From Nemertoderma westbladi (Eukaryota > Animalia > Xenacoelomorpha), in contig JAUCBJ010004174.1 of the NCBI GenBank assembly GCA_032718475.1, positions 25,664 to 89,663 of the forward strand: a DNA stretch of 64,000 nt. The letters are read 5' to 3'. Made by a program: the position numbers and the translations under genes. The notes below the pieces were generated by a model. That model searched no databases and had not been told where the DNA came from. It saw only the letters and a program-made list of their open reading frames with translations. Positions 1 to 64,000 of this stretch are shown one piece after another; the first letter of the stretch is position 1; the number at the start of each line of letters is the position of its first letter.

Positions 1-910
1 ACAAAAAGTTCGGATTAACTTCATATATTGAGGTTTTAAATAACAAATTAATTAAAGTAGAAATTAATTCAATAGTTGTTTTATATAATACAATTTATTT
101 ATAGGAATATATACTATAAAAATAATTTATTGATAAACATATATATGTACAAATACAATGACAATCACAGATAATTTACATTTTGTTTGAGTCTAAATAA
201 TACCGTCCTCTGTCCGGTTGACAATTAGTGAATTTTAAATAGATTCATTCATCTAATTTCCATATATAATTCCCAAATAGCGGTGTAACCGTATACAATT
301 ATAATTATTTGCGATATATGAGCTTTTAAAAAAAACTAATGTGAATCAGTCTTAGGCTTTATGAAGTAGCACAGAATTGATTTTTCGAAGTACAAAATAC
401 CGGTGGACTAACGTCGACTTTTTAAATATTTACAGTGCAGGCAGAGCGGAGAACGGATGTTATACAATGTGATGTCAAATTGTCTATCGCTATCCTCATA
501 GCAATCTGTAGTAAGCTATATGTTTTGTCAATGACAAAAGAAACAACATTGTTAAATATTCATAAAACTTTATACGAAAATACGAAAGTTTAAATTCCAT
601 TTTGCACAGACATTCCCTAAACTAATTTAGCCTTGATGCTATTTAGAAGGTTATTAGATTATATTCGTCTAGTCAACTTGTAATACTGTACTGATGATAA
701 TAATACTTCTTGTGAAATTATTATAAGCTGACGAAATCAAAAATGAATGTAATTTTAAAATTATCTGAAAAATTGGGAAGTTGATAGCTGTTGTCAGAAG
801 ATGAGGCCGATATTATATAACAAATTACATAAAAACAACCAAATTAGTACAAAATGTGACGTAAAATAGTAGACAGAGGCACAATAAAGGCATTCCTCCA
901 AATCGTGTTG

Positions 911-1008
911 GGTGCAGCAGACATTCAGACAGTCGGATTCAACACCATGGTAGGTGCAGACATTCAGACAGTCGGATTCAACACCATGGTAGGTGCAGAC
1001 ATTCAGAC
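911..1008. repeat. Short tandem duplication, ~39-bp unit (GGTGCAGACATTCAGACAGTCGGATTCAACACCATGGTA), ~2.5 copies
   Basis: Direct repeats read from the sequence. Confidence 0.85.
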
Positions 1009-1057
1009 ATCGAGGATGGGTGCATCTTCAGTTTATTTACATTCAAGTCTCTTTCGA

Positions 1058-1171
1058 CTAACCCTTCAGTAAATGTGGGGCAGCAAAGGAAGTCTTTCTT
1101 TCATAACCTCTGGCACCCCTACTACTGGCTATTGATCCACTCCTTGAAGTACGGTCTGATTCACTAGGCTC
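1058..1171 (-). CDS. Probable terminal coding exon (EPSESDRTSRSGSIASSRGARGYERKTSFAAPHLLKG*) of a Ser/Arg-rich minus-strand gene
   Basis: Minus-strand acceptor TTGTTTTGACTTTTAG, phase 0, in frame with exon 8242-8382; open to TAG at 1058-1060. Confidence 0.6.
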   Translation of the reverse strand, partial: EPSESDRTSRSGSIASSRGARGYERKTSFAAPHLLKG

Positions 1172-1554
1172 CTAAAAGTCAAAACAATTTAAGTTAAATC
1201 GAAACGGGGTCTAGAAAACAAACGCCTAAACTATTGTATGTCAGGTGCCCGATTATTAATTTTAATATAGAAAAATAAAGTACCAATTTGATTTAAATTA
1301 GAAATGTTTAATATTTCGTGTTCTATAATAACTACAGTAGGTCAATTAATGCAATTAAACATTAAACCAAAGTTGGTACAATGTAGTCTGTCAAAATATT
1401 TAAAAGTTTAAAAGGAATTGCGTGGGAGGACAAGCAGTTCTCCAGTCTGCCGCTTAGAAACGATCCTAATATTATTCGCTTTAATTTGCGTTCTAGAATA
1501 TATTATATTTTAAGCAAAATTTCAATTAGTCGTTAGCCACATAATGTATATCCA

Positions 1555-1589
<35 letters not shown>
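1555..1589. repeat. (CA)n microsatellite
   Basis: Direct read. Confidence 0.95.
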
Positions 1590-1591
<2 letters not shown>

Positions 1592-1784
1592 CAACTGTAT
1601 ATCCAGACATACACACCAATACCCCCATACGTTATGTGAACACATCTTTATATAATATTTATTGGGGTTTTTTCGTCAATCTAATTAATGTATTAAAGGT
1701 TTATTGCATGTGTCCTATTACACGTAAAAACCTAGGAAGTAAATGGTTTAGTGTAGCAAATAAATTATTTGTTCACCTATCACT

Positions 1785-4700
1785 GAACTGCCTCTACAAC
1801 GTTCGCTCCACAGTAACTAACCTTAGACAGCGAACCCGAACTGCCTCTACAACGTTCGCTCCACAGTAACTAACCTTAGACAGCGAACCCGAACTGCCTC
1901 TACAACGTTCGGTCCACAGTAACTAACCTTAGACAGCGAACCCGAACTGCCTCTACAACGTTCGGTCCACAGTAACTAACCTTAGACAGCGAACCCGAAC
2001 TGCCTCTACAACGTTCGCTCCACAGTAACTAACCTTAGACAGCGAACCCGAACTGCCTCTACAACGTTCGCTCCACAGTAACTAACCTTAGACAGCGAAC
2101 CCGAACTGCCTGTACAACGTTCGCTCCACAGTAACTAACCTTAGACAGCGAGCCCGAACTGCCTCCACAACGTTCGCTCCACAGTAACTAACCTTAGACA
2201 GCGAACCCGATGGTTTACTGAACTGCCTCTACAACGTTCGCTCCACAGTAACTAACCTTAGACAGCGAACCCGAACTGCCTCTACAACGTTCGCTCCACA
2301 GTAACTAACCTTAGACAGCGAACCCGAACTGCCTCTACAACGTTCGCTCCACAGTAACTAACCTTAGACAGCGAACCCGAACTGCCTCTACAACCGCTCC
2401 ACAGTAACTAACCTTAGATAGCGAACCCGAACTGCCTCTACAACGTTCGCTCCACAGTAACTAACCTTAGACAGCGACCCCGATGGTTTACTGAACTGCC
2501 TCTACAGCGTTCGCTCCACAGTAACTAACCTTAGACAGCGAACCCGAACTGCCTCCACAACGTTCGCTCCATAGTAACTAACCTTAGACAGCGAACCCGT
2601 ACTGCCTCTACAACGTTCGTTCCACAGTAACTAACCTTAGACAGCGAACCCGAACTGCCTCTACAACGTTCGCTCCACAGTAACTAACCTTAGACAGCGA
2701 ACCCGAACTGCCTCTACAACGTTCGCTCCACAGTAACTAACCTTAGACAGCGAACCCGAACTGCCTCTACAACGTTCGCTCCACAGTAACTAACCTTAGA
2801 TAGCGAACCCGAACTGCCTCTACAACGTTCGCTCCACAGTAACTAACCTTAGGCGGCGAACCCGAACTGCCTCTACAACGTTCGCTCCACAGTAACTAAC
2901 CTTAGACAGCGAACCCGTACTGCCTCTACAACGTTCGTTCCACAGTAACTAACCTTAGATAGCGAACCCGAACTGCCTCTACAACGTTCGCTCCACAGTA
3001 ACTAACCTTAGGCGGCGAACCCGAACTGCCTCTACAACGTTCGTTCCACAGTAACTAACCTTAGACAGCGAACCCGAACTGCCTCCACAACGTTCGCTCC
3101 ATAGTAACTAACCTTAGACAGCGAACCCGAACTGCCTCTACAACGTTCGTTCCACAGTAACTAACCTTAGACAGCGAACCCGAACTGCCTCTACAACGTT
3201 CGTTCCACAGTAACTAACCTTAGACAGCGAACCCGTACTGCCTCTACAACGTTCGTTCCACAGTAACTAACCTTAGACAGCGAACCCGAACTGCCTCTAC
3301 AACGTTCGCTCCACAGTAACTAACCTTAGGCGGCGAACCCGAACTGCCTCTACAACGTTCGCTCCACAGTAACTAACCTTAGACAGCGAACCCGAACTGC
3401 CTCTACAACGTTCGCTCCACAGTAACTAACCTTAGACAGCGAACCCGAACTGCCTCCACAACGTTCGCTCCATAGTAACTAACCTTAGACAGCGAACCCG
3501 AACAGCCTCTACAACGTTTGCTCCACTGTAACTAACCTTAGACAGCGAACCCGAACAGCCTCTACAACGTTTGCTCCACTGTAACTAACCTTAGACAGCG
3601 AACCCGAACTGCCTCTACAACGTTCGTTCCACAGTAACTAACCTTAGACAGCGAACCCGTACTGCCTCTACAACGTTCGTTCCACTGTAACTAACCTTAG
3701 ACAGCGAACCCGAACTGCCTCCACAACGTTCGTTCCACAGTAACTAACCTTAGACAGCGAACCCGTACTGCCTCTACAACGTTCGTTCCACTGTAACTAA
3801 CCTTAGACAGCGAACCCGAACTGCCTCCACAACGTTCGCTCCACAGTAACTAACCTTAGACAGCGAACCCGAACTGCCTCTACAACGTTCGCTCCACAGT
3901 AACTAACCTTATACAGCGAACCCGAACTGCCTCTACAACGTTCGTTCCACAGTAACTAACCTTAGACAGCGAACCCGTACTGCCTCTACAACGTTCGTTC
4001 CACTGTAACTAACCTTAGACAGCGAACCCGTACTGCCTCTACAACGTTCGTTCCACTGTAACTAACCTTAGACAGCGAACCCGAACTGCCTCTACAACGT
4101 TCGTTCCACAGTAACTAACCTTAGACAGCGAACCCGTACTGCCTCTACAACGTTCGTTCCACTGTAACTAACCTTAGACAGCGAACCCGTACTGCCTCTA
4201 CAACGTTCGTTCCACTGTAACTAACCTTAGACAGCGAACCCGAACTGCCTCTACAACGTTCGTTCCACAGTAACTAACCTTAGACAGCGAACCCGTACTG
4301 CCTCTACAACGTTCGTTCCACTGTAACTAACCTTAGACAGCGAACCCGTTCTGCCTCTACAACGTTCGCTCCTCAGTAACTAACCTTAGACAGCGAACCC
4401 GTACTGCCTCTACAACGTTCGTTCCACTGTAACTAACCTTAGACAGCGAACCCGAACTGCCTCTACAACGTTCGCTCCACAGTAACTAACCTTAGACAGC
4501 GAACCCGTACTGCCTCTACAACGTTCGTTCCACAGTAACTAACCTTAGACAGCGAACCCGTACTGCCTCTACAACGTTCGTTCCACTGTAACTAACCTTA
4601 GACAGCGAACCCGAACTGCCTCCACAACGTTCGCTCCACAGTAACTAACCTTAGACAGCGAACCCGAACTGCCTCTACAACGTTCGCTCCACAGTAACTA

Positions 4701-7700
4701 ACCTTATACAGCGAACCCGAACTGCCTCTACAACGTTCGTTCCACAGTAACTAACCTTAGACAGCGAACCCGAACAGCCTCTACAACGTTTGCTCCACTG
4801 TAACTAACCTTAGACAGCGAACCCGAACAGCCTCTACAACGTTTGCTCCACTGTAACTAACCTTAGACAGCGAACCCGAACTGCCTCTACAACGTTTGCT
4901 CCACAGTAACTAACCTTAGACAGCGAACCCGAACTGCCTCTACAACGTTCGCTCCACAGTAACTAACCTTAGACAGCGAACCCGAACTGCCTCTACAACG
5001 TTCGCTCCACAGTAACTAACCTTAGACAGCGAACCCGAACTGCCTCTACAACGTTCGCTCCACAGTAACTAACCTTAGACAGCGAACCCGAACAGCCTCT
5101 ACAACGTTTGCTCCACTGTAACTAACCTTAGACAGCGAACCCGAACAGCCTCTACAACGTTTGCTCCACTGTAACTAACCTTAGACAGCGAACCCGAACT
5201 GCCTCTACAACGTTTGCTCCACAGTAACTAACCTTAGACAGCGAACCCGAACTGCCTCTACAACGTTCGTTCCACAGTAACTAACCTTAGACAGCGAACC
5301 CGAACAGCCTCTACAACGTTTGCTCCACTGTAACTAACCTTAGACAGCGAACCCGAACAGCCTCTACAACGTTTGCTCCACTGTAACTAACCTTAGACAG
5401 CGAACCCGAACTGCCTCTACAACGTTTGCTCCACAGTAACTAACCTTAGACAGCGAACCCGAACTGCCTCTACAACGTTCGCTCCACAGTAACTAACCTT
5501 AGACAGCGAACCCGAACTGCCTCTACAACGTTCGCTCCACAGTAACTAACCTTATACAGCGAACCCGAACTGCCTCTACAACGTTCGTTCCACAGTAACT
5601 AACCTTAGACAGCGAACCCGAACTGCCTCTACAACGTTCGCTCCACAGTAACTAACCTTATACAGCGAACCCGAACTGCCTCTACAACGTTCGTTCCACA
5701 GTAACTAACCTTAGACAGCGAACCCGTACTGCCTCTACAACGTTCGTTCCACTGTAACTAACCTTAGACAGCGAACCCGTACTGCCTCTACAACGTTCGT
5801 TCCACTGTAACTAACCTTAGACAGCGAACCCGTACTGCCTCTACAACGTTCGTTCCACAGTAACTAACCTTAGACAGCGAACCCGTACTGCCTCTACAAC
5901 GTTCGTTCCACTGTAACTAACCTTAGACAGCGAACCCGAACTGCCTCCACAACGTTCGCTCCACAGTAACTAACCTTAGACAGCGAACCCGAACTGCCTC
6001 TACAACGTTCGCTCCACAGTAACTAACCTTATACAGCGAACCCGAACTGCCTCTACAACGTTCGTTCCACAGTAACTAACCTTAGACAGCGAACCCGAAC
6101 AGCCTCTACAACGTTTGCTCCACTGTAACTAACCTTAGACAGCGAACCCGAACAGCCTCTACAACGTTTGCTCCACTGTAACTAACCTTAGACAGCGAAC
6201 CCGAACTGCCTCTACAACGTTTGCTCCACAGTAACTAACCTTAGACAGCGAACCCGAACTGCCTCTACAACGTTCGCTCCACAGTAACTAACCTTAGACA
6301 GCGAACCCGAACTGCCTCTACAACGTTCGCTCCACAGTAACTAACCTTAGACAGCGAACCCGAACTGCCTCTACAACGTTCGCTCCACAGTAACTAACCT
6401 TAGACAGCGAACCCGAACTGCCTCTACAACGTTCGCTCCACAGTAACTAACCTTAGACAGCGAACCCGATGGTTTACTGAACTGCCTCTACAACGTTCGT
6501 TCCACAGTAACTAACCTTAGACAGCGAACCCGAACTGCCTCTACAACGTTCGCTCCACAGTAACTAACCTTAGACAGCGAACCCGATGGTTTACTGAACT
6601 GCCTCTACAACGTTCGTTCCACAGTAACTAACCTTAGACAGCGAACCCGAACTGCCTCTACAACGTTCGCTCAACAGTAACTAACCTTAGACAGCGAACC
6701 CGAACTGCCTCTACAACGTTCGCTCCACGGTAACTAACCTTAGACAGCGAACCAGAACTGCCTCTACAACGTTCGTTCCACAGTAACTAACCTTAGACAG
6801 CGAACCCGAACTGCCTCTACAACGTTCGCTCCTCAGTAACTAACCTTAGACAGCGAACCCGATGGTTTACTGAACTGCCTCTACAACGTTCGCTCTACAG
6901 TAACTAACCTTAGACAGCGAACCCGAACTGCCTCTACAACGTTCGCTCCACAGTAACTAACCTTAGACAGCGAACCCGAACTGCCTGTACAACGTTCGCT
7001 CCACAGTAACTAACCTTAGACAGCGAACCCGAACTGCCTGTACAACGTTCGCTCCACAGTAACTAACCTTAGACAGCGAACCAGAACTGCCTCTACAACG
7101 TTCGTTCCACAGTAACTAACCTTAGACAGCGAACCCGAACTGCCTCTACAACGTTCGCTCCACAGTAACTAACCTTAGACAGCGAACCCGAACTGCCTCT
7201 ACAACGTTCGCTCCACAGTAACTAACCTTAGACAGTGAACCCGAACTGCCTCTACAACGTTCGTTCCACAGTAACTAACCTTAGACAGCGAACCAGAACT
7301 GCCTCTACAACGTTCGCTCCATAGTAACTAACCTTAGACAGCGAACCCGTTCTGCCTCTACAACGTTCGCTCCTCAGTAACTAACCTTAGACAGCGAACC
7401 CGAACTGCCTCTACAACGTTCGCTCCACAGTAACTAACCTTAGACAGCGAACCCGAACTGCCTCTACAACGTTCGCTCCATAGTAACTAACCTTAGACAG
7501 CGAACCCGAACTGCCTCTACAACGTTCGCTCCACAGTAACTAACCTTAGACAGCGAACCCGAACTGCCTCTACAACGTTCGCTCCACAGTAACTAACCTT
7601 AGACAGCGAACCCGAACTGCCTCTACAACGTTCGCTCCACAGTAACTAACCTTAGACAGTGAACCCGAACTGCCTCTACAACGTTCGCTCCACAGTAACT

Positions 7701-8260
7701 AACCTTAGACAGCGAACCCGAACTGCCTCTACAACGTTCGCTCCACAGTAACTAACCTTAGACAGCGAACCCGAACTGCCTCTACAACGTTCGCTCCACA
7801 GTAACTAACCTTAGACAGCGAACCCGAACTGCCTCTACAACGTTCGCTCCACAGTAACTAACCTTAGACAGCGAACCCGAACTGCCTCTACAACGTTCGC
7901 TCCACAGTAACTAACCTTAGACAGCGACCCCGATGGTTTACTGAACTGCCTCTACAACGTTCGCTCCACAGTAACTAACCTTAGACAGCGAACCCGAACT
8001 GCCTCTACAACGTTCGCTCCACAGTAACTAACCTTAGGCGGCGAACCCGAACTGCCTCTACAACGTTCGCTCCACAGTAACTAACCTTAGACAGCGAACC
8101 CGAACTGCCTCTACAACGTTCGCTCCACAGTAACTAACCTTAGACAGCGAACCCGAACTGCCTCTACAACGTTCGCTCCACAGTAACTAACCTTAGACAG
8201 CGAACCCGAACTGCCTCTACAACCGCTCCACCGTAACTAACCTTAGACAGCGAACCCGAT
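1785..8260. repeat. 53-bp tandem satellite, ~120 copies (GAACTGCCTCTACAACGTTCGCTCCACAGTAACTAACCTTAGACAGCGAACCC), with six 64-bp variants
   Basis: Period 53 (1785, 1838, ...); 11-bp insertion GATGGTTTACT at ~2209, 2482, 6468, 6585, 6861, 7932; the array runs into exon 8242-8382. Confidence 0.98.
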
Positions 8261-8382
8261 GGTTTTTTCCGCGCTCCCGGTGGGGGACGTAGAACGGCCC
8301 CGGCTGGTGGCCCTTCCCGTTTTATTTCCTGCCGTTCGTGGGGCGACAGACTCGAGTCCGAGTCGATAGCCACCCGACTAGC
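8242..8382 (-). CDS. Internal coding exon (ASRVAIDSDSSLSPHERQEIKREGPPAGAVLRPPPGARKKPSGSLSK)
   Basis: Acceptor TTTCCCTCTACCTAG, donor AAG|GTTAGT, 141 bp, phase 0-0, in frame with both neighbours. Confidence 0.75.
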
Positions 8383-8724
8383 CTAGGTAGAGGGAAATAA
8401 AGTGAGTTGGAGAGAAATAAAGTGAAAGGCTATGAAATTAGATATGTTAGGATATCTTTTAATTATTATTATATTATAATAAGTTTTTCAGAAATGGGAA
8501 AAATGAGAAAGCGCATCAAAATTTATTTATTTAAATTATTATAAAAGTTATAATATATTAATTATAAGCGGGTTAAGGATGAAGGATAATATAATATATT
8601 ATATTAATTAATTACAATGTGTCGAACCACTTTGTATGTCATCAACACTAGATAATTATGCGATCGTTGAGTTATAAGGTATGTTTATGTATATTATGGT
8701 ACGTCGTTAAATACCTATACCTAC

Positions 8725-9253
8725 CTCTTTAGTCTTTGTGATAGTTCGTTCACGTGACGGAGGTCTGTCTCCTTTAAGCTCGGCTCGCTTCGAACCACCT
8801 CGTAGACTATCCCGGCTAGACCGCGATCCAGTTGAACTACTTTTACTCAATGGTGGACTTTCCCGTTTCGGGGGTGGACTTTCCCGTTTCGGGGGTGGAC
8901 TTTCCCGTTTCGGTGGTGGACTTTCCCGTTTCGGCGGTGGTGGACTTTCTTGTTTCGGAGGTGGTGGACTCTCGCGATTAGAAGTGGCTGCGTTGTTGGT
9001 TTGTCGGTCGGTCTCCACAGCTGCTTTAGTTTTACGTTCAGATTGTTTCATTTCCTCTCTAGTAGAACTCGCTGTACTCTTCCGATCGTCATCTCTAGTA
9101 GAACTAGCTGCGCTCTTCCTGTCGTCCTCCTTGGGGTCCTGCTTCTTGGCGGAATCTCGCGTTGCGGTTGACGATTTGCTCTGACGACGATGATCGCTTC
9201 GATCGCTCGATGATGAACTACTCGAACTCGAAGAGGATGAAGATGACGATGAT
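8725..9253 (-). CDS. Coding exon of a low-complexity Ser/Arg/Lys-rich protein with ESPPPKR repeats; possibly an alternative 3' part of the ERICH3-like gene or a separate gene
   Basis: Acceptor TTTTCTTATAATCTTTGTAG, donor GAG|GTAGGT, GC-rich island, ORF 8707-9279; 21-bp coding repeats at ~8855-8970. Confidence 0.75.
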
Positions 9254-9786
9254 CTACAAAGATTATAAGAAAACGCCAAGTTTATTAGTCAAGTTAAGTA
9301 TTTACAGTATCTATTGTTAGGTTATCTTTTTATATTTAAAGTGATAATAAAATACATTAATGAAGTTAGATATTAAACTGTAGTGCGGCATAGACAAACT
9401 CTTTCACCTTTAATTATGACTCCTATCTATGGCAGCGCGATAGCATTCGCGATACCTAAACGCAACCTGGTTCGTTCGCATGGATGAGATAGCGATAACG
9501 ATGTAACTGATCCAACATAGAGCCTTATTCGGGGAACGGACCGTATCTGCTATCTTGCTATCGTTTAAACTCCATTACTGGGACGATAGTATTAGCCTTA
9601 TGCGCGTGCGGCTGTTGAGGCTACAGTATTAGCCAAAGGCGCGTGCGGCAGTTGAGGCTACAGTAAAGCCTAAAACTGTACGAAAAAGTAAAGAGCTTGT
9701 TCGAAACCCAGTGTCATATTTCCACATGTATTCTTTATTGTACCAAATACTAATTTCATATTGAACTAAAAATTATATATATACAT

Positions 9787-10022
9787 ACAATATTGCAATG
9801 TTCTAGAGTTAATATACGGAAATAATAACCTGAAGCGAATAAAACTGAATAATCACTGATGCCGTTCCAGAAGCAAATTAACCTGTATAATTACCGAGGC
9901 CGCAGGCCGAGGTTATTATATTAGGTTAATTTGCTGAAGGATAAGGCAGAAGTGATTATTACAGTTTTATTCGCTGAAGGTTTTTATTTCCGTATATTAA
10001 CTCTAGAACATTGCAATATTGT
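9787..10022. mobile_element. Palindromic (foldback) MITE-like element, ~236 bp
   Basis: Left arm ACAATATTGCAATGTTCTAGAGTTAATATACGGAAATAA... is the reverse complement of the right arm; pairing continues to the central CCGAGGCCGCAGGCCGAGG. Confidence 0.8.
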
Positions 10023-12229
10023 GTTTATTGTTAATTAGAGCATATTGAACGAACAACATGACAGCATACTTTGTATTTTTAAGGATCGTGTTCTAATACA
10101 AATACGCGTATTCAATTTTTTCAAGCCTTGCGTAGCATTTAAATCCATTTCCTTGAATTAATATCGCTCCAGAGGTCGTGGGGTTCTTCCCCTGCAGGCG
10201 GGCCAGGATAGTTTTCGTTTTGGCACAAATGCTAAGGGACTAACCAAACAGGGCGCGCGCATATTTGCTTTGTTACTTAAATGGTCGTTAAATGAGTACC
10301 AGTTATCTCTTTGCCTGTAAGGAGTATAGTTCTGAGGGGTCTATACTGGAAATGAGTCGTGAGACCTTCTTTTCTATTTTTCGTACTTGTTACAAGGAGG
10401 TCTCCTTGTTTTTTTTCATTTCCGCACTCATTGCCTCTAACATAAGGTAAGGACGATACGACCGAATCTGTGCAACTACTGTATATTTTTTTCATTATCT
10501 TATTTAATTAATTGTTGCAGAAATCACGTTATTTTATTTTCTTCAATACTAGGCTCTTTTCACTGATAAATAAATAAAGATAAACCAAATTTACTATGGA
10601 TATTCGTAATAATAATACGATTTGTTGGTATTTTTAAAAACACTAGCTACTGTACCATTTTTATGAATAGACTAACTACCATTGAAAACACTAGCTACCA
10701 CAAAAATTAAACATGTAACGAGTCGGAAATATGTTCCAGAACATAAATCACTAGCCAAAACAGCTATACAAAGGCAGAATTATGGTGACACGGGTTAGTT
10801 AGTTACACTAGTAGCCCCCCCCCCCCCCCCCCACCCGGTAAAATTTAATGAAATTAATAAGATGGCAAACAACGAAAAGATCTTAAGTTTTTGTATGCCG
10901 TTTCTATCTAATTTAATGATGCTCGCATGGCTTTTGGTGAGGTCAGATTGTAATAAGAGTTATCATTCTTACGAATACTGGAGTAGAATTTAAAGTGCCA
11001 ATCTGTCAATCTTATTGAGATGGTCATTTTGCTTAATGTGAAATATATAGCTACAGTACATTATTGAAAGAAACCGTAGCAAGTTTGGTATATTGCTGTA
11101 CCATAGGATAATACATAAAATTATATGAATATACTGCAACATATATTTTCTAGAATCCCGTATCAGAGCAATTTCTAAGAAAAGAGTATAATTTTAGGAA
11201 AAAACAACATTTATAGAACATTTTTTTTAAATTATACGATTATAATTTTACCTAGTTTCCGTAGCAATATGCGAAAATTAACAATAAACATATATATTTA
11301 AATAACTTTGCATTAACAGCTCAACTTCAACTTATTTATTTAGAATGAAAACTATTCAGACTTTCGTTGGCAGTAACTTTGTTGCAGGAACACGACGCAT
11401 TGGAACTTCCATGAAATAATTTACTCGCCGTTACCAGCTGGGAGATAGAAATAATATATAATGTAGAAATATCGTATTTATATTGAATGTCGCAGACAGT
11501 GGCGCACATTGACCGCAAGTAAAAAGTAGGATCTTCAGAGCAAATTTATCGCAAGGGAAATAAAGTCTAGTTTATTGTTTTGGTTAGAATTCCCCGCCGG
11601 TTCATATCTATAGGATTTTATTGAAACTTTGGCGGCAATCGGCGTTCAATATCAGTAATATAATATAATATATTTTCAGAACCAGAAAATCATATCAAAA
11701 TTGATACCCCAAATATGTAAACACTAAAACACAGTTCTGGAACCCTGCAGCGAAACTGAAAACCATCATCAGACAACAGTTATTATTACACCATGTCCTG
11801 GAATATAATGTCGTAATTCATTGACTTGGCACCCCCTTTTCTACTAATCTTAATGAGATTGCATGACATTTGCATGAAAACAGAGATAATTTCACCTCCC
11901 CCATCCTTGTTGGGTGGGGCAGAACTTCGCATTCATTCATTATCTACAAGCTTTTAAAAATAGTGTCTACGGTGATATTTCAACAATTCCACTGCAGTTA
12001 TTATTCAACCTTATAGTAATGATTAGTACCAATGGAAAGCTGGCCATGCTAGGATTCCAAATATGATAAATTCCAAAACATTTGAATTTGGTTGGGAAAT
12101 AACTGAGATATGGGCAGTAGAAAGTTGCACGTATTTGTGTCCGCTGCTGACCATTTATTATATTTAATAAGTGCAACATTGGAACATTTTGTTTATCTCA
12201 TAAGTAGAAGAGTAACTTTAAAGAGTTAA

Positions 12230-14004
12230 GCCTATTAAACCCGGAGGGGGTGGGCGGGAGAGGGGGGGGGGGTGGGGGGGGGGGTCAATATGACCTCCCC
12301 CCCGTGGTTTTTTTGTTATAACTCTGAAACAAACGCAGTGGGGAATCTGAAATTTTATGACTTTTCCTAAAAATCTATTGTCTTCCTAATATTGAAAATG
12401 GTTTTCAAAAATATTGTGAAGTTTTCGAGTTATGGCACCATTTTCTAACCCTACTTTTGGCACTTTTTTTTGAGGCGTTTTTTGAAAATTACATTTCATT
12501 AAATATGATTTGTAACATCTCTATTTTTTATTTACACCGGTTTTTTGGTGTTTACAATTAGATGGAATTCATATAAATAAATTTAAAAATTTCAAACTTG
12601 TTTTTTTCGGCGGGTGCCAATTTTTGTGCCAGCTCCAAATTTTGAAATATGTCAATTTTGTAAATTGATTTTTGAACCTGTTTTTTTGCGCAATTGGGGT
12701 TTTTGGGGTTCTGATTTCGATTGAATATATACGAGTTGCAACAGGCGAATCAAACTTGTATTTTTCGGCGCTGTTTGTGCAAAATCTGGTTCCAGCACGA
12801 AATTTTGAAAATCCATTCAATAGTTCAATTGCTTGTGACAACTTATTTCTCGCATTTTAGAGGTTTATGGCGGTTCTGAATTCAACGGAATAAATAATTA
12901 TCTAACTAGACATCTCAAACTTGTATTTTTCGGAAGTGGGTGCAAAATTTGGTGCTACTGTAGCACCAAATTTTGAAAACCATCAAATATATCATTTGAT
13001 TGTGTCACCTTGTTTCTTGCGTTATACGGGTTTGTGAGGGTTCTGAATTCAATGGAATAAATAATTATCTAACTAGACATCTCAAACTTGTATTTTTCGG
13101 AAGTGGGTGCAAAATTTGGTGCTAGCACCAAATTTTGAAAACCATCAAATATATCATTTGATTGTGTCACCTTGTTTCTTGCGTTATACGGGTTTGTAAG
13201 GGTTCTGAATTCAATGGAATAAGTAAAAATTGCATAAGAGTTTTCAAACTTGTATTTTTCGTCGGTGGGTGAAAATTGTTGTGCCAGCACCAAATTTTTG
13301 AAAATAAGCAAACTGATCAATAGATAATATCATCTTGTTTCTTGCGTTATGCGGGTTTATGAGGGTCCTGAATCCGATGGAATCAATAAACTTGTCAGCA
13401 AAGACTGCAAAAATCTCAAACTTGTACTTTTTCGTGATGGGTACGAAATTTGGTGCTAGCACCAAAATTTCCATATTACGCCGAAAAATACGATTAGTAA
13501 TTTATATAATTAGCAATTAGAAATCTATTCAATTAGAATCAGCGCCCCAGAAAACCTAAAATTGTGAATTTATAACATCGTATAAGAGAATTAAATATTT
13601 TGTGTTCAAGCTGAAAAGTGCTGGTTACTTGCTTTTTTCATTTTTTGCCTACGTAGAGGACTAAAACAGCCATTTATACTAATCAGATTATTTTTAAATA
13701 TTTTCCAATGGATTTTAAGCACCAGAAAACCTGTATTGAAACACGATTAGCCGAAAATTGTAATTTTCAAAATTTAAGAAAATTGTTCACAACTTGTAAT
13801 TTTGGTGCTGCAAAATAACCATCCCAGTACTTTTTTGAAATTTTTTTTTGGTCGGATTCAGACTAGTGAAATCTATGTACAAACAAAAAAATCAGACGTT
13901 TTCGTTAAGATTTGTAGATTTTAGAGGGAGGGGTCAATATGACACCACCCCCCCCCCCCCCCCGGTATTTGTTTTGTACATTTTATAGCCCGGTACTAAT
14001 AGGG
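12230..14004. mobile_element. Non-autonomous piggyBac-like DNA transposon with internal ~165-bp tandem repeats
   Basis: TTAA on both sides (12226-12229, 14005-14008); imperfect TIR GCCTATTAAACCCGG / CCGGTACTAATAGGG; GGGGTCAATATGAC subterminal motif near both ends; ~6 repeats marked by TCAAACTTGTATTTTTCG at 12590-13480. Confidence 0.75.
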
Positions 14005-14309
14005 TTAAATAATAACTGCCATGTAAATAAATGTATAATAATAAATGTGAAATATCACCGGAGTCGCTTTATTAAACTATTGAGGCTAATGAATGAAAGC
14101 AAAAAATAAAATCATGGCTCACCCAGTAAGTGGTCGGGAAGTGAAACTATCTGTTTCAAATTTCATGCAATCTCATTAAGATTTGTAGAAAAGTATGGGG
14201 GAGGTTTTTGTATAACCTGTCCATCCGGACATAGTAAAATTATAGTAAAATACTTCATTATTGTTGTCGTGGTGGACTAAGTGCTGCGGACATCTCTCTA
14301 TATACATAG

Positions 14310-15800
14310 TGTTACTACTACTACTACTACTACACAATCGGCCTGCTGCAATGAAGCTGCACGCACATTGAGATTCTATGCGGCTTAACAAAAATATATA
14401 TGCCACCACCATGCACCACATGCAATGCGCATTAAGAATGCTATGCCGGATTTTCAACAAAATTGCACCGCCACAACTCCCTATCGCCCATGACTTTCGC
14501 GAGATTATCCGCATCTTCAAGGCCACTGTCCTTTCGTAGGCGTCTCAAGAAAGTCATGGGCTGTCCACCATGCTTATTTTCTCCATGGGACTGCCAAAGC
14601 ACAAGATAGATTGTGCACAAACTGGTCCTCACGGCGAAAGCAATGTCCTGCAAACCGGAGGCGGCTTTGTTTAAGTGTCAAGCTTGGGGAACCAATGACA
14701 CCTCCAATGTTATACTACTACTACTAGGATCGGCATGCTGCATTGCAGCTGCATTTTTAAGAATGCTGTGCCGGCTTGTCAACAAAATTGCACCGCCACA
14801 ACTCCCTATCACCCATGACATTTGCTAGATCATCCGCATCTTTAAGGCCAGTGTCCTTTAAGATGCGTCTCAAGAAAGTCATGGGCTGCCCACCATGCTT
14901 ATTCACTCCATGAGGCTGCCAAAGTACAAGATTATACACTGGCTGGTCCTCATGGCGAAAGCAATGTCCTGCAAAGCGGAGGCGATTTTGTTTTAGTGTC
15001 AAGCTTGGGGGAACCAATGAGACACCTCCAATGTTATATAGTGTCTGGTTGGAGATGTGATGAGAAGTGGCAACGGATGATGCCGTTAGAGATTTGGTCT
15101 ATTTTGTCCAATGCTGCATGTGCAGTTGGATTCATCAATAGACCAATTCCACCATTGCCACTATCATCTGCTGACGCGAGGGCGAGTCGCCAACCGCCCC
15201 CCATGTCCTTAATCAGAACCTCATCAGTCTGTCCAGTCTGCATTCGGTGCTCTTGAACACCCACTGCGCTAAGAGAAAGCTTATCTGCCAAGGCAGTCAG
15301 CTCACCTTGTCGCATTGGGGACCCGAGTGTTAGGGTGTTTACTGAGGCTAGTCTTGTGACTTGCCTCAGATTCACCAATGGCTTTGTTGGTCGGGGTGGA
15401 ACATGAGTTATAGTGTTATAGTGTCTGGTTGGAGATGTGTGCATTGTACTTGACAAAGTGAACCCGACGTAGCATTTTTTGTATCCAAAGATTTGATGTC
15501 CTCAGCAGTTGTAGCCCAGCTTGGACTCCCATAGAGGATAACTGGTACTTCTGCTGCTCTAAATAATCGGAAAGCCCATTCAATGCTGCCCATGTCTTTC
15601 CGTTACGTATTCGAAGGTCCTCACCTGACTTCCGGATCCATGATCCCAGGTAACAGAAGTCGTCCATATTCTCAAGCGTACCACCCTTAGAGCTTATACT
15701 CATACAATCAGACATTTCCTGAGGACTTTAAAAGTTAGCTGTCAAAATTTTGGTCTCCCTCTAGTGATTCTGAGAGTACTCCGAAGTCATCCGCAAAGTT
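14310..15800 (-). mobile_element. Cluster of truncated and rearranged non-LTR retrotransposon (RTE-like LINE) copies: 3' ends with (TAG)n tails, RT C-terminus, APE endonuclease fragment
   Basis: RLRFAGHCFR, DDFCYLGSWI, RLASVNTLTL...VGVQEHR...GGIGLL motifs; matches the copy at 60537-61985. Confidence 0.85.
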
Positions 15801-16360
15801 CTGCTACCTTGGATCATGGGTTCGTAGGTCAGGTGAAGATCTCCGAATTCGCAAAGAAAGCCTGATCTGCCGTCCACAAGCTATCCAGGACATGGAAGAG
15901 CTGTGTTATCTCATGCTCTTTAAAAGTACGCCTTTTCTGTGCTGCTCTATGGCAGCCTTTGCTGGGCTCTTGTAGACACCAGATATCTGGACTGGATGGT
16001 ACAGATATCAGTATGCTGCACAGGGTGCACATTTTTACTGCACAACATTGTCTATTGTGCACGCATAAGCAATGAGGCGTTATACAGCTATTAACCAAAA
16101 TCACCCTGTAGAGACGCAGCCAGAAGTTTGATGTGCACTGTTTTCGCCGGCAGGATCAACCTGTACACAACCTTGTGATGTGGTCTGTTGGTGAGAATAG
16201 GCGTGATAGGCAGCCACTGACTTTCCTCTAACACCTGCTCAAGGAGGCCGGACTTGAGAACAGGGTTGAGAACTAGGAAAGTGTATGACTGACCGTGAGA
16301 TCTGGGGGCTCTATGTTGCTGGGCCAGCCGATACTGAACCGATGCTGCTTATGTTGCTGT
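15800..16360 (+). mobile_element. Degenerate 3' fragment of the same LINE family in the opposite orientation
   Basis: TTCTGCTACCTTGGATCATGG (FCYLGSW) followed by 3' sequence similar to 61410-61930. Confidence 0.7.
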
Positions 16361-17205
16361 AGTGACGGATAGGGGATATAGATCAAAACACCCCCCCCCC
16401 CCCCCCCCTCCCCCCCTCCCCGCTGCCTATAAACAATACCAAACTGGCTTCTACTAGTAAGTAGTACAAATAGGCAGATACGATGATTAGTGAAGTGAGA
16501 GAGAGAGGATAATGAATAAACATAGTAGATATCAACTAACTAACAAGCAATGCAACAATGTTACACAGTGTGATAAAGATTTATTATAAGATACGTGAAA
16601 TTAATTATATTAGTTGAAAGAAAGAAACGTTAGTATCTATAAACTAAATATAAACACAAAATATTTAAAAATAATTAGAAAATAAATAGCTGAATGCAAT
16701 GAACTGCGACATGTTCGAGTTGTTAAGGCATTCCGAGTTGTATTCGAGTTTGGTGAGAAACTTGCAACGATTGTGACGTCAGACAGTCCATGCACATTGA
16801 GACAGTAAAGCGAATTAGTAGAATGAAATAGTTGTTAACATGAACTATGAGCACATGAACCATGTATAACTCACGAGCTTGAACTGGATATTGAGTGTTT
16901 ATCAGCAGCTGTAGTAACAAAAAATAACAATTTTACTATAAATAAGTTATATATTATATTACTGAACACAAATCGTAATGCTGGAACTTACTTAAAAATA
17001 TTGTTTTACCATGGCACCTGGAATTCATACACAAAACATCAGTTTCTAAAAATCCTACGGTGTTCTAACTTTGACCCTTTGCCAAATAGGGGGCATGTAA
17101 TGGGTATAATGAGGACGTATTTCTCACAATTTATATTCCAGGATTATAAAGTACCATTATTGACTTCCTGTTGACATTATCAACAGTAAAATATATATGA
17201 AACAG

Positions 17206-17378
17206 TTATTGAACATTGGTAGCGGTAGGAGCAGAAAGTAACGAACGTTTATGTCTCTGGGCATCTGTTGGGTCATCTTTGGAAATACGTTGAATAATTG
17301 ATTGCTTAACATCATCAGGGATATCATTTTCCGATGCGGTCACACTACTAGTCGCACTGGAATAGGTTAGGTCAGTAT
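17206..17378 (-). CDS. ERICH3: ERICH3-like terminal coding exon
   Basis: Acceptor CTTGCTTTCTGTAG, phase 1 matches the donor at 18014; stop TAA at 17206. Confidence 0.7.
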
Positions 17379-20300
17379 CTACAGAAAGCAAGAAGTATAG
17401 AAAACAGAGGTAAAACAAGTGAGTGTTAGTGGGACAATGAATTCAGAAGAGTTAAAACATTTTATAAACTTACTGTATGGAACTAATTCTAAACAATCGC
17501 GTCGAAAAAATTTTGGGTCGGCCAAATGTCTTTTTGCCATTTTTTACTTATGAAACCTCTGTACACATTTTCTGTTCTACTTTTGAAATGAAACCTTGAG
17601 CTCTCTCATGGTACGAAAAGGTGGATTCTGTGAACCGGGCCAATTTACATTTTACGTAGCTACCAAGCTGAAATGTGAGTATAAGAAGAGCCACACCGTC
17701 ACACCCGCCCAAGCTTCAACAGGAAAGGCATATAAAAGGAGCATTCGGGTTGTTTCTGGTATTTCGGAGCCAAAAGAAAGAGAAGCCTACTGGTCATCTC
17801 TATATTCGCGTTTCACATGTATAGTTGCATCCAAATCAGGCCAGACACAGTTTTAGGGGACTGTATATTATTTGGATTTTGTATCTAGTCAAACCACCAG
17901 GAGCGAGTTCATAGTAAAACAAAATTACATTTCAAATTGAATAATAAAAATGGTACTTCGACAATGGGATTAAGGCTAAGATAATTTTAGGACAATCAAT
18001 TAATCTGGAATACCTGAGCACGATGCCTCGTTTTTCTCGTCGTATGTTGTACGTTTATTCTTCAACCATTCCGCCGTTTTCTCTTTACGGAGGATCATTG
18101 CAGCGGTCGATGGTGACACTTCATCAACAGCACATAGGTCATTAACTTGGTCTTCATTCACGGACAGCTTAGAATCGAACATGTTGCTTTTGGCTGACTT
18201 ATCAGAATGGCGTCTACTTTTCGCTGACTTGTCAGAATCACGTCTTCTTTTGGCTGATTTGTCAGAATCACGTCTAGTTTTGTCTGATTTGTTAGAATCG
18301 CGTCTACTTTTGGCTGACTTGTCAGAATCACGTCTAGTTTTGTCTGATTTGTTAGAATTGCGTCTACTTTTGGCTGACTTATCAGAATCGCGTCTAGTTT
18401 TGTCTGATTTGTTAGAATTGTGTCTACTTTTGACTGACTTGTCAGAATCACGTCTAGTTTTGTCTGATTTGTTAGAATTGCGTCTAGTTTTGTCTGATTT
18501 GTTAGAATCGCGTCTATTTTTGGTTGATTTATCAGATTCGCGTCTAGTTTTGGCGGATTTATCATTTTGGCGTATACTGTACTGGGATTTGCCAGAATCG
18601 CGTCTGCTTGTGGCTGATTTCACCGATTCCAATTCCTTATTGACTGACTGTGCGGATGGTATGGATTCAGGCCTTACAATCTCTTTACTATCATTCACGC
18701 CCAACGATACCGGTTTGCTGCTGCCGGCTGACATCACAGATGGTATGGATTGCGGCCTAACGACATCCCACTTATCCGTGGCCGATGCATTGCCGAAGCT
18801 GCAAGTGTCCTCGGTCCCGATAACATCCTCACTAACGTAATTGTTGGGGACGTTTGTGACAGACCCAACAATACTGCTTACTACTTCCTCTAAGCTATAA
18901 TTATCATTTATTTCCTCTGCAAGAGATTCTTCCTTACAGGTTTTAATATCCTCTGCATCAGAATCATCTTTGGCGGATGCAATATCCTCTGGAAGAGAAT
19001 CAACAGTCGTATCCATATCCTCAGCAATACCACCTTCTTCACTTCTTAAATCAATCTCTTTCACAGACTTCTCATAGGTATTTTCGTAAGAATCATCGTC
19101 TGGCTTGTCTATTTCTCTGACTTTCGAAATTTCTTCAAAAGTTTCTGAGTAATCTTCACTATCAACTTGTTCCAAAGCAGTATCCAAACCATCCTGTGAG
19201 TTTTTTCCTCCTTTGCTGCTTAAAAATGAATCATCGTGTGCATCTTCGCGAGCACTAAGACTGCCACAATTATCTTCAATTTGATCCATAATATCCATTC
19301 TTTTAGAGCCTATGGCAGTTAAGTAAAAGGGACGATAATATAAAATACAACAAGAAAATACTGACATTAATCACATTAAAATTAAAACAAATACACGACA
19401 AATAATTGAAAACACTACATAATAAAGCAAAATAAATTAGCTATAAGTAATATTGGGAACGTGAAAAACAGTTATATTAAGAAAGATAATAAAACAAAAC
19501 AGGAAATTTAAATAGCAGACCATTTGAGGGTACGATTAAATAACTGGAGTTTACAAACCTTTCTGGGTTTCTTCGTGATCGCTATCAAATGATTCCTTGT
19601 CGTAATCGTCCTTGTCGTCTTCAACCTGAAACAATATTAACTGCTACTGAATGTGTTTACAAATTACTTATCGCAATTTTATAGCAAAATTATATTAAAA
19701 GATAATTCAGGTCAATAAATGTAAGCGGATTCAATTCCGATGCATTATCCACCCGAGAATGGGACCTGTGGCATTTTATCAATATAGTTGGGGATACGAG
19801 ATTACCAATAATAATCTCGCCTCATAACCAACTTTGGGGGGGGGGGGGGGGGGGGCGACACAAGCCCTAAAGCCACAGAGAGAGGTGAGAGGTCAAACCA
19901 CCTCGGAGGGAGAACACAGCTAGTAGAGGCTAGCGGCGGGGGGAAACACTCACAGGGAGTGCCAAAGTGACAATTAGTATATTAGCCAATAGCAGGGGGG
20001 GAAGCACGTGAACAGAGATAGGAAAGCATCCACTGGGTACAGAAGGCCAAGTAGAGTAAGAGGTGAAACCAATATCTGTGTGTATCAATCATATATTATT
20101 CTGTATTACTGATTTACCGGTCAGCTCATTAATCACAGAGTTGCAGACCGGTCATAATTTATGACCGTCACAGCCACCAACATCACCAATTAATATCTGT
20201 GTCGGAAGATTAATAGGTCTACTGAGAAACACAAACTCTATTATTTTCCCCGACGGCCTTCAGCCAAAATGACTATAGTACAACAGCCCCAGCAGAACGG

Positions 20301-23300
20301 TGATGCGTACTTAATCTAACCTGGTCGGGATCTACAATCCTGTCACAGTCATAAACTGCCACCTACAACTGACACTGTGACCGCAACACCAGACAAAGAT
20401 GAGCGAACAGGAGCCCCGACAGTCAGAGGGAGAAAGATCGCCGCCGCGGACCCCGGACGACACCACCCAAACGATCCAAGAGGCCGCGACGAGACGGTAT
20501 CGGCCTGCCACGCCGGATTTGCCAACGAGGGACGATCCGGCTATCCAAGCGGAGGGCGGCCGTCAACTACGAGGGAGACGCACGACGACGACGGCGGTCG
20601 GATTACCGAAGTCGCCGGCCAGCCACAGGCCGAGGGCGATGGACGGCCCACCAGAACGGCAATGGTGGGGCCGCCGGTACGACGTCGGACGAAGAGAGAA
20701 GGTAGAGTCGACAAAGAGGACGTCGGGACGAGTGATCGGCTACGCAGGGCCTACAACACCACAAAGAAACTACTCAAAGAGGCTAAGGAAGGGAGAAAGG
20801 TAGACCAGTCTAAACTATGCCAGAGGCTAGGTGAGTCGAATAAACATTTTCGTTATTTGGTCCGTTTTGGACAGCGAGAACTGGTGAGTGAGAGAGCGAG
20901 GGGGGTCGTCACGGAACTGTTTGAATTGTGGCGGTCCGGGGTAATGGAGCCAGACGTAGTGTATGTAGGGCCTTACTAGTGGATGCTAGGGGAATTAAGC
21001 TAGTGGGATGGGCGGACCCGCACGACGGCGAACCCGAGGTTAACCCCGAGGATTCGGTGTTATCAGTTAGCGAGAACCCCAGAAAGCGGGGGAAAGTTAG
21101 TAGGACAGAGAGGCGACGGGAGTCCGTCGCGACCGATAAGTCCGCTACATCCTCTGCGAATACAAGAAGGGCGTTAGAGATAGATCTGGCGTGTCAACTA
21201 GACATTGTGGCGCTGGATCAGAAGGAGTTGGAGAGGCAACTAGACGAGGGAACCGCATTATTAGAGAGAGAGAGAGAGTTAGCGAGGGAATGTAGAGAGA
21301 GAGCTGAGAGGGTGGCGAGAGTGTGGCGAGAAACTGCAGGGAGCGGGAGGAAAGAGAGATGAGTGAGCGTAAAGAGCGCGAGGAATGGGAGGCGAAAGTA
21401 GAAAACGAGCGTAGAGAGCAAGAGGCAAAAGTAGAAAACGAGCGTAGAGAGTGAGAGGCAAGAGAAGTAAACGAGCGTAGAGAGCGAGAGGCGAGGGAGG
21501 CAGAATTAGCAAACCAAAGTTTGAGAGAGGACAGAGAGAGAGAGCGGGAAAGCGTATGCGGGATGATATGCATACCCGGTTGAGGGGGCTTATGCAATAC
21601 CAGGCGAAGCAAAAGCGCCGGTTGGAACTGGCGAAGTTGGGATTATCGGAGAGTGAGGCTGGTTCAGGTAGTATTTACGAGGAACTGGATGTAATGGAAA
21701 CCTTTGTTAATACCCCACTTACAGGTACCAGACCACAGACCCAGGACTGGTGTAACCGTACGGGCGGGGGGAGGGGGGGGGGGGTAATAATAATACGTTA
21801 GAAGGAGTTAATATTAATAGTACCGTAACAGACAACCCTAATCAAACCTTTGTTGCAGTAAATAATTAGCAAGTCGTTAGACTTGATTACTGTAAGAATT
21901 GTTGGCTGATTGATTGACTGGCTGGCTGGCTGACTGACTGACTGATCTACAGCCAAAGCTACTCTAACGATTTTTATGAAATTTTCACAGCAGCTAGATA
22001 CCGCGATTCTAAGGTCCCTGGCATGATCGGCTACTCCGTCCATAGCCTCTGGGCTCGAAAAATAGACGTAAACGAAAAAACGCCATAGGCGCAATGGTAG
22101 AATAACACAAATGACAGCTGGTGTCCTGACGAAAAATGGCTTATGTAATGCATTTCAACACAAGGCTTAGTAATAAATCGATGAGGTTGCCAAGATTATT
22201 ATACTTAGTACACCCATACTGTTTGTTTAGGCCCTAGGACACTCTGTCAAAGCAAATATTAACTGGTTGATTTAGTTTGTGGTTCTACACAGGCTTAGTA
22301 TAAATCGGTGAGGCTGCCAACTGGTTGGTTTAGTTTGCAATCTATTACCGCCTCAGCTGATAACTCTTCCCCCTGCTGAATGACTGTTAGGTACAGTGTA
22401 TTGGCTACATTAATGCCAACATTAATACAGTGGAAGCTGTATACTTATAAGGTGGAATGTTTACTCAGCCTTATACTGATACTCTCTCTGTAAGGCTAAG
22501 ACTAACATTATAGTTTGAAATATAAAAATCACTGCATCAGGTTTCAGGTTACACACTGTGGCTAAGGCGGAATGTTTACTCAGCCTCATACTGATAATTT
22601 GTAAGGCTAACACTAACATTCAAAATGTTTTGTAAGGTGAATGACATTTATCGGCTATGATTATTCTCTGGTTACTCACTCTGCTAATGTAAGCTGAATG
22701 ACTATTACACAGTGTGTTGGCTACAGTAATGCCAACATTAATACTGTGGAGACTGTATGTTTATAAAAGTGTATGTTTAATCAGCCACATAATATGATTC
22801 TCCATAGGCTAACATTATAGTTTTAAATGTAAAAATCAATGCTTATTATCTTATCAGGTTACACACTGTGGCATTCAATTCCAAATGTTTTATAGGTGAA
22901 CGGCATTTAGAATGAATGAAATGTATAGAGATGGCCTAGTAATGTTATTCAATAGAGGAATGGCCAACTAATTACATCTCAACTCAACTCGAGCGAGTGT
23001 AGATCGCATTGTTTGTACAGGACAAACAAACCTCGTCTGTCATAGACAGAGTGTAAGGCATAGAACAATTACACCATCTGGTTTGGCAACTAAATTCCTT
23101 TGTCCTACCTACCGCGTAGCTCAGCATTAGTTGAATGGACAGAACTCTCCACACCATCTGGTGTATAAACTAAAATACATTGTGTCTAATTGTTTATTTA
23201 TAAATCTTTTGGCCAACATTAATACTGTGGAGACTATGTTTATAAAAGTGTATGCTTAATCAGCCACATAATATGATTTTCCATAGGCTAACATTATAGT

Positions 23301-26300
23301 TTGAAATGTAAAAATCAATGCTTAATATCTGTATCAGGTTACACACTGTGGCATTAAAAATGTTTTATAGGTGAATGGCTTTTAGCGGCTTCCCTTCAGA
23401 CCATAGACAAACATTGTTAAGGAAATTTACTTTAGTTTACTCTACTGTGCCATTCAGGTGAATGGATTTGAGTAATTGCCAAGTTACAGTGTGGAATCTC
23501 TCTCTCTGACCATAGGTAAATAACACTTTCCTTCAGACCATAGGCAAACATTGTTGATGGAATTTACATTTGATTGATGACTTCCGACTTCTTAACGGCG
23601 TCTTGACGCCGTCTCTAGTTAGGAACCGAGAGGTTCATTACTGTAAGAATTGCTCGAGACTGGCTGGCTGACTGACTGACTGACTAATCTACAGCCAAAA
23701 CTACTCTAACGATTTTGATGGAATTTTCACAGCGGCTAGATACCGCGATTCTAAGGTCCCTGGTATGTTCCACTATTTCGTCCATGAGCCGTGGGCTCGA
23801 AAAATAGACATAAACGAAAAAACGCCATAGGCGCAATGGTAAAATAACACCCATGACAGCTGGTGTCGTGATGAAAAATGGCTTATGTAATGCATTTCTA
23901 CAGAAGGCTTAGTAATAAATCGATGAGGTTGCCAAGATTATTATACTCAGTACACCCATACTGTTTGTATAGGCCACCACTCTCTGTCAAAGCAAACATT
24001 ATGAACTGGTTGGTTTAGTTTGAAATCTAATATCGCCTCAGCTGAATTACTCTTCCCAATGCAATCTATGGTAATATCTCACTCTGCTAATGTAAGCTGA
24101 ATGACTGTTACGTACACAGTGAGTTGGCTACATTAATGCCAACATTATTGCAAAATGTTTTATTGTTGGATTACTCTCTGTCAGTCACCCCTTCAGAACA
24201 TTGTATAGGGAATTTACTTTAGTTTACTCTACTGTGCCATTCAGCTGAATGGATTTGAGCGATTGCCAAGTTACAGAGTTGGATCATTCTCTGACCATGG
24301 GCAAAGACATCAAATCTTTTTAAAAATATACTTTTTCCATGTTTTTTTTCTGACCAAAAATTTCAAAAAAAAATTTTTCGTAGCCAGTACTGCCAATCGA
24401 TTCGCCATCAAAAATAACGCAAAAAATTTTTTTTGCAAAATTTTAAATTACTGTAAATTTTTGGCGACTGGGGGGGGTCAATTTTTTTCGATCCGCTATA
24501 ACTCCGGAACGCTTTGTCCAAATTCGATGGGGTTTTCATTTTTCAACTTAATTAGATGTCCTCTTTCAGCCTATCCATGTTTCCAAACCCCAAACAGCGC
24601 CGTTCAAAAAATAATTTTTTCCAGTTCTAGAATTTTACAAATTTCAAAAAAGTTTCAGTATTTTATTAACGCCTTTACGGAATTCGATAGCGTTTTCGAT
24701 TTTTATATTAAACGCAATATCCTGAATCTCACTAGCATAGTTTCGCGTCACCAACGCCAAGACTTCATACTTTTTGAGGAAAATTTTTCTAGAATAATTT
24801 TTATTAAATTACATTTATCGCGATTTCTTATTACTGGTTGCACATGAATTGATGGAGTTTTCAATTTATTAACTAAACACGATATCGCGCATCGCACCAG
24901 CGTGGTTTCGAAATTCCAAAACGAGGTCTTCACTAGTTTCAGGTCGATTTTGTTCTAGAATTGAGCAACTAATAATATATCGAATTTATTAATAATTATT
25001 GTATGAGATATGATTGTATTTTTACATAATTATTAGTTCTATACTAATTCTCGTTGTCTCTTTTATTTAAAATAAAAAGTCGGTTCCTTATCGGGCCGCT
25101 AGGCCCGTCACTAGTTAGGAACCGAGAGGTTCATTACTGTAAGAATTGTTTGCTGACTGACTGGCTGGCTGACTGACTGGCTGGCTGATCTACAGCCAAA
25201 ACTACTCTAACGATTTTGATGAAATTTTCACAGCGGCTAGATACCGCGATTCTAAGGTCCCTGGTATGTTCCGCTATTTCGTCCATGAGCCGTGGGCTCG
25301 AAAAATAGACATAAACGAAAAAACGCCATAGGCGCAATGGTAAAATAACACCAATGACAGCTGGTGTCCTGATGAAAAATGGCTTATGTAATGCATTTCT
25401 ACAGAAGGCTTAGTAATAAATCGATGAGGTTGCCAAGATTATTATACTCAGTACACCCATACTGTTTGTTTAGGCCCTGCACTCTCTGTCAAAGCAAATA
25501 TTAACTGGTTGATTTAGTTTGAAATCTAATATCGCCTCAGCTGAATTACTCTTCCCAATGCAATCTATGGGAATATCTCACTCTGCTAATGTAAGCTGAA
25601 TGACTGTTACGTACACAGTGAGTTGGCTACATTAATGCCAACATTATTGCAAAATGTTTTATTGTTGGATTACTCTCTGTCAGTCTCCCCTTCAGAACAT
25701 TGTATAGGGAATTTACTTTAGTTTACTCTACTGTGCCATTCAGCTGAATGGATTTGAGCGATTGCCAAGTTACAGAGTTGGATCATTCTCTGACCATAGG
25801 CAAAGACATCAAATCTTTTTAAAAATATACTTTTTCCATGTTTTTTTTTCTGACCAAAAATTTCAAAAAAAATTTTTTCGTAGCCAGTACTGCCAATCGA
25901 TTCGCCATCAAAAATAACGCAAAAAATTTTTTTTGCAAAATTTTAAATTACTGTAAATTTTTGGCGACTGGGGGGGGTCAATTTTTTTCGATCCGCTATA
26001 ACTCCGGAACGCTTTGTCCAAATTCGATGGGGTTTTCATTTTTCAACTTAATTCGATGTCCTCTTTCAGCCTATCCATGTTTCCAAACCCCAAACAGCGC
26101 CGTTCAAAAATTAATTTTTTCCAGTTCTAGAATTTTACAAATTTCAAAAAAGTTGCAGTATTTTATTAACGCCTTTACGGAATTCGATAGCGTTTTCGAT
26201 TTTTATATTAAACGCAATATCCTGAATCTCACTAGCCTAGTTTCGCGTCACCAATGCCAAGACTTCATACCTTTTGAGGAAAATTTTTCTAGAATAATTT

Positions 26301-29300
26301 TTATTTAATTACATTTATCGCGATTTCTTATTACTGGATGCACATGAATTGATGGAGTTATCAATTTATTAACTAAACACGATATCGCGCATCGCACCAG
26401 CGTGGTTTCGAAATTTCAAAACGAGGTCTTCACTAGTTGCAGGTCGATTTTGTTCTAGAATGGAGCAACTAATAATAGATCGAATTTATTAATAATTATT
26501 GTATGAAATATGATTGTATTTTTACATAATTATTAGTTCTATACTAATTCTCGTTGTCTCTTTTATTTAAAATAAAAAGTCGGTTCCTTATCGGGCCGCT
26601 AGGCCCGTCACTAGTTAGGAACCGAGAGGTTCATTACTGTAAGAATTGTTTGCTGATTGATTGACTGGCTGGCTGACTGACTGATCTACAGCCAAAACTA
26701 CTCTAACGATTTTGATGAAATTTTCACAGCGGCTAGATACCGCGATTCTAAGGTCCCTGGTATGTTCCGCTATTTCGTCCATGAGCTGTGGGCTCGAAAA
26801 ATAGACATAAACGAAAAAACGCCATAGGCGCAATGATAAAAACACCAGCTGGCACTCATGAAAAATGGATAGAGATGGCCTAGTAATGCTATTCTATAGG
26901 AATGGCCACCTAACAAGGAAATGCTTTCTGTGCCAAGTATTATCCTCACTCTACAACTCAGACAGTAAGCAAACAAAAGCCGTAGGATTCTAATGTATTA
27001 CATCATAAGCTGATTGCTCTCCCAATAGCCCTCACACACTCACTGAATCAAATGAAATCGTATATCTATTAGCTTAATGCGAATAGCTGGTAAGCTGAAT
27101 GCCATTTTAGTTATTGTGAACTGTTGACTGTAGAGTAGACTGCTATGTTGTATGTATTTAATTAAAATAATTTTCGTAGAGGGAAGTTAATTTGGGATTA
27201 CTTTCTATCAGATGTAATGTAAGCAAAGCTGTTCAATGGGGGTGGGTCATGGGACCCAAATATAGTACATTATGCATGGCAAACATTAATAAAATCATTC
27301 AGTCAACCTGGAGGGTATTTGCTTAGTTAACTCTACTGTGCGAAAAACGAATTTATAATGTTACCCATACTTCAGGTGAATGAATTTTTAGATATTTGTA
27401 CTGAAGGCAAGGATTTCTGATATAATTAAAATACAAGACAGGGGCTTGTTTCGATATATGTAGTTGCGCCCTTCTAGCAGCACGTGAGATAATCAAATAA
27501 TAGACACAATGTTTGACTTTGTCCCTTCGAGCAGCACGTGAGTTTTGCTTTGAGCCTTCGATATATGTATTTGCGCCCTTCGAGCAGCACGTGAATTACA
27601 TCAAATAATAGACACATTGTTTGACTTTGTCCCTTCGAGCAGCACGTGAGTTTTGCTTTGACCCTTCGATATATGTATTTGCGCCCTTCGAGCAGCACGG
27701 GGAGTCGACTCAGACCGAGCCGAGCTGAGCCGAGCCGAGCCGAGCCGAGCCGAGCCGAGCCGAACCAAGCCGAGCCGAGGCGAGCCGAGCCGAGCCGAAC
27801 CAAGCCGAGCCAAGCCGAGCCGAGCCGAGCCGAGCCGAGCCGAGCCGAGCCGAGCCGCGCCAAGCCGAGCCGAGCCGTGCCAAGCCGCGCCAAGCCGAGC
27901 CGAGCCGAGCCGAGCCGAGCCGAGCCGAGCCGAGCCGAGCCGAGCCGAGCCGAGCCGAGCCGAGCCGAGCCGAGCCGAGCCGAGCCGAGCCGAACCGAGC
28001 TGAACCGAGCCGAGCCGAGCCGAGCCGAGCCGAGCCGAGCCGAGCCGAGCAGAGCCGTGCCGAGTCGTGCCGTGCCGAACCGAGCCGAGCCGAGCCAAGC
28101 CGAGCCGAGCCGAGCCGAGCCGAGCCGAGCCGAGCCGAGCCGAGCCGAGCCGAGCCGAGCCGAGCCGAGCCGAGCCGAGCCGAGCCGAGCCGAGCCGAGC
28201 CGAGCCGAGCCGAGCCAAGCCGAGCCGAGCCCAGCCGAGCCGAGCCAAACCGAGCCGAGCCGAGCCGAGCCGAGCCGAGCCGAGCCGAGCCGATCAAGCC
28301 AAGACGAACTTAATCGTGCCCAATCGTGCAAGACCGAGCCGAGCTCGTTGTCTCTTATATATGAAATAAAAAGTCGGTTCCTTATCGGGCCGCTAGGCCC
28401 GTCACTAGTTAGGAACCGAGAGGTTCATTACTGTAAGAATTGTTTGCTGATTGATTGACTGGCTGGCTGACTGACTGATCTACAGCCAAAACTACTCTAA
28501 CGATTTTGATGAAATTTTCACAGCGGCTAGATACCGCGATTCTAAGGTCCCTGGTATGTTCCGCTATTTCGTCCATGAGCCGTGGGCTCGAAAAATAGAC
28601 ATAAACGAAAAAACGCCATAGGCGCAATGGTAAAATAACACCAATAACAGCTGGTGTCGTGATGAAAAATGGCTTATGTAATGGATTTCTACACAAGGCT
28701 TAGTATAAATCGATGAGGTTGCCAAGATTATTGTACTCAGTACACCCATACTGTTTGTTTAGGCCCTAGGACACTCTGTCAAAGCAAATATTAACTGGTT
28801 GCTTTAGTTTGAAATCTAATATCGCCTCAGCTGAATTACTCTTCCCAATGCATTGTATGGGAATATCTCACTCTGCTAATGTAAGCTGAATGACTGTTAC
28901 TTACACAGTGAGTTGGCTACATTAATGCCAACATTATTGCAAAATGTTTTATTGTTGGATTACTCTCTGTCAGTCACCCCTTCAGAACATTGTATAGGGA
29001 ACTTACTTTAGTTTACTCTACTGTGCCATTCAGCTGAATGGATTTGAGCGATTGCCAAGTTACAGAGTTGGATCATTCTCTGACCATAGGCAAAGACATC
29101 AAATGTTTTTAAAAATATACTTTTTCCATGTTTTTTTTTCTGACCAAAAATTTCAAAAAAAAATTTTTCGTAGCCAGTACTGCCAATCGATTCGCCATCA
29201 AAAATAACGCAAAAAATTTTTTTTGCAAAATTTTAAATTACTGTAAATTTTTGGCGACTGGGGGGGGGTCAATTTTTTTCGATCCGCTATAACTCCGGAA

Positions 29301-32300
29301 TGCTTTGTCCAAATTCGATGGGGTTTTCATTTTTCAACTTAATTTGATGTCCTCTTTCAGCCTATCCATGTTTCCAAACCCCAAACAGCGCCGTTCAAAA
29401 ATTAATTTTTTCCAGTTCTAGAATTTTACGAATTTCAAAAAAGTTGCAGTATTTTATTAACCCCTTTACGGAATTCGATAGCGTTTTCGATTTTTATATT
29501 AAACGCAATATCCTGAATCTCACTAGCCTAGTTTCGCGTCACCAACGCCAAGACTTCATACTTTTTGAGGAAAATTTTTCTAGAATAATTTTTATTTAAT
29601 TACATTTATCGCGATTTCTTATTACTGGTTGCACTTGAATTGATGGAGTTTTCAATTTATTAACTAAACACGATATCGCGCATCGCACCAGCGTGGTTTC
29701 GAAATTCCAAAACGAGGTCTTCACTAGTTGCAGGTCAATTTTGTTCTAGAATTGAGCAACTTATAATAGATTGAATTTATTAATAATTATTGTATGAAAT
29801 ATGATTGTATTTTTACATAATTATTAGTTCTATAATAATTCTCGTTGTCTCTTTTATTTGAAATAAAAAGTCGGTTCCTTATCGGGCCGCTAGGCCCGTC
29901 ACTAGTTAGGAACCGAGAGGTTCATTAGGAACCGAGAGGTTCATTACTGTAAGAATTGTTAGCTGACTGGCTGACTGACTGATCTACAGCCAAAACTACT
30001 CTAACGATTTTGATGAAATTTTCACAGCGGCTGGATACCGCGATTCTAAGGTCCCTGGTATGTTCCGCTATTTCGTCCATGAGCCGTGGGCTCGAAAAAT
30101 AGACATAAACGAAAAAACGCCATAGGCGCAATGGTAAAATAACACCAATAACAGCTGGTGTCGTGATGAAAAATGGCTTATGTAATGCATTTCTACAGAA
30201 GGCTTAGTAATAAATCGATGAGGTTGCCAAGATTATTATACTCAGTACACCCATACTGTTTGTATAGGCCACCACTCTCTGTCAAAGCAAACATTATTAA
30301 CTGGTTGGTTTAGTTTGAAATCTAATATCGCCTCAGCTGAATTACTCTTCCCAATGCATTCTATGCGAATATCTCACTCTGCTAATGTAAGCTGAATGAC
30401 TGTTACGTACACAGTGAGTTGGCTACATTAATGCCAACATTATTGCAAAATGTTTTATTGTTGGATTACTCTCTGTCAGTCACCCCTTCAGAACATTGTA
30501 TAGGGAATTTACTTTAGTTTACTCTACTGTGCCATTCAGCTGAATGGATTTGAGCGATTGCCAAGTTACAGAGTTGGATCATTCTTTGACCATAGGCAAA
30601 GACATCAAATCTTTTTAAAAATATACTTTTTCCATGTTTTTTTTTCTGACCAAAAATTTCAAAAAAAATTTTTCGTAGCCAGTACTGCCAATCGATTCGC
30701 CATAAAAAATAACGCAAAAAATTTTTTTTGCAAAATTTTAAATTACTGTAAATTTTTGGCGACTGGGGGGGGGTCAATTTTTTTCGATCCGCTATAACTC
30801 CGGAACACTTTGTCCAAATTCGATGGGGTTTTCATTTTTCAACTTAATTCGATGTCCTCTTTCAGCCTATCCATGTTTCCAAACCCCAAACAGCGCCGTT
30901 CAAAAATTAATTTTTTCCAGTTCTAGAATTTTACAAATTTCAAAAAAGTTTCAGTATTTTATTAACGCCTTTACGGAATTCGATAGCGTTTTCGATTTTT
31001 ATATTAAACGCAATATCCTGAATCTCACTAGCCTAGTTTCGCGTCACCAACGCCAAGACTTCATACTTTTTGAGGAAAATTTTTCTAGAATAATTTTTAT
31101 TTAATTACATTTATCGCGATTTCTTATTACTGGTTGCACATGAATTGATGGAGATTTCAATTTATTAACTAAACACGATATCGAGCATCGCACCAGCGTG
31201 GTTTCGAAATTCCAAAACGAGGTCTTCACTAGTTGCAGGGCGATTTTGTTCTAGAATTGAGTAACTAATAATAGATCGAATTTATTAATAATTATTGTAT
31301 GAAATATGATTGTATTTTTACATAATTATTAGTTCTATAATAATTCTCGTTGTCTCTTTTATTTGAAATAAAAAGTCGGTTCCTTATCGGGCCGCTAGGC
31401 CCGTCACTAGTTACTGTAAGAATTGCTCGAGACTGGCTGGCTGACTGACTGATCTACAGCCAAAACTACTCTAACGATTTTGATGAAATTTTCACAGCGG
31501 CTAGATACCGCGATTCTAAGGTCCCTGGTATGTTCCGCTATTTCGTCCATGAGCCGTGGGCTCGAAAAATAGACATAAACGAAAAAACGCCATAGGCGCA
31601 ATGGTAAAATAACACCAATAACAGCTGGTGTCCTGATGAAAAATGGCTTATGTAATGGATTTCTACACAAGGCTTAGTATAAATCGATGAGGTTGCCAAG
31701 ATTATTGTACTCAGTACACCCATACTGTTTGTTTAGGCCCTAGGACACTCTGTCAAAGCAAATATTAACTGGTTGGTTTAGTTTGAAATCTATTATTGCC
31801 TCAGCTGAATTACTCTTCCCAATGCAGTCTATGGAAATATCTCACTCTGTTAATGTAAGCTGAATGACTTACGTACACAGTGTGTTGGCTACATTAATGC
31901 CAACATTATTGCAAAATGTTTTATTGTTGGATTACTCTCTGTCAGTCTCCCCTTCAGAACATTGTATAGGGAATTTACTTTAGTTTACTCTACTGTGCCA
32001 TTCAGCTGAATGGATTTGAGCGATTGCCAAGTTACAGAAGAGTTGGATCATTCTCTGACCATAGGCAAAGACAAATCTTTTTAAAAATATACTTTTTCCA
32101 TGTTTTTTTTTCTGACCAAAAATTTCAAAAAAAACTTTTCGTAGCCAGTACTGCCAATCGATTCGCCATCAAAAATAACGTAAAAAATTTTTTTTGCAAA
32201 ATTTTAAATTACTGTAAATTTTTGGCGACTGGGGGGGTCAATTTTTTTCGATCCTCTATAACTCCGGAACGCTTTGTCCAAATTCGATGGGGTTTTTATT

Positions 32301-35300
32301 TTTCAACCTAATTCGATGTCCTCTTTCAGTCTATCCATGTTTCGAAACCCCAAACCGCGCCGTTCAAAAATTAATTTTTTCTAGTTCTAGAATTTTACAA
32401 ATTTCAAAAAAGTTGCAGTATTTTCATTAACGCCTTTATGGAATTCGATAGCGTTTTCGATTTTTATATTAAACGCAATATCCTGAATCTCACTAGCCTA
32501 GTTTCGCGTCACCAATGCCAAGACTTCATACTTTTTGAGGAAAATTTTTCTAGAATAATTTTTATTTAATTACATTTATCGCGATTTATTATTACTGGTT
32601 GCACATGAATTTATGGATTTTTCAATTTATTAACTAAACACAATATCGCGCATCGCACCAGCGTGGTTTCGAAATTCCAAAACGAGGTCTTCACTAGTTG
32701 CAGGTCGATTTTGTTCTATAATTGAGCAATTAATAATAGATCGAATTTATTAATAATTATTGTATGAAATATGATTCTATTTTTACATAATTATTAGTTC
32801 TATACTAATTCTCGTTGTCTCTTTAATTTAAAATAAAAAGTCGGTTCCTTATCGGGCCGCTAGGCCCGTCACTAGTTAGGAACCGAGAGGTTCATTACTG
32901 TAAGAATTGTTGGCTGATTGATTGACTGGCTGGCTGACTGACTGATCTACAGCCAAAACTTAGGAACCGAGAGGTTCATTACTGTAAGAATTGTTGGCTG
33001 ATTGATTGACTGGCTGGCTGACTGACTGATCTACAGCCAAAACTACTCTAACGATTTTGATGAAATTTTCACAGCGGCTAGATACCGCGATTCTAAGGTC
33101 CCTGGTATGTTCCGCTATTTCGTCCATGAGCTGTGGGCTCGAAAAATAGACATAAACGAAAAAACGCCATAGGCGCAATGGTAAAATAACACCAATAACA
33201 GCTGGTGTCGTGATGAAAAATGGCTTATGTAATGTAATGCATTTCTACAGAAGGCTTAGTAATAAATCGATGAGGTTGCCAAGATTATTATACTCAGTAC
33301 ACCCATACTGTTTGTATAGGCCACCACTCTCTGTCAAAGCAAACAATAACTGGTTGGTTTAGTTTGAAATCTAATATCGCCTCAGCTGAATTACTCTTCC
33401 CAATGCAATCTATGGGAATATCTCACTCTGCTAATGTAAGCTGAATGACTGTTAAGTACACAGTGAGATGGCTACATTAATGCCAACATTATTGCAACAT
33501 GTTTTATTGTTGGATTACTCTCTGTCAGTCTCCCCTTCAGAACATTGTATAGGGAATTTACTTTAGTTTACTCTACTGTGCCATTCAGCTGAATGGATTT
33601 GAGCGATTGCCAAGTTACAGAGTTGGATCATTCTCTGACCATAGGCAAAGACATCAAATCTTTTTAAAAATATACTTTTTCCATGTTTTTTTTTCTGACC
33701 AAAAATTTCAAAAAAAAATTTTTCGTAGCCAGTACTACCAATCGATTCGCCATCAAAAATAACGCAAAAAATTTTTTTTGCAAAATTTTAAATTACTGTA
33801 AATTTTTGGCGACTGGGGGGGGGGTCAATTTTTTTCGATCAGCTATAACTCCGGAACGCTTTGTCCAAATTCGATGGGGTTTTCATTTTTCAACTTAATT
33901 CGATGTCCTCTTTCAGCCTATCCATGTTTCGAAACCCCAAACAGCGCCGTTCAAAAATTAATTTTTTCTAGTTCTAGAATTTTACAAATTTCAAAAAAGT
34001 TGCAGTATTTTATTAACGCCTTTACGGAATTCGATAGCGTTTTCGATTTTTATATTAAACGCAATATCCTGAATCTCACTAGCCTAGTTTCGCGTCACCA
34101 ATGCCAAGACTTCATACTTTTTGAGGAAAAATTTTCTAGAATAATTTTTATTTAATTACATTTATCGCGATTTCTTATTACTTGTTGCACATGAACTGAT
34201 GGAGTTTTCAATTTATTAACTAAACACGATATCGCGCATCGCACCAGCGTGGTTTCGAAATTCCAAAACGAGGTCTTCACTAGTTGCAGGTCGATTTTGT
34301 TCTAGAATTGAGCAACTAATAATAGATCAAATTTATTAATAATTATTGTATGAAATATGATTGTATTTTTACATAATTATTAGTTCTATACTAACTCTCG
34401 TTGTCTCTTTTATTTAAAATAAAAAGTCGGTTCCTTATCGGGCCGCTAGGCCCGTCACTAGTTAGGAACCGAGAGGTTCATTACTGTAAGAATTGTTAGC
34501 TGACTGGCTGACTGACTGGCTGGCTGACTGATCTACAGCCAAAACTACTCTAACGATTTTGATGAAATTTTCACAGCGGCTAGATACCGCGATTCTAAGG
34601 TCCCTGGTATGTTCCGCTATTTCGTCCATGAGCCGTGGGCTCGAAAAATGGACATAAACGAAAAAACGCCATAGGCGCAATGGTAAAATAACACCAATGA
34701 CAGCTGGTGTCCTGATGAAAAATGGCTTATGTAATGCATTTCTACAGAAGGCTTAGTAATAAATCGATGAGGTTGCCAAGATTATTATACTCAGTACACC
34801 CATACTGTTTGTATAGGCCACCACTCTCTGTCAAAGCAAACATTAACGGGTTGGTTTAGTTTGAAATCTAATATCGCCTCAGCTGAATTACTCTTCCCAA
34901 TGCAACCTATGGGAATATCTCACTCTGCTAATGTAAGCTGAATGACTGTTACGTACACAGTGAGTTGGCTACATTAATGCCAACATTATTGCAAAATGTT
35001 TTATTGTTGGATTACTCTCTGTCAGTCTCCCCTTCAGAACATTGTATAGGGAATTTACTTTAGTTTACTCTACTGTGCCATTCAGCTGAATGGATTTGAG
35101 CGATTGCCAAGTTACAGAGTTGGATCATTCTCTGACCATAGGCAAAGACATCAAATCTTTTTAAAAATATACTTTTTCCATGTTTTTTTTTCTGACCAAA
35201 AATTTCAAAAAAAAATTTTTCGTAGCCAGTACTGCCAATCGATTCGCCATCAAAAATAACGCAAAAAATTTTTTTTCCAAAATTTTAAATTACTGTAAAT

Positions 35301-38300
35301 TTTTGGCGACTGGGGGGGGGGGGTCAATTTTTTTCGATCCGCTATAACTCCGGAACGCTTTGTCCAAATTCGATGGGGTTTTCCTTTTTCAACTTAATTC
35401 GATGTCCTCTTTCAGCCTATCCATGTTTCCAAACCCCAAACAGCGCCGTTCAAAAATTAATTTTTTCCAGTTCTAGAATTTTACAAATTTCAAAAAAGTT
35501 GCAGTATTTTATTAACGCCTTTACGGAATTCGATAGCGTTTTCGATTTTTATATTAAAGGCAATATCCTGAATCTCACTAGCCTAGTTTCGTGTCACCGA
35601 TGCCAAGACTTCATACTTTTGAGGAAAATTTTTCTAGAATAATTTTTATTTAATTACATTTATCGCGATTTCTTATTAATGGTTGCACATGAATTGATGG
35701 AGTTTTCAATTTATTAACTAAACACGATATCGCGCATCGCACCAGCGTGGTTTCGAAATTCCAAAACGAGGTCTTCACTAGTTGCATGTCGATTTTGTTC
35801 AAAAATTGAGCAACTAATAATAGATCGAATTTATTATCAATTATTGTATGAAATATGATTGTATTTTTACATAATTATTAGTTCTATACTAATTCTCGTT
35901 GTCTCTTTTATTTAAAATAAAAAGTCGGTTCCTTATCGGGCCGCTAGGCCCGTCACTAGTTAGCAAGTCGTTAGACTTGATTACTGTAAGAAAAAAAAGC
36001 TACTGGCTACTGGCTACTGGCTACTGACCTAGAGCAAAAACGGCTCTAACGATTTTGATGAAATTTTGCATGGACCATGAAAATGGATTTCTAAGGGTAC
36101 TTGTGAAATCGCGGTTTAAATTGAAACATCTCAACTTGTTTTATTTCGAAAAATAGCCACAAAACACGAAATTTGCCATAGGCGAGGCGCAATGATAAAA
36201 CACCAGCTGGCACTCATGAAAAATGTATAGAGATGGCCTGGTAATGCATTCAATAGGAAGGGCAACTAACAAAGAAGTATTGTCTGTGCCAAGTTTTATT
36301 ATCACTCTACTCTACAACCCAGACAGTAATCAAACAAAACATTAACTGGTTTAGCTGGGTATTACAGTCTCAGCTGAATAACTCTTCCCAATGCATCCTT
36401 GCTATGTTAATTAATTGGCGTGCAAGCTAAATGACTGTTAGTTAAACAGTGTGTTGGCTACACAGTGTATTGTACTATGCTCTCATTGCATTATTGTTTT
36501 ATTTTGAAATCTTTGCGCCAACATTAATACTGTGGAGGCTGTATGTTGATAAGGCTGCATGTTTACTCAGCTTCATAATGATTCTCCATAAGGCTAACAT
36601 TATAGTTTGAAATATAAAAATCTGTTATTATAATTGTTGTATTTAATTAATATCGTGGTTTACATTGAACAGTGTAAATTGTTTATCGCGGTTTACATTG
36701 AAACATCTCAACTTGTTTATTTATTACTAAAATAAGAACGAATTTGTCTTATCACTTCTTGTGCGCGATTGTATTGAATTCATGACAACTGCTATTATTA
36801 TTATTAATCAATTGACACCTCGACTCCTCTCTGAGACTCCGACTACTCTATCCGATAGAATAAAATAGTCATTTCGCTAACTGCTCTCTATCTTACGGTG
36901 GCTGAAAGCGGCCAAAATAATTCACTACTTTTTTAATTTTTAATTTGATCAACATTTTTTTCTTGAATTTCAACCCGGGTTGAAATTAATATCAACCCGG
37001 GTTGAAATTAATATCAACCCGGGTTGAAATTAATATCAACCCGGGTTGAAATTAATATCAACCCGGGTTGAAATTAATATCAACCCGGGTTGAAATTAAT
37101 ATCAACCCGGGTTGAAATTAATATCAACCCGGGTTGAAATTAATATCAACCCGGGTTGAAATTAATATCAACCCGGGTTGAAATTAATATCAACCCGGGT
37201 TGAAATTAATATCAACCCGGGTTGAAATTAATATCAACCCGGGTTGAAATTAATATCAACCCGGGTTGAAATTAATATCAACCCAGGTTGAAATTGAATT
37301 ATTCGTACCGGTACTGTAGAATGTAATATGAGGTAATGTCATGTTGTAGGAGTAGGAGTAGAGCTGTAGTCTGCAGTCTGTAGAGGCAGAGACTGAGAGA
37401 GGCTGAGAGGTTGGCTTATCACAGTATCAGTGCAGTACTGCAGTACCAGTGACGGTGCTACGGTGCTTGGTCAGTTCCAGTTGGTAACCTAATTCTGTAA
37501 TTCACGATCTAAAAATGAGTAGGCCCAGTCCTAATAGTAGGCCTAGTGTTACTGGTGAATTAGGACTACCGGCACCATTGCCTATTACTCACGAACGACG
37601 ACGGTTATTATCGGAGTTAAGAAGTTACATAAACCTTGGTGTTGAAGACATTAATCGTGTCACTGGTCGGAGCGACGGCGTTACCTGTAGGCTTACTAGC
37701 GGCACATCTAGAATGGTTACCGGTACCGGTACTGAAAGTGAAACGGCTTCTGATTCCGGCGATTCATCGGATAATGATTTTCGAGATGAGACAACGCGTT
37801 TGCGTCGGATACCTTCGACTACCGATACTGATAGGCTTCACCTTCCCTCACGCTCGTCCTCAAGTCATTTGCGCAACTCTCGTAGATTTTCGCGCGCGAA
37901 GAATAGGCCTCTGATAGGGAGCCTAGGTAAAGTTGGTCGGCCTTCTCAATCGACTAAAGTTGTTATCGTTAAACTTAAAGTTCGTTACATTAATTCCACG
38001 AATGCAGATAGCATCACCATTAGAAAGCCCTTGGGTGAGAGTAATTCTTTGAAGATGAGTCTACCAATGGATGCGAACTTATCGGTCGTTAAAAAGTTGA
38101 TTCTCAATAAAATATTTATTGAAGAGCATAACCGTTGTTTGAGGGAGCAAGGATTTCCCTCAAACCGTAATTCTTATTCGTTTCAATTAACTAACTTACA
38201 AGGCGAGAAACTTAAGCCAAAGTTTTGTTCCCTTCGACAGTATACATTGGAGCGGTGTGTTTTAGGATCCTTAAAAATCGCTGTTGTTGGAGAATTGCCC

Positions 38301-41300
38301 GAAGAGGATACCGGTAATGAGTTGGAGAACGATTCAACACTACCAGCCATTGCCGAATGTGACACGGTTCCACCCTCGCCAGGCGATGAAGGTGCCAGTA
38401 CCAATGACGTGGTTCTACCTCCGACACCTGTTGGTATACTCAGTGTCGGTAATGGCGTGGCTGCACTTCCGCCAGCCCCAGCCCTTGATGGTACTGACGC
38501 GGTTCTACTTCCGCCAAACGTCGGTGAACTCGGTTCCTTCTGTGACATGGAACCGCTTCCACCAGCCTCCTCCGGTAATGATGTAGTTCCTGTTCTGCCT
38601 CCTCCTTTAATCGATGACCAAGTATATCAAGACACCAGTACCGATATACGTCAGGAATCCGTGTATGAAGTTCTGTCCCGTTTGGAGTGCAAAGTGGGTC
38701 TTTGCAACAAGGTAAACATCGTTAATGTTGACGACCGAGACAATGTACTTGATTGTGGATACCGGGCTTTTTCAAGAAAGGGATTCAACATATGGGAACC
38801 TTTATCTGTTAAATTCATTGGGGAGCGAGGCATAGATGCTGGAGGACCTTCGCGCGAATTCATGCGGTTAACATTACAAGCGATCAGGGATTCTGCGTTA
38901 TTCAGCGGCGAGGAAAATTCCAAGAACATCGAACTGGATTACAACAGTAAGTTGCATCAAATAATCTTATGCTGTTTAAATAAATTTAATTAAACTTCTT
39001 AATTTAACTGAACCAAATATAATTACATTTTTATAATATTTAATTATTATATTTTATTTTTCAGGTCTAAACTTAAACAGGTATTACCTGGCGGGAAAGA
39101 TGATAGGTTACTTCATCATACACCGAGGTTCGACTCCTAGTTTCCTATCCCCATTGTTGTATAACATAATTAGTATAACCGATGGATTTATTTCCGCCAC
39201 CCCGGCAGTGACTGATATAGCTGATTATGAACTACGGGACAAAGTTAATAAAGTGAGATATAGATAATTATTTATTTAATAATATAACATAAATATTAAA
39301 TAAACTAATTAAATAACTATTATATTTCGGTTAGGCCTATACAAAATATTGTTAACCATAACTTTACTTTAGATAAGTTCTGCAGAAACATCCGGAGAAT
39401 TCAACACTGCAATAGACGAGGCTACTGATCTGATATCTATGAGTGGTTGTTTCAATATAACTATCCATGGCTTCAGCGACCAAACGAAAATAGATCTTGT
39501 TGGAGCTTTGGCTAAATTCATTGTGATGGATAGAAATCGTCGTGCCATTGAACAGTAAGTTAATCATTAGTATAGTTAATTATCATAATCGCTCAATTAG
39601 TCAATATTAATTTCAGGAACTTTTTACAATTAATTTTAAACTAAACAGTCAAGTGCACTTTAGATTCCAGGATGGTCTAAAAGAAGTTGGATTAATTAAC
39701 GAAATTCTAAGAAATCCCGATGGTTGGCGGGAATTCTTTGTGCATAACGAATGTGTACTTACCTCCGAAGCTGTACAAGATTTGTTTATAATACAATGGT
39801 CAGAGAACAACAATAGTATTCGGAAGAGAAAGGAGAAACGTGTTGCAGCATATTGGCTGGATCTGTTGCAGGATTTGGGAGGTATTTTAAATTTTTTATT
39901 CAAAATTGAATAAAAAATGAAAATCACCACCAATCAAATAATTGATAAACTGTTAATTAATTTATAAATCGATTACTTGCTTAATAATTAATATGTTTCT
40001 TTCTCCTTAATTCATATATTTCTTGATTATTAATGAATGTATTGATTATTGATTAATCTGTTTATTTTTCTTTGAAATTTGTTTAACTGTTGTTTAATAA
40101 TTATGTGTTGCATTATTGTCCCAATAAGCCTAGGTCGCCTCGTATTTGTTTTGGTGTAAAGGTAAACTATACGCCGACAGCCTACAGCGGCCAACTAACA
40201 GCCGACAACAGTTATAAATGTTGCTGGGTGTTAGTTGCCGGCAATCGGCGTAGCGTTTACACCCTCCCGTATCCGTTTAATCGTCCTGCAGTTTAAATTG
40301 ATTTAATTAAATTTTTATATATTTTTAATTTTTAAATTATTGCATTTTTATTACAGACGGGGTTACAGGATATGCATCCGGGCGAGTAGTCGGGCTGAAA
40401 GACCTTCTTATATTTGTGACTGGTATCGATGCTGTTCCCGCACTTGGATTTAACCGGGATCCTTCAGTTGTATTCCTCCACCCCGAGGACGATAACCAAT
40501 ATTACATTGGTCTACCAAGATCAAACACTTGTGGTCTCATTTTAAGTCTACCGATTGTTGGGTCCTACGACGAGTTTAAACGCAATATGATTAGCGCATT
40601 GGAGATAGCGACTACATTCACCGATGATTGAATGAAACTATAAACATTTTAGTAATTGTTTATTATATACTAGAAGTAAAATAGAAAAATTAAGAACTAA
40701 ATTAGAACTATAGTCGTTTTATAGTAATAAAGAACTGTTATTCTTATAATAAAGTAAGAATTAGAAATTATATGTAAGTATGAATCATAAATAGTGCATT
40801 ATATTAGATATTAGAAATAGTAATGTTTGTTTACATTCCCCTAATGATTGGCAACATCGAGGTGTCACCAGCGCAGTATCTTCAAGGAAACTGTCACATA
40901 AGTTAGCGATCTCAGGGATACAGTGTGGCAGTTTGGTAGCGAATATTCTCATAGAGGCTAGAGATTCTATCTCCACGTGGTGGATGTAGTTAGGTGACTG
41001 TAAATAAAGTAGATTTGGCTTTCCTCCCGGGGATAATAGACCGCTACGGCGAATCCGGTGGCTATTGTGATAGACCATTATTAAATCGAGAGTATACTGG
41101 AGAAACGGCAAGTAAACATATCTAACAATTTCTATATGTATAAAGTTTGAAGTATCCAAAAAGGCAAGTTCTAATTCTGCGAAATGATCTAACCAATGCG
41201 ATAATCCAAGTATTGGAATCTTGGACCAAAAAGACTCAATCCTTTGGTTCCTTGTACTTTTACCGTAGATAAACGTTGTACCGTTCAGGGCAGCATCATC

Positions 41301-44300
41301 ATTATGATAGAGTCGAAGAAAGCGCTGGATAATTTCAATGTTGACGTTTTCTGTTCCGCGATCCGAACGTATAATATGCGGAATGCCTCGCAATAAATCG
41401 ATTATTTCTAAAAAATAGGCTGCCACTACGAAAGGATCGTTATTGCTCTGACCGCATTTTAACCACATAATCTTTCTGCTAAAACCGTCCATTCCACCAT
41501 GAATAGCTAAACCGAACGGTTTAAGCTTATCCCATCCGTCAATGTGGAGTAGAAAGTTTGGTCCCTTCGAAAAGTAAGTGCGACGTGTAAGTTTGTGCTT
41601 GATACGGCACAACCGCCCATCCGGATCTAGAATACGCAGCAGTTCGGCAGTTAATTTACGCGGTACATAAATGTTATGTTGGTACATTAAAACATGTTGC
41701 ATCTGCCGGTATCCAGCTGTACTTGGAGAACGATTATCACTAGAGTTTTTATGAAGTTCATTCTGTATGGTATCGACTATCACACCAAAATCAGCCGGAT
41801 TAAACCGTCGATGCAACTTAATTGATGATAAATAACGACGAACGGTTCTACAGGAAATGTACAAACCACAGGATTGCTGCAGTATCTGCGCTATTTCTGC
41901 ATGCGTATATCCCAACCAAAAATTATCAGAAATTTCCTTCCTCCAAGGTTGCGCCGAGACTAATATTGGCAACAATATAATAATCAAAACCAGTGCAGCT
42001 ACCGGTACTGATAGCGTTACAGTAGTAACATATTTCGTCATAATGATTTAAGCTTAAGTTTATAGCTTGTAAGTTTTGTGAAGACAGAAAGTTCCGGTCT
42101 GGTATGCAGTAGGTAAGGTACAGACAGTACCGGTCGCGGTCTGCGTCTGGTATGCAGGTTCCGATTTACACGCCGCCTTTCAGCTCTAGGTACAGTACCG
42201 GTTCGGCATGCAGGTTCCGTTTTTGATTTACACGCCGCCTTTAAGTCAGTTAGTTACATTTTAAATTTCCCTCTTCCTCATCAACATGAGTCAAATCCTC
42301 TAAAAGTCAGCTGATTGATATTAATTTCAACCCGGGTTGATATTAATTTCAACCCGGGTTGATATTAATTTCAACCCGGGTTGATATTAATTTCAACCCG
42401 GGTTGATATTAATTTCAACCCGGGTTGATATTAATTTCAACCCGGGTTGATATTAATTTCAACCCGGGTTGATATTATTTTCAACCCGGGTTGATATTAA
42501 TTTCAACCCGGGTTGATATTAATTTCAACCCGGGTTGAAATTCAAGAAAAAAATGTTGATCAAATTAAAAATTAAAAAAGTAGTGAATTATTTTGGCCGC
42601 TTTCAGCCACCGTACTATCTTCTATAATAACAACAGCTTTTATAATTCATTGGATGATTACAACATAATAATTATAGTTTGAAGTTGTCTAGAAAATTTT
42701 TCGTACACCACCAGGACTACCCTCACACTAATTGATTATCAGACAGAACAAAAAGCTTTTACTTGACTCGTATTGTCTCCTACGACTTGCTTCACGGGCC
42801 GCTAGGCCCGTCTCTAGTATTTTACCCGGTAATAATAATTCTAATTTAAATGTGCAAAATAATCCAAATAATAATTCTAATTTAAATGTGCAAAATAATC
42901 CAAATAATAATTCTAATTTAAATGTGCAAAATAATCCAAATAATGATTCTAATTTAAATGTGCAAAATAATCCAAATAGTAACCCTAATTCTGAACAAAA
43001 TAATTTAAATAATTTAGGTAACAATATTACGTTAAATAATAACCCCGAGGAAATTAAAAATATTATTAATTACGATGCAATTAATACCAACGTAGGGGAG
43101 GCAGGTGGTCCGGCCAACGAGAGCCTGCAAGGCCACGTAGTTGCACAAGGAGTAGCGGGGGTGAGTCAACCCAACGAGAGCCTGCAAGGCCACGTAGTCA
43201 CGCAGGGAGTAGAGGGGGTGAGTCAACCCACCGGGAGCCTGCAAGGCCACGCAGTCGCACAGGGAGAGGCGGGGGTGAGTAGACCCAGCCAGGGTAGAGA
43301 TAGTGCATCGACTAGAGAGGGGTGTGGAAGCGAAGTAGGAGGTAGCGAAGTAAGAGGTGGCGAAAGGGGGGGGGGGGGGGGGGGGGGGGGCTACGGGCAC
43401 CCCACCACAAGAGATTAGTGGCAAGAGGGGGGGGGGGGGGCAGAAATTGTGCCACAAGTGTCGGCGGAGAATGCGCGTGGCGAGTTAGGTGAACCGCGGC
43501 ACCCGATGACAGAGAATAGTAGGGGGATTGCGAGTATCCCCAGGAGTGTCCAGCAAAGCAGAGAGAGAGACATTGGCGCCGTGGGCAGGCGGGCGAGAGG
43601 ACGTCGGGCCCAGTCGGAGGGCGGGGGAAGAACAGTGGAGTTTATCCGGGAGGTCGAAGAGAGATCTTACGAGGCGGATCACTATACTGAAGAGAGAAGA
43701 AGTGAAGAGAATAGAAGAAGCGTTGCTACGAGCAACCGGAGAGGAAGGATGGACAGTGAACCGTCGGTAGAAGAGATGGAGTTAGAGAGTCGGTGGGGTC
43801 GAACTCCGGGAGATTGCCATCGCCCCGGAGAGACGCAGCCTGGTGAGATATACCACACACCGGGAGAAGGGTACAGCATGTACCGGTGTGAGGACGTGAA
43901 CAGGAGAGGGGATCGAAGAGAAACTTCCCGACGGGACATAGCTGCCGATCGAGAGTACGGTAGTCGCAGGGAGGACTTCTTGGAATATTCGAGAAGATTA
44001 AACTTCGGTCCGGAAGGACCCAGGCAGACTGCAGGGCATACTGTAGGCCTTACTGCACATACTATAGGCCATGCTGGAAGATATAGTGTAGGCGATAGGG
44101 TAGCGCGGACAACAGGATTAGATCCGGAAGTCGCGGTATACATACCGGTAGGAAGGCAAGAAGTGGATAGGCCTATACCGGTACCTGCACACCAGTATGA
44201 CTATGATATGCTAGGATATAATATATACCCAGGGGAGGGGGGAGCTATTGCCGATAGATATGGGCCCTAACATGGTAACATCAACCCCAGTACCAAATAT

Positions 44301-47300
44301 AACACCGGTGGGGGGGGGGGGGGGGGGGGGGGGCAGGGTGAAAATTCCCCCATTACAATATCAGCAATATACTCAACCAAGAACAAAAACCCCAAACACC
44401 TCGGACCAAAATAAGTCGTGTGATACAGAGATATGGAGGGGACCGTTACCCCCAATGATATATCCAACGCAGAAAAGGTCGACAGGCCCGACGGGCGAAC
44501 CGCACCAAGCGGCGGGGGAGTCTGCACAGCATCCATCGAGCGTGCTAGAAGTACAAGCGATGGGAATGGCAACACTCATTGACGAACTTGAGACCAGGAT
44601 CGAGCTGCCACCAATGGAGCCGTTCAAATTGGATGGTAGTAGGCCGGAGGAATACCTGCAATTCCAGCGTATGTATAGTAACGAAATATTAACGAAGAAC
44701 CTGACGCAGGCGGAGTGCCTAAAATACTTACAAGTTTACACAGGGGGGCCAGCATACGACATCGTAAGGCAGTACCAAGGTATCGAAGGTGGATTCACGA
44801 CTGCATGGCGGGCCCTAGACAGGGAATTCGGACATCCTGCTAAGATCATCCGACAAACCTTAAGGGGAATAACATCAGGTGGACTACAGGATAACCCTGT
44901 CAGCATCAAGACTTTCGCGAACAGAGTCGAAAATGTGCTAATTGTGCTAAAGACCTTAGATGCGCCTTACGAACTCAACGCATCGAATAACATCACCACA
45001 ATAGCGCAGGCACTACCCATCTGGCTAAGGAACAAATGGCGAAAGATCGCCTTCTCCACCCGCGAGAAGAAAGGTGTGGAACCAGGCGGAGTTGATTACA
45101 GACCCAGTCTACAGTGAGGATAGTTTGGGGAGGGCACTGAAAGCTGAATACATCAGGCCTAAACCCGAACATAGTCCGGCGGATGCATTCCCGAGGGTGA
45201 GACAGTTGCTACCACATGCGGCCACGCAGGGGTCTTGTAGTCCACAGGCAACTGGAAGTAGGGCCACACCGTGGCAGGGACAAAAACAAAACAACAACAC
45301 GAACAAATATAATCCCAACACCCCCAGTAGGCCGAGTCCAAATAACCAAAACACTAAACCGGTAGATATGAACCTACGCGCGATACATGAAGGGCTATAC
45401 AAGGAACGCTACAATCCAGGATACAAATGTCAATTGCATAGAGATGGAACCCACAACACCATGAATTGTAAGCATTGGCAAGCGTTGCCTAAACAAGATC
45501 GGGTAGCCTACGCGGATATAAATGGACTATGTCATCGATGCGTGGTAGAAGGACACAGATTCGGAAAGTGTAGAGAAACATCGATAGAATACGACGAGAC
45601 TGATGAGAGTGGAGGCCAAACTATGGCTACGAGCAAGACGGGAGCAAGGAGAAAGAGAACGGTACTACTCGAAACAGTACCAGTGAGAATAACAGGAGAG
45701 GATGGGCTATCGGTCACAACATTAATGTTGATCGATAGTGGAGCAGCATTCACGCTAACGGAGGGTTGGGTGGCCGAAAAGATAGGGTTACGAACGAGGC
45801 CAAGCAAGATGGCGGTAACAACTATCTCGAGTAAAGACGAGGTCTTGAAGATGAGAACGGGGCGTTGTAAAATATCAGCGATAACGCCAGGGTGCAATTA
45901 TGGGGCGACCATCGATCCCATTCAAATAATAGAATCGATTAATATTAATGCCAGGCGACCCACAAAGATCGAGGTCGAACAATACCAGTACCTGGACAAC
46001 ATCGATTTCTCCGTGCCCGAACTGGACGTCCCGAAAGTATCTCTCATAGTCGGAATGGACTGCCCGACGGCCCACGGGAGAACGGCCATGCTCGGAGATG
46101 ATGGGGGGAGAGGCCCGATGGCGATTTGCACGCCATTCGGATGGACACTCAGCGGCCCAATCAAGTCTAGAATTCCGTTCAGCGTGTCGGAATCCTCAGG
46201 GTGCATGTTTGCTATGAGAGAAATAGAGGACGGAGGAACAGAGGAGAAACTAGAGACGGGCGATGGGGAGGACCCATACGAGAAGCAGGCCAAGGAAGAA
46301 AACCAGGAGTCGGGGATGGGTATGGATCTGGAACCACGCATGGTGGAGCATGGTGAAAGGGTGGAGGACAGAGAACTACCGCCGACTGATGAGTCAGGAA
46401 GAGAAACAACAACAAGAGAGTGGGCGGACGAGAATGGGGAGTATCGGCATGGGGATAGAGAAGTGTGGACAGCGAGATGCCGAGATGTCCGGAGAGGTGT
46501 CCGGATCAGACGCCGGTCCAGTTGAGAGGCATACCGTGGGGAGGAGGCCGAGTAAGAAGACAAGGTGGAAAGGGAGAGGATGTGGGAAGATTAGACCAGG
46601 GGCAGAGAAGCCCATGATGAAACGTGACAAAGGAGGCAGGAAAGTGGGAGAGGGCGTGTTGTACACGCATAAGGGGGTGGCAGAGTGCGAAGGGGCATTA
46701 AATGGTAAGCCATTACGTGTACCGAAGGATGACCGGGGGTCATCGGGGGCTAGGTAATAAGAAAATAATATCACCTATAATGTTTCTTCAGTTTAAATAT
46801 GGTTACTATCATTTTAAAAAGAAACCAATTCAGGATCAAGTACCTCACATGTTGCTATGTTCAGACCATAATTTGCCAGCCAATCATGTCATTTCTTGTT
46901 GCCAAGGCAACCAAAAATATTATTTAATATGTGAAAATTCCATCAGAATCATTTTATATGTTCTTCAGATGCATATCAATATGTTACATAGTCAACATTC
47001 ATGATCACAAGCGAAGTCATTATTCTGTTGTTTCCATAGCCACGGGCATATTTTAGTATTATGTAGTTATAGTAACGTATTTGGCATTTTATTGACATTG
47101 TAAGTTAATCATATTAAAGATTATTGAAAAAAATTGTGTGGAGTCTGCTACAGTTATTTTATTTAACAAAGTCTTGAATTTTAACCATAGCAACGGGAGT
47201 TTTGATCCTAATTCGGGAGTGACTTGTTAAAAATACTCAAAATTCGGTTTAATGTACATTTCAGTATTTTGTAGCATGAGATGCTGTAGAAATTACAAAA

Positions 47301-50300
47301 TTATATTCGAATGACCTTAATGTAATTAGCAACGAAAGTTTTCCTTAGCAACCGGGGTCTTTATTTTACCAACATCGCGTTTTATAGTGATAACATGTTT
47401 TTTATTGAGCTGTAAAGATTAAATAACAGTAGTAAGTTATCCTTGGCAACGTTGAATTGTGTATAGCAACAGCGAGTTACCTTAGCAACGGTTAGTTTCA
47501 CAAGGTAGCAACGAGTTTTCAAATACTGTAATTACCAAGTTTTCTACATCAATGTTGAATCTTACTTATCAATGGCGAGTTTTCCTTAGCAATATATTTA
47601 CAGAATATTTTAAATATTTTATATGGTATCAGAAATAATAAATACTGGTATTTTACTGTACCAGTACCTACAGTATGTAGCTATATAATAAATTATATTA
47701 CTCTCGGTGTGCTACTCACAGATATTGCTTGTCGGTTACATAGTTTTTGGTTAGATGGGATACCGATATGGAATTTATACTAAATACTTGTGGTATATGT
47801 TTAACTGTATGGTATATGTTTAACTGTACGAAAATTGACACTGCATATCTGGTGATAAACCTCTCCTGTGGCAGGAAAATCACCAATATCGTGTAAGAAA
47901 GCTCTAAGCTCTTTGACCAAGCGCTGCTGTATTTGTCACAATTTGCTAATAGCGTTTGTTGGAATGATAGCGTTTTTACAGGAACGAGTGTAAATCCATG
48001 TTTATCTATATCTCTCGACTTTCCATAATGTTGGGAACCAGAACGTTGTTTGTTGTGTGTTTCTTGATGATTACTATCACCAGCCCCTCTTTTTCTACTT
48101 AGACGTAATAATTATTTTGAGTTAGTATATTTTTCTCTGCATTTTGAATGCACTGACTGACCTTTAGCAGGGGATATATTTTCCTTTCGTATTATGCTTG
48201 CTCTGATATTTCCATAAAAACCACTTCAAACAGAAGTTTTCATATAAAAATCGAAAATTTGTACATAAACTACACAATTAAATTTTCTGATAATCAGAAT
48301 AATTCTGTATATCATAAGCAAATGCCTCTTAAACAAGGCTGAACAACGAACTACCAATGGTTTTATTCAATTTAATTAGCTTCGTGGTTGCATTTCCTTT
48401 AGATATTGCTTTTCTAATAAATATTAAAAATTTAAATGTATCAGTACAAACCCTTTTCTCCTAAATTGACTACATTATCCTCAGCTGTAAGTCTCATTGC
48501 AAATTATACATCAATCGTGATAACTATCCATATCGGTATCCCATCTAACCAAAAACTATCTAACCGACAAGCAATATCTGTGAGTAGCACACCAACCGAG
48601 AGTAATATAAATTATTATATAGCAAGGTACTGGTACAGTAAAATACCAGTATTTATTATTTCTGATACCATACATACATACATACATACATACATTGCAA
48701 CAATGGGAACACGCAATACGGATATGTTTCCAAAATTTCATAAATTTACTGTACAATTAATTTCGACGATGTAATTCTCATAGTTGTCATGGTAACCGGG
48801 ATTCAAAAACTGCCCCATCGGATTCTCCGATAGTGATTTGGGTGGGGTAGGTCAAGGTTAGAATTCCGTAGGATTATAGGAAATGGGTGATTTATGTATG
48901 ACTTTCTGTTGCCATGGTGAAATGGTCTATTTAACCAAGTTCCAACAACCCGATTATGGCCGATTTTGGATATGTTGATAAGCATAAAATTTGGGTCTAG
49001 AAATTATTAAATTAAATTCTGTTGCAATTTGTCCGAGGTTGAGCCCTATTTTGACTGGACTACTATTCTAGTGAACACATTTAAAGTGTATTTAGCGTTA
49101 ATGATAGCCGACCAATCATACTTTGGGAGGGAGGCCTGTATACTATTCTAGTGAACACATTTAAAGTGTATTTAGCGTTAATGATAGCCGACCAATCATA
49201 CTTTGGGAGGGCGGCCTGTATACTATTCTGCCAACGTTCAATATTATTATACTGACTCAACGTACCTTTTTCGGTGGTTCTTCCTTCTTCTTTGGTTTGG
49301 ATTTCAGTACCGGTAATTTAGTACCTGCAGCTGCAGCTTGGCATCTAAAATTAAATTAACAATTATATTTAAAATATTGGCGACATTATCTGTTATTATA
49401 GCCGCTCGCTGAAGGTTGGCAGTCCTGACTCGCCCCACAAGACACTATCAATAGTGACGGCAGTTTAAATGTTGCAATATTTACTATTAATTTTAGGAAA
49501 TTAATATATTAAAATACAATAAGTATCAACGTGTTTCACGTTATAAATAACAACGCGAGAGTGGTGGATATAAATAGCCAACAAGTATTTACAGTGAAAT
49601 GCGGTTACTCGCTACGCTATCATGACATCCTTGTATCTCTCTGATACGGGACTGTTTCTATAAATATTTCTAACTCGAGACGGGAGTGAGATAAAGTCCT
49701 AATAAATATCCAATGTAATAAACAATTACAAACATTAATAAAAAGATAATTCAACTTTAGTCTACTTAGCTATGTTACTAGAGATACACGGAGTTGCTTC
49801 CGTTGTTTACGGTTATTGCGGTTACTAATCTACATTTATAATATCCGAAATCCAAACACTTATTTTATTATTAACCCAACTATATGATTACTGCGGACCG
49901 CTAAAAATATATAAAATATAATTTATAATGAAGGCATTAAACCATCGGAATGAATGTCTGTCTGATCGACACAGTAAATCCTTCAACTCTTTCATAAGAA
50001 CTTTGGTTCCCATTTAGCGACCAATAAAACCTTGATTGTTAGTTGGGTTAATAAATTAATATTAAATATAATTTAATGTTTCTATAGTTATAATTTCCAG
50101 AGTTTCCTTAGTTTACCTTACGTACTTTAGCTACTATATTTAATATCGTAATAAGTCTAAAAATAATGAAACTTTAATGAATTTCGTATGAGAACATCAA
50201 CACAAAAATCACGGGAATTCATTTAAAATGAAGTAAAGAGGATGAATAAACGGAAACTGGCAGTAGTTTTGGTCGGAGCCGGGCTGCTAACTGGCTCCGT

Positions 50301-53300
50301 ATACCTCCACCACAGATACTCATGTTGCCACGATCTCCATAGCAATGTGTGCGAGTGTAAGCGTCGTTCCTTAGTAACGGGAGGCTCCGTGTTCGTAAGA
50401 CCCGCTCACAGTGTTCACCGTTGCGGTGCGTTTGGTGCGACGCGGAGTTGCTTCGGATTGGACAAACATTACCCGCCGGAGTGGCTGAGCTCCGGGAGGG
50501 ACAAACCGACATCGCATATCGGCGGTCGGACCAGCGCCGAAACCTGGTCCAACCTCGCCCGCAGCTGGAGTAAGCGCTCCGTCGGTGGGTTAGACCACAA
50601 GGGGGGCGCTTATACCTGGTCTAAGGGAGTCCTCGTGTTCGGTCTGGTTGTGGGGGGCGTTGCTATGGCACTGCGCACCGCTCAAGGACAACTACTGCTG
50701 GCGTTTATCGCTGGTGTCGATATTATCAAGGAGTTACAACAGTAAATATTACGGAATAGAATATAGTCAACCTAACGAATATTTACAAATTTTAGCGCAA
50801 TATAATAATGTTGGTTTTGTTTCAATCGTTGAATCTTAAAACAATTGGTTGAAATTCGGTTTCAATACAATAATGAAACACTATAGAATTCAATAAATAA
50901 ATTCGAGGTTTTCAATATTTCTACTTCTAGAAACTGCAAACCATTAAGGGGGGGGGGGGGGGGGGGGGTTGTTGGAATAAATAATTATACACTCACTTGT
51001 AACAGGGTTGACCCCCAACGACCTCGGTGAAACTAAACCTTCCCTCCTTTCCGCCAATAGGAACGCCGGTTTTGTGTTTGTATTCGCAGCACGAACTCAG
51101 TCTGGTATCCATGACGCCGTTGATGTAGCAGGCTACACTAAACGGGTAACCGAAATGTCGCATCGACGTAAAAGTAAATTCATCTGTAATTGTTAAAAAA
51201 ATTACAATTTAAATATTATGTTTATATACGTACAAACCTTTTCTACTTCAATGCTGTTTCAACACTCATGTAATAACATTTTAGAAATTCCTCCAAAAAT
51301 ATTTTAATTTCTTATTTTTGCTTTTTTAGCCGCAAAAAATTAAACTCAAGGCAATCCTAAAGGTTACTTTTTCCTTAGGGAAAAAAGTACAACTTCCTTT
51401 TCTCCCAATTTTGGGAAATATTCAGGCGAAAATGTAACAATTTATGAATAAAATCCATATTTTATGTTTAACAAATCAAATAAATAATCATTCAATAGAA
51501 ACAAAACTGAAACTATTAAAAATTTTCTGCCGCAGCAATAATTCCCTACCGTTATGTATTAAATAACTCATGAGAGTTAAGTGCAAGGCCATTGATTGAA
51601 ACCAGACACCCCAGGTCATTCAGCCCTTTAATATCTCTCCGATAGAATGTTGACAGAGAGCCCGGGGTATTACATTGTGTTACGCAGTTTAACTACCGCC
51701 ACCATTACCTATAATACATGGCGTCCATTGATTATCGAAAATGCATATAAATCTCAACACAAGCCAAGGACGAATTCGATAAATCTTACCTCCGGGGAGC
51801 AAATACTGACGGAACACGACGATGGTGTTTCCTCCGCAGTGCTGCTGCAACAAGGCCACCTCAGAGGCGTCGTCTTTGTTGAGTCCTCTGAGACCGTGGA
51901 AACGCATGGAACACTCAATGAGTGGGCCTCCAACCCGGTGCGACTTGGGCGGTTCTTGGGGGTGTAAATAGTTGGTACCCTGGGGAGTAACGGGGGGAGT
52001 TATCAGTAGTTTAACGTAGACGATGTGCCTTATCTAACAGGAGGGTTTCTTCAGAAAAATACTACAAAAAAGCGCCAAGTAAAACGTAATCACTACAACG
52101 CCAAGTAAAACGTAATCACTACAACGCCAAGTAAAACGTAATCACTACAACGCATATTTAAAAACCAAATTTAAAACTAAAACGCAATTAAAATTATTAT
52201 TTGAAGGGAATGAAATATAAATAATTTTGGTCAACCAATTTTCGAAACTTCTTATAAGAGTAGACGAGATTATAAAACAGAAATAATGATTGTAAAATGG
52301 AATACCAGATTAAAACGGAACCACATTCTTATAGTAACCCCAGAGACCACCATAATTTTTATTTATAATCAAAAAATGGTAAGTAGGATTAAAAACAAAA
52401 TCAAAAGGTCATAAATAACTTTTTATTTCCACAAAGTTTGAGTTTATTTTTTAGCGAGAAAAAGTAAAGGGAAAGATATTTTGAACTTTACTTTAATCAA
52501 TAATTTTGTTGACCAAAATAAAATTAGTGGTTAATTTCAATGCGGTAATTCCATTGATACCTCTTTTGAATTAGATCAAACGATAAACATTAACAGAACT
52601 TTTAAATTATTGTATTAAGTCATCTAAAATTATGTTTATGAAAATCTTCGCGCAGTTAATCTACTTAATTTCAACAATATTTTGCCTTAGGCAGATGCGC
52701 AGATTGCGCCCCATTTGAACTTATAACGCCACGATATGTGTTGCATGTAAAGAGTTACAATTAGTGTTTAAATGAAAGCTATAATTTATCCGTTACCATG
52801 GAAACGCGCACAATAAACCGGGTAATATATTTGAAAAATCATTGACTATAATGTAACAAAAATATGTTGGGGGTCTCAAGGGTTATTACGATATTGTATT
52901 TCCGTGTTAATAAAGTCTGCCATGTGTGCACAGTGCAAGTGTATATTATTATGGATTAATGGTATTGGGACATAAATTGAATAGGGACATAAATGCAAAT
53001 GGTATTGGGACATAAATGGAATAGGGACATAAATTGAATAGGGACATAAATGGTATTGGGACATAAATGGAATTGGGACATAAATGGTATTGGGACATAA
53101 ATGGTATTGAGACATAAATGGAACAGGGACATAAATGGAACAGGGACATAAATGGAACAGGGACATAAATGGTATTGGGACATAAATGGTATTGGGACAT
53201 AAATGGTATTGGGACATAAATGGAATTGGGACATAAATGGAATTGGGACATAAATGGAATTGGGACATAAATGGAATTGGGACATAAATGGAATAGGGAC

Positions 53301-56300
53301 ATAAATTGAATAGGGACATAAATGGTATTGGGACATAAATGGAATTGGGACATAAATGGAATAGGGACATAAATGGAATTGGGACATAAATGGAATTGGG
53401 ACATAAATGGAACAGGGACATAAATGGAATTGGGACATAAATGGAATAGGGACATAAATGGAATTGGGACATAAATGGAACAGGGACATGAATGGAATTG
53501 GGACATAAATGGAACAGGGACATAAATGGAATTGGGACATAAATGGAATTGGGACATAAATGGAATTGGGACATAAATGGAATTGGGACATAAATGGAAT
53601 AGGGACATAAATTGAATAGGGACATAAATGGTATTGGGACATAAATGGAATTGGGACATAAATGGAATAGGGACATAAATGGAATTGGGACATAAATGGA
53701 ATTGGGACATAAATGGAACAGGGACATAAATGGAATAGGGACATAAATGGAATTGGGAAATAAATGGAACAGGGACATAAATGGAATTGGGACATAAATG
53801 GAATAGGGACATAAATAGAATTGGGACATAAATGGAACAGGGACATAAATGGAATTGGGACATAAATGGTATAGGGACATAAATGGAATTGGGACATAAA
53901 TGGAACAGGGACATAAATGGAATTGGGACATAAATGGAATTGGGACATAAATGGAACAGGGACATAAATGGAATTGGGACATAAATGGAATAGGGACATA
54001 AATGGAATAGGGACATAAATAGAATTGGGACATAAATGGAATAGGGACATAAATAGAATTGGGACATAAATGGAATAGGGACATAAATAGAATTGGGACA
54101 TAAATGGAACAGGGACATAAATGGAATTGGGACATAAATGGTATAGGGACATAAATGGAATTGGGACATAAATGGAACAGGGACATAAATGGAATTGGGA
54201 CATAAATGGAATAGGGACATAAATAGAATTGGGACATAAATGGAACAGGGACATAAATGGAATTGGGACATAAATGGAATAGGGACATAAATAGAATTGG
54301 GACATAAATGGAACAGGGACATAAATGGAATTGGGACATAAATGGAATAGGGACATAAATGGAACAGGGACATAAATGGAATTGGGACATAAATGGAACA
54401 GGGACATAAATGGAATTGGGACATAAATGGTATAGGGACATAAATGGAATTGGGACATAAATGTAACAGGGACATAAATGGAATTGGGACATAAATGGAA
54501 TAGGGACATAAATAGAATTGGGACATAAATGGAATTGGGACATAAATGGAACAGGGACATAAATGGAATTGGGACATAAATGGAACAGGGACATAAATGG
54601 AATAGGGACATAAATAGAATTGGGACATAAATGGAACAGGGACATAAATGGAATTGGGACATAAATGGAACAGGGACATAAATGGAATTGGGACATAAAT
54701 GGAATAGGGACATAAATAGAATTGGGACATAAATGGAACAGGGACATAAATGGAATTGGGACATAAATGGAATTGGGACATAAATGGTATAGGGACATAA
54801 ATGGAATTGGGACATAAATGGAATTGGGACATAAATGGAATAGGGACATAAATGGAACAGGGACATAAATGGAATTGGGACATAAATGGAACAGGGACAT
54901 AAATGGAATTGGGACATAAATGGTATAGGGACATAAATGGAATTGGGACATAAATGGAACAGGGACATAAATGGAATTGGGACATAAATGGAATAGGGAC
55001 ATAAATAGAATTGGGACATAAATGGAATTGGGACATAAATGGAACAGGGACATAAATGGAATTGGGACATAAATGGAACAGGGACATAAATGGAATAGGG
55101 ACATAAATAGAATTGGGACATAAATGGAACAGGGACATAAATGGAATTGGGACATAAATGGAACAGGGACATAAATGGAATTGGGACATAAATGGAATAG
55201 GGACATAAATAGAATTGGGACATAAATGGAACAGGGACATAAATGGAACAGGGACATAAATGGAATTGGGACATAAATGGTATAGGGACATAAATGGAAT
55301 TGGGACATAAATGGAACAGGGACATAAATGGAATTTGGACATAAATGGAACAGGGACATAAATGGAATTGGGACATAAATGGAATAGGGACATAAATAGA
55401 ATTGGGACATAAATGGAATTGGGACATAAATGGAACAGGGACATAAATGGAATTGGGACATAAATGGAATAGGGACATAAATAGAATTGGGACATAAATG
55501 GAACAGGGACATAAATGGAATTGGGACATAAATGGAACAGGGACATAAATGGAATTGGGACATAAATGGAATAGGGACATAAATAGAATTGGGACATAAA
55601 TGGAACAGGGACATAAGTGGAATTGGGACATAAATGGAACAGGGACATAAATGGAATTAGGGCATAAAAGTCGTTTAATCATGTTTCAAGGAGGTTCAAA
55701 AGGAAGACCACTTCAGTAAGACCACATACCAGACACCTCATTTAGAAATATATAACCTAAATCATGAATGTTATTTTGAGTGAATTCAAACCAAAATAAT
55801 GGTTATAATGGTTGTGCAGGTATACTGGCTGTGAGATGATATCGCTCGATTAGGCTATATCAATACCCTGGGACTTCTATGTTTTGGTTGCCAATCTGCG
55901 GGCAACGATGCTCGTGTCTGTGGAGGCGCTGTATGCGGTCGTCTACGGTGGATATAGTAGCCAATAGGAAGGGACCACCAGTCTCTGGCACCACGGTTGT
56001 CTGGGTAACCACCAGGGAGGCCCTCTTTCAGTCGTCCTGGTGTGGGCATACGGAGACCAGGAGACCACTGGTGGCGAGGATTGGAATCCATTTTTTTACT
56101 CTGAATCAGATAAAACATGGAAACTGATCAGATGTCATTCAATCTAACCAAATAATTATACACTCAGAATGTCAAACAAAATTAGGTTCATTTTTTAACT
56201 CAATGATTTTGCTTGGTCGATAATTCTGTACAATAAACAATTAATATCACAATTATGTGACATAATTGTGTGATCACAATTAGGGTAATAGTCCGGCAGC

Positions 56301-59300
56301 CACAATGGTATACCGAAAATTTTTGGACGGATTCAATTTTTTTGATGTTTTGAGTTCTATAGGTCCCACTTAATGAGGAAATGGCGATTATAACATTTAT
56401 GACTTTGGGCATTTTGAAATAACGACCTAGTCGCTAAGGACCACGTAATTATCATTTAAAGCATAGCAACTGCAAACAGCATGACACAATGGACTGAAAT
56501 CTTCTACAAAGTCAATATAGTTCATTTACGAAATAATGACAATATTTTTTGTCTGATTTTTAGATCCTGTTGCTATGGAGACGGCATTCAAGTTTAGTGT
56601 TGCGATTTCAAACGCCTTTAATTATACAATTAGTTACAAAATATGCACCAAAGTTAGTTAAATTATGTTTATTTTATTAGCGTGGCCTTTCTGTAACTTT
56701 AGACAAGGTTAAGAATCTAAGTTGGGCTGATATTTATTTCCTCACCTGACATTGTTAGAGTGTTAACATAATTATTAAATATTACAAATTTCAGCGATTA
56801 TAACATTTAGCTGATGTTTCTACGGTAACTATATTTGTTATTTCCAGTTTAGCTCCTTTCTACTGTATTGTGCATCTTATTTTATTGTACCCGTATTCAT
56901 AAATCGATACCGTAAGGGATAGTACAGATAAAGTGCATAAGTACCTTAGCAAAGTAAATTAGAGTGGATTCTATTGTACAGTATATTATGTTCCTGTGTT
57001 CCAACGTACGATATATATAATAATATTTATAATATACCAAATTTTGAGTTGGGTACTACAGTACTTTTTCTTAGGTGACCATTTCGATATGGAGAATTGG
57101 GTTTGGAATTCATAACTATTGATGATCATTAGTTATGATTATTAGTTACGCCTATGATTTATCAATGAGTTAGGCATCACATTTAGTGTTTTCTTTATGG
57201 AATAGCATTTAAATGGGACTTGTTCTAGAAAATTGATATAGTCGTAGTTTCTTATACGTTGAGTCGAATTGATCATTTAATTGTCATCGGTATGTTTTTT
57301 TAATGTTTTTTTAAATGTTTTTTTTAATAATTAAAATGGTACTGTATGTTTGCGTAGTTCTCTAGAAATATAACAGTTGATGATAGCTAATCAAATTAGG
57401 AAACCTAGCAATTACTGTAAAAAATTCTAAAATGACTAGTTCGAACATTCATAAGATATTATGGGTGCCACCTGGAAAAAACAGTAAAACTATTGTATCT
57501 GGTAAAAAAAATAGCTAGTAAAATCTCAAAACTTGATCATATTTAAAAGTCAATAGATAAAATGTAGTTAACGGGCCGGAAACTACATAGTTAACGGGTC
57601 GGGACTAAAGAACTAGATTATGACATAGATATCAAGAGTTATACTAGTATTTCAAACCCGGTTTAATGCCTTGCCATTAAAAGTTTTGGCGGGGTCTGCT
57701 ATTGGTCTACATCGAGCTAAATGTATTGACCATGAGTTCCTCAAAGATGTCACTATGTAATTTGGTATTTTCCTGTTCAGTACGGTGGACTTACATTAGG
57801 GGGGATGCATACATTAATGAGTTTCATTGGATCCATAGGAAGTTTAATGGTTGAAACCGGCCTCTCCGAAGTGTATCGTGTGTATTTTGGCGGTGTTTCG
57901 AAGATGTTATCTGTGAAAAAGTTTCCACAGAACATGCGCGCTATGCGCATTTTCGCAGATAAATATTCTATATTTGTTCTATTATTACATTTTTATCTGA
58001 GGGAAAGAACAGGTATAACCAATTCAATTTTAATAAAATCCCCATTAAAAAACCGTACCGCAGTATTAGACGTGGGCGATACAGTAAAATGCATCGTGGT
58101 ATCATAGGAAATCTATTTCATGCATTATCATCATGCATTATCTGGGTGTGAAACGGTTGCGAGTATGTTTGGGATTGGCAAAGCGAAAGTCATCAAGGCT
58201 TTGGAGAAAGGACCCACTCTTACTTGTTTGGGAGATATGGAAGCACCGCAATAACAGACTTAATGGAATGTACTAACTTTATAACTGACTGGCGTGACTG
58301 CTATGGATATGACTCAGACAACATGATCCAGTCACGACAAAAGGTGTGTACAGAAAAAACAATTACCAGCTGTGCAAAGCTGCAAACAATACCACCAACC
58401 ACTGACTCCTTCTCAGAGAACGTGAAAAGAGTCCATTTGCAAGTAATGGTGTGGAAGAACTCAATGGACTATGGAACTTTTCCCAATATTTTACAGACGA
58501 TTTAAAATGCCTTGTAATGGCTCAGTAGAACTCAATAAAATTAATTCAGTATCGTTATACTTGTTTGAAAATTAATTTAATTATATTAAAAACATTTAAG
58601 GGAAAGGAGCAGGTTACAGTGACGGTGTTTTCTAACCAAAACAATAAACTATGCGTTATTTCACTTGCGGTCAATTAGCGCTGAAGATCACTATTTTCAC
58701 TTGCGGTCAAAGTGCGCCACTATCTGAAACAAGCGCCAATTATTTATATATACATTTTAAAGTAATAATTTGTTGTCAAGGTTTTAAATGCTTCCGATGT
58801 GATGTCCGCAATAAATTACTGTGGTTTCCATGAAAACGGGTATTTGTTGCTAAACATATTTCTACACAAAATTGATGTGGTGCATATTATTTAGGGAAAC
58901 ATTATTATTAATAAAGTGCACAGACGAAACAAAAAACACATGAGTGTCAGTAGGCATAGTAGTTTTTCCTTGGAAAGATAGAGCGATAGTTGTAGTGCCT
59001 TCGTTACCATAGCAACACTTCAATAGTTTCTCTAAAATTTTCATATTTTCCATCAAAATTACAACCAGTTCAAACCCATCAGTTAATCGCCATTCTGATT
59101 GCTAAGCTTTCAAAGAAATTGCTGTAGTCCATAGAAACGGGTCATTAATTCAAATTGCCCAAGGTGTCAAAGTCCATAAATCACTTTTTCATGTTAAGAG
59201 GGACCCCTAGACACCAAAACAGCCAAAAAATGTAATCCGTCCAAAAATTTTCGGTTGGGCCAAAAAGAGGTACTTGGCTGCCGGACTATAAAGGATTACA

Positions 59301-62300
59301 ATCAGAAAGGAATTATGAATTACAATTATAATTGATTATAGTTTTATAATTAACTATAATTATATGAAAATAAATAGTTAACTTTTTTAATACTATGAAT
59401 AACAATCGGTTAACAATCCATTTAGACATTCAATATAGATAATTTAAATAAATTTGTCGAATATCAACATTAGACTGCGATTACCCGAAAAGCAAAGTTA
59501 CACTCCGGAAACTTTTCGGTCACAGGATGACCCCGATAAAGAACGCGACATGTCTTCTTCTTTCGTTTACCAATTGTCTGACTCTCCTGGTGACGTTAAC
59601 CACAAAATAAAATAATTAATGTCATAAATGACCACCTTGGAAATATAGAACAGCTAGGCTCACTTAATGCATCAGCATTAGCTTAATGCATCAGCATTAG
59701 CTTAATGTATTAGCATTAGCTTAATGCATCAGCATTAGCTTAATGCATCAGCATTAGCTTAATGCATCAGCATTAGCTTAATGCATTAGCAATAGCTTAA
59801 TGCATTAGCAATAGCTTAATGCATTAGCATTAGCTTAATGCATCAGCATTAGCTTAATGCATTAGCATTAGCTTAATGCATCAGCATTAGCTTAATGCAT
59901 CAGCTTAATGCATCAGCATTAGCTTAATGCATCAGCATTAGCTTAATGCATTAGCAATAGCTTAATGCATTAGCATTAGCTTAATGCGTCAGCATTAGCT
60001 TAATGCATCAGCATTAGCTTAATGCATTAGCAATAGCTTAATGCATTAGCATTAGCTTAATGCATCAGCATTAGCTTAATGCATTAGCATTAGCTTAATG
60101 CATCAGCTTAATGCATTAGCATTAGCTTAATGCATTAGCATTAGCTTAATGCATCAGCATTAGCTTAATGCATCAGCATTAGCTTAATGCATCAGCATTA
60201 GCTTAATGCATCAGCATTAGCTTAATGCATCAGCATTAGCTTAATGCATCAGCATTAGCTTAATGCATCAGCATTAGCTTAATGCATCAGCATTAGCTTA
60301 ATGCATCAGCATTAGCTTAATGAATTAGCATTAGCTTAATGCATCAGCATTAGCTTAATGCATTACAGTCAAGTCAATGTTATAAATAATCATTGTTACT
60401 CTTACGTTGCAATGCCGCATTGCAGCTGCATTATATATAATATATATTTTTTAATGCATGGTCGCATCCAATGCTCTCGAGTAATTTTGACTGAAATTGA
60501 GCTGGGCCCATTTTATAAACAAAAAGGCGCCAAATAATGCCGCTTATCTATCCCATCATAGTAGACATGTACCGAACAACAAGAGTCCCACAAGAAATGA
60601 AAACAAATAAGTTGGTGCCAGTTCACAAGAAGGGCAACCTAACACTCTATGGTTCTTTTCGGGGAATCTCATTGATCTCGATTGCTGCAAAGCTATACAA
60701 TAGGATTCTATTAAATCGCATCAGGGATCCCATTGAGAGACTGCTCCGTGGAAATCAGAATGGGTTCCGTAAAGGTCGTGGGACCATGGAGCCCATTTTG
60801 GCACTTAGAAGGATAATTGAAGAGTTATCAAAAAAGAAAGACAGGCATCTGGCTGTTATCTTTGTTGACTTCTTCAAGGCCTTTCATTCAGTCTCTCGTT
60901 CATGTATGTTCAGCATACTTTCATTATATGGGATTCCTGATGAAATTATTGCAGCAATCAGATCAGTATACGATGGTTCGACAACATTTGTGTCTACTGT
61001 TGACGGTGACACAGAACCATTTGAAGTGTTATGGGGCGTCCTCCAAGGAGACACACTTGCACCATTCTTGTTCATTATTGTGGTTGACTATGTTCTACGC
61101 ATGTCCTTAGATCATCATAATGATGATGGGGTGATGATAACTCCACCTACTGGCTCCAGAAGTCGAGGAAATCTTACCAAGTACCTAACTGATCTAGACT
61201 TTGCTGATGACTTTTTAGGAGTACTCTCAGAATCACGAGAGGGAGCCCAACGGCTCCTCAGCTCAATAGAACATGCTGCTTCTAGTGTTGGTCTTTATAT
61301 TAACTCTAAAAAGACCAAAATTTTGACAGTTAACTTTGAAAGTCCTCAGCAAGTCTCTCATCGGATGAGCATAAGCTCAAAGGATGGTATGCTTGAGCAT
61401 GTGGACGACTTCTGTTACCTGGGATCATGGATCAAGAAGTCAGGTAAGGACCTTCGAATACGTAAGTGAAAGGCATGGGCAGTCTTGAATAGGTTTTCCA
61501 GGATTTGGAAGTCACAGAGAATTAATCGGAAACTTAAGGTCCGAGTATTCAGAGCAGCAGTAGTTCCAGTACTCCTCTATGAGAGTCCATGCTGGGCTCT
61601 AACTGCTGAGGACACCAAATCTCTGGATGGCACATTCACAAGAATGCTACGCGGGGTTCATTGTGTCAAGTATAAAGCACACATCTCAATCCAGACAAAC
61701 TAGAACAAAGTCGCCTCCGCTTTGCAGGACATTGCTTTCGCCGTGAGGACCAGCCAGTGCATAATCTTGTGCTTTGGCAGCCTCATGGAGTGAATAAGCA
61801 TGGTGTACAGCCCATGACTTTCTTGAGACGCATCTCGGCAAGGACACTGGCCTTGAAGATGCGGATGATCTAGCAAATGTCATGGGTGATAGGGAGTTGT
61901 GGCGGTGCAATTTTGTTGACAAGCCGGCACAGCATTCTTAAAAATGCAGCTACAATGCAGCATGCCGATCCTAGTAGTAGTAGTAATGTATTCCATAATT
62001 TATTTTGACTTCTAACTAATGACATACAAGTGGCACACGGGCCTTAATGAGGCCACCAAAGCATACGATACAGATCCTCGCGATGAAAGCAATGGCGGCT
62101 CCTTTCAAGTGCTAAGCTTTTGGGGATCAATCCAAAGATATGGTGGACTCAGCAGTTAGAGCCCAGCACAGACTCCCATATACGAGCACTGGTTCTACTG
62201 TCTGTACTGCAGCTCTAAATAATTGAACTTTGTGTGAATGGGATGAGCACAAATGGCAGTGTATCCACTCAGTAAATTATTGGTAGTAACGGTAGGGAAG

Positions 62301-62867
62301 CCGTGAGGACGTAAATTCTATCTATCTTTCACCGGAACCGCAAGCGGAATGGTTAGAGCACTAATTGTCATCATTTCGATCCCACCTGGGAGTCATTCAG
62401 TCATTGCGCCTTTGCTAAGCTGTACCCAAAAAATGATATAAAAATAATATCGGACCACATTTAATTACTCAATACTGATACATAAATTATATACTTACCC
62501 TTTGCGAGCGCATAGTAAGTCTAGATGGGGTCTTCCTTTGCTTGGGAGGAGCAGTTTTAGCTCTTGGGCTGCGGAAACCAGAAGTTTTGTTAATTGTATA
62601 AGGCGATATTCCGCTACCGTAATCCATGTTGGTAAGGTTCATAGTGAAGTGGCGGAGCGCTTGCGGTGACAGCTTAATAAACAAAATTAAATGATTTATA
62701 GATGAAATAACACAGTAATTGTCAGCATTTTATTTAATGGACATTACACGGTACAGCACTATCAATTATTATAACTAACCCCCGAGAGATAGCGAGTATC
62801 AACTTGTTCTACTTCGTATCTTCGTAGTACCGGCTGTCCACTCGTATCAACATACAAAGGGTACGCC
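17206..62867 (-). CDS. ERICH3: ERICH3-like (glutamate-rich protein 3, DUF4590) multi-exon gene, 5' part outside the window. Exons: 62780-62867, 62499-62672, 59485-59586, 55867-56100, 51790-51979, 50997-51183, 49266-49344, 19559-19625, 18014-19309, 17206-17378
   Basis: Spliced translation gives LLQQHCGGNTIVVFRQYLLPGDEFTFTSMRHFGYPFSVACYINGVMDTRLSSCCEYKHKTGVPIGGKEGRFSFTEVVGGQPCYKC, recognisable as the ERICH3/DUF4590 motif (QQHCGG...RLSSCCEYKH...PCYKC); all junctions are GT-AG and phase-compatible. Confidence 0.85.
18014..19309 (-). CDS. ERICH3: ERICH3-like large acidic exon with a 10-aa RRDSxKS repeat
   Basis: 1296-bp phase 1-1 exon inside ORF 18000-19367; donor CAG|GTATT; 30-bp tandem coding repeat at ~18190-18610. 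Confidence 0.8.
19559..19625 (-). CDS. ERICH3: ERICH3-like exon (VEDDKDDYDKESFDSDHEETQK)
   Basis: Acceptor TTGTTTCAG, donor AAG|GTTTGT, phase 0-1. Confidence 0.75.
20399..21865 (+). pseudogene. N-terminal part of the BEL gag ORF (frameshifted; charged/coiled-coil region)
   Basis: Overlapping + ORFs 20377-21801; the last frame (...DNPNQTFVAVN) rejoins ILPGNNNS at 42818 when the Helitron array is removed. Confidence 0.6.
23619..35959 (+). repeat. ~1.5-kb tandem repeat (seven near-identical Helitron units plus one chimeric unit)
   Basis: The same sequence and the same spurious ORFs recur every ~1.5 kb. Confidence 0.95.
27714..28292. repeat. (CCGAG)n pentanucleotide microsatellite within chimeric Helitron unit 26615-28408, preceded by CCCTTCGAGCAGCACGTG minisatellite repeats (~27468-27700)
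   Basis: Direct read. Confidence 0.97.
36970..37295. repeat. Left subterminal array, 15 x 22 bp (TCAACCCGGGTTGAAATTAATA)
   Basis: Period 22; each unit has the 14-bp palindrome TCAACCCGGGTTGA. Confidence 0.97.
37515..40631 (+). CDS. HECT-domain E3 ubiquitin ligase (G2E3-like HECT), 5 exons: 37515-38946, 39065-39252, 39373-39554, 39664-39881, 40357-40631; 764 aa
   Basis: VKFIGERGIDAGGPSREF, YYLAGKMIG, AIEQFQDGL, LLIFVTGIDAVPALGF, catalytic LPRSNTC, conserved Phe four residues from the C-terminus (FTDD*); GT-AG introns; 2295 bp open frame. Confidence 0.9.
40785..42041 (-). CDS. DDE transposase / integrase-core protein (IS3/rve-like), 418 aa, intronless
   Basis: HIDGWDK (D), IDG-like MDGFSRKIMWL, IRSDRGTEN (D), STRNQRIE (E), HNSHRIR; N-terminal HTH-like region (YTHAEIAQIL...ISCRTVRRYL). 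Confidence 0.9.
   Translation of the reverse strand: MTKYVTTVTLSVPVAALVLIIILLPILVSAQPWRKEISDNFWLGYTHAEIAQILQQSCGLYISCRTVRRYLSSIKLHRRFNPADFGVIVDTIQNELHKNSSDNRSPSTAGYRQMQHVLMYQHNIYVPRKLTAELLRILDPDGRLCRIKHKLTRRTYFSKGPNFLLHIDGWDKLKPFGLAIHGGMDGFSRKIMWLKCGQSNNDPFVVAAYFLEIIDLLRGIPHIIRSDRGTENVNIEIIQRFLRLYHNDDAALNGTTFIYGKSTRNQRIESFWSKIPILGLSHWLDHFAELELAFLDTSNFIHIEIVRYVYLPFLQYTLDLIMVYHNSHRIRRSGLLSPGGKPNLLYLQSPNYIHHVEIESLASMRIFATKLPHCIPEIANLCDSFLEDTALVTPRCCQSLGECKQTLLFLISNIMHYL
42316..42541. repeat. Right subterminal array, 10 x 22 bp, inverted relative to the left array
   Basis: TATTAATTTCAACCCGGGTTGA units at 42328-42526. Confidence 0.97.
42818..46525 (+). pseudogene. BEL/Pao gag (DUF1759-like) and aspartic protease (DUF1758-like), frameshifted
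   Basis: ORFs 42732-43418, 43449-44270, 44248-45117, 45074-46525; IDSGA protease motif; internal 36-bp and 66-bp coding repeats. Confidence 0.8.
47622..48672. mobile_element. ~1.05-kb segment bounded by ~150-bp inverted repeats, containing a degraded Academ-like transposase fragment on the minus strand
   Basis: 47622-47772 is the reverse complement of 48527-48672; minus-strand DFPATGEVYHQICSVNFRT at ~47826-47885; no TSD seen. Confidence 0.55.
49061..49229. repeat. 80-bp tandem duplication
   Basis: 49061-49140 repeated at 49141-49220. Confidence 0.9.
49266..49344 (-). CDS. ERICH3: ERICH3-like exon (CQAAAAGTKLPVLKSKPKKKEEPPKK)
   Basis: Acceptor TTTAATTTTAG, donor AAG|GTACG, phase 2-0; completes the PCYKC motif. 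Confidence 0.8.
50242..50745 (+). CDS. Candidate nested antisense single-exon gene, 167 aa, with hydrophobic N- and C-terminal segments; function unknown
   Basis: ATG-to-TAA ORF coincides with a GC-rich island in an AT-rich intron; AATAAA at ~50892. Confidence 0.45.
   Translation: MNKRKLAVVLVGAGLLTGSVYLHHRYSCCHDLHSNVCECKRRSLVTGGSVFVRPAHSVHRCGAFGATRSCFGLDKHYPPEWLSSGRDKPTSHIGGRTSAETWSNLARSWSKRSVGGLDHKGGAYTWSKGVLVFGLVVGGVAMALRTAQGQLLLAFIAGVDIIKELQQ
50997..51183 (-). CDS. ERICH3: ERICH3-like DUF4590 exon
   Basis: RHFGYPFS...RLSSCCEYKH...PCY; acceptor TTACAG, donor AA|GTGAGT. Confidence 0.9.
51790..51979 (-). CDS. ERICH3: ERICH3-like DUF4590 exon
   Basis: LLQQHCGGNT motif; donor G|GTAAGA; acceptor TTACTCCCCAG (an in-frame alternative acceptor at ~52033 is possible). 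Confidence 0.85.
52957..55668. repeat. 17-bp minisatellite (GGGACATAAATGGAATT and variants), ~160 copies, intronic
   Basis: Period 17; variants end in -AATT, -AACA, -AATA, -TATT. Confidence 0.98.
55867..56100 (-). CDS. ERICH3: ERICH3-like exon
   Basis: Acceptor TCTGATTCAG, donor AGG|GTATTG, 234 bp, phase 0-0. Confidence 0.7.
56289..59288 (+). mobile_element. Internally deleted Academ (AcademX-type) DNA transposon, 3.0 kb
   Basis: TIR TAGTCCGGCAGCCA...TGGCTGCCGGACTA with imperfect extension to ~150 bp; 3-bp TSD TAA; coding remnants LGGMHTLMSFIGSIG...KKFPQNMRA (57790-57960) and XPG-like HALSGCETVASMFGIGK...PPTTDSFSENVKRVHLQ (58130-58500). Confidence 0.85.
59485..59586 (-). CDS. ERICH3: ERICH3-like exon (ESQTIGKRKKKTCRVLYRGHPVTEKFPECNFAFR)
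   Basis: Acceptor CACCAG, donor CGG|GTAATC, 102 bp, phase 0-0. Confidence 0.65.
59663..60365. repeat. 19-bp quasi-palindromic minisatellite (CTTAATGCATCAGCATTAG), ~37 copies
   Basis: Period 19; GCATTA-GCT-TAATGC inverted repeat at each junction. Confidence 0.95.
60537..61986 (+). mobile_element. 5'-truncated non-LTR retrotransposon (RTE-like LINE): RT domain with a premature stop, 3' (TAG)n tail
   Basis: VPVHKKG, FRGISL, QNGFRKGR, FVDFFKAF, GVLQGDTLAPFLF, LDFADD, FCYLGS; TAGTAGTAGTAG at ~61972. Confidence 0.92.
62020..62235 (-). mobile_element. Degraded fragment of the same LINE family, inverted
   Basis: Reverse complement resembles 61535-61630 (LFRAAV.PVL.Y.S.CWALTAE). Confidence 0.55.
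62499..62672 (-). CDS. ERICH3: ERICH3-like exon
   Basis: Acceptor TTTGTTTATTAAG, donor AGG|GTAAGT, 174 bp, phase 0-0. Confidence 0.75.
62780..62867 (-). CDS. ERICH3: ERICH3-like exon (AYPLYVDTSGQPVLRRYEVEQVDTRYLSG)
   Basis: Acceptor TTCCATTAG, donor GGG|GTTAGT, phase 2-0. Confidence 0.7.
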
Positions 62868-62928
62868 CTAATGGAATACAAAGGGACGCCCAAATGGAAA
62901 GTAAAGGGACGCACTAATGGGACCACAA

Positions 62929-64000
62929 GGGTGTGCGGACACTTCCCCCCCGGACACTTCCCCCCGGACACTTCCCCCCAGACACTGACCGCCCCTGACT
63001 GTTCTTAACTTCGCACATTCTTATTTTTCATTTTGTAAGGTAAACGGACCGCTTGTATCCAGACAAGTTGTATCTAATGTTCCTTTCTTAGCTCAGAAAG
63101 TGATCTTTTGCATCCCGATTTTACATTTTATATCCAAGTTTTATTTATGGATTTTATCAATGCAATTATATTGTATTGTTTGCTAATCTAGTCTAATCTA
63201 ATCTAATCTAATCTAATTACATGACCTATTAATTCCATCCCCCGAATGATATACTGTTTTTATTAACTATAGAATTATAATAATTAATTGTTTTAATTAT
63301 AGGTATTATTATGTAATAGTCTTCTTCAAATTGTAGCAGATGAGGATGAATATTATTGTTGCAATCAAAATTATACCTCTCCAGGGTAAAATCGACATGC
63401 GTCGACCTGTATTCTGTGTTCAGCATTACATATTGATAAATTAATTAAATTTCCGGTTACTTGCAATATTTTTAATAGGATTTTGTTGAATTATATAATA
63501 TTGTAGTAATTTATATATTAATTTGGTTAACATTCAATACAGCTCCTACTTTAGGCTTAGTCAATTTATTATCTGATGATACAAACATGAATTAATTATT
63601 TCAAAATGGTCTTAAAGTCTTTCACCACGGGCACACAGGGAAATGCCGGGGTTTGGGGGCCATAGCCCCCAACAAAAGAAGCGGGGGTTTGGGGGCGGCA
63701 GCCCCCACCAAAAGAAGCGGGGGTTTGGGGGCGGCAAAAAAAAGCACCCCAATTGAAAAACAAACAAAATTTGACATAAAAATTTCTTTTATAATTTTGA
63801 AAAAACTTGTCTAGATACAACTTGTCCTGTAACCATCTTTAACTTTTGTTTATTGCTTTGATGCACCCAGATTAATTTTAACACTTTAAACTGGGGGGGA
63901 AGTGTCCGGGGGGGAAGTGTCCGGGGGGGAAGTGTCCGGGGGGAAGTGTCCGGGGGGAAGTGTCCGGGGGGGAAGTGTCCTACTTGGGCGGGGGGGGGGG
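62929..64000. mobile_element. Non-autonomous foldback-type DNA element with inverted subterminal arrays (GGACACTTCCCCCC)n / (GGGGGGAAGTGTCC)n; the right end may extend past the window
   Basis: 62937-62985 versus 63893-63980 are reverse-complement repeat arrays; internal ~36-bp GGGGTTTGGGGGC repeats at 63647-63735. Confidence 0.7.

Follow-up and report, generated by a model that had tools for sequence, protein, structure and literature searches.

The 64,000-bp stretch of Nemertoderma westbladi DNA analyzed here (hereafter, the window) contains an element of 5,721 bp, at positions 36894-42614, which is almost certainly a structurally complete DNA transposon of the IS3EU/GingerRoot superfamily. 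Besides its transposase, the element encodes a HECT E3 ubiquitin ligase, predicted to be spliced, and it is highly probable that this ligase is a maintained partner gene of the transposon lineage. The features of the element and its flanks are as follows.

36888..36893, left target-site duplication (TSD), CTATCT, in flanking sequence
36894..36965, plus strand, unique outer part of the left terminal inverted repeat (TIR), starting TACGG, from the TIR alignment
36966..37295, left subterminal array, made up of 15 near-palindromic 22-bp units
37515..38946, plus strand, HECT exon 1: low-complexity N-terminus, predicted ubiquitin-like domain, Pro/acidic linker and start of the HECT N-lobe
39065..39252, plus strand, HECT exon 2 (N-lobe), from alignment to relatives
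39373..39554, plus strand, HECT exon 3, from alignment to relatives
39664..39881, plus strand, HECT exon 4, from alignment to relatives
40357..40631, plus strand, HECT exon 5: C-lobe, Cys732 (LPRSNTC), Phe761 and stop; PF00632, E 1.3e-8
40632..40784, gap of 153 bp separating the two convergent stop codons; each strand carries AATAAA
40785..42041, minus strand, IS3EU-type DDE transposase, 418 aa; uninterrupted ORF, PF24764
42315..42542, right subterminal array, made up of 10.4 such 22-bp units
42543..42614, minus strand, unique outer part of the right TIR, ending CCGTA, from the TIR alignment
42615..42620, right TSD, CTATCT, in flanking sequence

Structure and classification of the element

The boundaries of the element are set by the junctions CTATCT/TACGG at 36894 and CCGTA/CTATCT at 42614. 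The 6-bp TSD is exact on both sides, a match that local composition would produce by chance with a probability of about 2e-4, and the TIRs (36894-37193 and 42315-42614) are identical at 299 of 300 bases, with a single mismatch. The first-pass annotation of this DNA had reported matching TIRs with an exact 6-bp TSD and had proposed a recent insertion; the former are confirmed, and the recency of the element is supported because TIR identity is high and the TSD exact. Within the 64-kb window there is no further copy of the TIR besides the element's own pair, nor a second copy of the flanks spanning the insertion site. The unique portion of each TIR is confined to its outer 72 bp, the remainder being arrays in which a near-palindromic 22-bp unit is repeated 15.0 times on the left and 10.4 times on the right. 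These subterminal arrays, which the first-pass annotation did not describe, are likely transposase-binding sites. In the gap between the two genes, AATAAA occurs on the plus strand at 40726 and 40748, and on the minus strand at 40659.

The element combines TAYGG..CCRTA ends, a 6-bp TSD, TIRs longer than 30 bp, a DDE transposase and two encoded proteins, as IS3EU/GingerRoot elements are defined, and the IS3EU assignment originally put forward holds for its TACGG..CCGTA ends and TSD as well as for the motifs of its transposase and the presence of two genes. In the accessible text of their descriptions (Repbase; PMC10045372, PMC6839031), IS3EU/GingerRoot elements likewise display TA..TA ends, 6-bp TSDs, TIRs and an integrase-like DDE transposase, and the accessible part of PMC8232023, citing Kojima 2019, describes IS3EU elements as encoding two proteins. 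The departure from IS3EU/GingerRoot as so described lies in the second protein, which is here a spliced ligase predicted to combine ubiquitin-like (UBL) and HECT domains. A prokaryotic insertion sequence was considered and rejected in view of the spliceosomal introns and animal relatives.

The transposase gene

As initially annotated, the transposase is encoded by an uninterrupted 418-aa DDE ORF on the minus strand (42041-40785), and a profile search bears out its integrase-type identity with a match to Pfam PF24764 (E 2.4e-29). Its N-terminal part is HTH-like. Residues D168, D227 and E269, invariant across 37 sequences, would constitute an intact catalytic triad, with the first Asp falling 100-300 residues from the start, as the IS3EU/GingerRoot definition asks, and the motifs match by eye those of IS3EU-1_CGi_2p in the accessible text of that entry. 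The protein departs from its relatives at two of 57 conserved columns, through a short gap and a His at position 325 (W325H), where 99% of 120 relatives have Trp; as many departures are found in 41% of those 120 relatives. The His is a point against the potential autonomy proposed at the outset.

The HECT gene and its product

A five-exon model with GT..AG introns yields a 764-aa protein encoded convergently with the transposase, in agreement with the gene first proposed. Eight donor/acceptor combinations preserve an open frame (753-764 aa), and the 764-aa version aligns without gaps to RefSeq proteins at all four junctions. The spliced protein is 38% identical to its relative P0121 over 382 aa (E 1e-79), and several single-exon relatives terminate at about the position of intron 1. 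GC content is 15-28% in introns and 39-46% in exons, and the joined exons 2-5 were open in none of 200,000 base shuffles. An artefactual or chance frame is rejected.

The HECT assignment is substantiated by a profile search, in which exon 5 matches PF00632 (E 1.3e-8); exons 1-4, taken separately, have no Pfam match. Residues 386-764 can be aligned over their whole length with P0121, in which the HECT domain spans Pfam positions 35-304 of 306, and, judging from sequence, both the N- and the C-lobe are complete. There are PDB matches at both ends. The predicted catalytic Cys732, in LPRSNTC, and Phe761, four residues from the C-terminus, are present as claimed at the outset, and all 17 full-length relatives retain the Cys. 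The protein departs at three of 53 conserved columns, relatives departing at zero to eight.

Residues 142-264 are predicted to adopt a ubiquitin-like (beta-grasp) fold. Since relatives resemble this domain only weakly in sequence (BLASTP E 4e-5 for P0157 among 150 sequences; E 0.076 with a leave-out HMM), this prediction rests on an alignment-guided model, in which pLDDT is about 60-90 over residues 141-270; the single-sequence fold of the domain has a pLDDT of 34. The ordered domains of the model are the beta-grasp and the start of the HECT domain alone.

The nearest database relatives are RefSeq "G2/M phase-specific E3 ligase-like" proteins, for which the earlier guess of a G2E3-like annotation is borne out. 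Word-index searches with pieces of the HECT gene and a viral scan returned no match, and a metagenome scan matched one 1.6-kb contig. No RNA data set was listed as containing the sequence, which carries no information on expression.

Pairing of HECT genes and transposases in other genomes

In other assemblies, 11 HECT loci on five long host-type contigs were examined, and 8 of them have a PF24764 match no more than 10 kb away where 1.7 would be expected, a count reached in none of 200,000 simulations; the thresholds of this test were set after the data had been seen, its genomes were reached via their transposases, two of them (G003 and G004) have 82-92% identical stretches in common, and it leaves out 11 of 23 HECT loci with no over-cut-off transposase on their contig (four canonical-looking and seven in fragmented assemblies), as well as contig G001:C1180, which was too short. 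The latter provides a ninth close pair, and seven of the nine are convergent. Three HECTs are farther off, at 19-31 kb. An independent complete element (G002:C10:26844-34150, with TATGG..CCATA ends and TSD GTGTAG) contains both genes; TIRs and a TSD were found around both genes in only one of the 11 regions searched. Pairing occurs with two transposase subtypes (DKLKP and HKLIR motifs). Of 12 HECTs located on the same contig as a transposase, 11 retain the catalytic Cys. In G003:C4, a pair of copies 98% identical to each other have Phe and Tyr in its place. Also in favor of the reading, the three HECT genes of G005 that score strongly against Pfam are on contigs where no transposase match exceeds the cut-off.

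Pairing was not seen everywhere. For the transposases in L003, L009, L012 and L015 (12-21 kb each), no HECT neighbor was found. No neighbors were found by accession adjacency in the four species shared by the HECT and transposase relatives, a result that is uninformative because the two sets belong to different families.

Variation among sequencing runs provides a view of the element within the species. One contig shows 11 differences from the element, of which at least 10 are in introns (P 1.5e-4). Among the 40 differences listed of 112, from three runs, the 18 exonic ones comprise five synonymous and 13 non-synonymous changes, a ratio such as neutral decay would give. Sister variants are often broken by frameshifting indels, a 704-bp deletion or a broken acceptor, and variants in the interior suggest several copies of the element. 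Read cover was compared over 37300-40300, the best-covering run possibly being the window's own source; a run with the same species label (X5) shows no exon cover in that region, which is no proof of absence.

The ligase is likely a tool of the element itself, given that related transposases are accompanied by such a gene in other genomes as well. The view of the first-pass annotation that it is maintained rather than decayed cargo is thus supported by the repeated linkage, the conservation of the Cys (17/17 and 11/12) and the intron-biased differences of the variant contig.

Role of the ligase

The DDE enzyme of an IS3EU element binds its ends, cuts, and inserts with a 6-bp stagger; HECT ligases transfer ubiquitin via their catalytic Cys. 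The transposase of the Nemertoderma element would act in this manner, with the 22-bp arrays as putative binding sites, and its ligase would borrow host E1 and E2 enzymes and pass ubiquitin via Cys732. The predicted ubiquitin-like domain may select the substrate or recruit degradation machinery, and the substrate itself would be a host silencing or restriction factor.

That the ligase acts on a host protein restricting the element has, in our estimation, about an even chance of being correct. The suggestion stems, indirectly, from the variability of the N-terminal domains among HECT relatives, which include SAM, UBX, CARD-caspase and zinc finger domains, and from analogy with IS3EU families of rust fungi. 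According to the accessible text of PMC12730594, those families also have TAYGG..CCRTA ends, a 6-bp TSD and an enzyme gene opposite the transposase, but the enzyme is an alpha-kinase plus TET/JBP dioxygenase instead of an E3 ligase, and the families are fungal, whereas the relatives of the Nemertoderma element are animal. The dioxygenase has been proposed there to counter silencing. The anti-silencing VANC proteins of VANDAL elements are, in the accounts available, likewise the product of a non-transposase gene maintained in a DNA transposon, with a host-countering role that is either proposed or demonstrated. The Ulp1 and OTU proteases of Zisupton, Ginger and Mutator transposons are further accessory enzymes of this type. 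VANC, Ulp1 and OTU bind DNA or remove ubiquitin-like marks, whereas the HECT ligase would add ubiquitin.

Alternatively, though less probably, the ligase could target its own transposase, either limiting its activity or stripping the post-insertion complex for gap repair, in which case the ubiquitin-like domain would bring in p97 or the proteasome. Retroviral integrase and MuA require host-driven removal after strand transfer, the pairing is one-to-one and convergent in both transposase subtypes, and the predicted N-terminal fold resembles UBL/UBX domains, UBX being present in some relatives. Nevertheless, an N-terminal region much more varied than the transposases speaks against this reading, as do IS3EU families whose accessible descriptions include no HECT (the alpha-kinase and TET families, and GingerRoot), so that transposition within the superfamily does not always need a HECT.

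A role for the ligase as a selfish toxin/antidote or as an effector manipulating the germline, favoring carriers and directed at neither silencing nor the transposase, is improbable: variable N-terminal domains, including CARD-caspase, and the link between virus-like transposons and genetic incompatibilities in the accessible text of 10.1101/2022.07.12.499685 would fit, but the element has two genes only and no candidate antidote. Least likely, and already largely refuted, is the capture of a host G2E3-like gene as a passenger that confers no benefit and is intact here only through the youth of this copy: GingerRoot elements do capture host gene fragments, the exonic changes within the species look neutral with many broken sister variants, and annotation treats the nearest relatives as host genes. 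Against this, the cargo captured by GingerRoot consists, in the accessible part of PMC6839031, of fragments with 79-98% identity to the source gene, whereas HECTs paired elsewhere are just 21-33% identical to that of Nemertoderma and yet keep the Cys (11/12) and convergence (7/9 close pairs), the protein does not have the three PHD/RING fingers of G2E3, and a limpet has one relative as the same protein sequence on three contigs, with three RefSeq accessions, the pattern expected of a mobile gene.

Relation to G2E3 and implications

The class IV HECT families (G2E3, GL-Metazoa and GL-Bikonta) share with the element protein a highly divergent HECT domain and are treated as host genes in PMC3673628, where "transpos" occurs 0 times. 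In mammals, G2E3 carries three PHD/RING fingers along with a HECT domain that is non-functional, whereas the element protein has a predicted ubiquitin-like domain and keeps the Cys; the three N-terminal PHD/RING-like zinc fingers are absent from it, as exon 1 has no Pfam match and the model contains none. A true G2E3 orthologue was rejected; the trees built here are unrooted and contain no bona fide G2E3 sequence. We advance tentatively the notion that a large share of animal "G2/M phase-specific E3 ligase-like" genes, together with the fast-evolving class IV HECT families, might be IS3EU second genes, forming a widespread anti-silencing ligase arm with swappable substrate domains, from which the host G2E3 HECT was perhaps domesticated.

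What appears to be new in this work is the identification of an IS3EU second protein as a HECT ligase. No paper naming it so, or pairing HECT with an IS3EU transposase, was found in literature searches, Repbase entries lying outside their scope, and neither HECT nor ubiquitin was found mentioned in the accessible text of PMC10045372, PMC6839031 and PMC12730594. An E3 ligase kept in a eukaryotic DNA transposon would constitute a direct route to the destruction of host proteins, and this copy is compact (5.7 kb) with both frames open, which makes the idea testable. More generally, our results suggest that many of the animal genes modeled as G2E3-like, and apparent expansions of HECT families, may be transposon genes, in which case both the annotation and the evolutionary counts of E3 ligases would be affected.

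Structure of the element and its transposase

The window element is real and well preserved. It spans 5721 bp (36894-42614), starts with TACGG, ends with CCGTA and is flanked on either side by CTATCT, and its arms are identical at 299 of 300 bases, bearing out the matching terminal inverted repeats (TIRs) and exact 6-bp target-site duplication (TSD) of the first-pass annotation. The unique part of the TIR is the outer 72 bp; further inward, a near-palindromic 22-bp unit is repeated in arrays (15.0 copies on the left, 10.4 on the right), and two of these units fold with a z of -9.7. For IS3EU, sections of PMC10045372 give TA..TA ends and usually 6-bp TSDs, and sections of PMC12730594 give TAYGG..CCRTA ends; according to a portion of PMC8232023, the elements described so far encode two proteins. 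Both frames of the convergent pair claimed earlier, an intact DDE transposase and a 5-exon HECT gene, are indeed open, and their stop codons face each other across 153 bp containing AATAAA on both strands.

Features of the window
40785-42041, - strand: transposase, 418-aa uninterrupted frame (PF24764, E 2.4e-29)
37515-40631, + strand: HECT gene, five exons with GT..AG introns, 764 aa (splice model)
1785-8259, 52997-55668 and 59663-60363: satellites of 53, 34 and 19 bp
15034-15501, - strand: frame resembling a LINE endonuclease (by eye)
18000-19370, - strand: 456-aa charged frame with 30-bp repeats, no Pfam match
60519-61469, + strand: LINE-type reverse transcriptase fragment (RVT_1, E 2e-28)

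The transposase search returned 434 relatives, of which the 120 listed share 33-49% identity with the query; those with a name come from animals. D168, D227 and E269, invariant in a 37-sequence alignment, would form the catalytic triad, and the motifs agree by eye with Repbase entry IS3EU-1_CGi_2p in part of the PMC10045372 supplement. The protein has His at position 325 (Trp in 99% of the 120 relatives) and a short gap close to position 346; overall it departs at 2 of 57 conserved columns, and 41% of relatives depart as often. Judged from sequence, autonomy of the element is plausible.

Elsewhere in the window, an Asn-rich frame, a DUF1759 gag (E 5.7e-10) and an aspartyl protease lie in different frames at 42732-46525 (+), starting 118 bp to the right of the element. 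This is likely a broken BEL/Pao retrotransposon, in whose 5' part the IS3EU copy may sit. Units of about 1.5 kb that are 91-96% identical are arrayed over about 21900-36340, with 116 copies of CCGAG intervening at 27715-28293.

The HECT ligase

Introns of the HECT gene have 15-28% GC and exons 39-46%, and exons 2-5 stayed open in none of 200,000 shuffles. On its own, exon 5 is enough for a Pfam HECT match (E 1.3e-8), and both ends of the HECT region match solved HECT domains. A search with exon 1 gave 313 relatives, 150 of them listed. The spliced protein aligns with one relative, P0121, at 38% over 382 residues (E 1e-79), across all four splice junctions and to the C-terminus. The catalytic cysteine proposed earlier is present as Cys732, common to 17/17 full-length relatives, in whose alignment the ligase departs at 3 of 53 conserved columns.

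Residues of about 141-270 are ordered in an alignment-guided model (pLDDT about 60-90) and resemble the beta-grasp folds UBL, UBX and SUMO (Foldseek, best E 1e-4; VIA, Z up to 8.7, rmsd 2.4 over 80 residues); since sequence support for the domain is weak, this fold is a prediction. Neither Pfam nor the structure model reveals G2E3 zinc fingers in the ligase, whereas G2E3 as defined in part of PMC3673628 has them. As had been anticipated, such genes do carry G2E3-like names: 7 representatives among 20 relatives looked up are called 'G2/M phase-specific E3 ubiquitin-protein ligase(-like)', and those named come from molluscs, fish, an annelid, a nemertean, an urchin and a beetle. In a limpet, one relative is found as an identical protein on three contigs, with three accessions. 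The window ligase groups with seven relatives in an unrooted tree (UFBoot 91), where the closest partner of a transposase-linked HECT of assembly G001 is a G2E3-like clam protein from RefSeq (UFBoot 100). Relatives P0228, P0200, P0236, P0246, P0131 and P0204 include CARD plus caspase (grouper), a TNP-like RNase H piece, and UBX or SAM.

Variation within the species

Three sequencing runs from two studies contain 82-92% of words. Over 37300-40300 the runs hold several overlapping variants, with frameshifting indels, a 704-bp deletion in 3/3 runs and one broken splice acceptor, a picture consistent with a multi-copy family in which some members are dead, provided that each run represents one individual. 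The 18 exonic differences among the 40 listed of 112 (5 synonymous, 13 non-synonymous) show no constraint within the species. At least 10 of 11 differences between the window and a first long contig are intronic (P 1.5e-4), as are at least 9 of 12 for a second (P 0.004), both contigs having been picked after viewing and AT-rich introns being perhaps faster to mutate; because both depart from the window mainly in introns, exon constraint between subfamilies is suggested. The second contig is the one with the broken acceptor. In intron 4 a short stretch (about 40176-40264) is deeply covered and has loose ends in each of the four runs, and so is probably a small repeat that is abundant elsewhere in the genome.

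Transposase-HECT pairing in other assemblies

A transposase profile search of GTDB assemblies returned 18 loci, on contigs that we infer to be animal-host sequence binned with symbionts given the spliced genes and microsatellites on them. Ten genomes of this kind, reached through their transposases, were searched for HECT and PF24764, and 12 of the 23 HECT loci found share a contig with an over-cut-off transposase match. The gene pair recurs: on five long contigs, at thresholds chosen after the data were seen and counting the partly related G003 and G004, 8 of 11 HECTs lie within 10 kb of a transposase (null mean 1.7) and 11/11 within 32 kb (null 4.4), each reached in 0/200,000 simulations. 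For the twelfth locus, G001:C1180, the distance is 6.3 kb. The two genes converge in seven of the nine close pairs, and searching with a profile built from the window element's own family added two more convergent pairs. The linked HECTs are 21-33% identical to the window ligase, and 11/12 keep the catalytic cysteine, two of those with internal stops. Enclosing TIRs were recovered in only 1 of 11 regions, and four loci of 12-21 kb have no HECT beside the transposase. G005 has three strongly Pfam-scoring HECT genes on contigs with no over-cut-off transposase; the window-family profile gives them weak matches or none.

A complete independent element encloses both genes at G002:C10:26844-34150 (TATGG..CCATA, TIR about 400 bp, TSD GTGTAG); its transposase is of another subtype than the window's, and its HECT gene seems to contain an internal duplication. 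On G003:C4 a stretch of about 13.7 kb carrying transposase and HECT is present twice (about 133500-147200 and 918000-932200, 98% identical); the catalytic cysteine is gone from both copies, replaced once by Tyr and once by Phe. Shorter inverted pairs of the TAYGG..CCRTA type that lack a matching TSD are also numerous on contigs G002:C10 and G004:C6 and at transposase loci L009, L012, L015 and L017; these are probably inner repeats or related non-autonomous elements.

Role of the ligase and implications

Cut-and-paste with a 6-bp stagger is typical of DDE enzymes, and ubiquitin transfer through a C-lobe cysteine of HECT enzymes; the element would move by the former and its ligase act by the latter. 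We consider a host-directed role for the ligase about an even bet, favoured because relatives' N-terminal domains vary widely (SAM, UBX, CARD-caspase, zinc finger) and because of what parts of PMC12730594 describe in fungal IS3EU: an alpha-kinase in the second-gene position, where the window element has a HECT ligase, and a TET/JBP enzyme, which the authors of that paper connect with evasion of silencing. The main rival, that the ligase controls the element's own transposase, strikes us as rather unlikely.

Searches of mostly open-access literature on IS3EU, and on HECT and transposons, turned up no paper on an IS3EU-HECT pairing; Repbase may already record the domain. By term counts, 'HECT' is absent from PMC6839031, the PMC12730594 supplement and bioRxiv 2021.09.26.461848 without its supplements, and 'ubiquitin' and 'ligase' from the main texts of PMC10045372 and PMC12730594; the portions covered of PMC10853768 and PMC13343696 contain nothing on the pairing.

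Several GTDB bacterial and archaeal MAGs (L002-L019; G001-G010) hold eukaryote-type contigs of up to 0.4-1.1 Mb with spliced genes and IS3EU elements, and such contigs are a pitfall for anyone inferring that transposons have passed between domains.

What the first reader, a model, noticed from the sequence alone, without database searches (positions are those of the whole stretch)
41945..42041. Transposase begins with a signal-peptide / transmembrane-like segment
Seen: the DDE ORF starts MTKYVTTVTLSVPVAALVLIIILLPILVSAQP, i.e. a basic residue, an uncharged hydrophobic core of over 20 residues and a V-S-A|Q cleavage-like site, just before the HTH-like region. There is no other in-frame Met until after the HTH. 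Established: transposases act in the nucleus and normally lack such segments. Inference: the transposase may be membrane-tethered or sequestered and released by ubiquitin-dependent processing, which would give the co-encoded E3 a role. Alternatively it could be anchored at the nuclear envelope or exported.
Basis: partly seen in the sequence, partly recalled or inferred. Interest (0 to 1): 0.8.

Follow-up and report, generated by a model that had tools for sequence, protein, structure and literature searches.

The report
Jumping-gene enzyme with export signal
An intact cut-and-paste transposon encodes a DNA-cutting enzyme that starts with a predicted protein-export signal, as do many of its animal relatives, some of which also carry a predicted adaptor for the cell's membrane-extraction motor, so these enzymes likely detour through the endoplasmic reticulum before they reach DNA.

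Summary
The 418-aa DDE transposase (40785-42041, minus strand) of an intact 5.7-kb IS3EU-type element starts with a 30-residue signal-peptide-like leader; the next Met is at 114. Relatives share it in character, not in sequence: my rule calls a signal peptide in 35 of 63 scorable related loci, against 10 of 315 other-frame controls. Those leaders have Kozak-like ATGs and dN/dS of 0.45-0.56, usually precede a conserved mature start (VLPxYxP), and their introns lie before the hydrophobic core. The DDE triad is intact in 42 of 42 signal-bearing proteins. New here: the HECT partner of seven related loci (one clade) carries a FAF1-like helix-plus-UBX module, a p97 adaptor type needed to pull proteins out of the ER. 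Best reading (inferred, untested): ER targeting, then ubiquitin/p97 release or destruction. Against it: this window's partner lacks the UBX, its leader is atypical, HECT also occurs in signal-less elements, and no SignalP run or RNA evidence was possible.

The parts
36894..42614 (.). Complete IS3EU-type DNA transposon, 5721 bp, termini TACGG..CCGTA
   Evidence: Sequence. The same terminus at 42614 runs into unrelated flanks in 7, 8 and 4 contigs of runs X1, X2, X3.
36888..36893 (+). Left target-site duplication CTATCT
42615..42620 (+). Right target-site duplication CTATCT
36894..37295 (+). Left terminal inverted repeat, including 15 copies of a 22-bp unit
   Evidence: 299-300 bp at 99.7% identity to the right end; array 36966-37295
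42315..42614 (-). Right terminal inverted repeat, including 10.4 copies of the 22-bp unit
41952..42041 (-). Signal-peptide-like leader, residues 1-30: K3, hydrophobic core about 10-28, predicted cut after A30; A at -3 of the ATG
   Evidence: AlphaFold helix 12-29 of low-to-moderate confidence
40785..42041 (-). Single-exon DDE transposase ORF, 418 aa (PF24764 rva_4, E 2.4e-29; triad D168/D227/E269)
   Evidence: RNase H/integrase fold, best PDB match IS21 IstA
41823..41948 (-). N-terminal three-helix HTH-like region, residues 32-73, directly behind the leader
   Evidence: weak PF01498 hit 46-79; helices 32-42, 47-58, 64-73, pLDDT about 85-90
37515..40631 (+). Convergent partner gene, predicted HECT E3 ligase: five exons 37515-38946, 39065-39252, 39373-39554, 39664-39881, 40357-40631; 764 aa, open frame, catalytic-type Cys kept; no UBX detected
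   Evidence: GT-AG exon prediction; PF00632 on the last exon; UBX searches negative

Best explanation
The segment is the N-terminus of an intact IS3EU-type transposase ORF and a predicted ER signal of a kind that many animal relatives also carry, so the enzyme is likely sent to the ER membrane and would then be ubiquitylated and pulled back by host p97, either to enter the nucleus or to be destroyed. Shown: the leader, the absence of another Met before the HTH, leaders under coding constraint in relatives, intact DDE triads, and helix-UBX-HECT partners in one signal-bearing clade. Inferred: SRP recognition; cleavage (some signal-less relatives start with Met at the same mature N-terminus); ubiquitylation by the element's own HECT; p97 extraction; and the purpose, a throttle that makes nuclear transposase depend on the partner gene. 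In this copy the partner has no detectable UBX, so host adaptors would have to supply that step.
For: Rule-based signal peptide in 35 of 63 scorable loci, against 10 of 315 (other frames, same DNA), 95 of 4248 (other DNA of the loci) and 76 of 497 Met-started open peptides (Fisher p 1.5e-11); shuffling keeps about 6 of the 35 calls. A at -3 of the ATG in 23 of 35 against 32% background (p 4e-5). Leader dN/dS 0.56 over 7 pairs (p 0.014), 0.45 without one badly aligned pair (p 0.002); mature linker 0.18; core 0.14. In four of those pairs DNA identity drops off shortly upstream of the ATG, and one pair differs by an in-frame 12-nt indel in the core. Residue -1 (A 21, G 7, C 5, S 2) and -3 are set by the rule, but +1 is not and is V in 27 of 35. 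Named mollusc and sea-urchin proteins have the leader. DDE intact in 42 of 42. Partner genes of L004, L008, L013, L014, L021, L033, L043 carry a helix-UBX module matching human FAF1 (E 6e-11); 15 of the 19 long database hits scanned have a Pfam HECT match in the same ORF; the two complete signal-less elements L050 and L060 lack the module. FAF2's helix and UBX are both required for p97 extraction from the ER (PMC12630741, passages). Precedent: 15-20% of HBV p22 returns to cytosol and nucleus after signal cleavage (PMC9300162, passages).
Against: The window's partner has no UBX even with a 152-sequence profile. The window's transposase is atypical: it lacks the VLPxYxP linker, its uncharged run is 27 residues against 8-22 in 35 relatives, its HTH helix 2 is as polar as in signal-less proteins (0.51 against 1.28 and 0.57), and it sits on a long branch whose 13-row group holds only 2 called signal peptides. 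HECT genes also sit beside signal-less transposases (L050, L054, L059, L060, L069). All UBX-bearing loci fall in one clade, so signal and UBX amount to about one independent contrast. N-glycosylation sequons are only slightly depleted (60 observed, 75 expected, p 0.04; signal-less 143 against 155) and none is conserved. Many active-looking relatives have no signal (73 rows). No start-site, cleavage or localisation data exist.
Confidence: 0.42

Rival explanations
1. The signal is a stand-alone attenuator: most transposase is dumped into the ER and degraded by ordinary host ERAD, and only molecules that escape import act. The HECT (with or without UBX) has a separate nuclear job, such as dismantling the finished transposition complex or removing host silencing factors.
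For: HECT partners occur with and without the signal; the window's partner has no UBX; signal-less proteins do not form one clade (AU p 0.008), so the signal is dispensable; L051 and L075 start with Met at the mature N-terminus. p97 sends non-imported prion protein to the nucleus without ubiquitin (PMC10992997, abstract and section headings). ClpX remodelling of the Mu transpososome is a recalled analogy, not from a call.
Against: The cleavage site and the residues behind it are conserved (linker dN/dS 0.18), which a pure disposal tag would not need; the captured module is the one required for extraction from membranes.
Confidence: 0.28
2. In this copy the leader is an uncleaved signal anchor that tethers the transposase to the ER or inner nuclear membrane, so it works at the nuclear envelope or is released by a later cut.
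For: Uncharged run of 27 residues, longer than in any of 35 relatives; hydropathy 3.0 over 19 residues; the predicted cut is only about one residue from the first HTH helix, against 10-16 in relatives.
Against: A canonical V-S-A|Q site follows a helix-breaking Pro; flanking charges (+1 before, 0 after) do not favour a cytosolic C-terminus; relatives look cleavable.
Confidence: 0.13
3. The transposase is truly secreted and acts in other cells, for example moving from somatic cells to germ cells and entering by its basic stretch.
For: Standard-looking cleavable signals in relatives, no ER-retention C-terminus and no strong downstream transmembrane segment; slight sequon depletion.
Against: No secreted-protein features such as extra Cys (2.4% against 2.5%) or conserved sequons; re-entry to a nucleus needs an unknown route; the UBX module points back to the cytosol.
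Confidence: 0.1
4. In this element the leader is untranslated, spliced out, or a chance hydrophobic extension.
For: A TAG at 41961-41960 has 9 of 15 upstream pyrimidines, within the 8-12 range of the partner's predicted acceptors; the leader has no sequence likeness to relatives' leaders; 18 of 159 window peptides pass the loose rule.
Against: No other Met before residue 114; none of the GT(A/G)(A/G) donors listed upstream lies inside an ATG-started frame with the right phase; most hydrophobic of 159 + 497 peptides; the family has the trait; in relatives a strong acceptor near or after the cut site occurs in only 2 of 35.
Confidence: 0.07

Closest known systems
[quoted passage not shown]
   Same: TA..TA (TAYGG..CCRTA) termini, 6-bp target-site duplication, long TIRs, integrase-like DDE transposase, accessory gene in opposite orientation.
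   Different: Term look-ups in these papers found no signal peptide, HECT or ubiquitin mention (supplements not read). The fungal families described carry kinase and TET/JBP genes instead.
Hepatitis B virus precore p25/p22 (PMC9300162; abstract and passages)
   Same: A nucleic-acid-binding-type protein given a cleavable signal; after cleavage a fraction returns to cytosol and nucleus. Its signal is Cys-rich; relatives' signals here are 6.5% Cys.
   Different: HBV makes a separate signal-less core protein from a downstream AUG; here there is usually no downstream Met (one in 5 of 35 loci; none in this window), and the element encodes its own E3.
MMTV Rem signal peptide (PMC5371415; search listing and start of abstract only)
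   Same: A mobile element using ER insertion, signal cleavage and p97-dependent retrotranslocation.
   Different: In Rem the cleaved signal itself is the extracted product; here it would be the downstream enzyme.
FAF1/FAF2 (UBXD8) UBH-UBX p97 adaptors (PMC12630741; abstract and passages)
   Same: The relatives' partner has the helix with the EQDxxYxxSLxxD pattern followed by UBX (E 6e-11 to FAF1).
   Different: Fused to a HECT domain inside a transposon; the FPR-type loop (recalled motif) is not conserved in the alignment; absent from this window's partner.

Membership tests
IS3EU/GingerRoot | TA..TA (TAYGG..CCRTA) termini | tested here: met
   TACGG at 36894 and CCGTA ending 42614; definition
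IS3EU/GingerRoot | 6-bp target-site duplication | tested here: met
   CTATCT on both sides
IS3EU/GingerRoot | TIRs longer than 30 bp | tested here: met
   about 300 bp, 99.7% identical
IS3EU/GingerRoot | Integrase-like DDE transposase with first Asp 100-300 residues from the N-terminus | tested here: met
   PF24764, D168/D227/E269, IstA/integrase fold
IS3EU/GingerRoot | Clusters with named Repbase IS3EU/GingerRoot proteins in a tree | not tested
   no reference sequences fetched
Cleavable Sec signal peptide | N-terminal position, short non-acidic n-region, hydrophobic core | tested here: met
   the core is unusually long
Cleavable Sec signal peptide | Small residues at -3 and -1 | tested here: met
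   V28/A30; home-made rule, not SignalP
Cleavable Sec signal peptide | Translated from the first ATG in a transcript | tested here: inconclusive
   A at -3 and only Met before the HTH; no transcript data obtained
Cleavable Sec signal peptide | SRP-dependent ER targeting and signal-peptidase cleavage | not testable with these tools
   needs in vitro translocation or cell work
FAF1/FAF2-type UBH-UBX adaptor (partner of related elements) | Helix plus UBX domain by sequence | tested here: met
   7 loci; PF00789 at or above cut-off in L014 and L021; FAF1 E 6e-11
FAF1/FAF2-type UBH-UBX adaptor (partner in this window) | Helix plus UBX domain by sequence | tested here: not met
   a single-sequence fold of residues in exon 1 failed (pLDDT 35)
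FAF1/FAF2-type UBH-UBX adaptor | Binds p97 and K48 ubiquitin chains | not testable with these tools
   no binding job run
HECT E3 ligase (partner in this window) | HECT domain with catalytic Cys near the C-terminus | tested here: met
   PF00632 E 1.8e-8; Cys aligned with relatives' HTC motif; activity untested

The most novel reading that the evidence does not exclude
A large branch of animal IS3EU transposons runs a two-gene ER-detour circuit: the transposase is made with a cleavable signal peptide and parked at the ER, and the element's own UBH-UBX-HECT protein ubiquitylates it and recruits p97 to release it to the nucleus, making transposition conditional on the partner. This would be a transposon-encoded version of the regulated release used by membrane-bound transcription factors and some viral proteins.
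Probability: 0.33. Interest if true: 0.92.

Novelty: new variant of a known kind. Interest (0 to 1): 0.8.

Why it matters
Transposases must reach nuclear DNA, so a signal peptide kept under selection across corals-to-molluscs-type animal lineages is unexpected. It implies an undescribed control point for transposition (ER routing, p97 extraction or ERAD) or protein transfer between cells. It gives a testable role to the ubiquitin-ligase gene these elements carry, adds a transposon-captured FAF1-like p97 adaptor, and warns that 'secreted uncharacterised proteins' in invertebrate annotations may be transposases. My ten paper searches found no description of either trait; Repbase Reports and most subscription papers are outside that library.

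Tried and rejected
No whole genome was held, so copy number and other copies' leaders could not be read. No RNA holder listed; the one possibly-RNA contig (X4, depth 2) covers 41729-41917 and stops short of the leader, so it says nothing. Viral contigs gave no relative. A homologue search with the window partner's residues 130-492 found nothing; the L014 UBX region found only 3 unnamed proteins, so partners could not be paired with named transposases. The single-sequence fold of the partner's exon-1 domain was unusable. The ESM Atlas did not complete. Type-I membrane topology (HTH helix 2 as stop-transfer): helix 2 is more hydrophobic in signal-bearing proteins (1.28 against 0.57) but keeps a conserved Glu and His, only 2-4 independent contrasts exist (sign test p 0.5), and the window's protein lacks the trait; not adopted. 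Glycan-editing signature: no conserved sequon. Intron artefact in relatives: rejected. No complex prediction was run. Hydropathy scales (Kyte-Doolittle, Hessa) were recalled, not fetched.

Full report
The element. The leader belongs to a 418-aa ORF at 40785-42041 on the minus strand. It matches PF24764 (E 2.4e-29), keeps D168, D227 and E269, and folds like IstA and retroviral integrases. It lies in a 5721-bp unit, 36894-42614, with TACGG..CCGTA ends, TIRs of about 300 bp at 99.7% identity and a CTATCT duplication. These are the IS3EU features given in PMC10045372 and PMC12730594 (passages). The terminus joins different flanks in 7, 8 and 4 contigs of three runs, so related ends occur at several sites. 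A convergent gene with five predicted GT-AG exons gives an open 764-aa HECT protein.

The observation. Residues 10-28 average 3.01 on the Kyte-Doolittle scale, the next Met is 114, upstream in-frame ATGs are closed by stops, and the ATG has A at -3. Only this peptide of 159 first-Met peptides in the window, and none of 497 in related loci, reaches 3.0. AlphaFold shows a low-confidence helix 12-29 in front of a confident three-helix bundle 32-73. An independent DNA sample has the identical leader.

Relatives. Among the 120 listed homologues (of 434) my rule called 16; two of these calls fall inside the HTH and are false, leaving 14, and four more look signal-like by eye. Named carriers include Pecten, Argopecten, Mytilus and Lytechinus proteins, several in multiple near-identical copies; one signal-less representative (P0078) has cluster mates with a full signal. 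With DNA (80 loci kept of 522 confirmed), 17 loci were dropped as too short upstream or lacking the N-terminus, and 35 of the remaining 63 have an in-frame ATG, hydrophobic core and small-x-small site 10-16 residues before the HTH. Controls: 10 of 315, 95 of 4248 and 76 of 497; shuffles keep about 6 of 35. The rule is home-made and was written after I had seen the leaders; loci include near-copies; and the sample is ranked by likeness to the query, so 35 of 63 is not a family frequency. Independent of the rule: A at -3 in 23 of 35 (background 32%); V at +1 in 27 of 35; leader dN/dS 0.56 over 7 pairs, or 0.45 after dropping L004/L037, against 0.18 for the linker and 0.14 for the core. Of 16 uncalled loci inspected (15 of the 28 negatives, plus L043), six have a splice acceptor at the start of a hydrophobic core that still ends in the usual site (L044, L057, L063, L072, L074, L079), two are decayed signals (L061, L039), and L051 and L075 begin with Met at the mature N-terminus. 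A strong acceptor near or after the cut site appears in only 2 of 35. The leaders are therefore exonic and constrained, and the mature protein is probably the same with or without them. The DDE triad is intact in 42 of 42 signal-bearing rows.

Evolution. In a 151-row FastTree and a 66-row IQ-TREE (midpoint root only), signal-bearing rows occur on both sides; starred branches force at least 5 changes when my 12 hand-labelled ambiguous rows count as a separate state, and the fewest changes between signal and no-signal is 4. One clade of the 27 signal-less rows is rejected (AU p 0.008; groups were labelled after I had seen the first tree). An old signal with several losses is the simplest reading, but without an outgroup the direction is not shown. 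The window's protein has a 1.25 end branch in a 13-row group (support 93) with two called signals.

The partner. Pfam on 53 of 85 flanking ORFs found HECT beside both signal-bearing and signal-less transposases, and UBX in L014, L021 and weakly L004. A profile extended the UBX module to L008, L013, L033 and L043 (L043 has the core and mature motif but its contig ends before an ATG, and it was not in the trees). The complete signal-less elements L050 and L060 lack it; L056 and L011 are signal-bearing without a hit but look truncated or deleted there. The module matches the helix and UBX of human FAF1 (E 6e-11), has 395 cluster representatives at E 1e-10 or better (some may be host proteins), and shares an ORF with a Pfam HECT match in 15 of the 19 longest hits scanned. 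PMC12630741 reports that this helix and UBX are both needed for p97 to extract substrates from the ER (passages). The window's partner is closest to the L008 HECT (31%) yet has no UBX by four searches.

Mechanism. A hydrophobic N-terminus of this strength would be expected to engage SRP (established knowledge). Because intact, multi-copy elements still need nuclear enzyme and usually have no downstream Met (5 of 35), the enzyme must escape import or come back. HBV precore shows that return after signal cleavage happens. The captured UBH-UBX-HECT protein would supply both ubiquitylation and p97 recruitment. I put this coupled circuit at about 0.42 for this element, against 0.28 for an uncoupled attenuator, 0.13 for a permanent anchor, 0.10 for secretion and 0.07 for artefact. 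That the leader is real and ER-directed I put near 0.8. The weak points are the single-clade UBX association, HECT in signal-less elements, and the atypical state of this copy: no UBX, no VLPxYxP linker, polar helix 2, longer core.

Novelty. Ten searches found no paper on these traits: IS3EU with HECT, 0 papers; UBX, HECT, transposon and transposase together, 0; a further E3 query, 0; searches listed nothing relevant by title or abstract start. Term look-ups in four IS3EU/GingerRoot papers found no 'signal peptide' or 'signal'; supplements and Repbase Reports were not seen. One earlier scan note reports the signal peptide in another genome and two report HECT genes in IS3EU elements; none of the notes shown names the UBX. 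Verdict: real, family-level, a new variant of IS3EU; interest 0.8.

Noticed in passing
L004, L008, L013, L014, L021, L033, L043 partner genes; P0226, P0293, P0325: Transposon-borne UBH-UBX-HECT fusion proteins with a FAF1-like module; worth its own study.
   Followed up: yes
P0058, P0081, P0085, P0092, P0104, P0114, P0116 (several named as fish); L068; L060:4450-4788: Signal-less transposases often start with a CxxC..CxxC zinc-ribbon leader instead; the L060 partner also starts with a zinc ribbon.
   Followed up: no
L058:2956-4352 (-): A signal-bearing transposase has a protein kinase gene, not a HECT, downstream in opposite orientation; element ends not checked.
   Followed up: no
window 36966-37295 and 42315-42542: The TIRs contain 15 and 10.4 tandem copies of a 22-bp unit with an internal palindrome, probable transposase-binding sites.
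   Followed up: partly
window 43419-46525 (+): BEL/Pao-like remnant (DUF1759 gag-like and aspartyl protease hits), broken into several frames, right of the element.
   Followed up: no
window 1785-8259; 52997-55668; 59663-60363: Long tandem arrays of 53, 34 and 19 bp; the 34-bp array explains three overlapping 900-codon ORFs on the minus strand.
   Followed up: no
window 60537-61469 (+): Reverse transcriptase ORF (PF00078).
   Followed up: no
window 42615-42800: The element is inserted into a very high-copy repeat (summed contig depth in the tens of thousands).
   Followed up: no
signal peptides of the 35 called loci: Leaders are 6.5% Cys; in HBV precore, signal Cys residues tune cleavage rate (PMC9300162). 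No background comparison made.
   Followed up: partly
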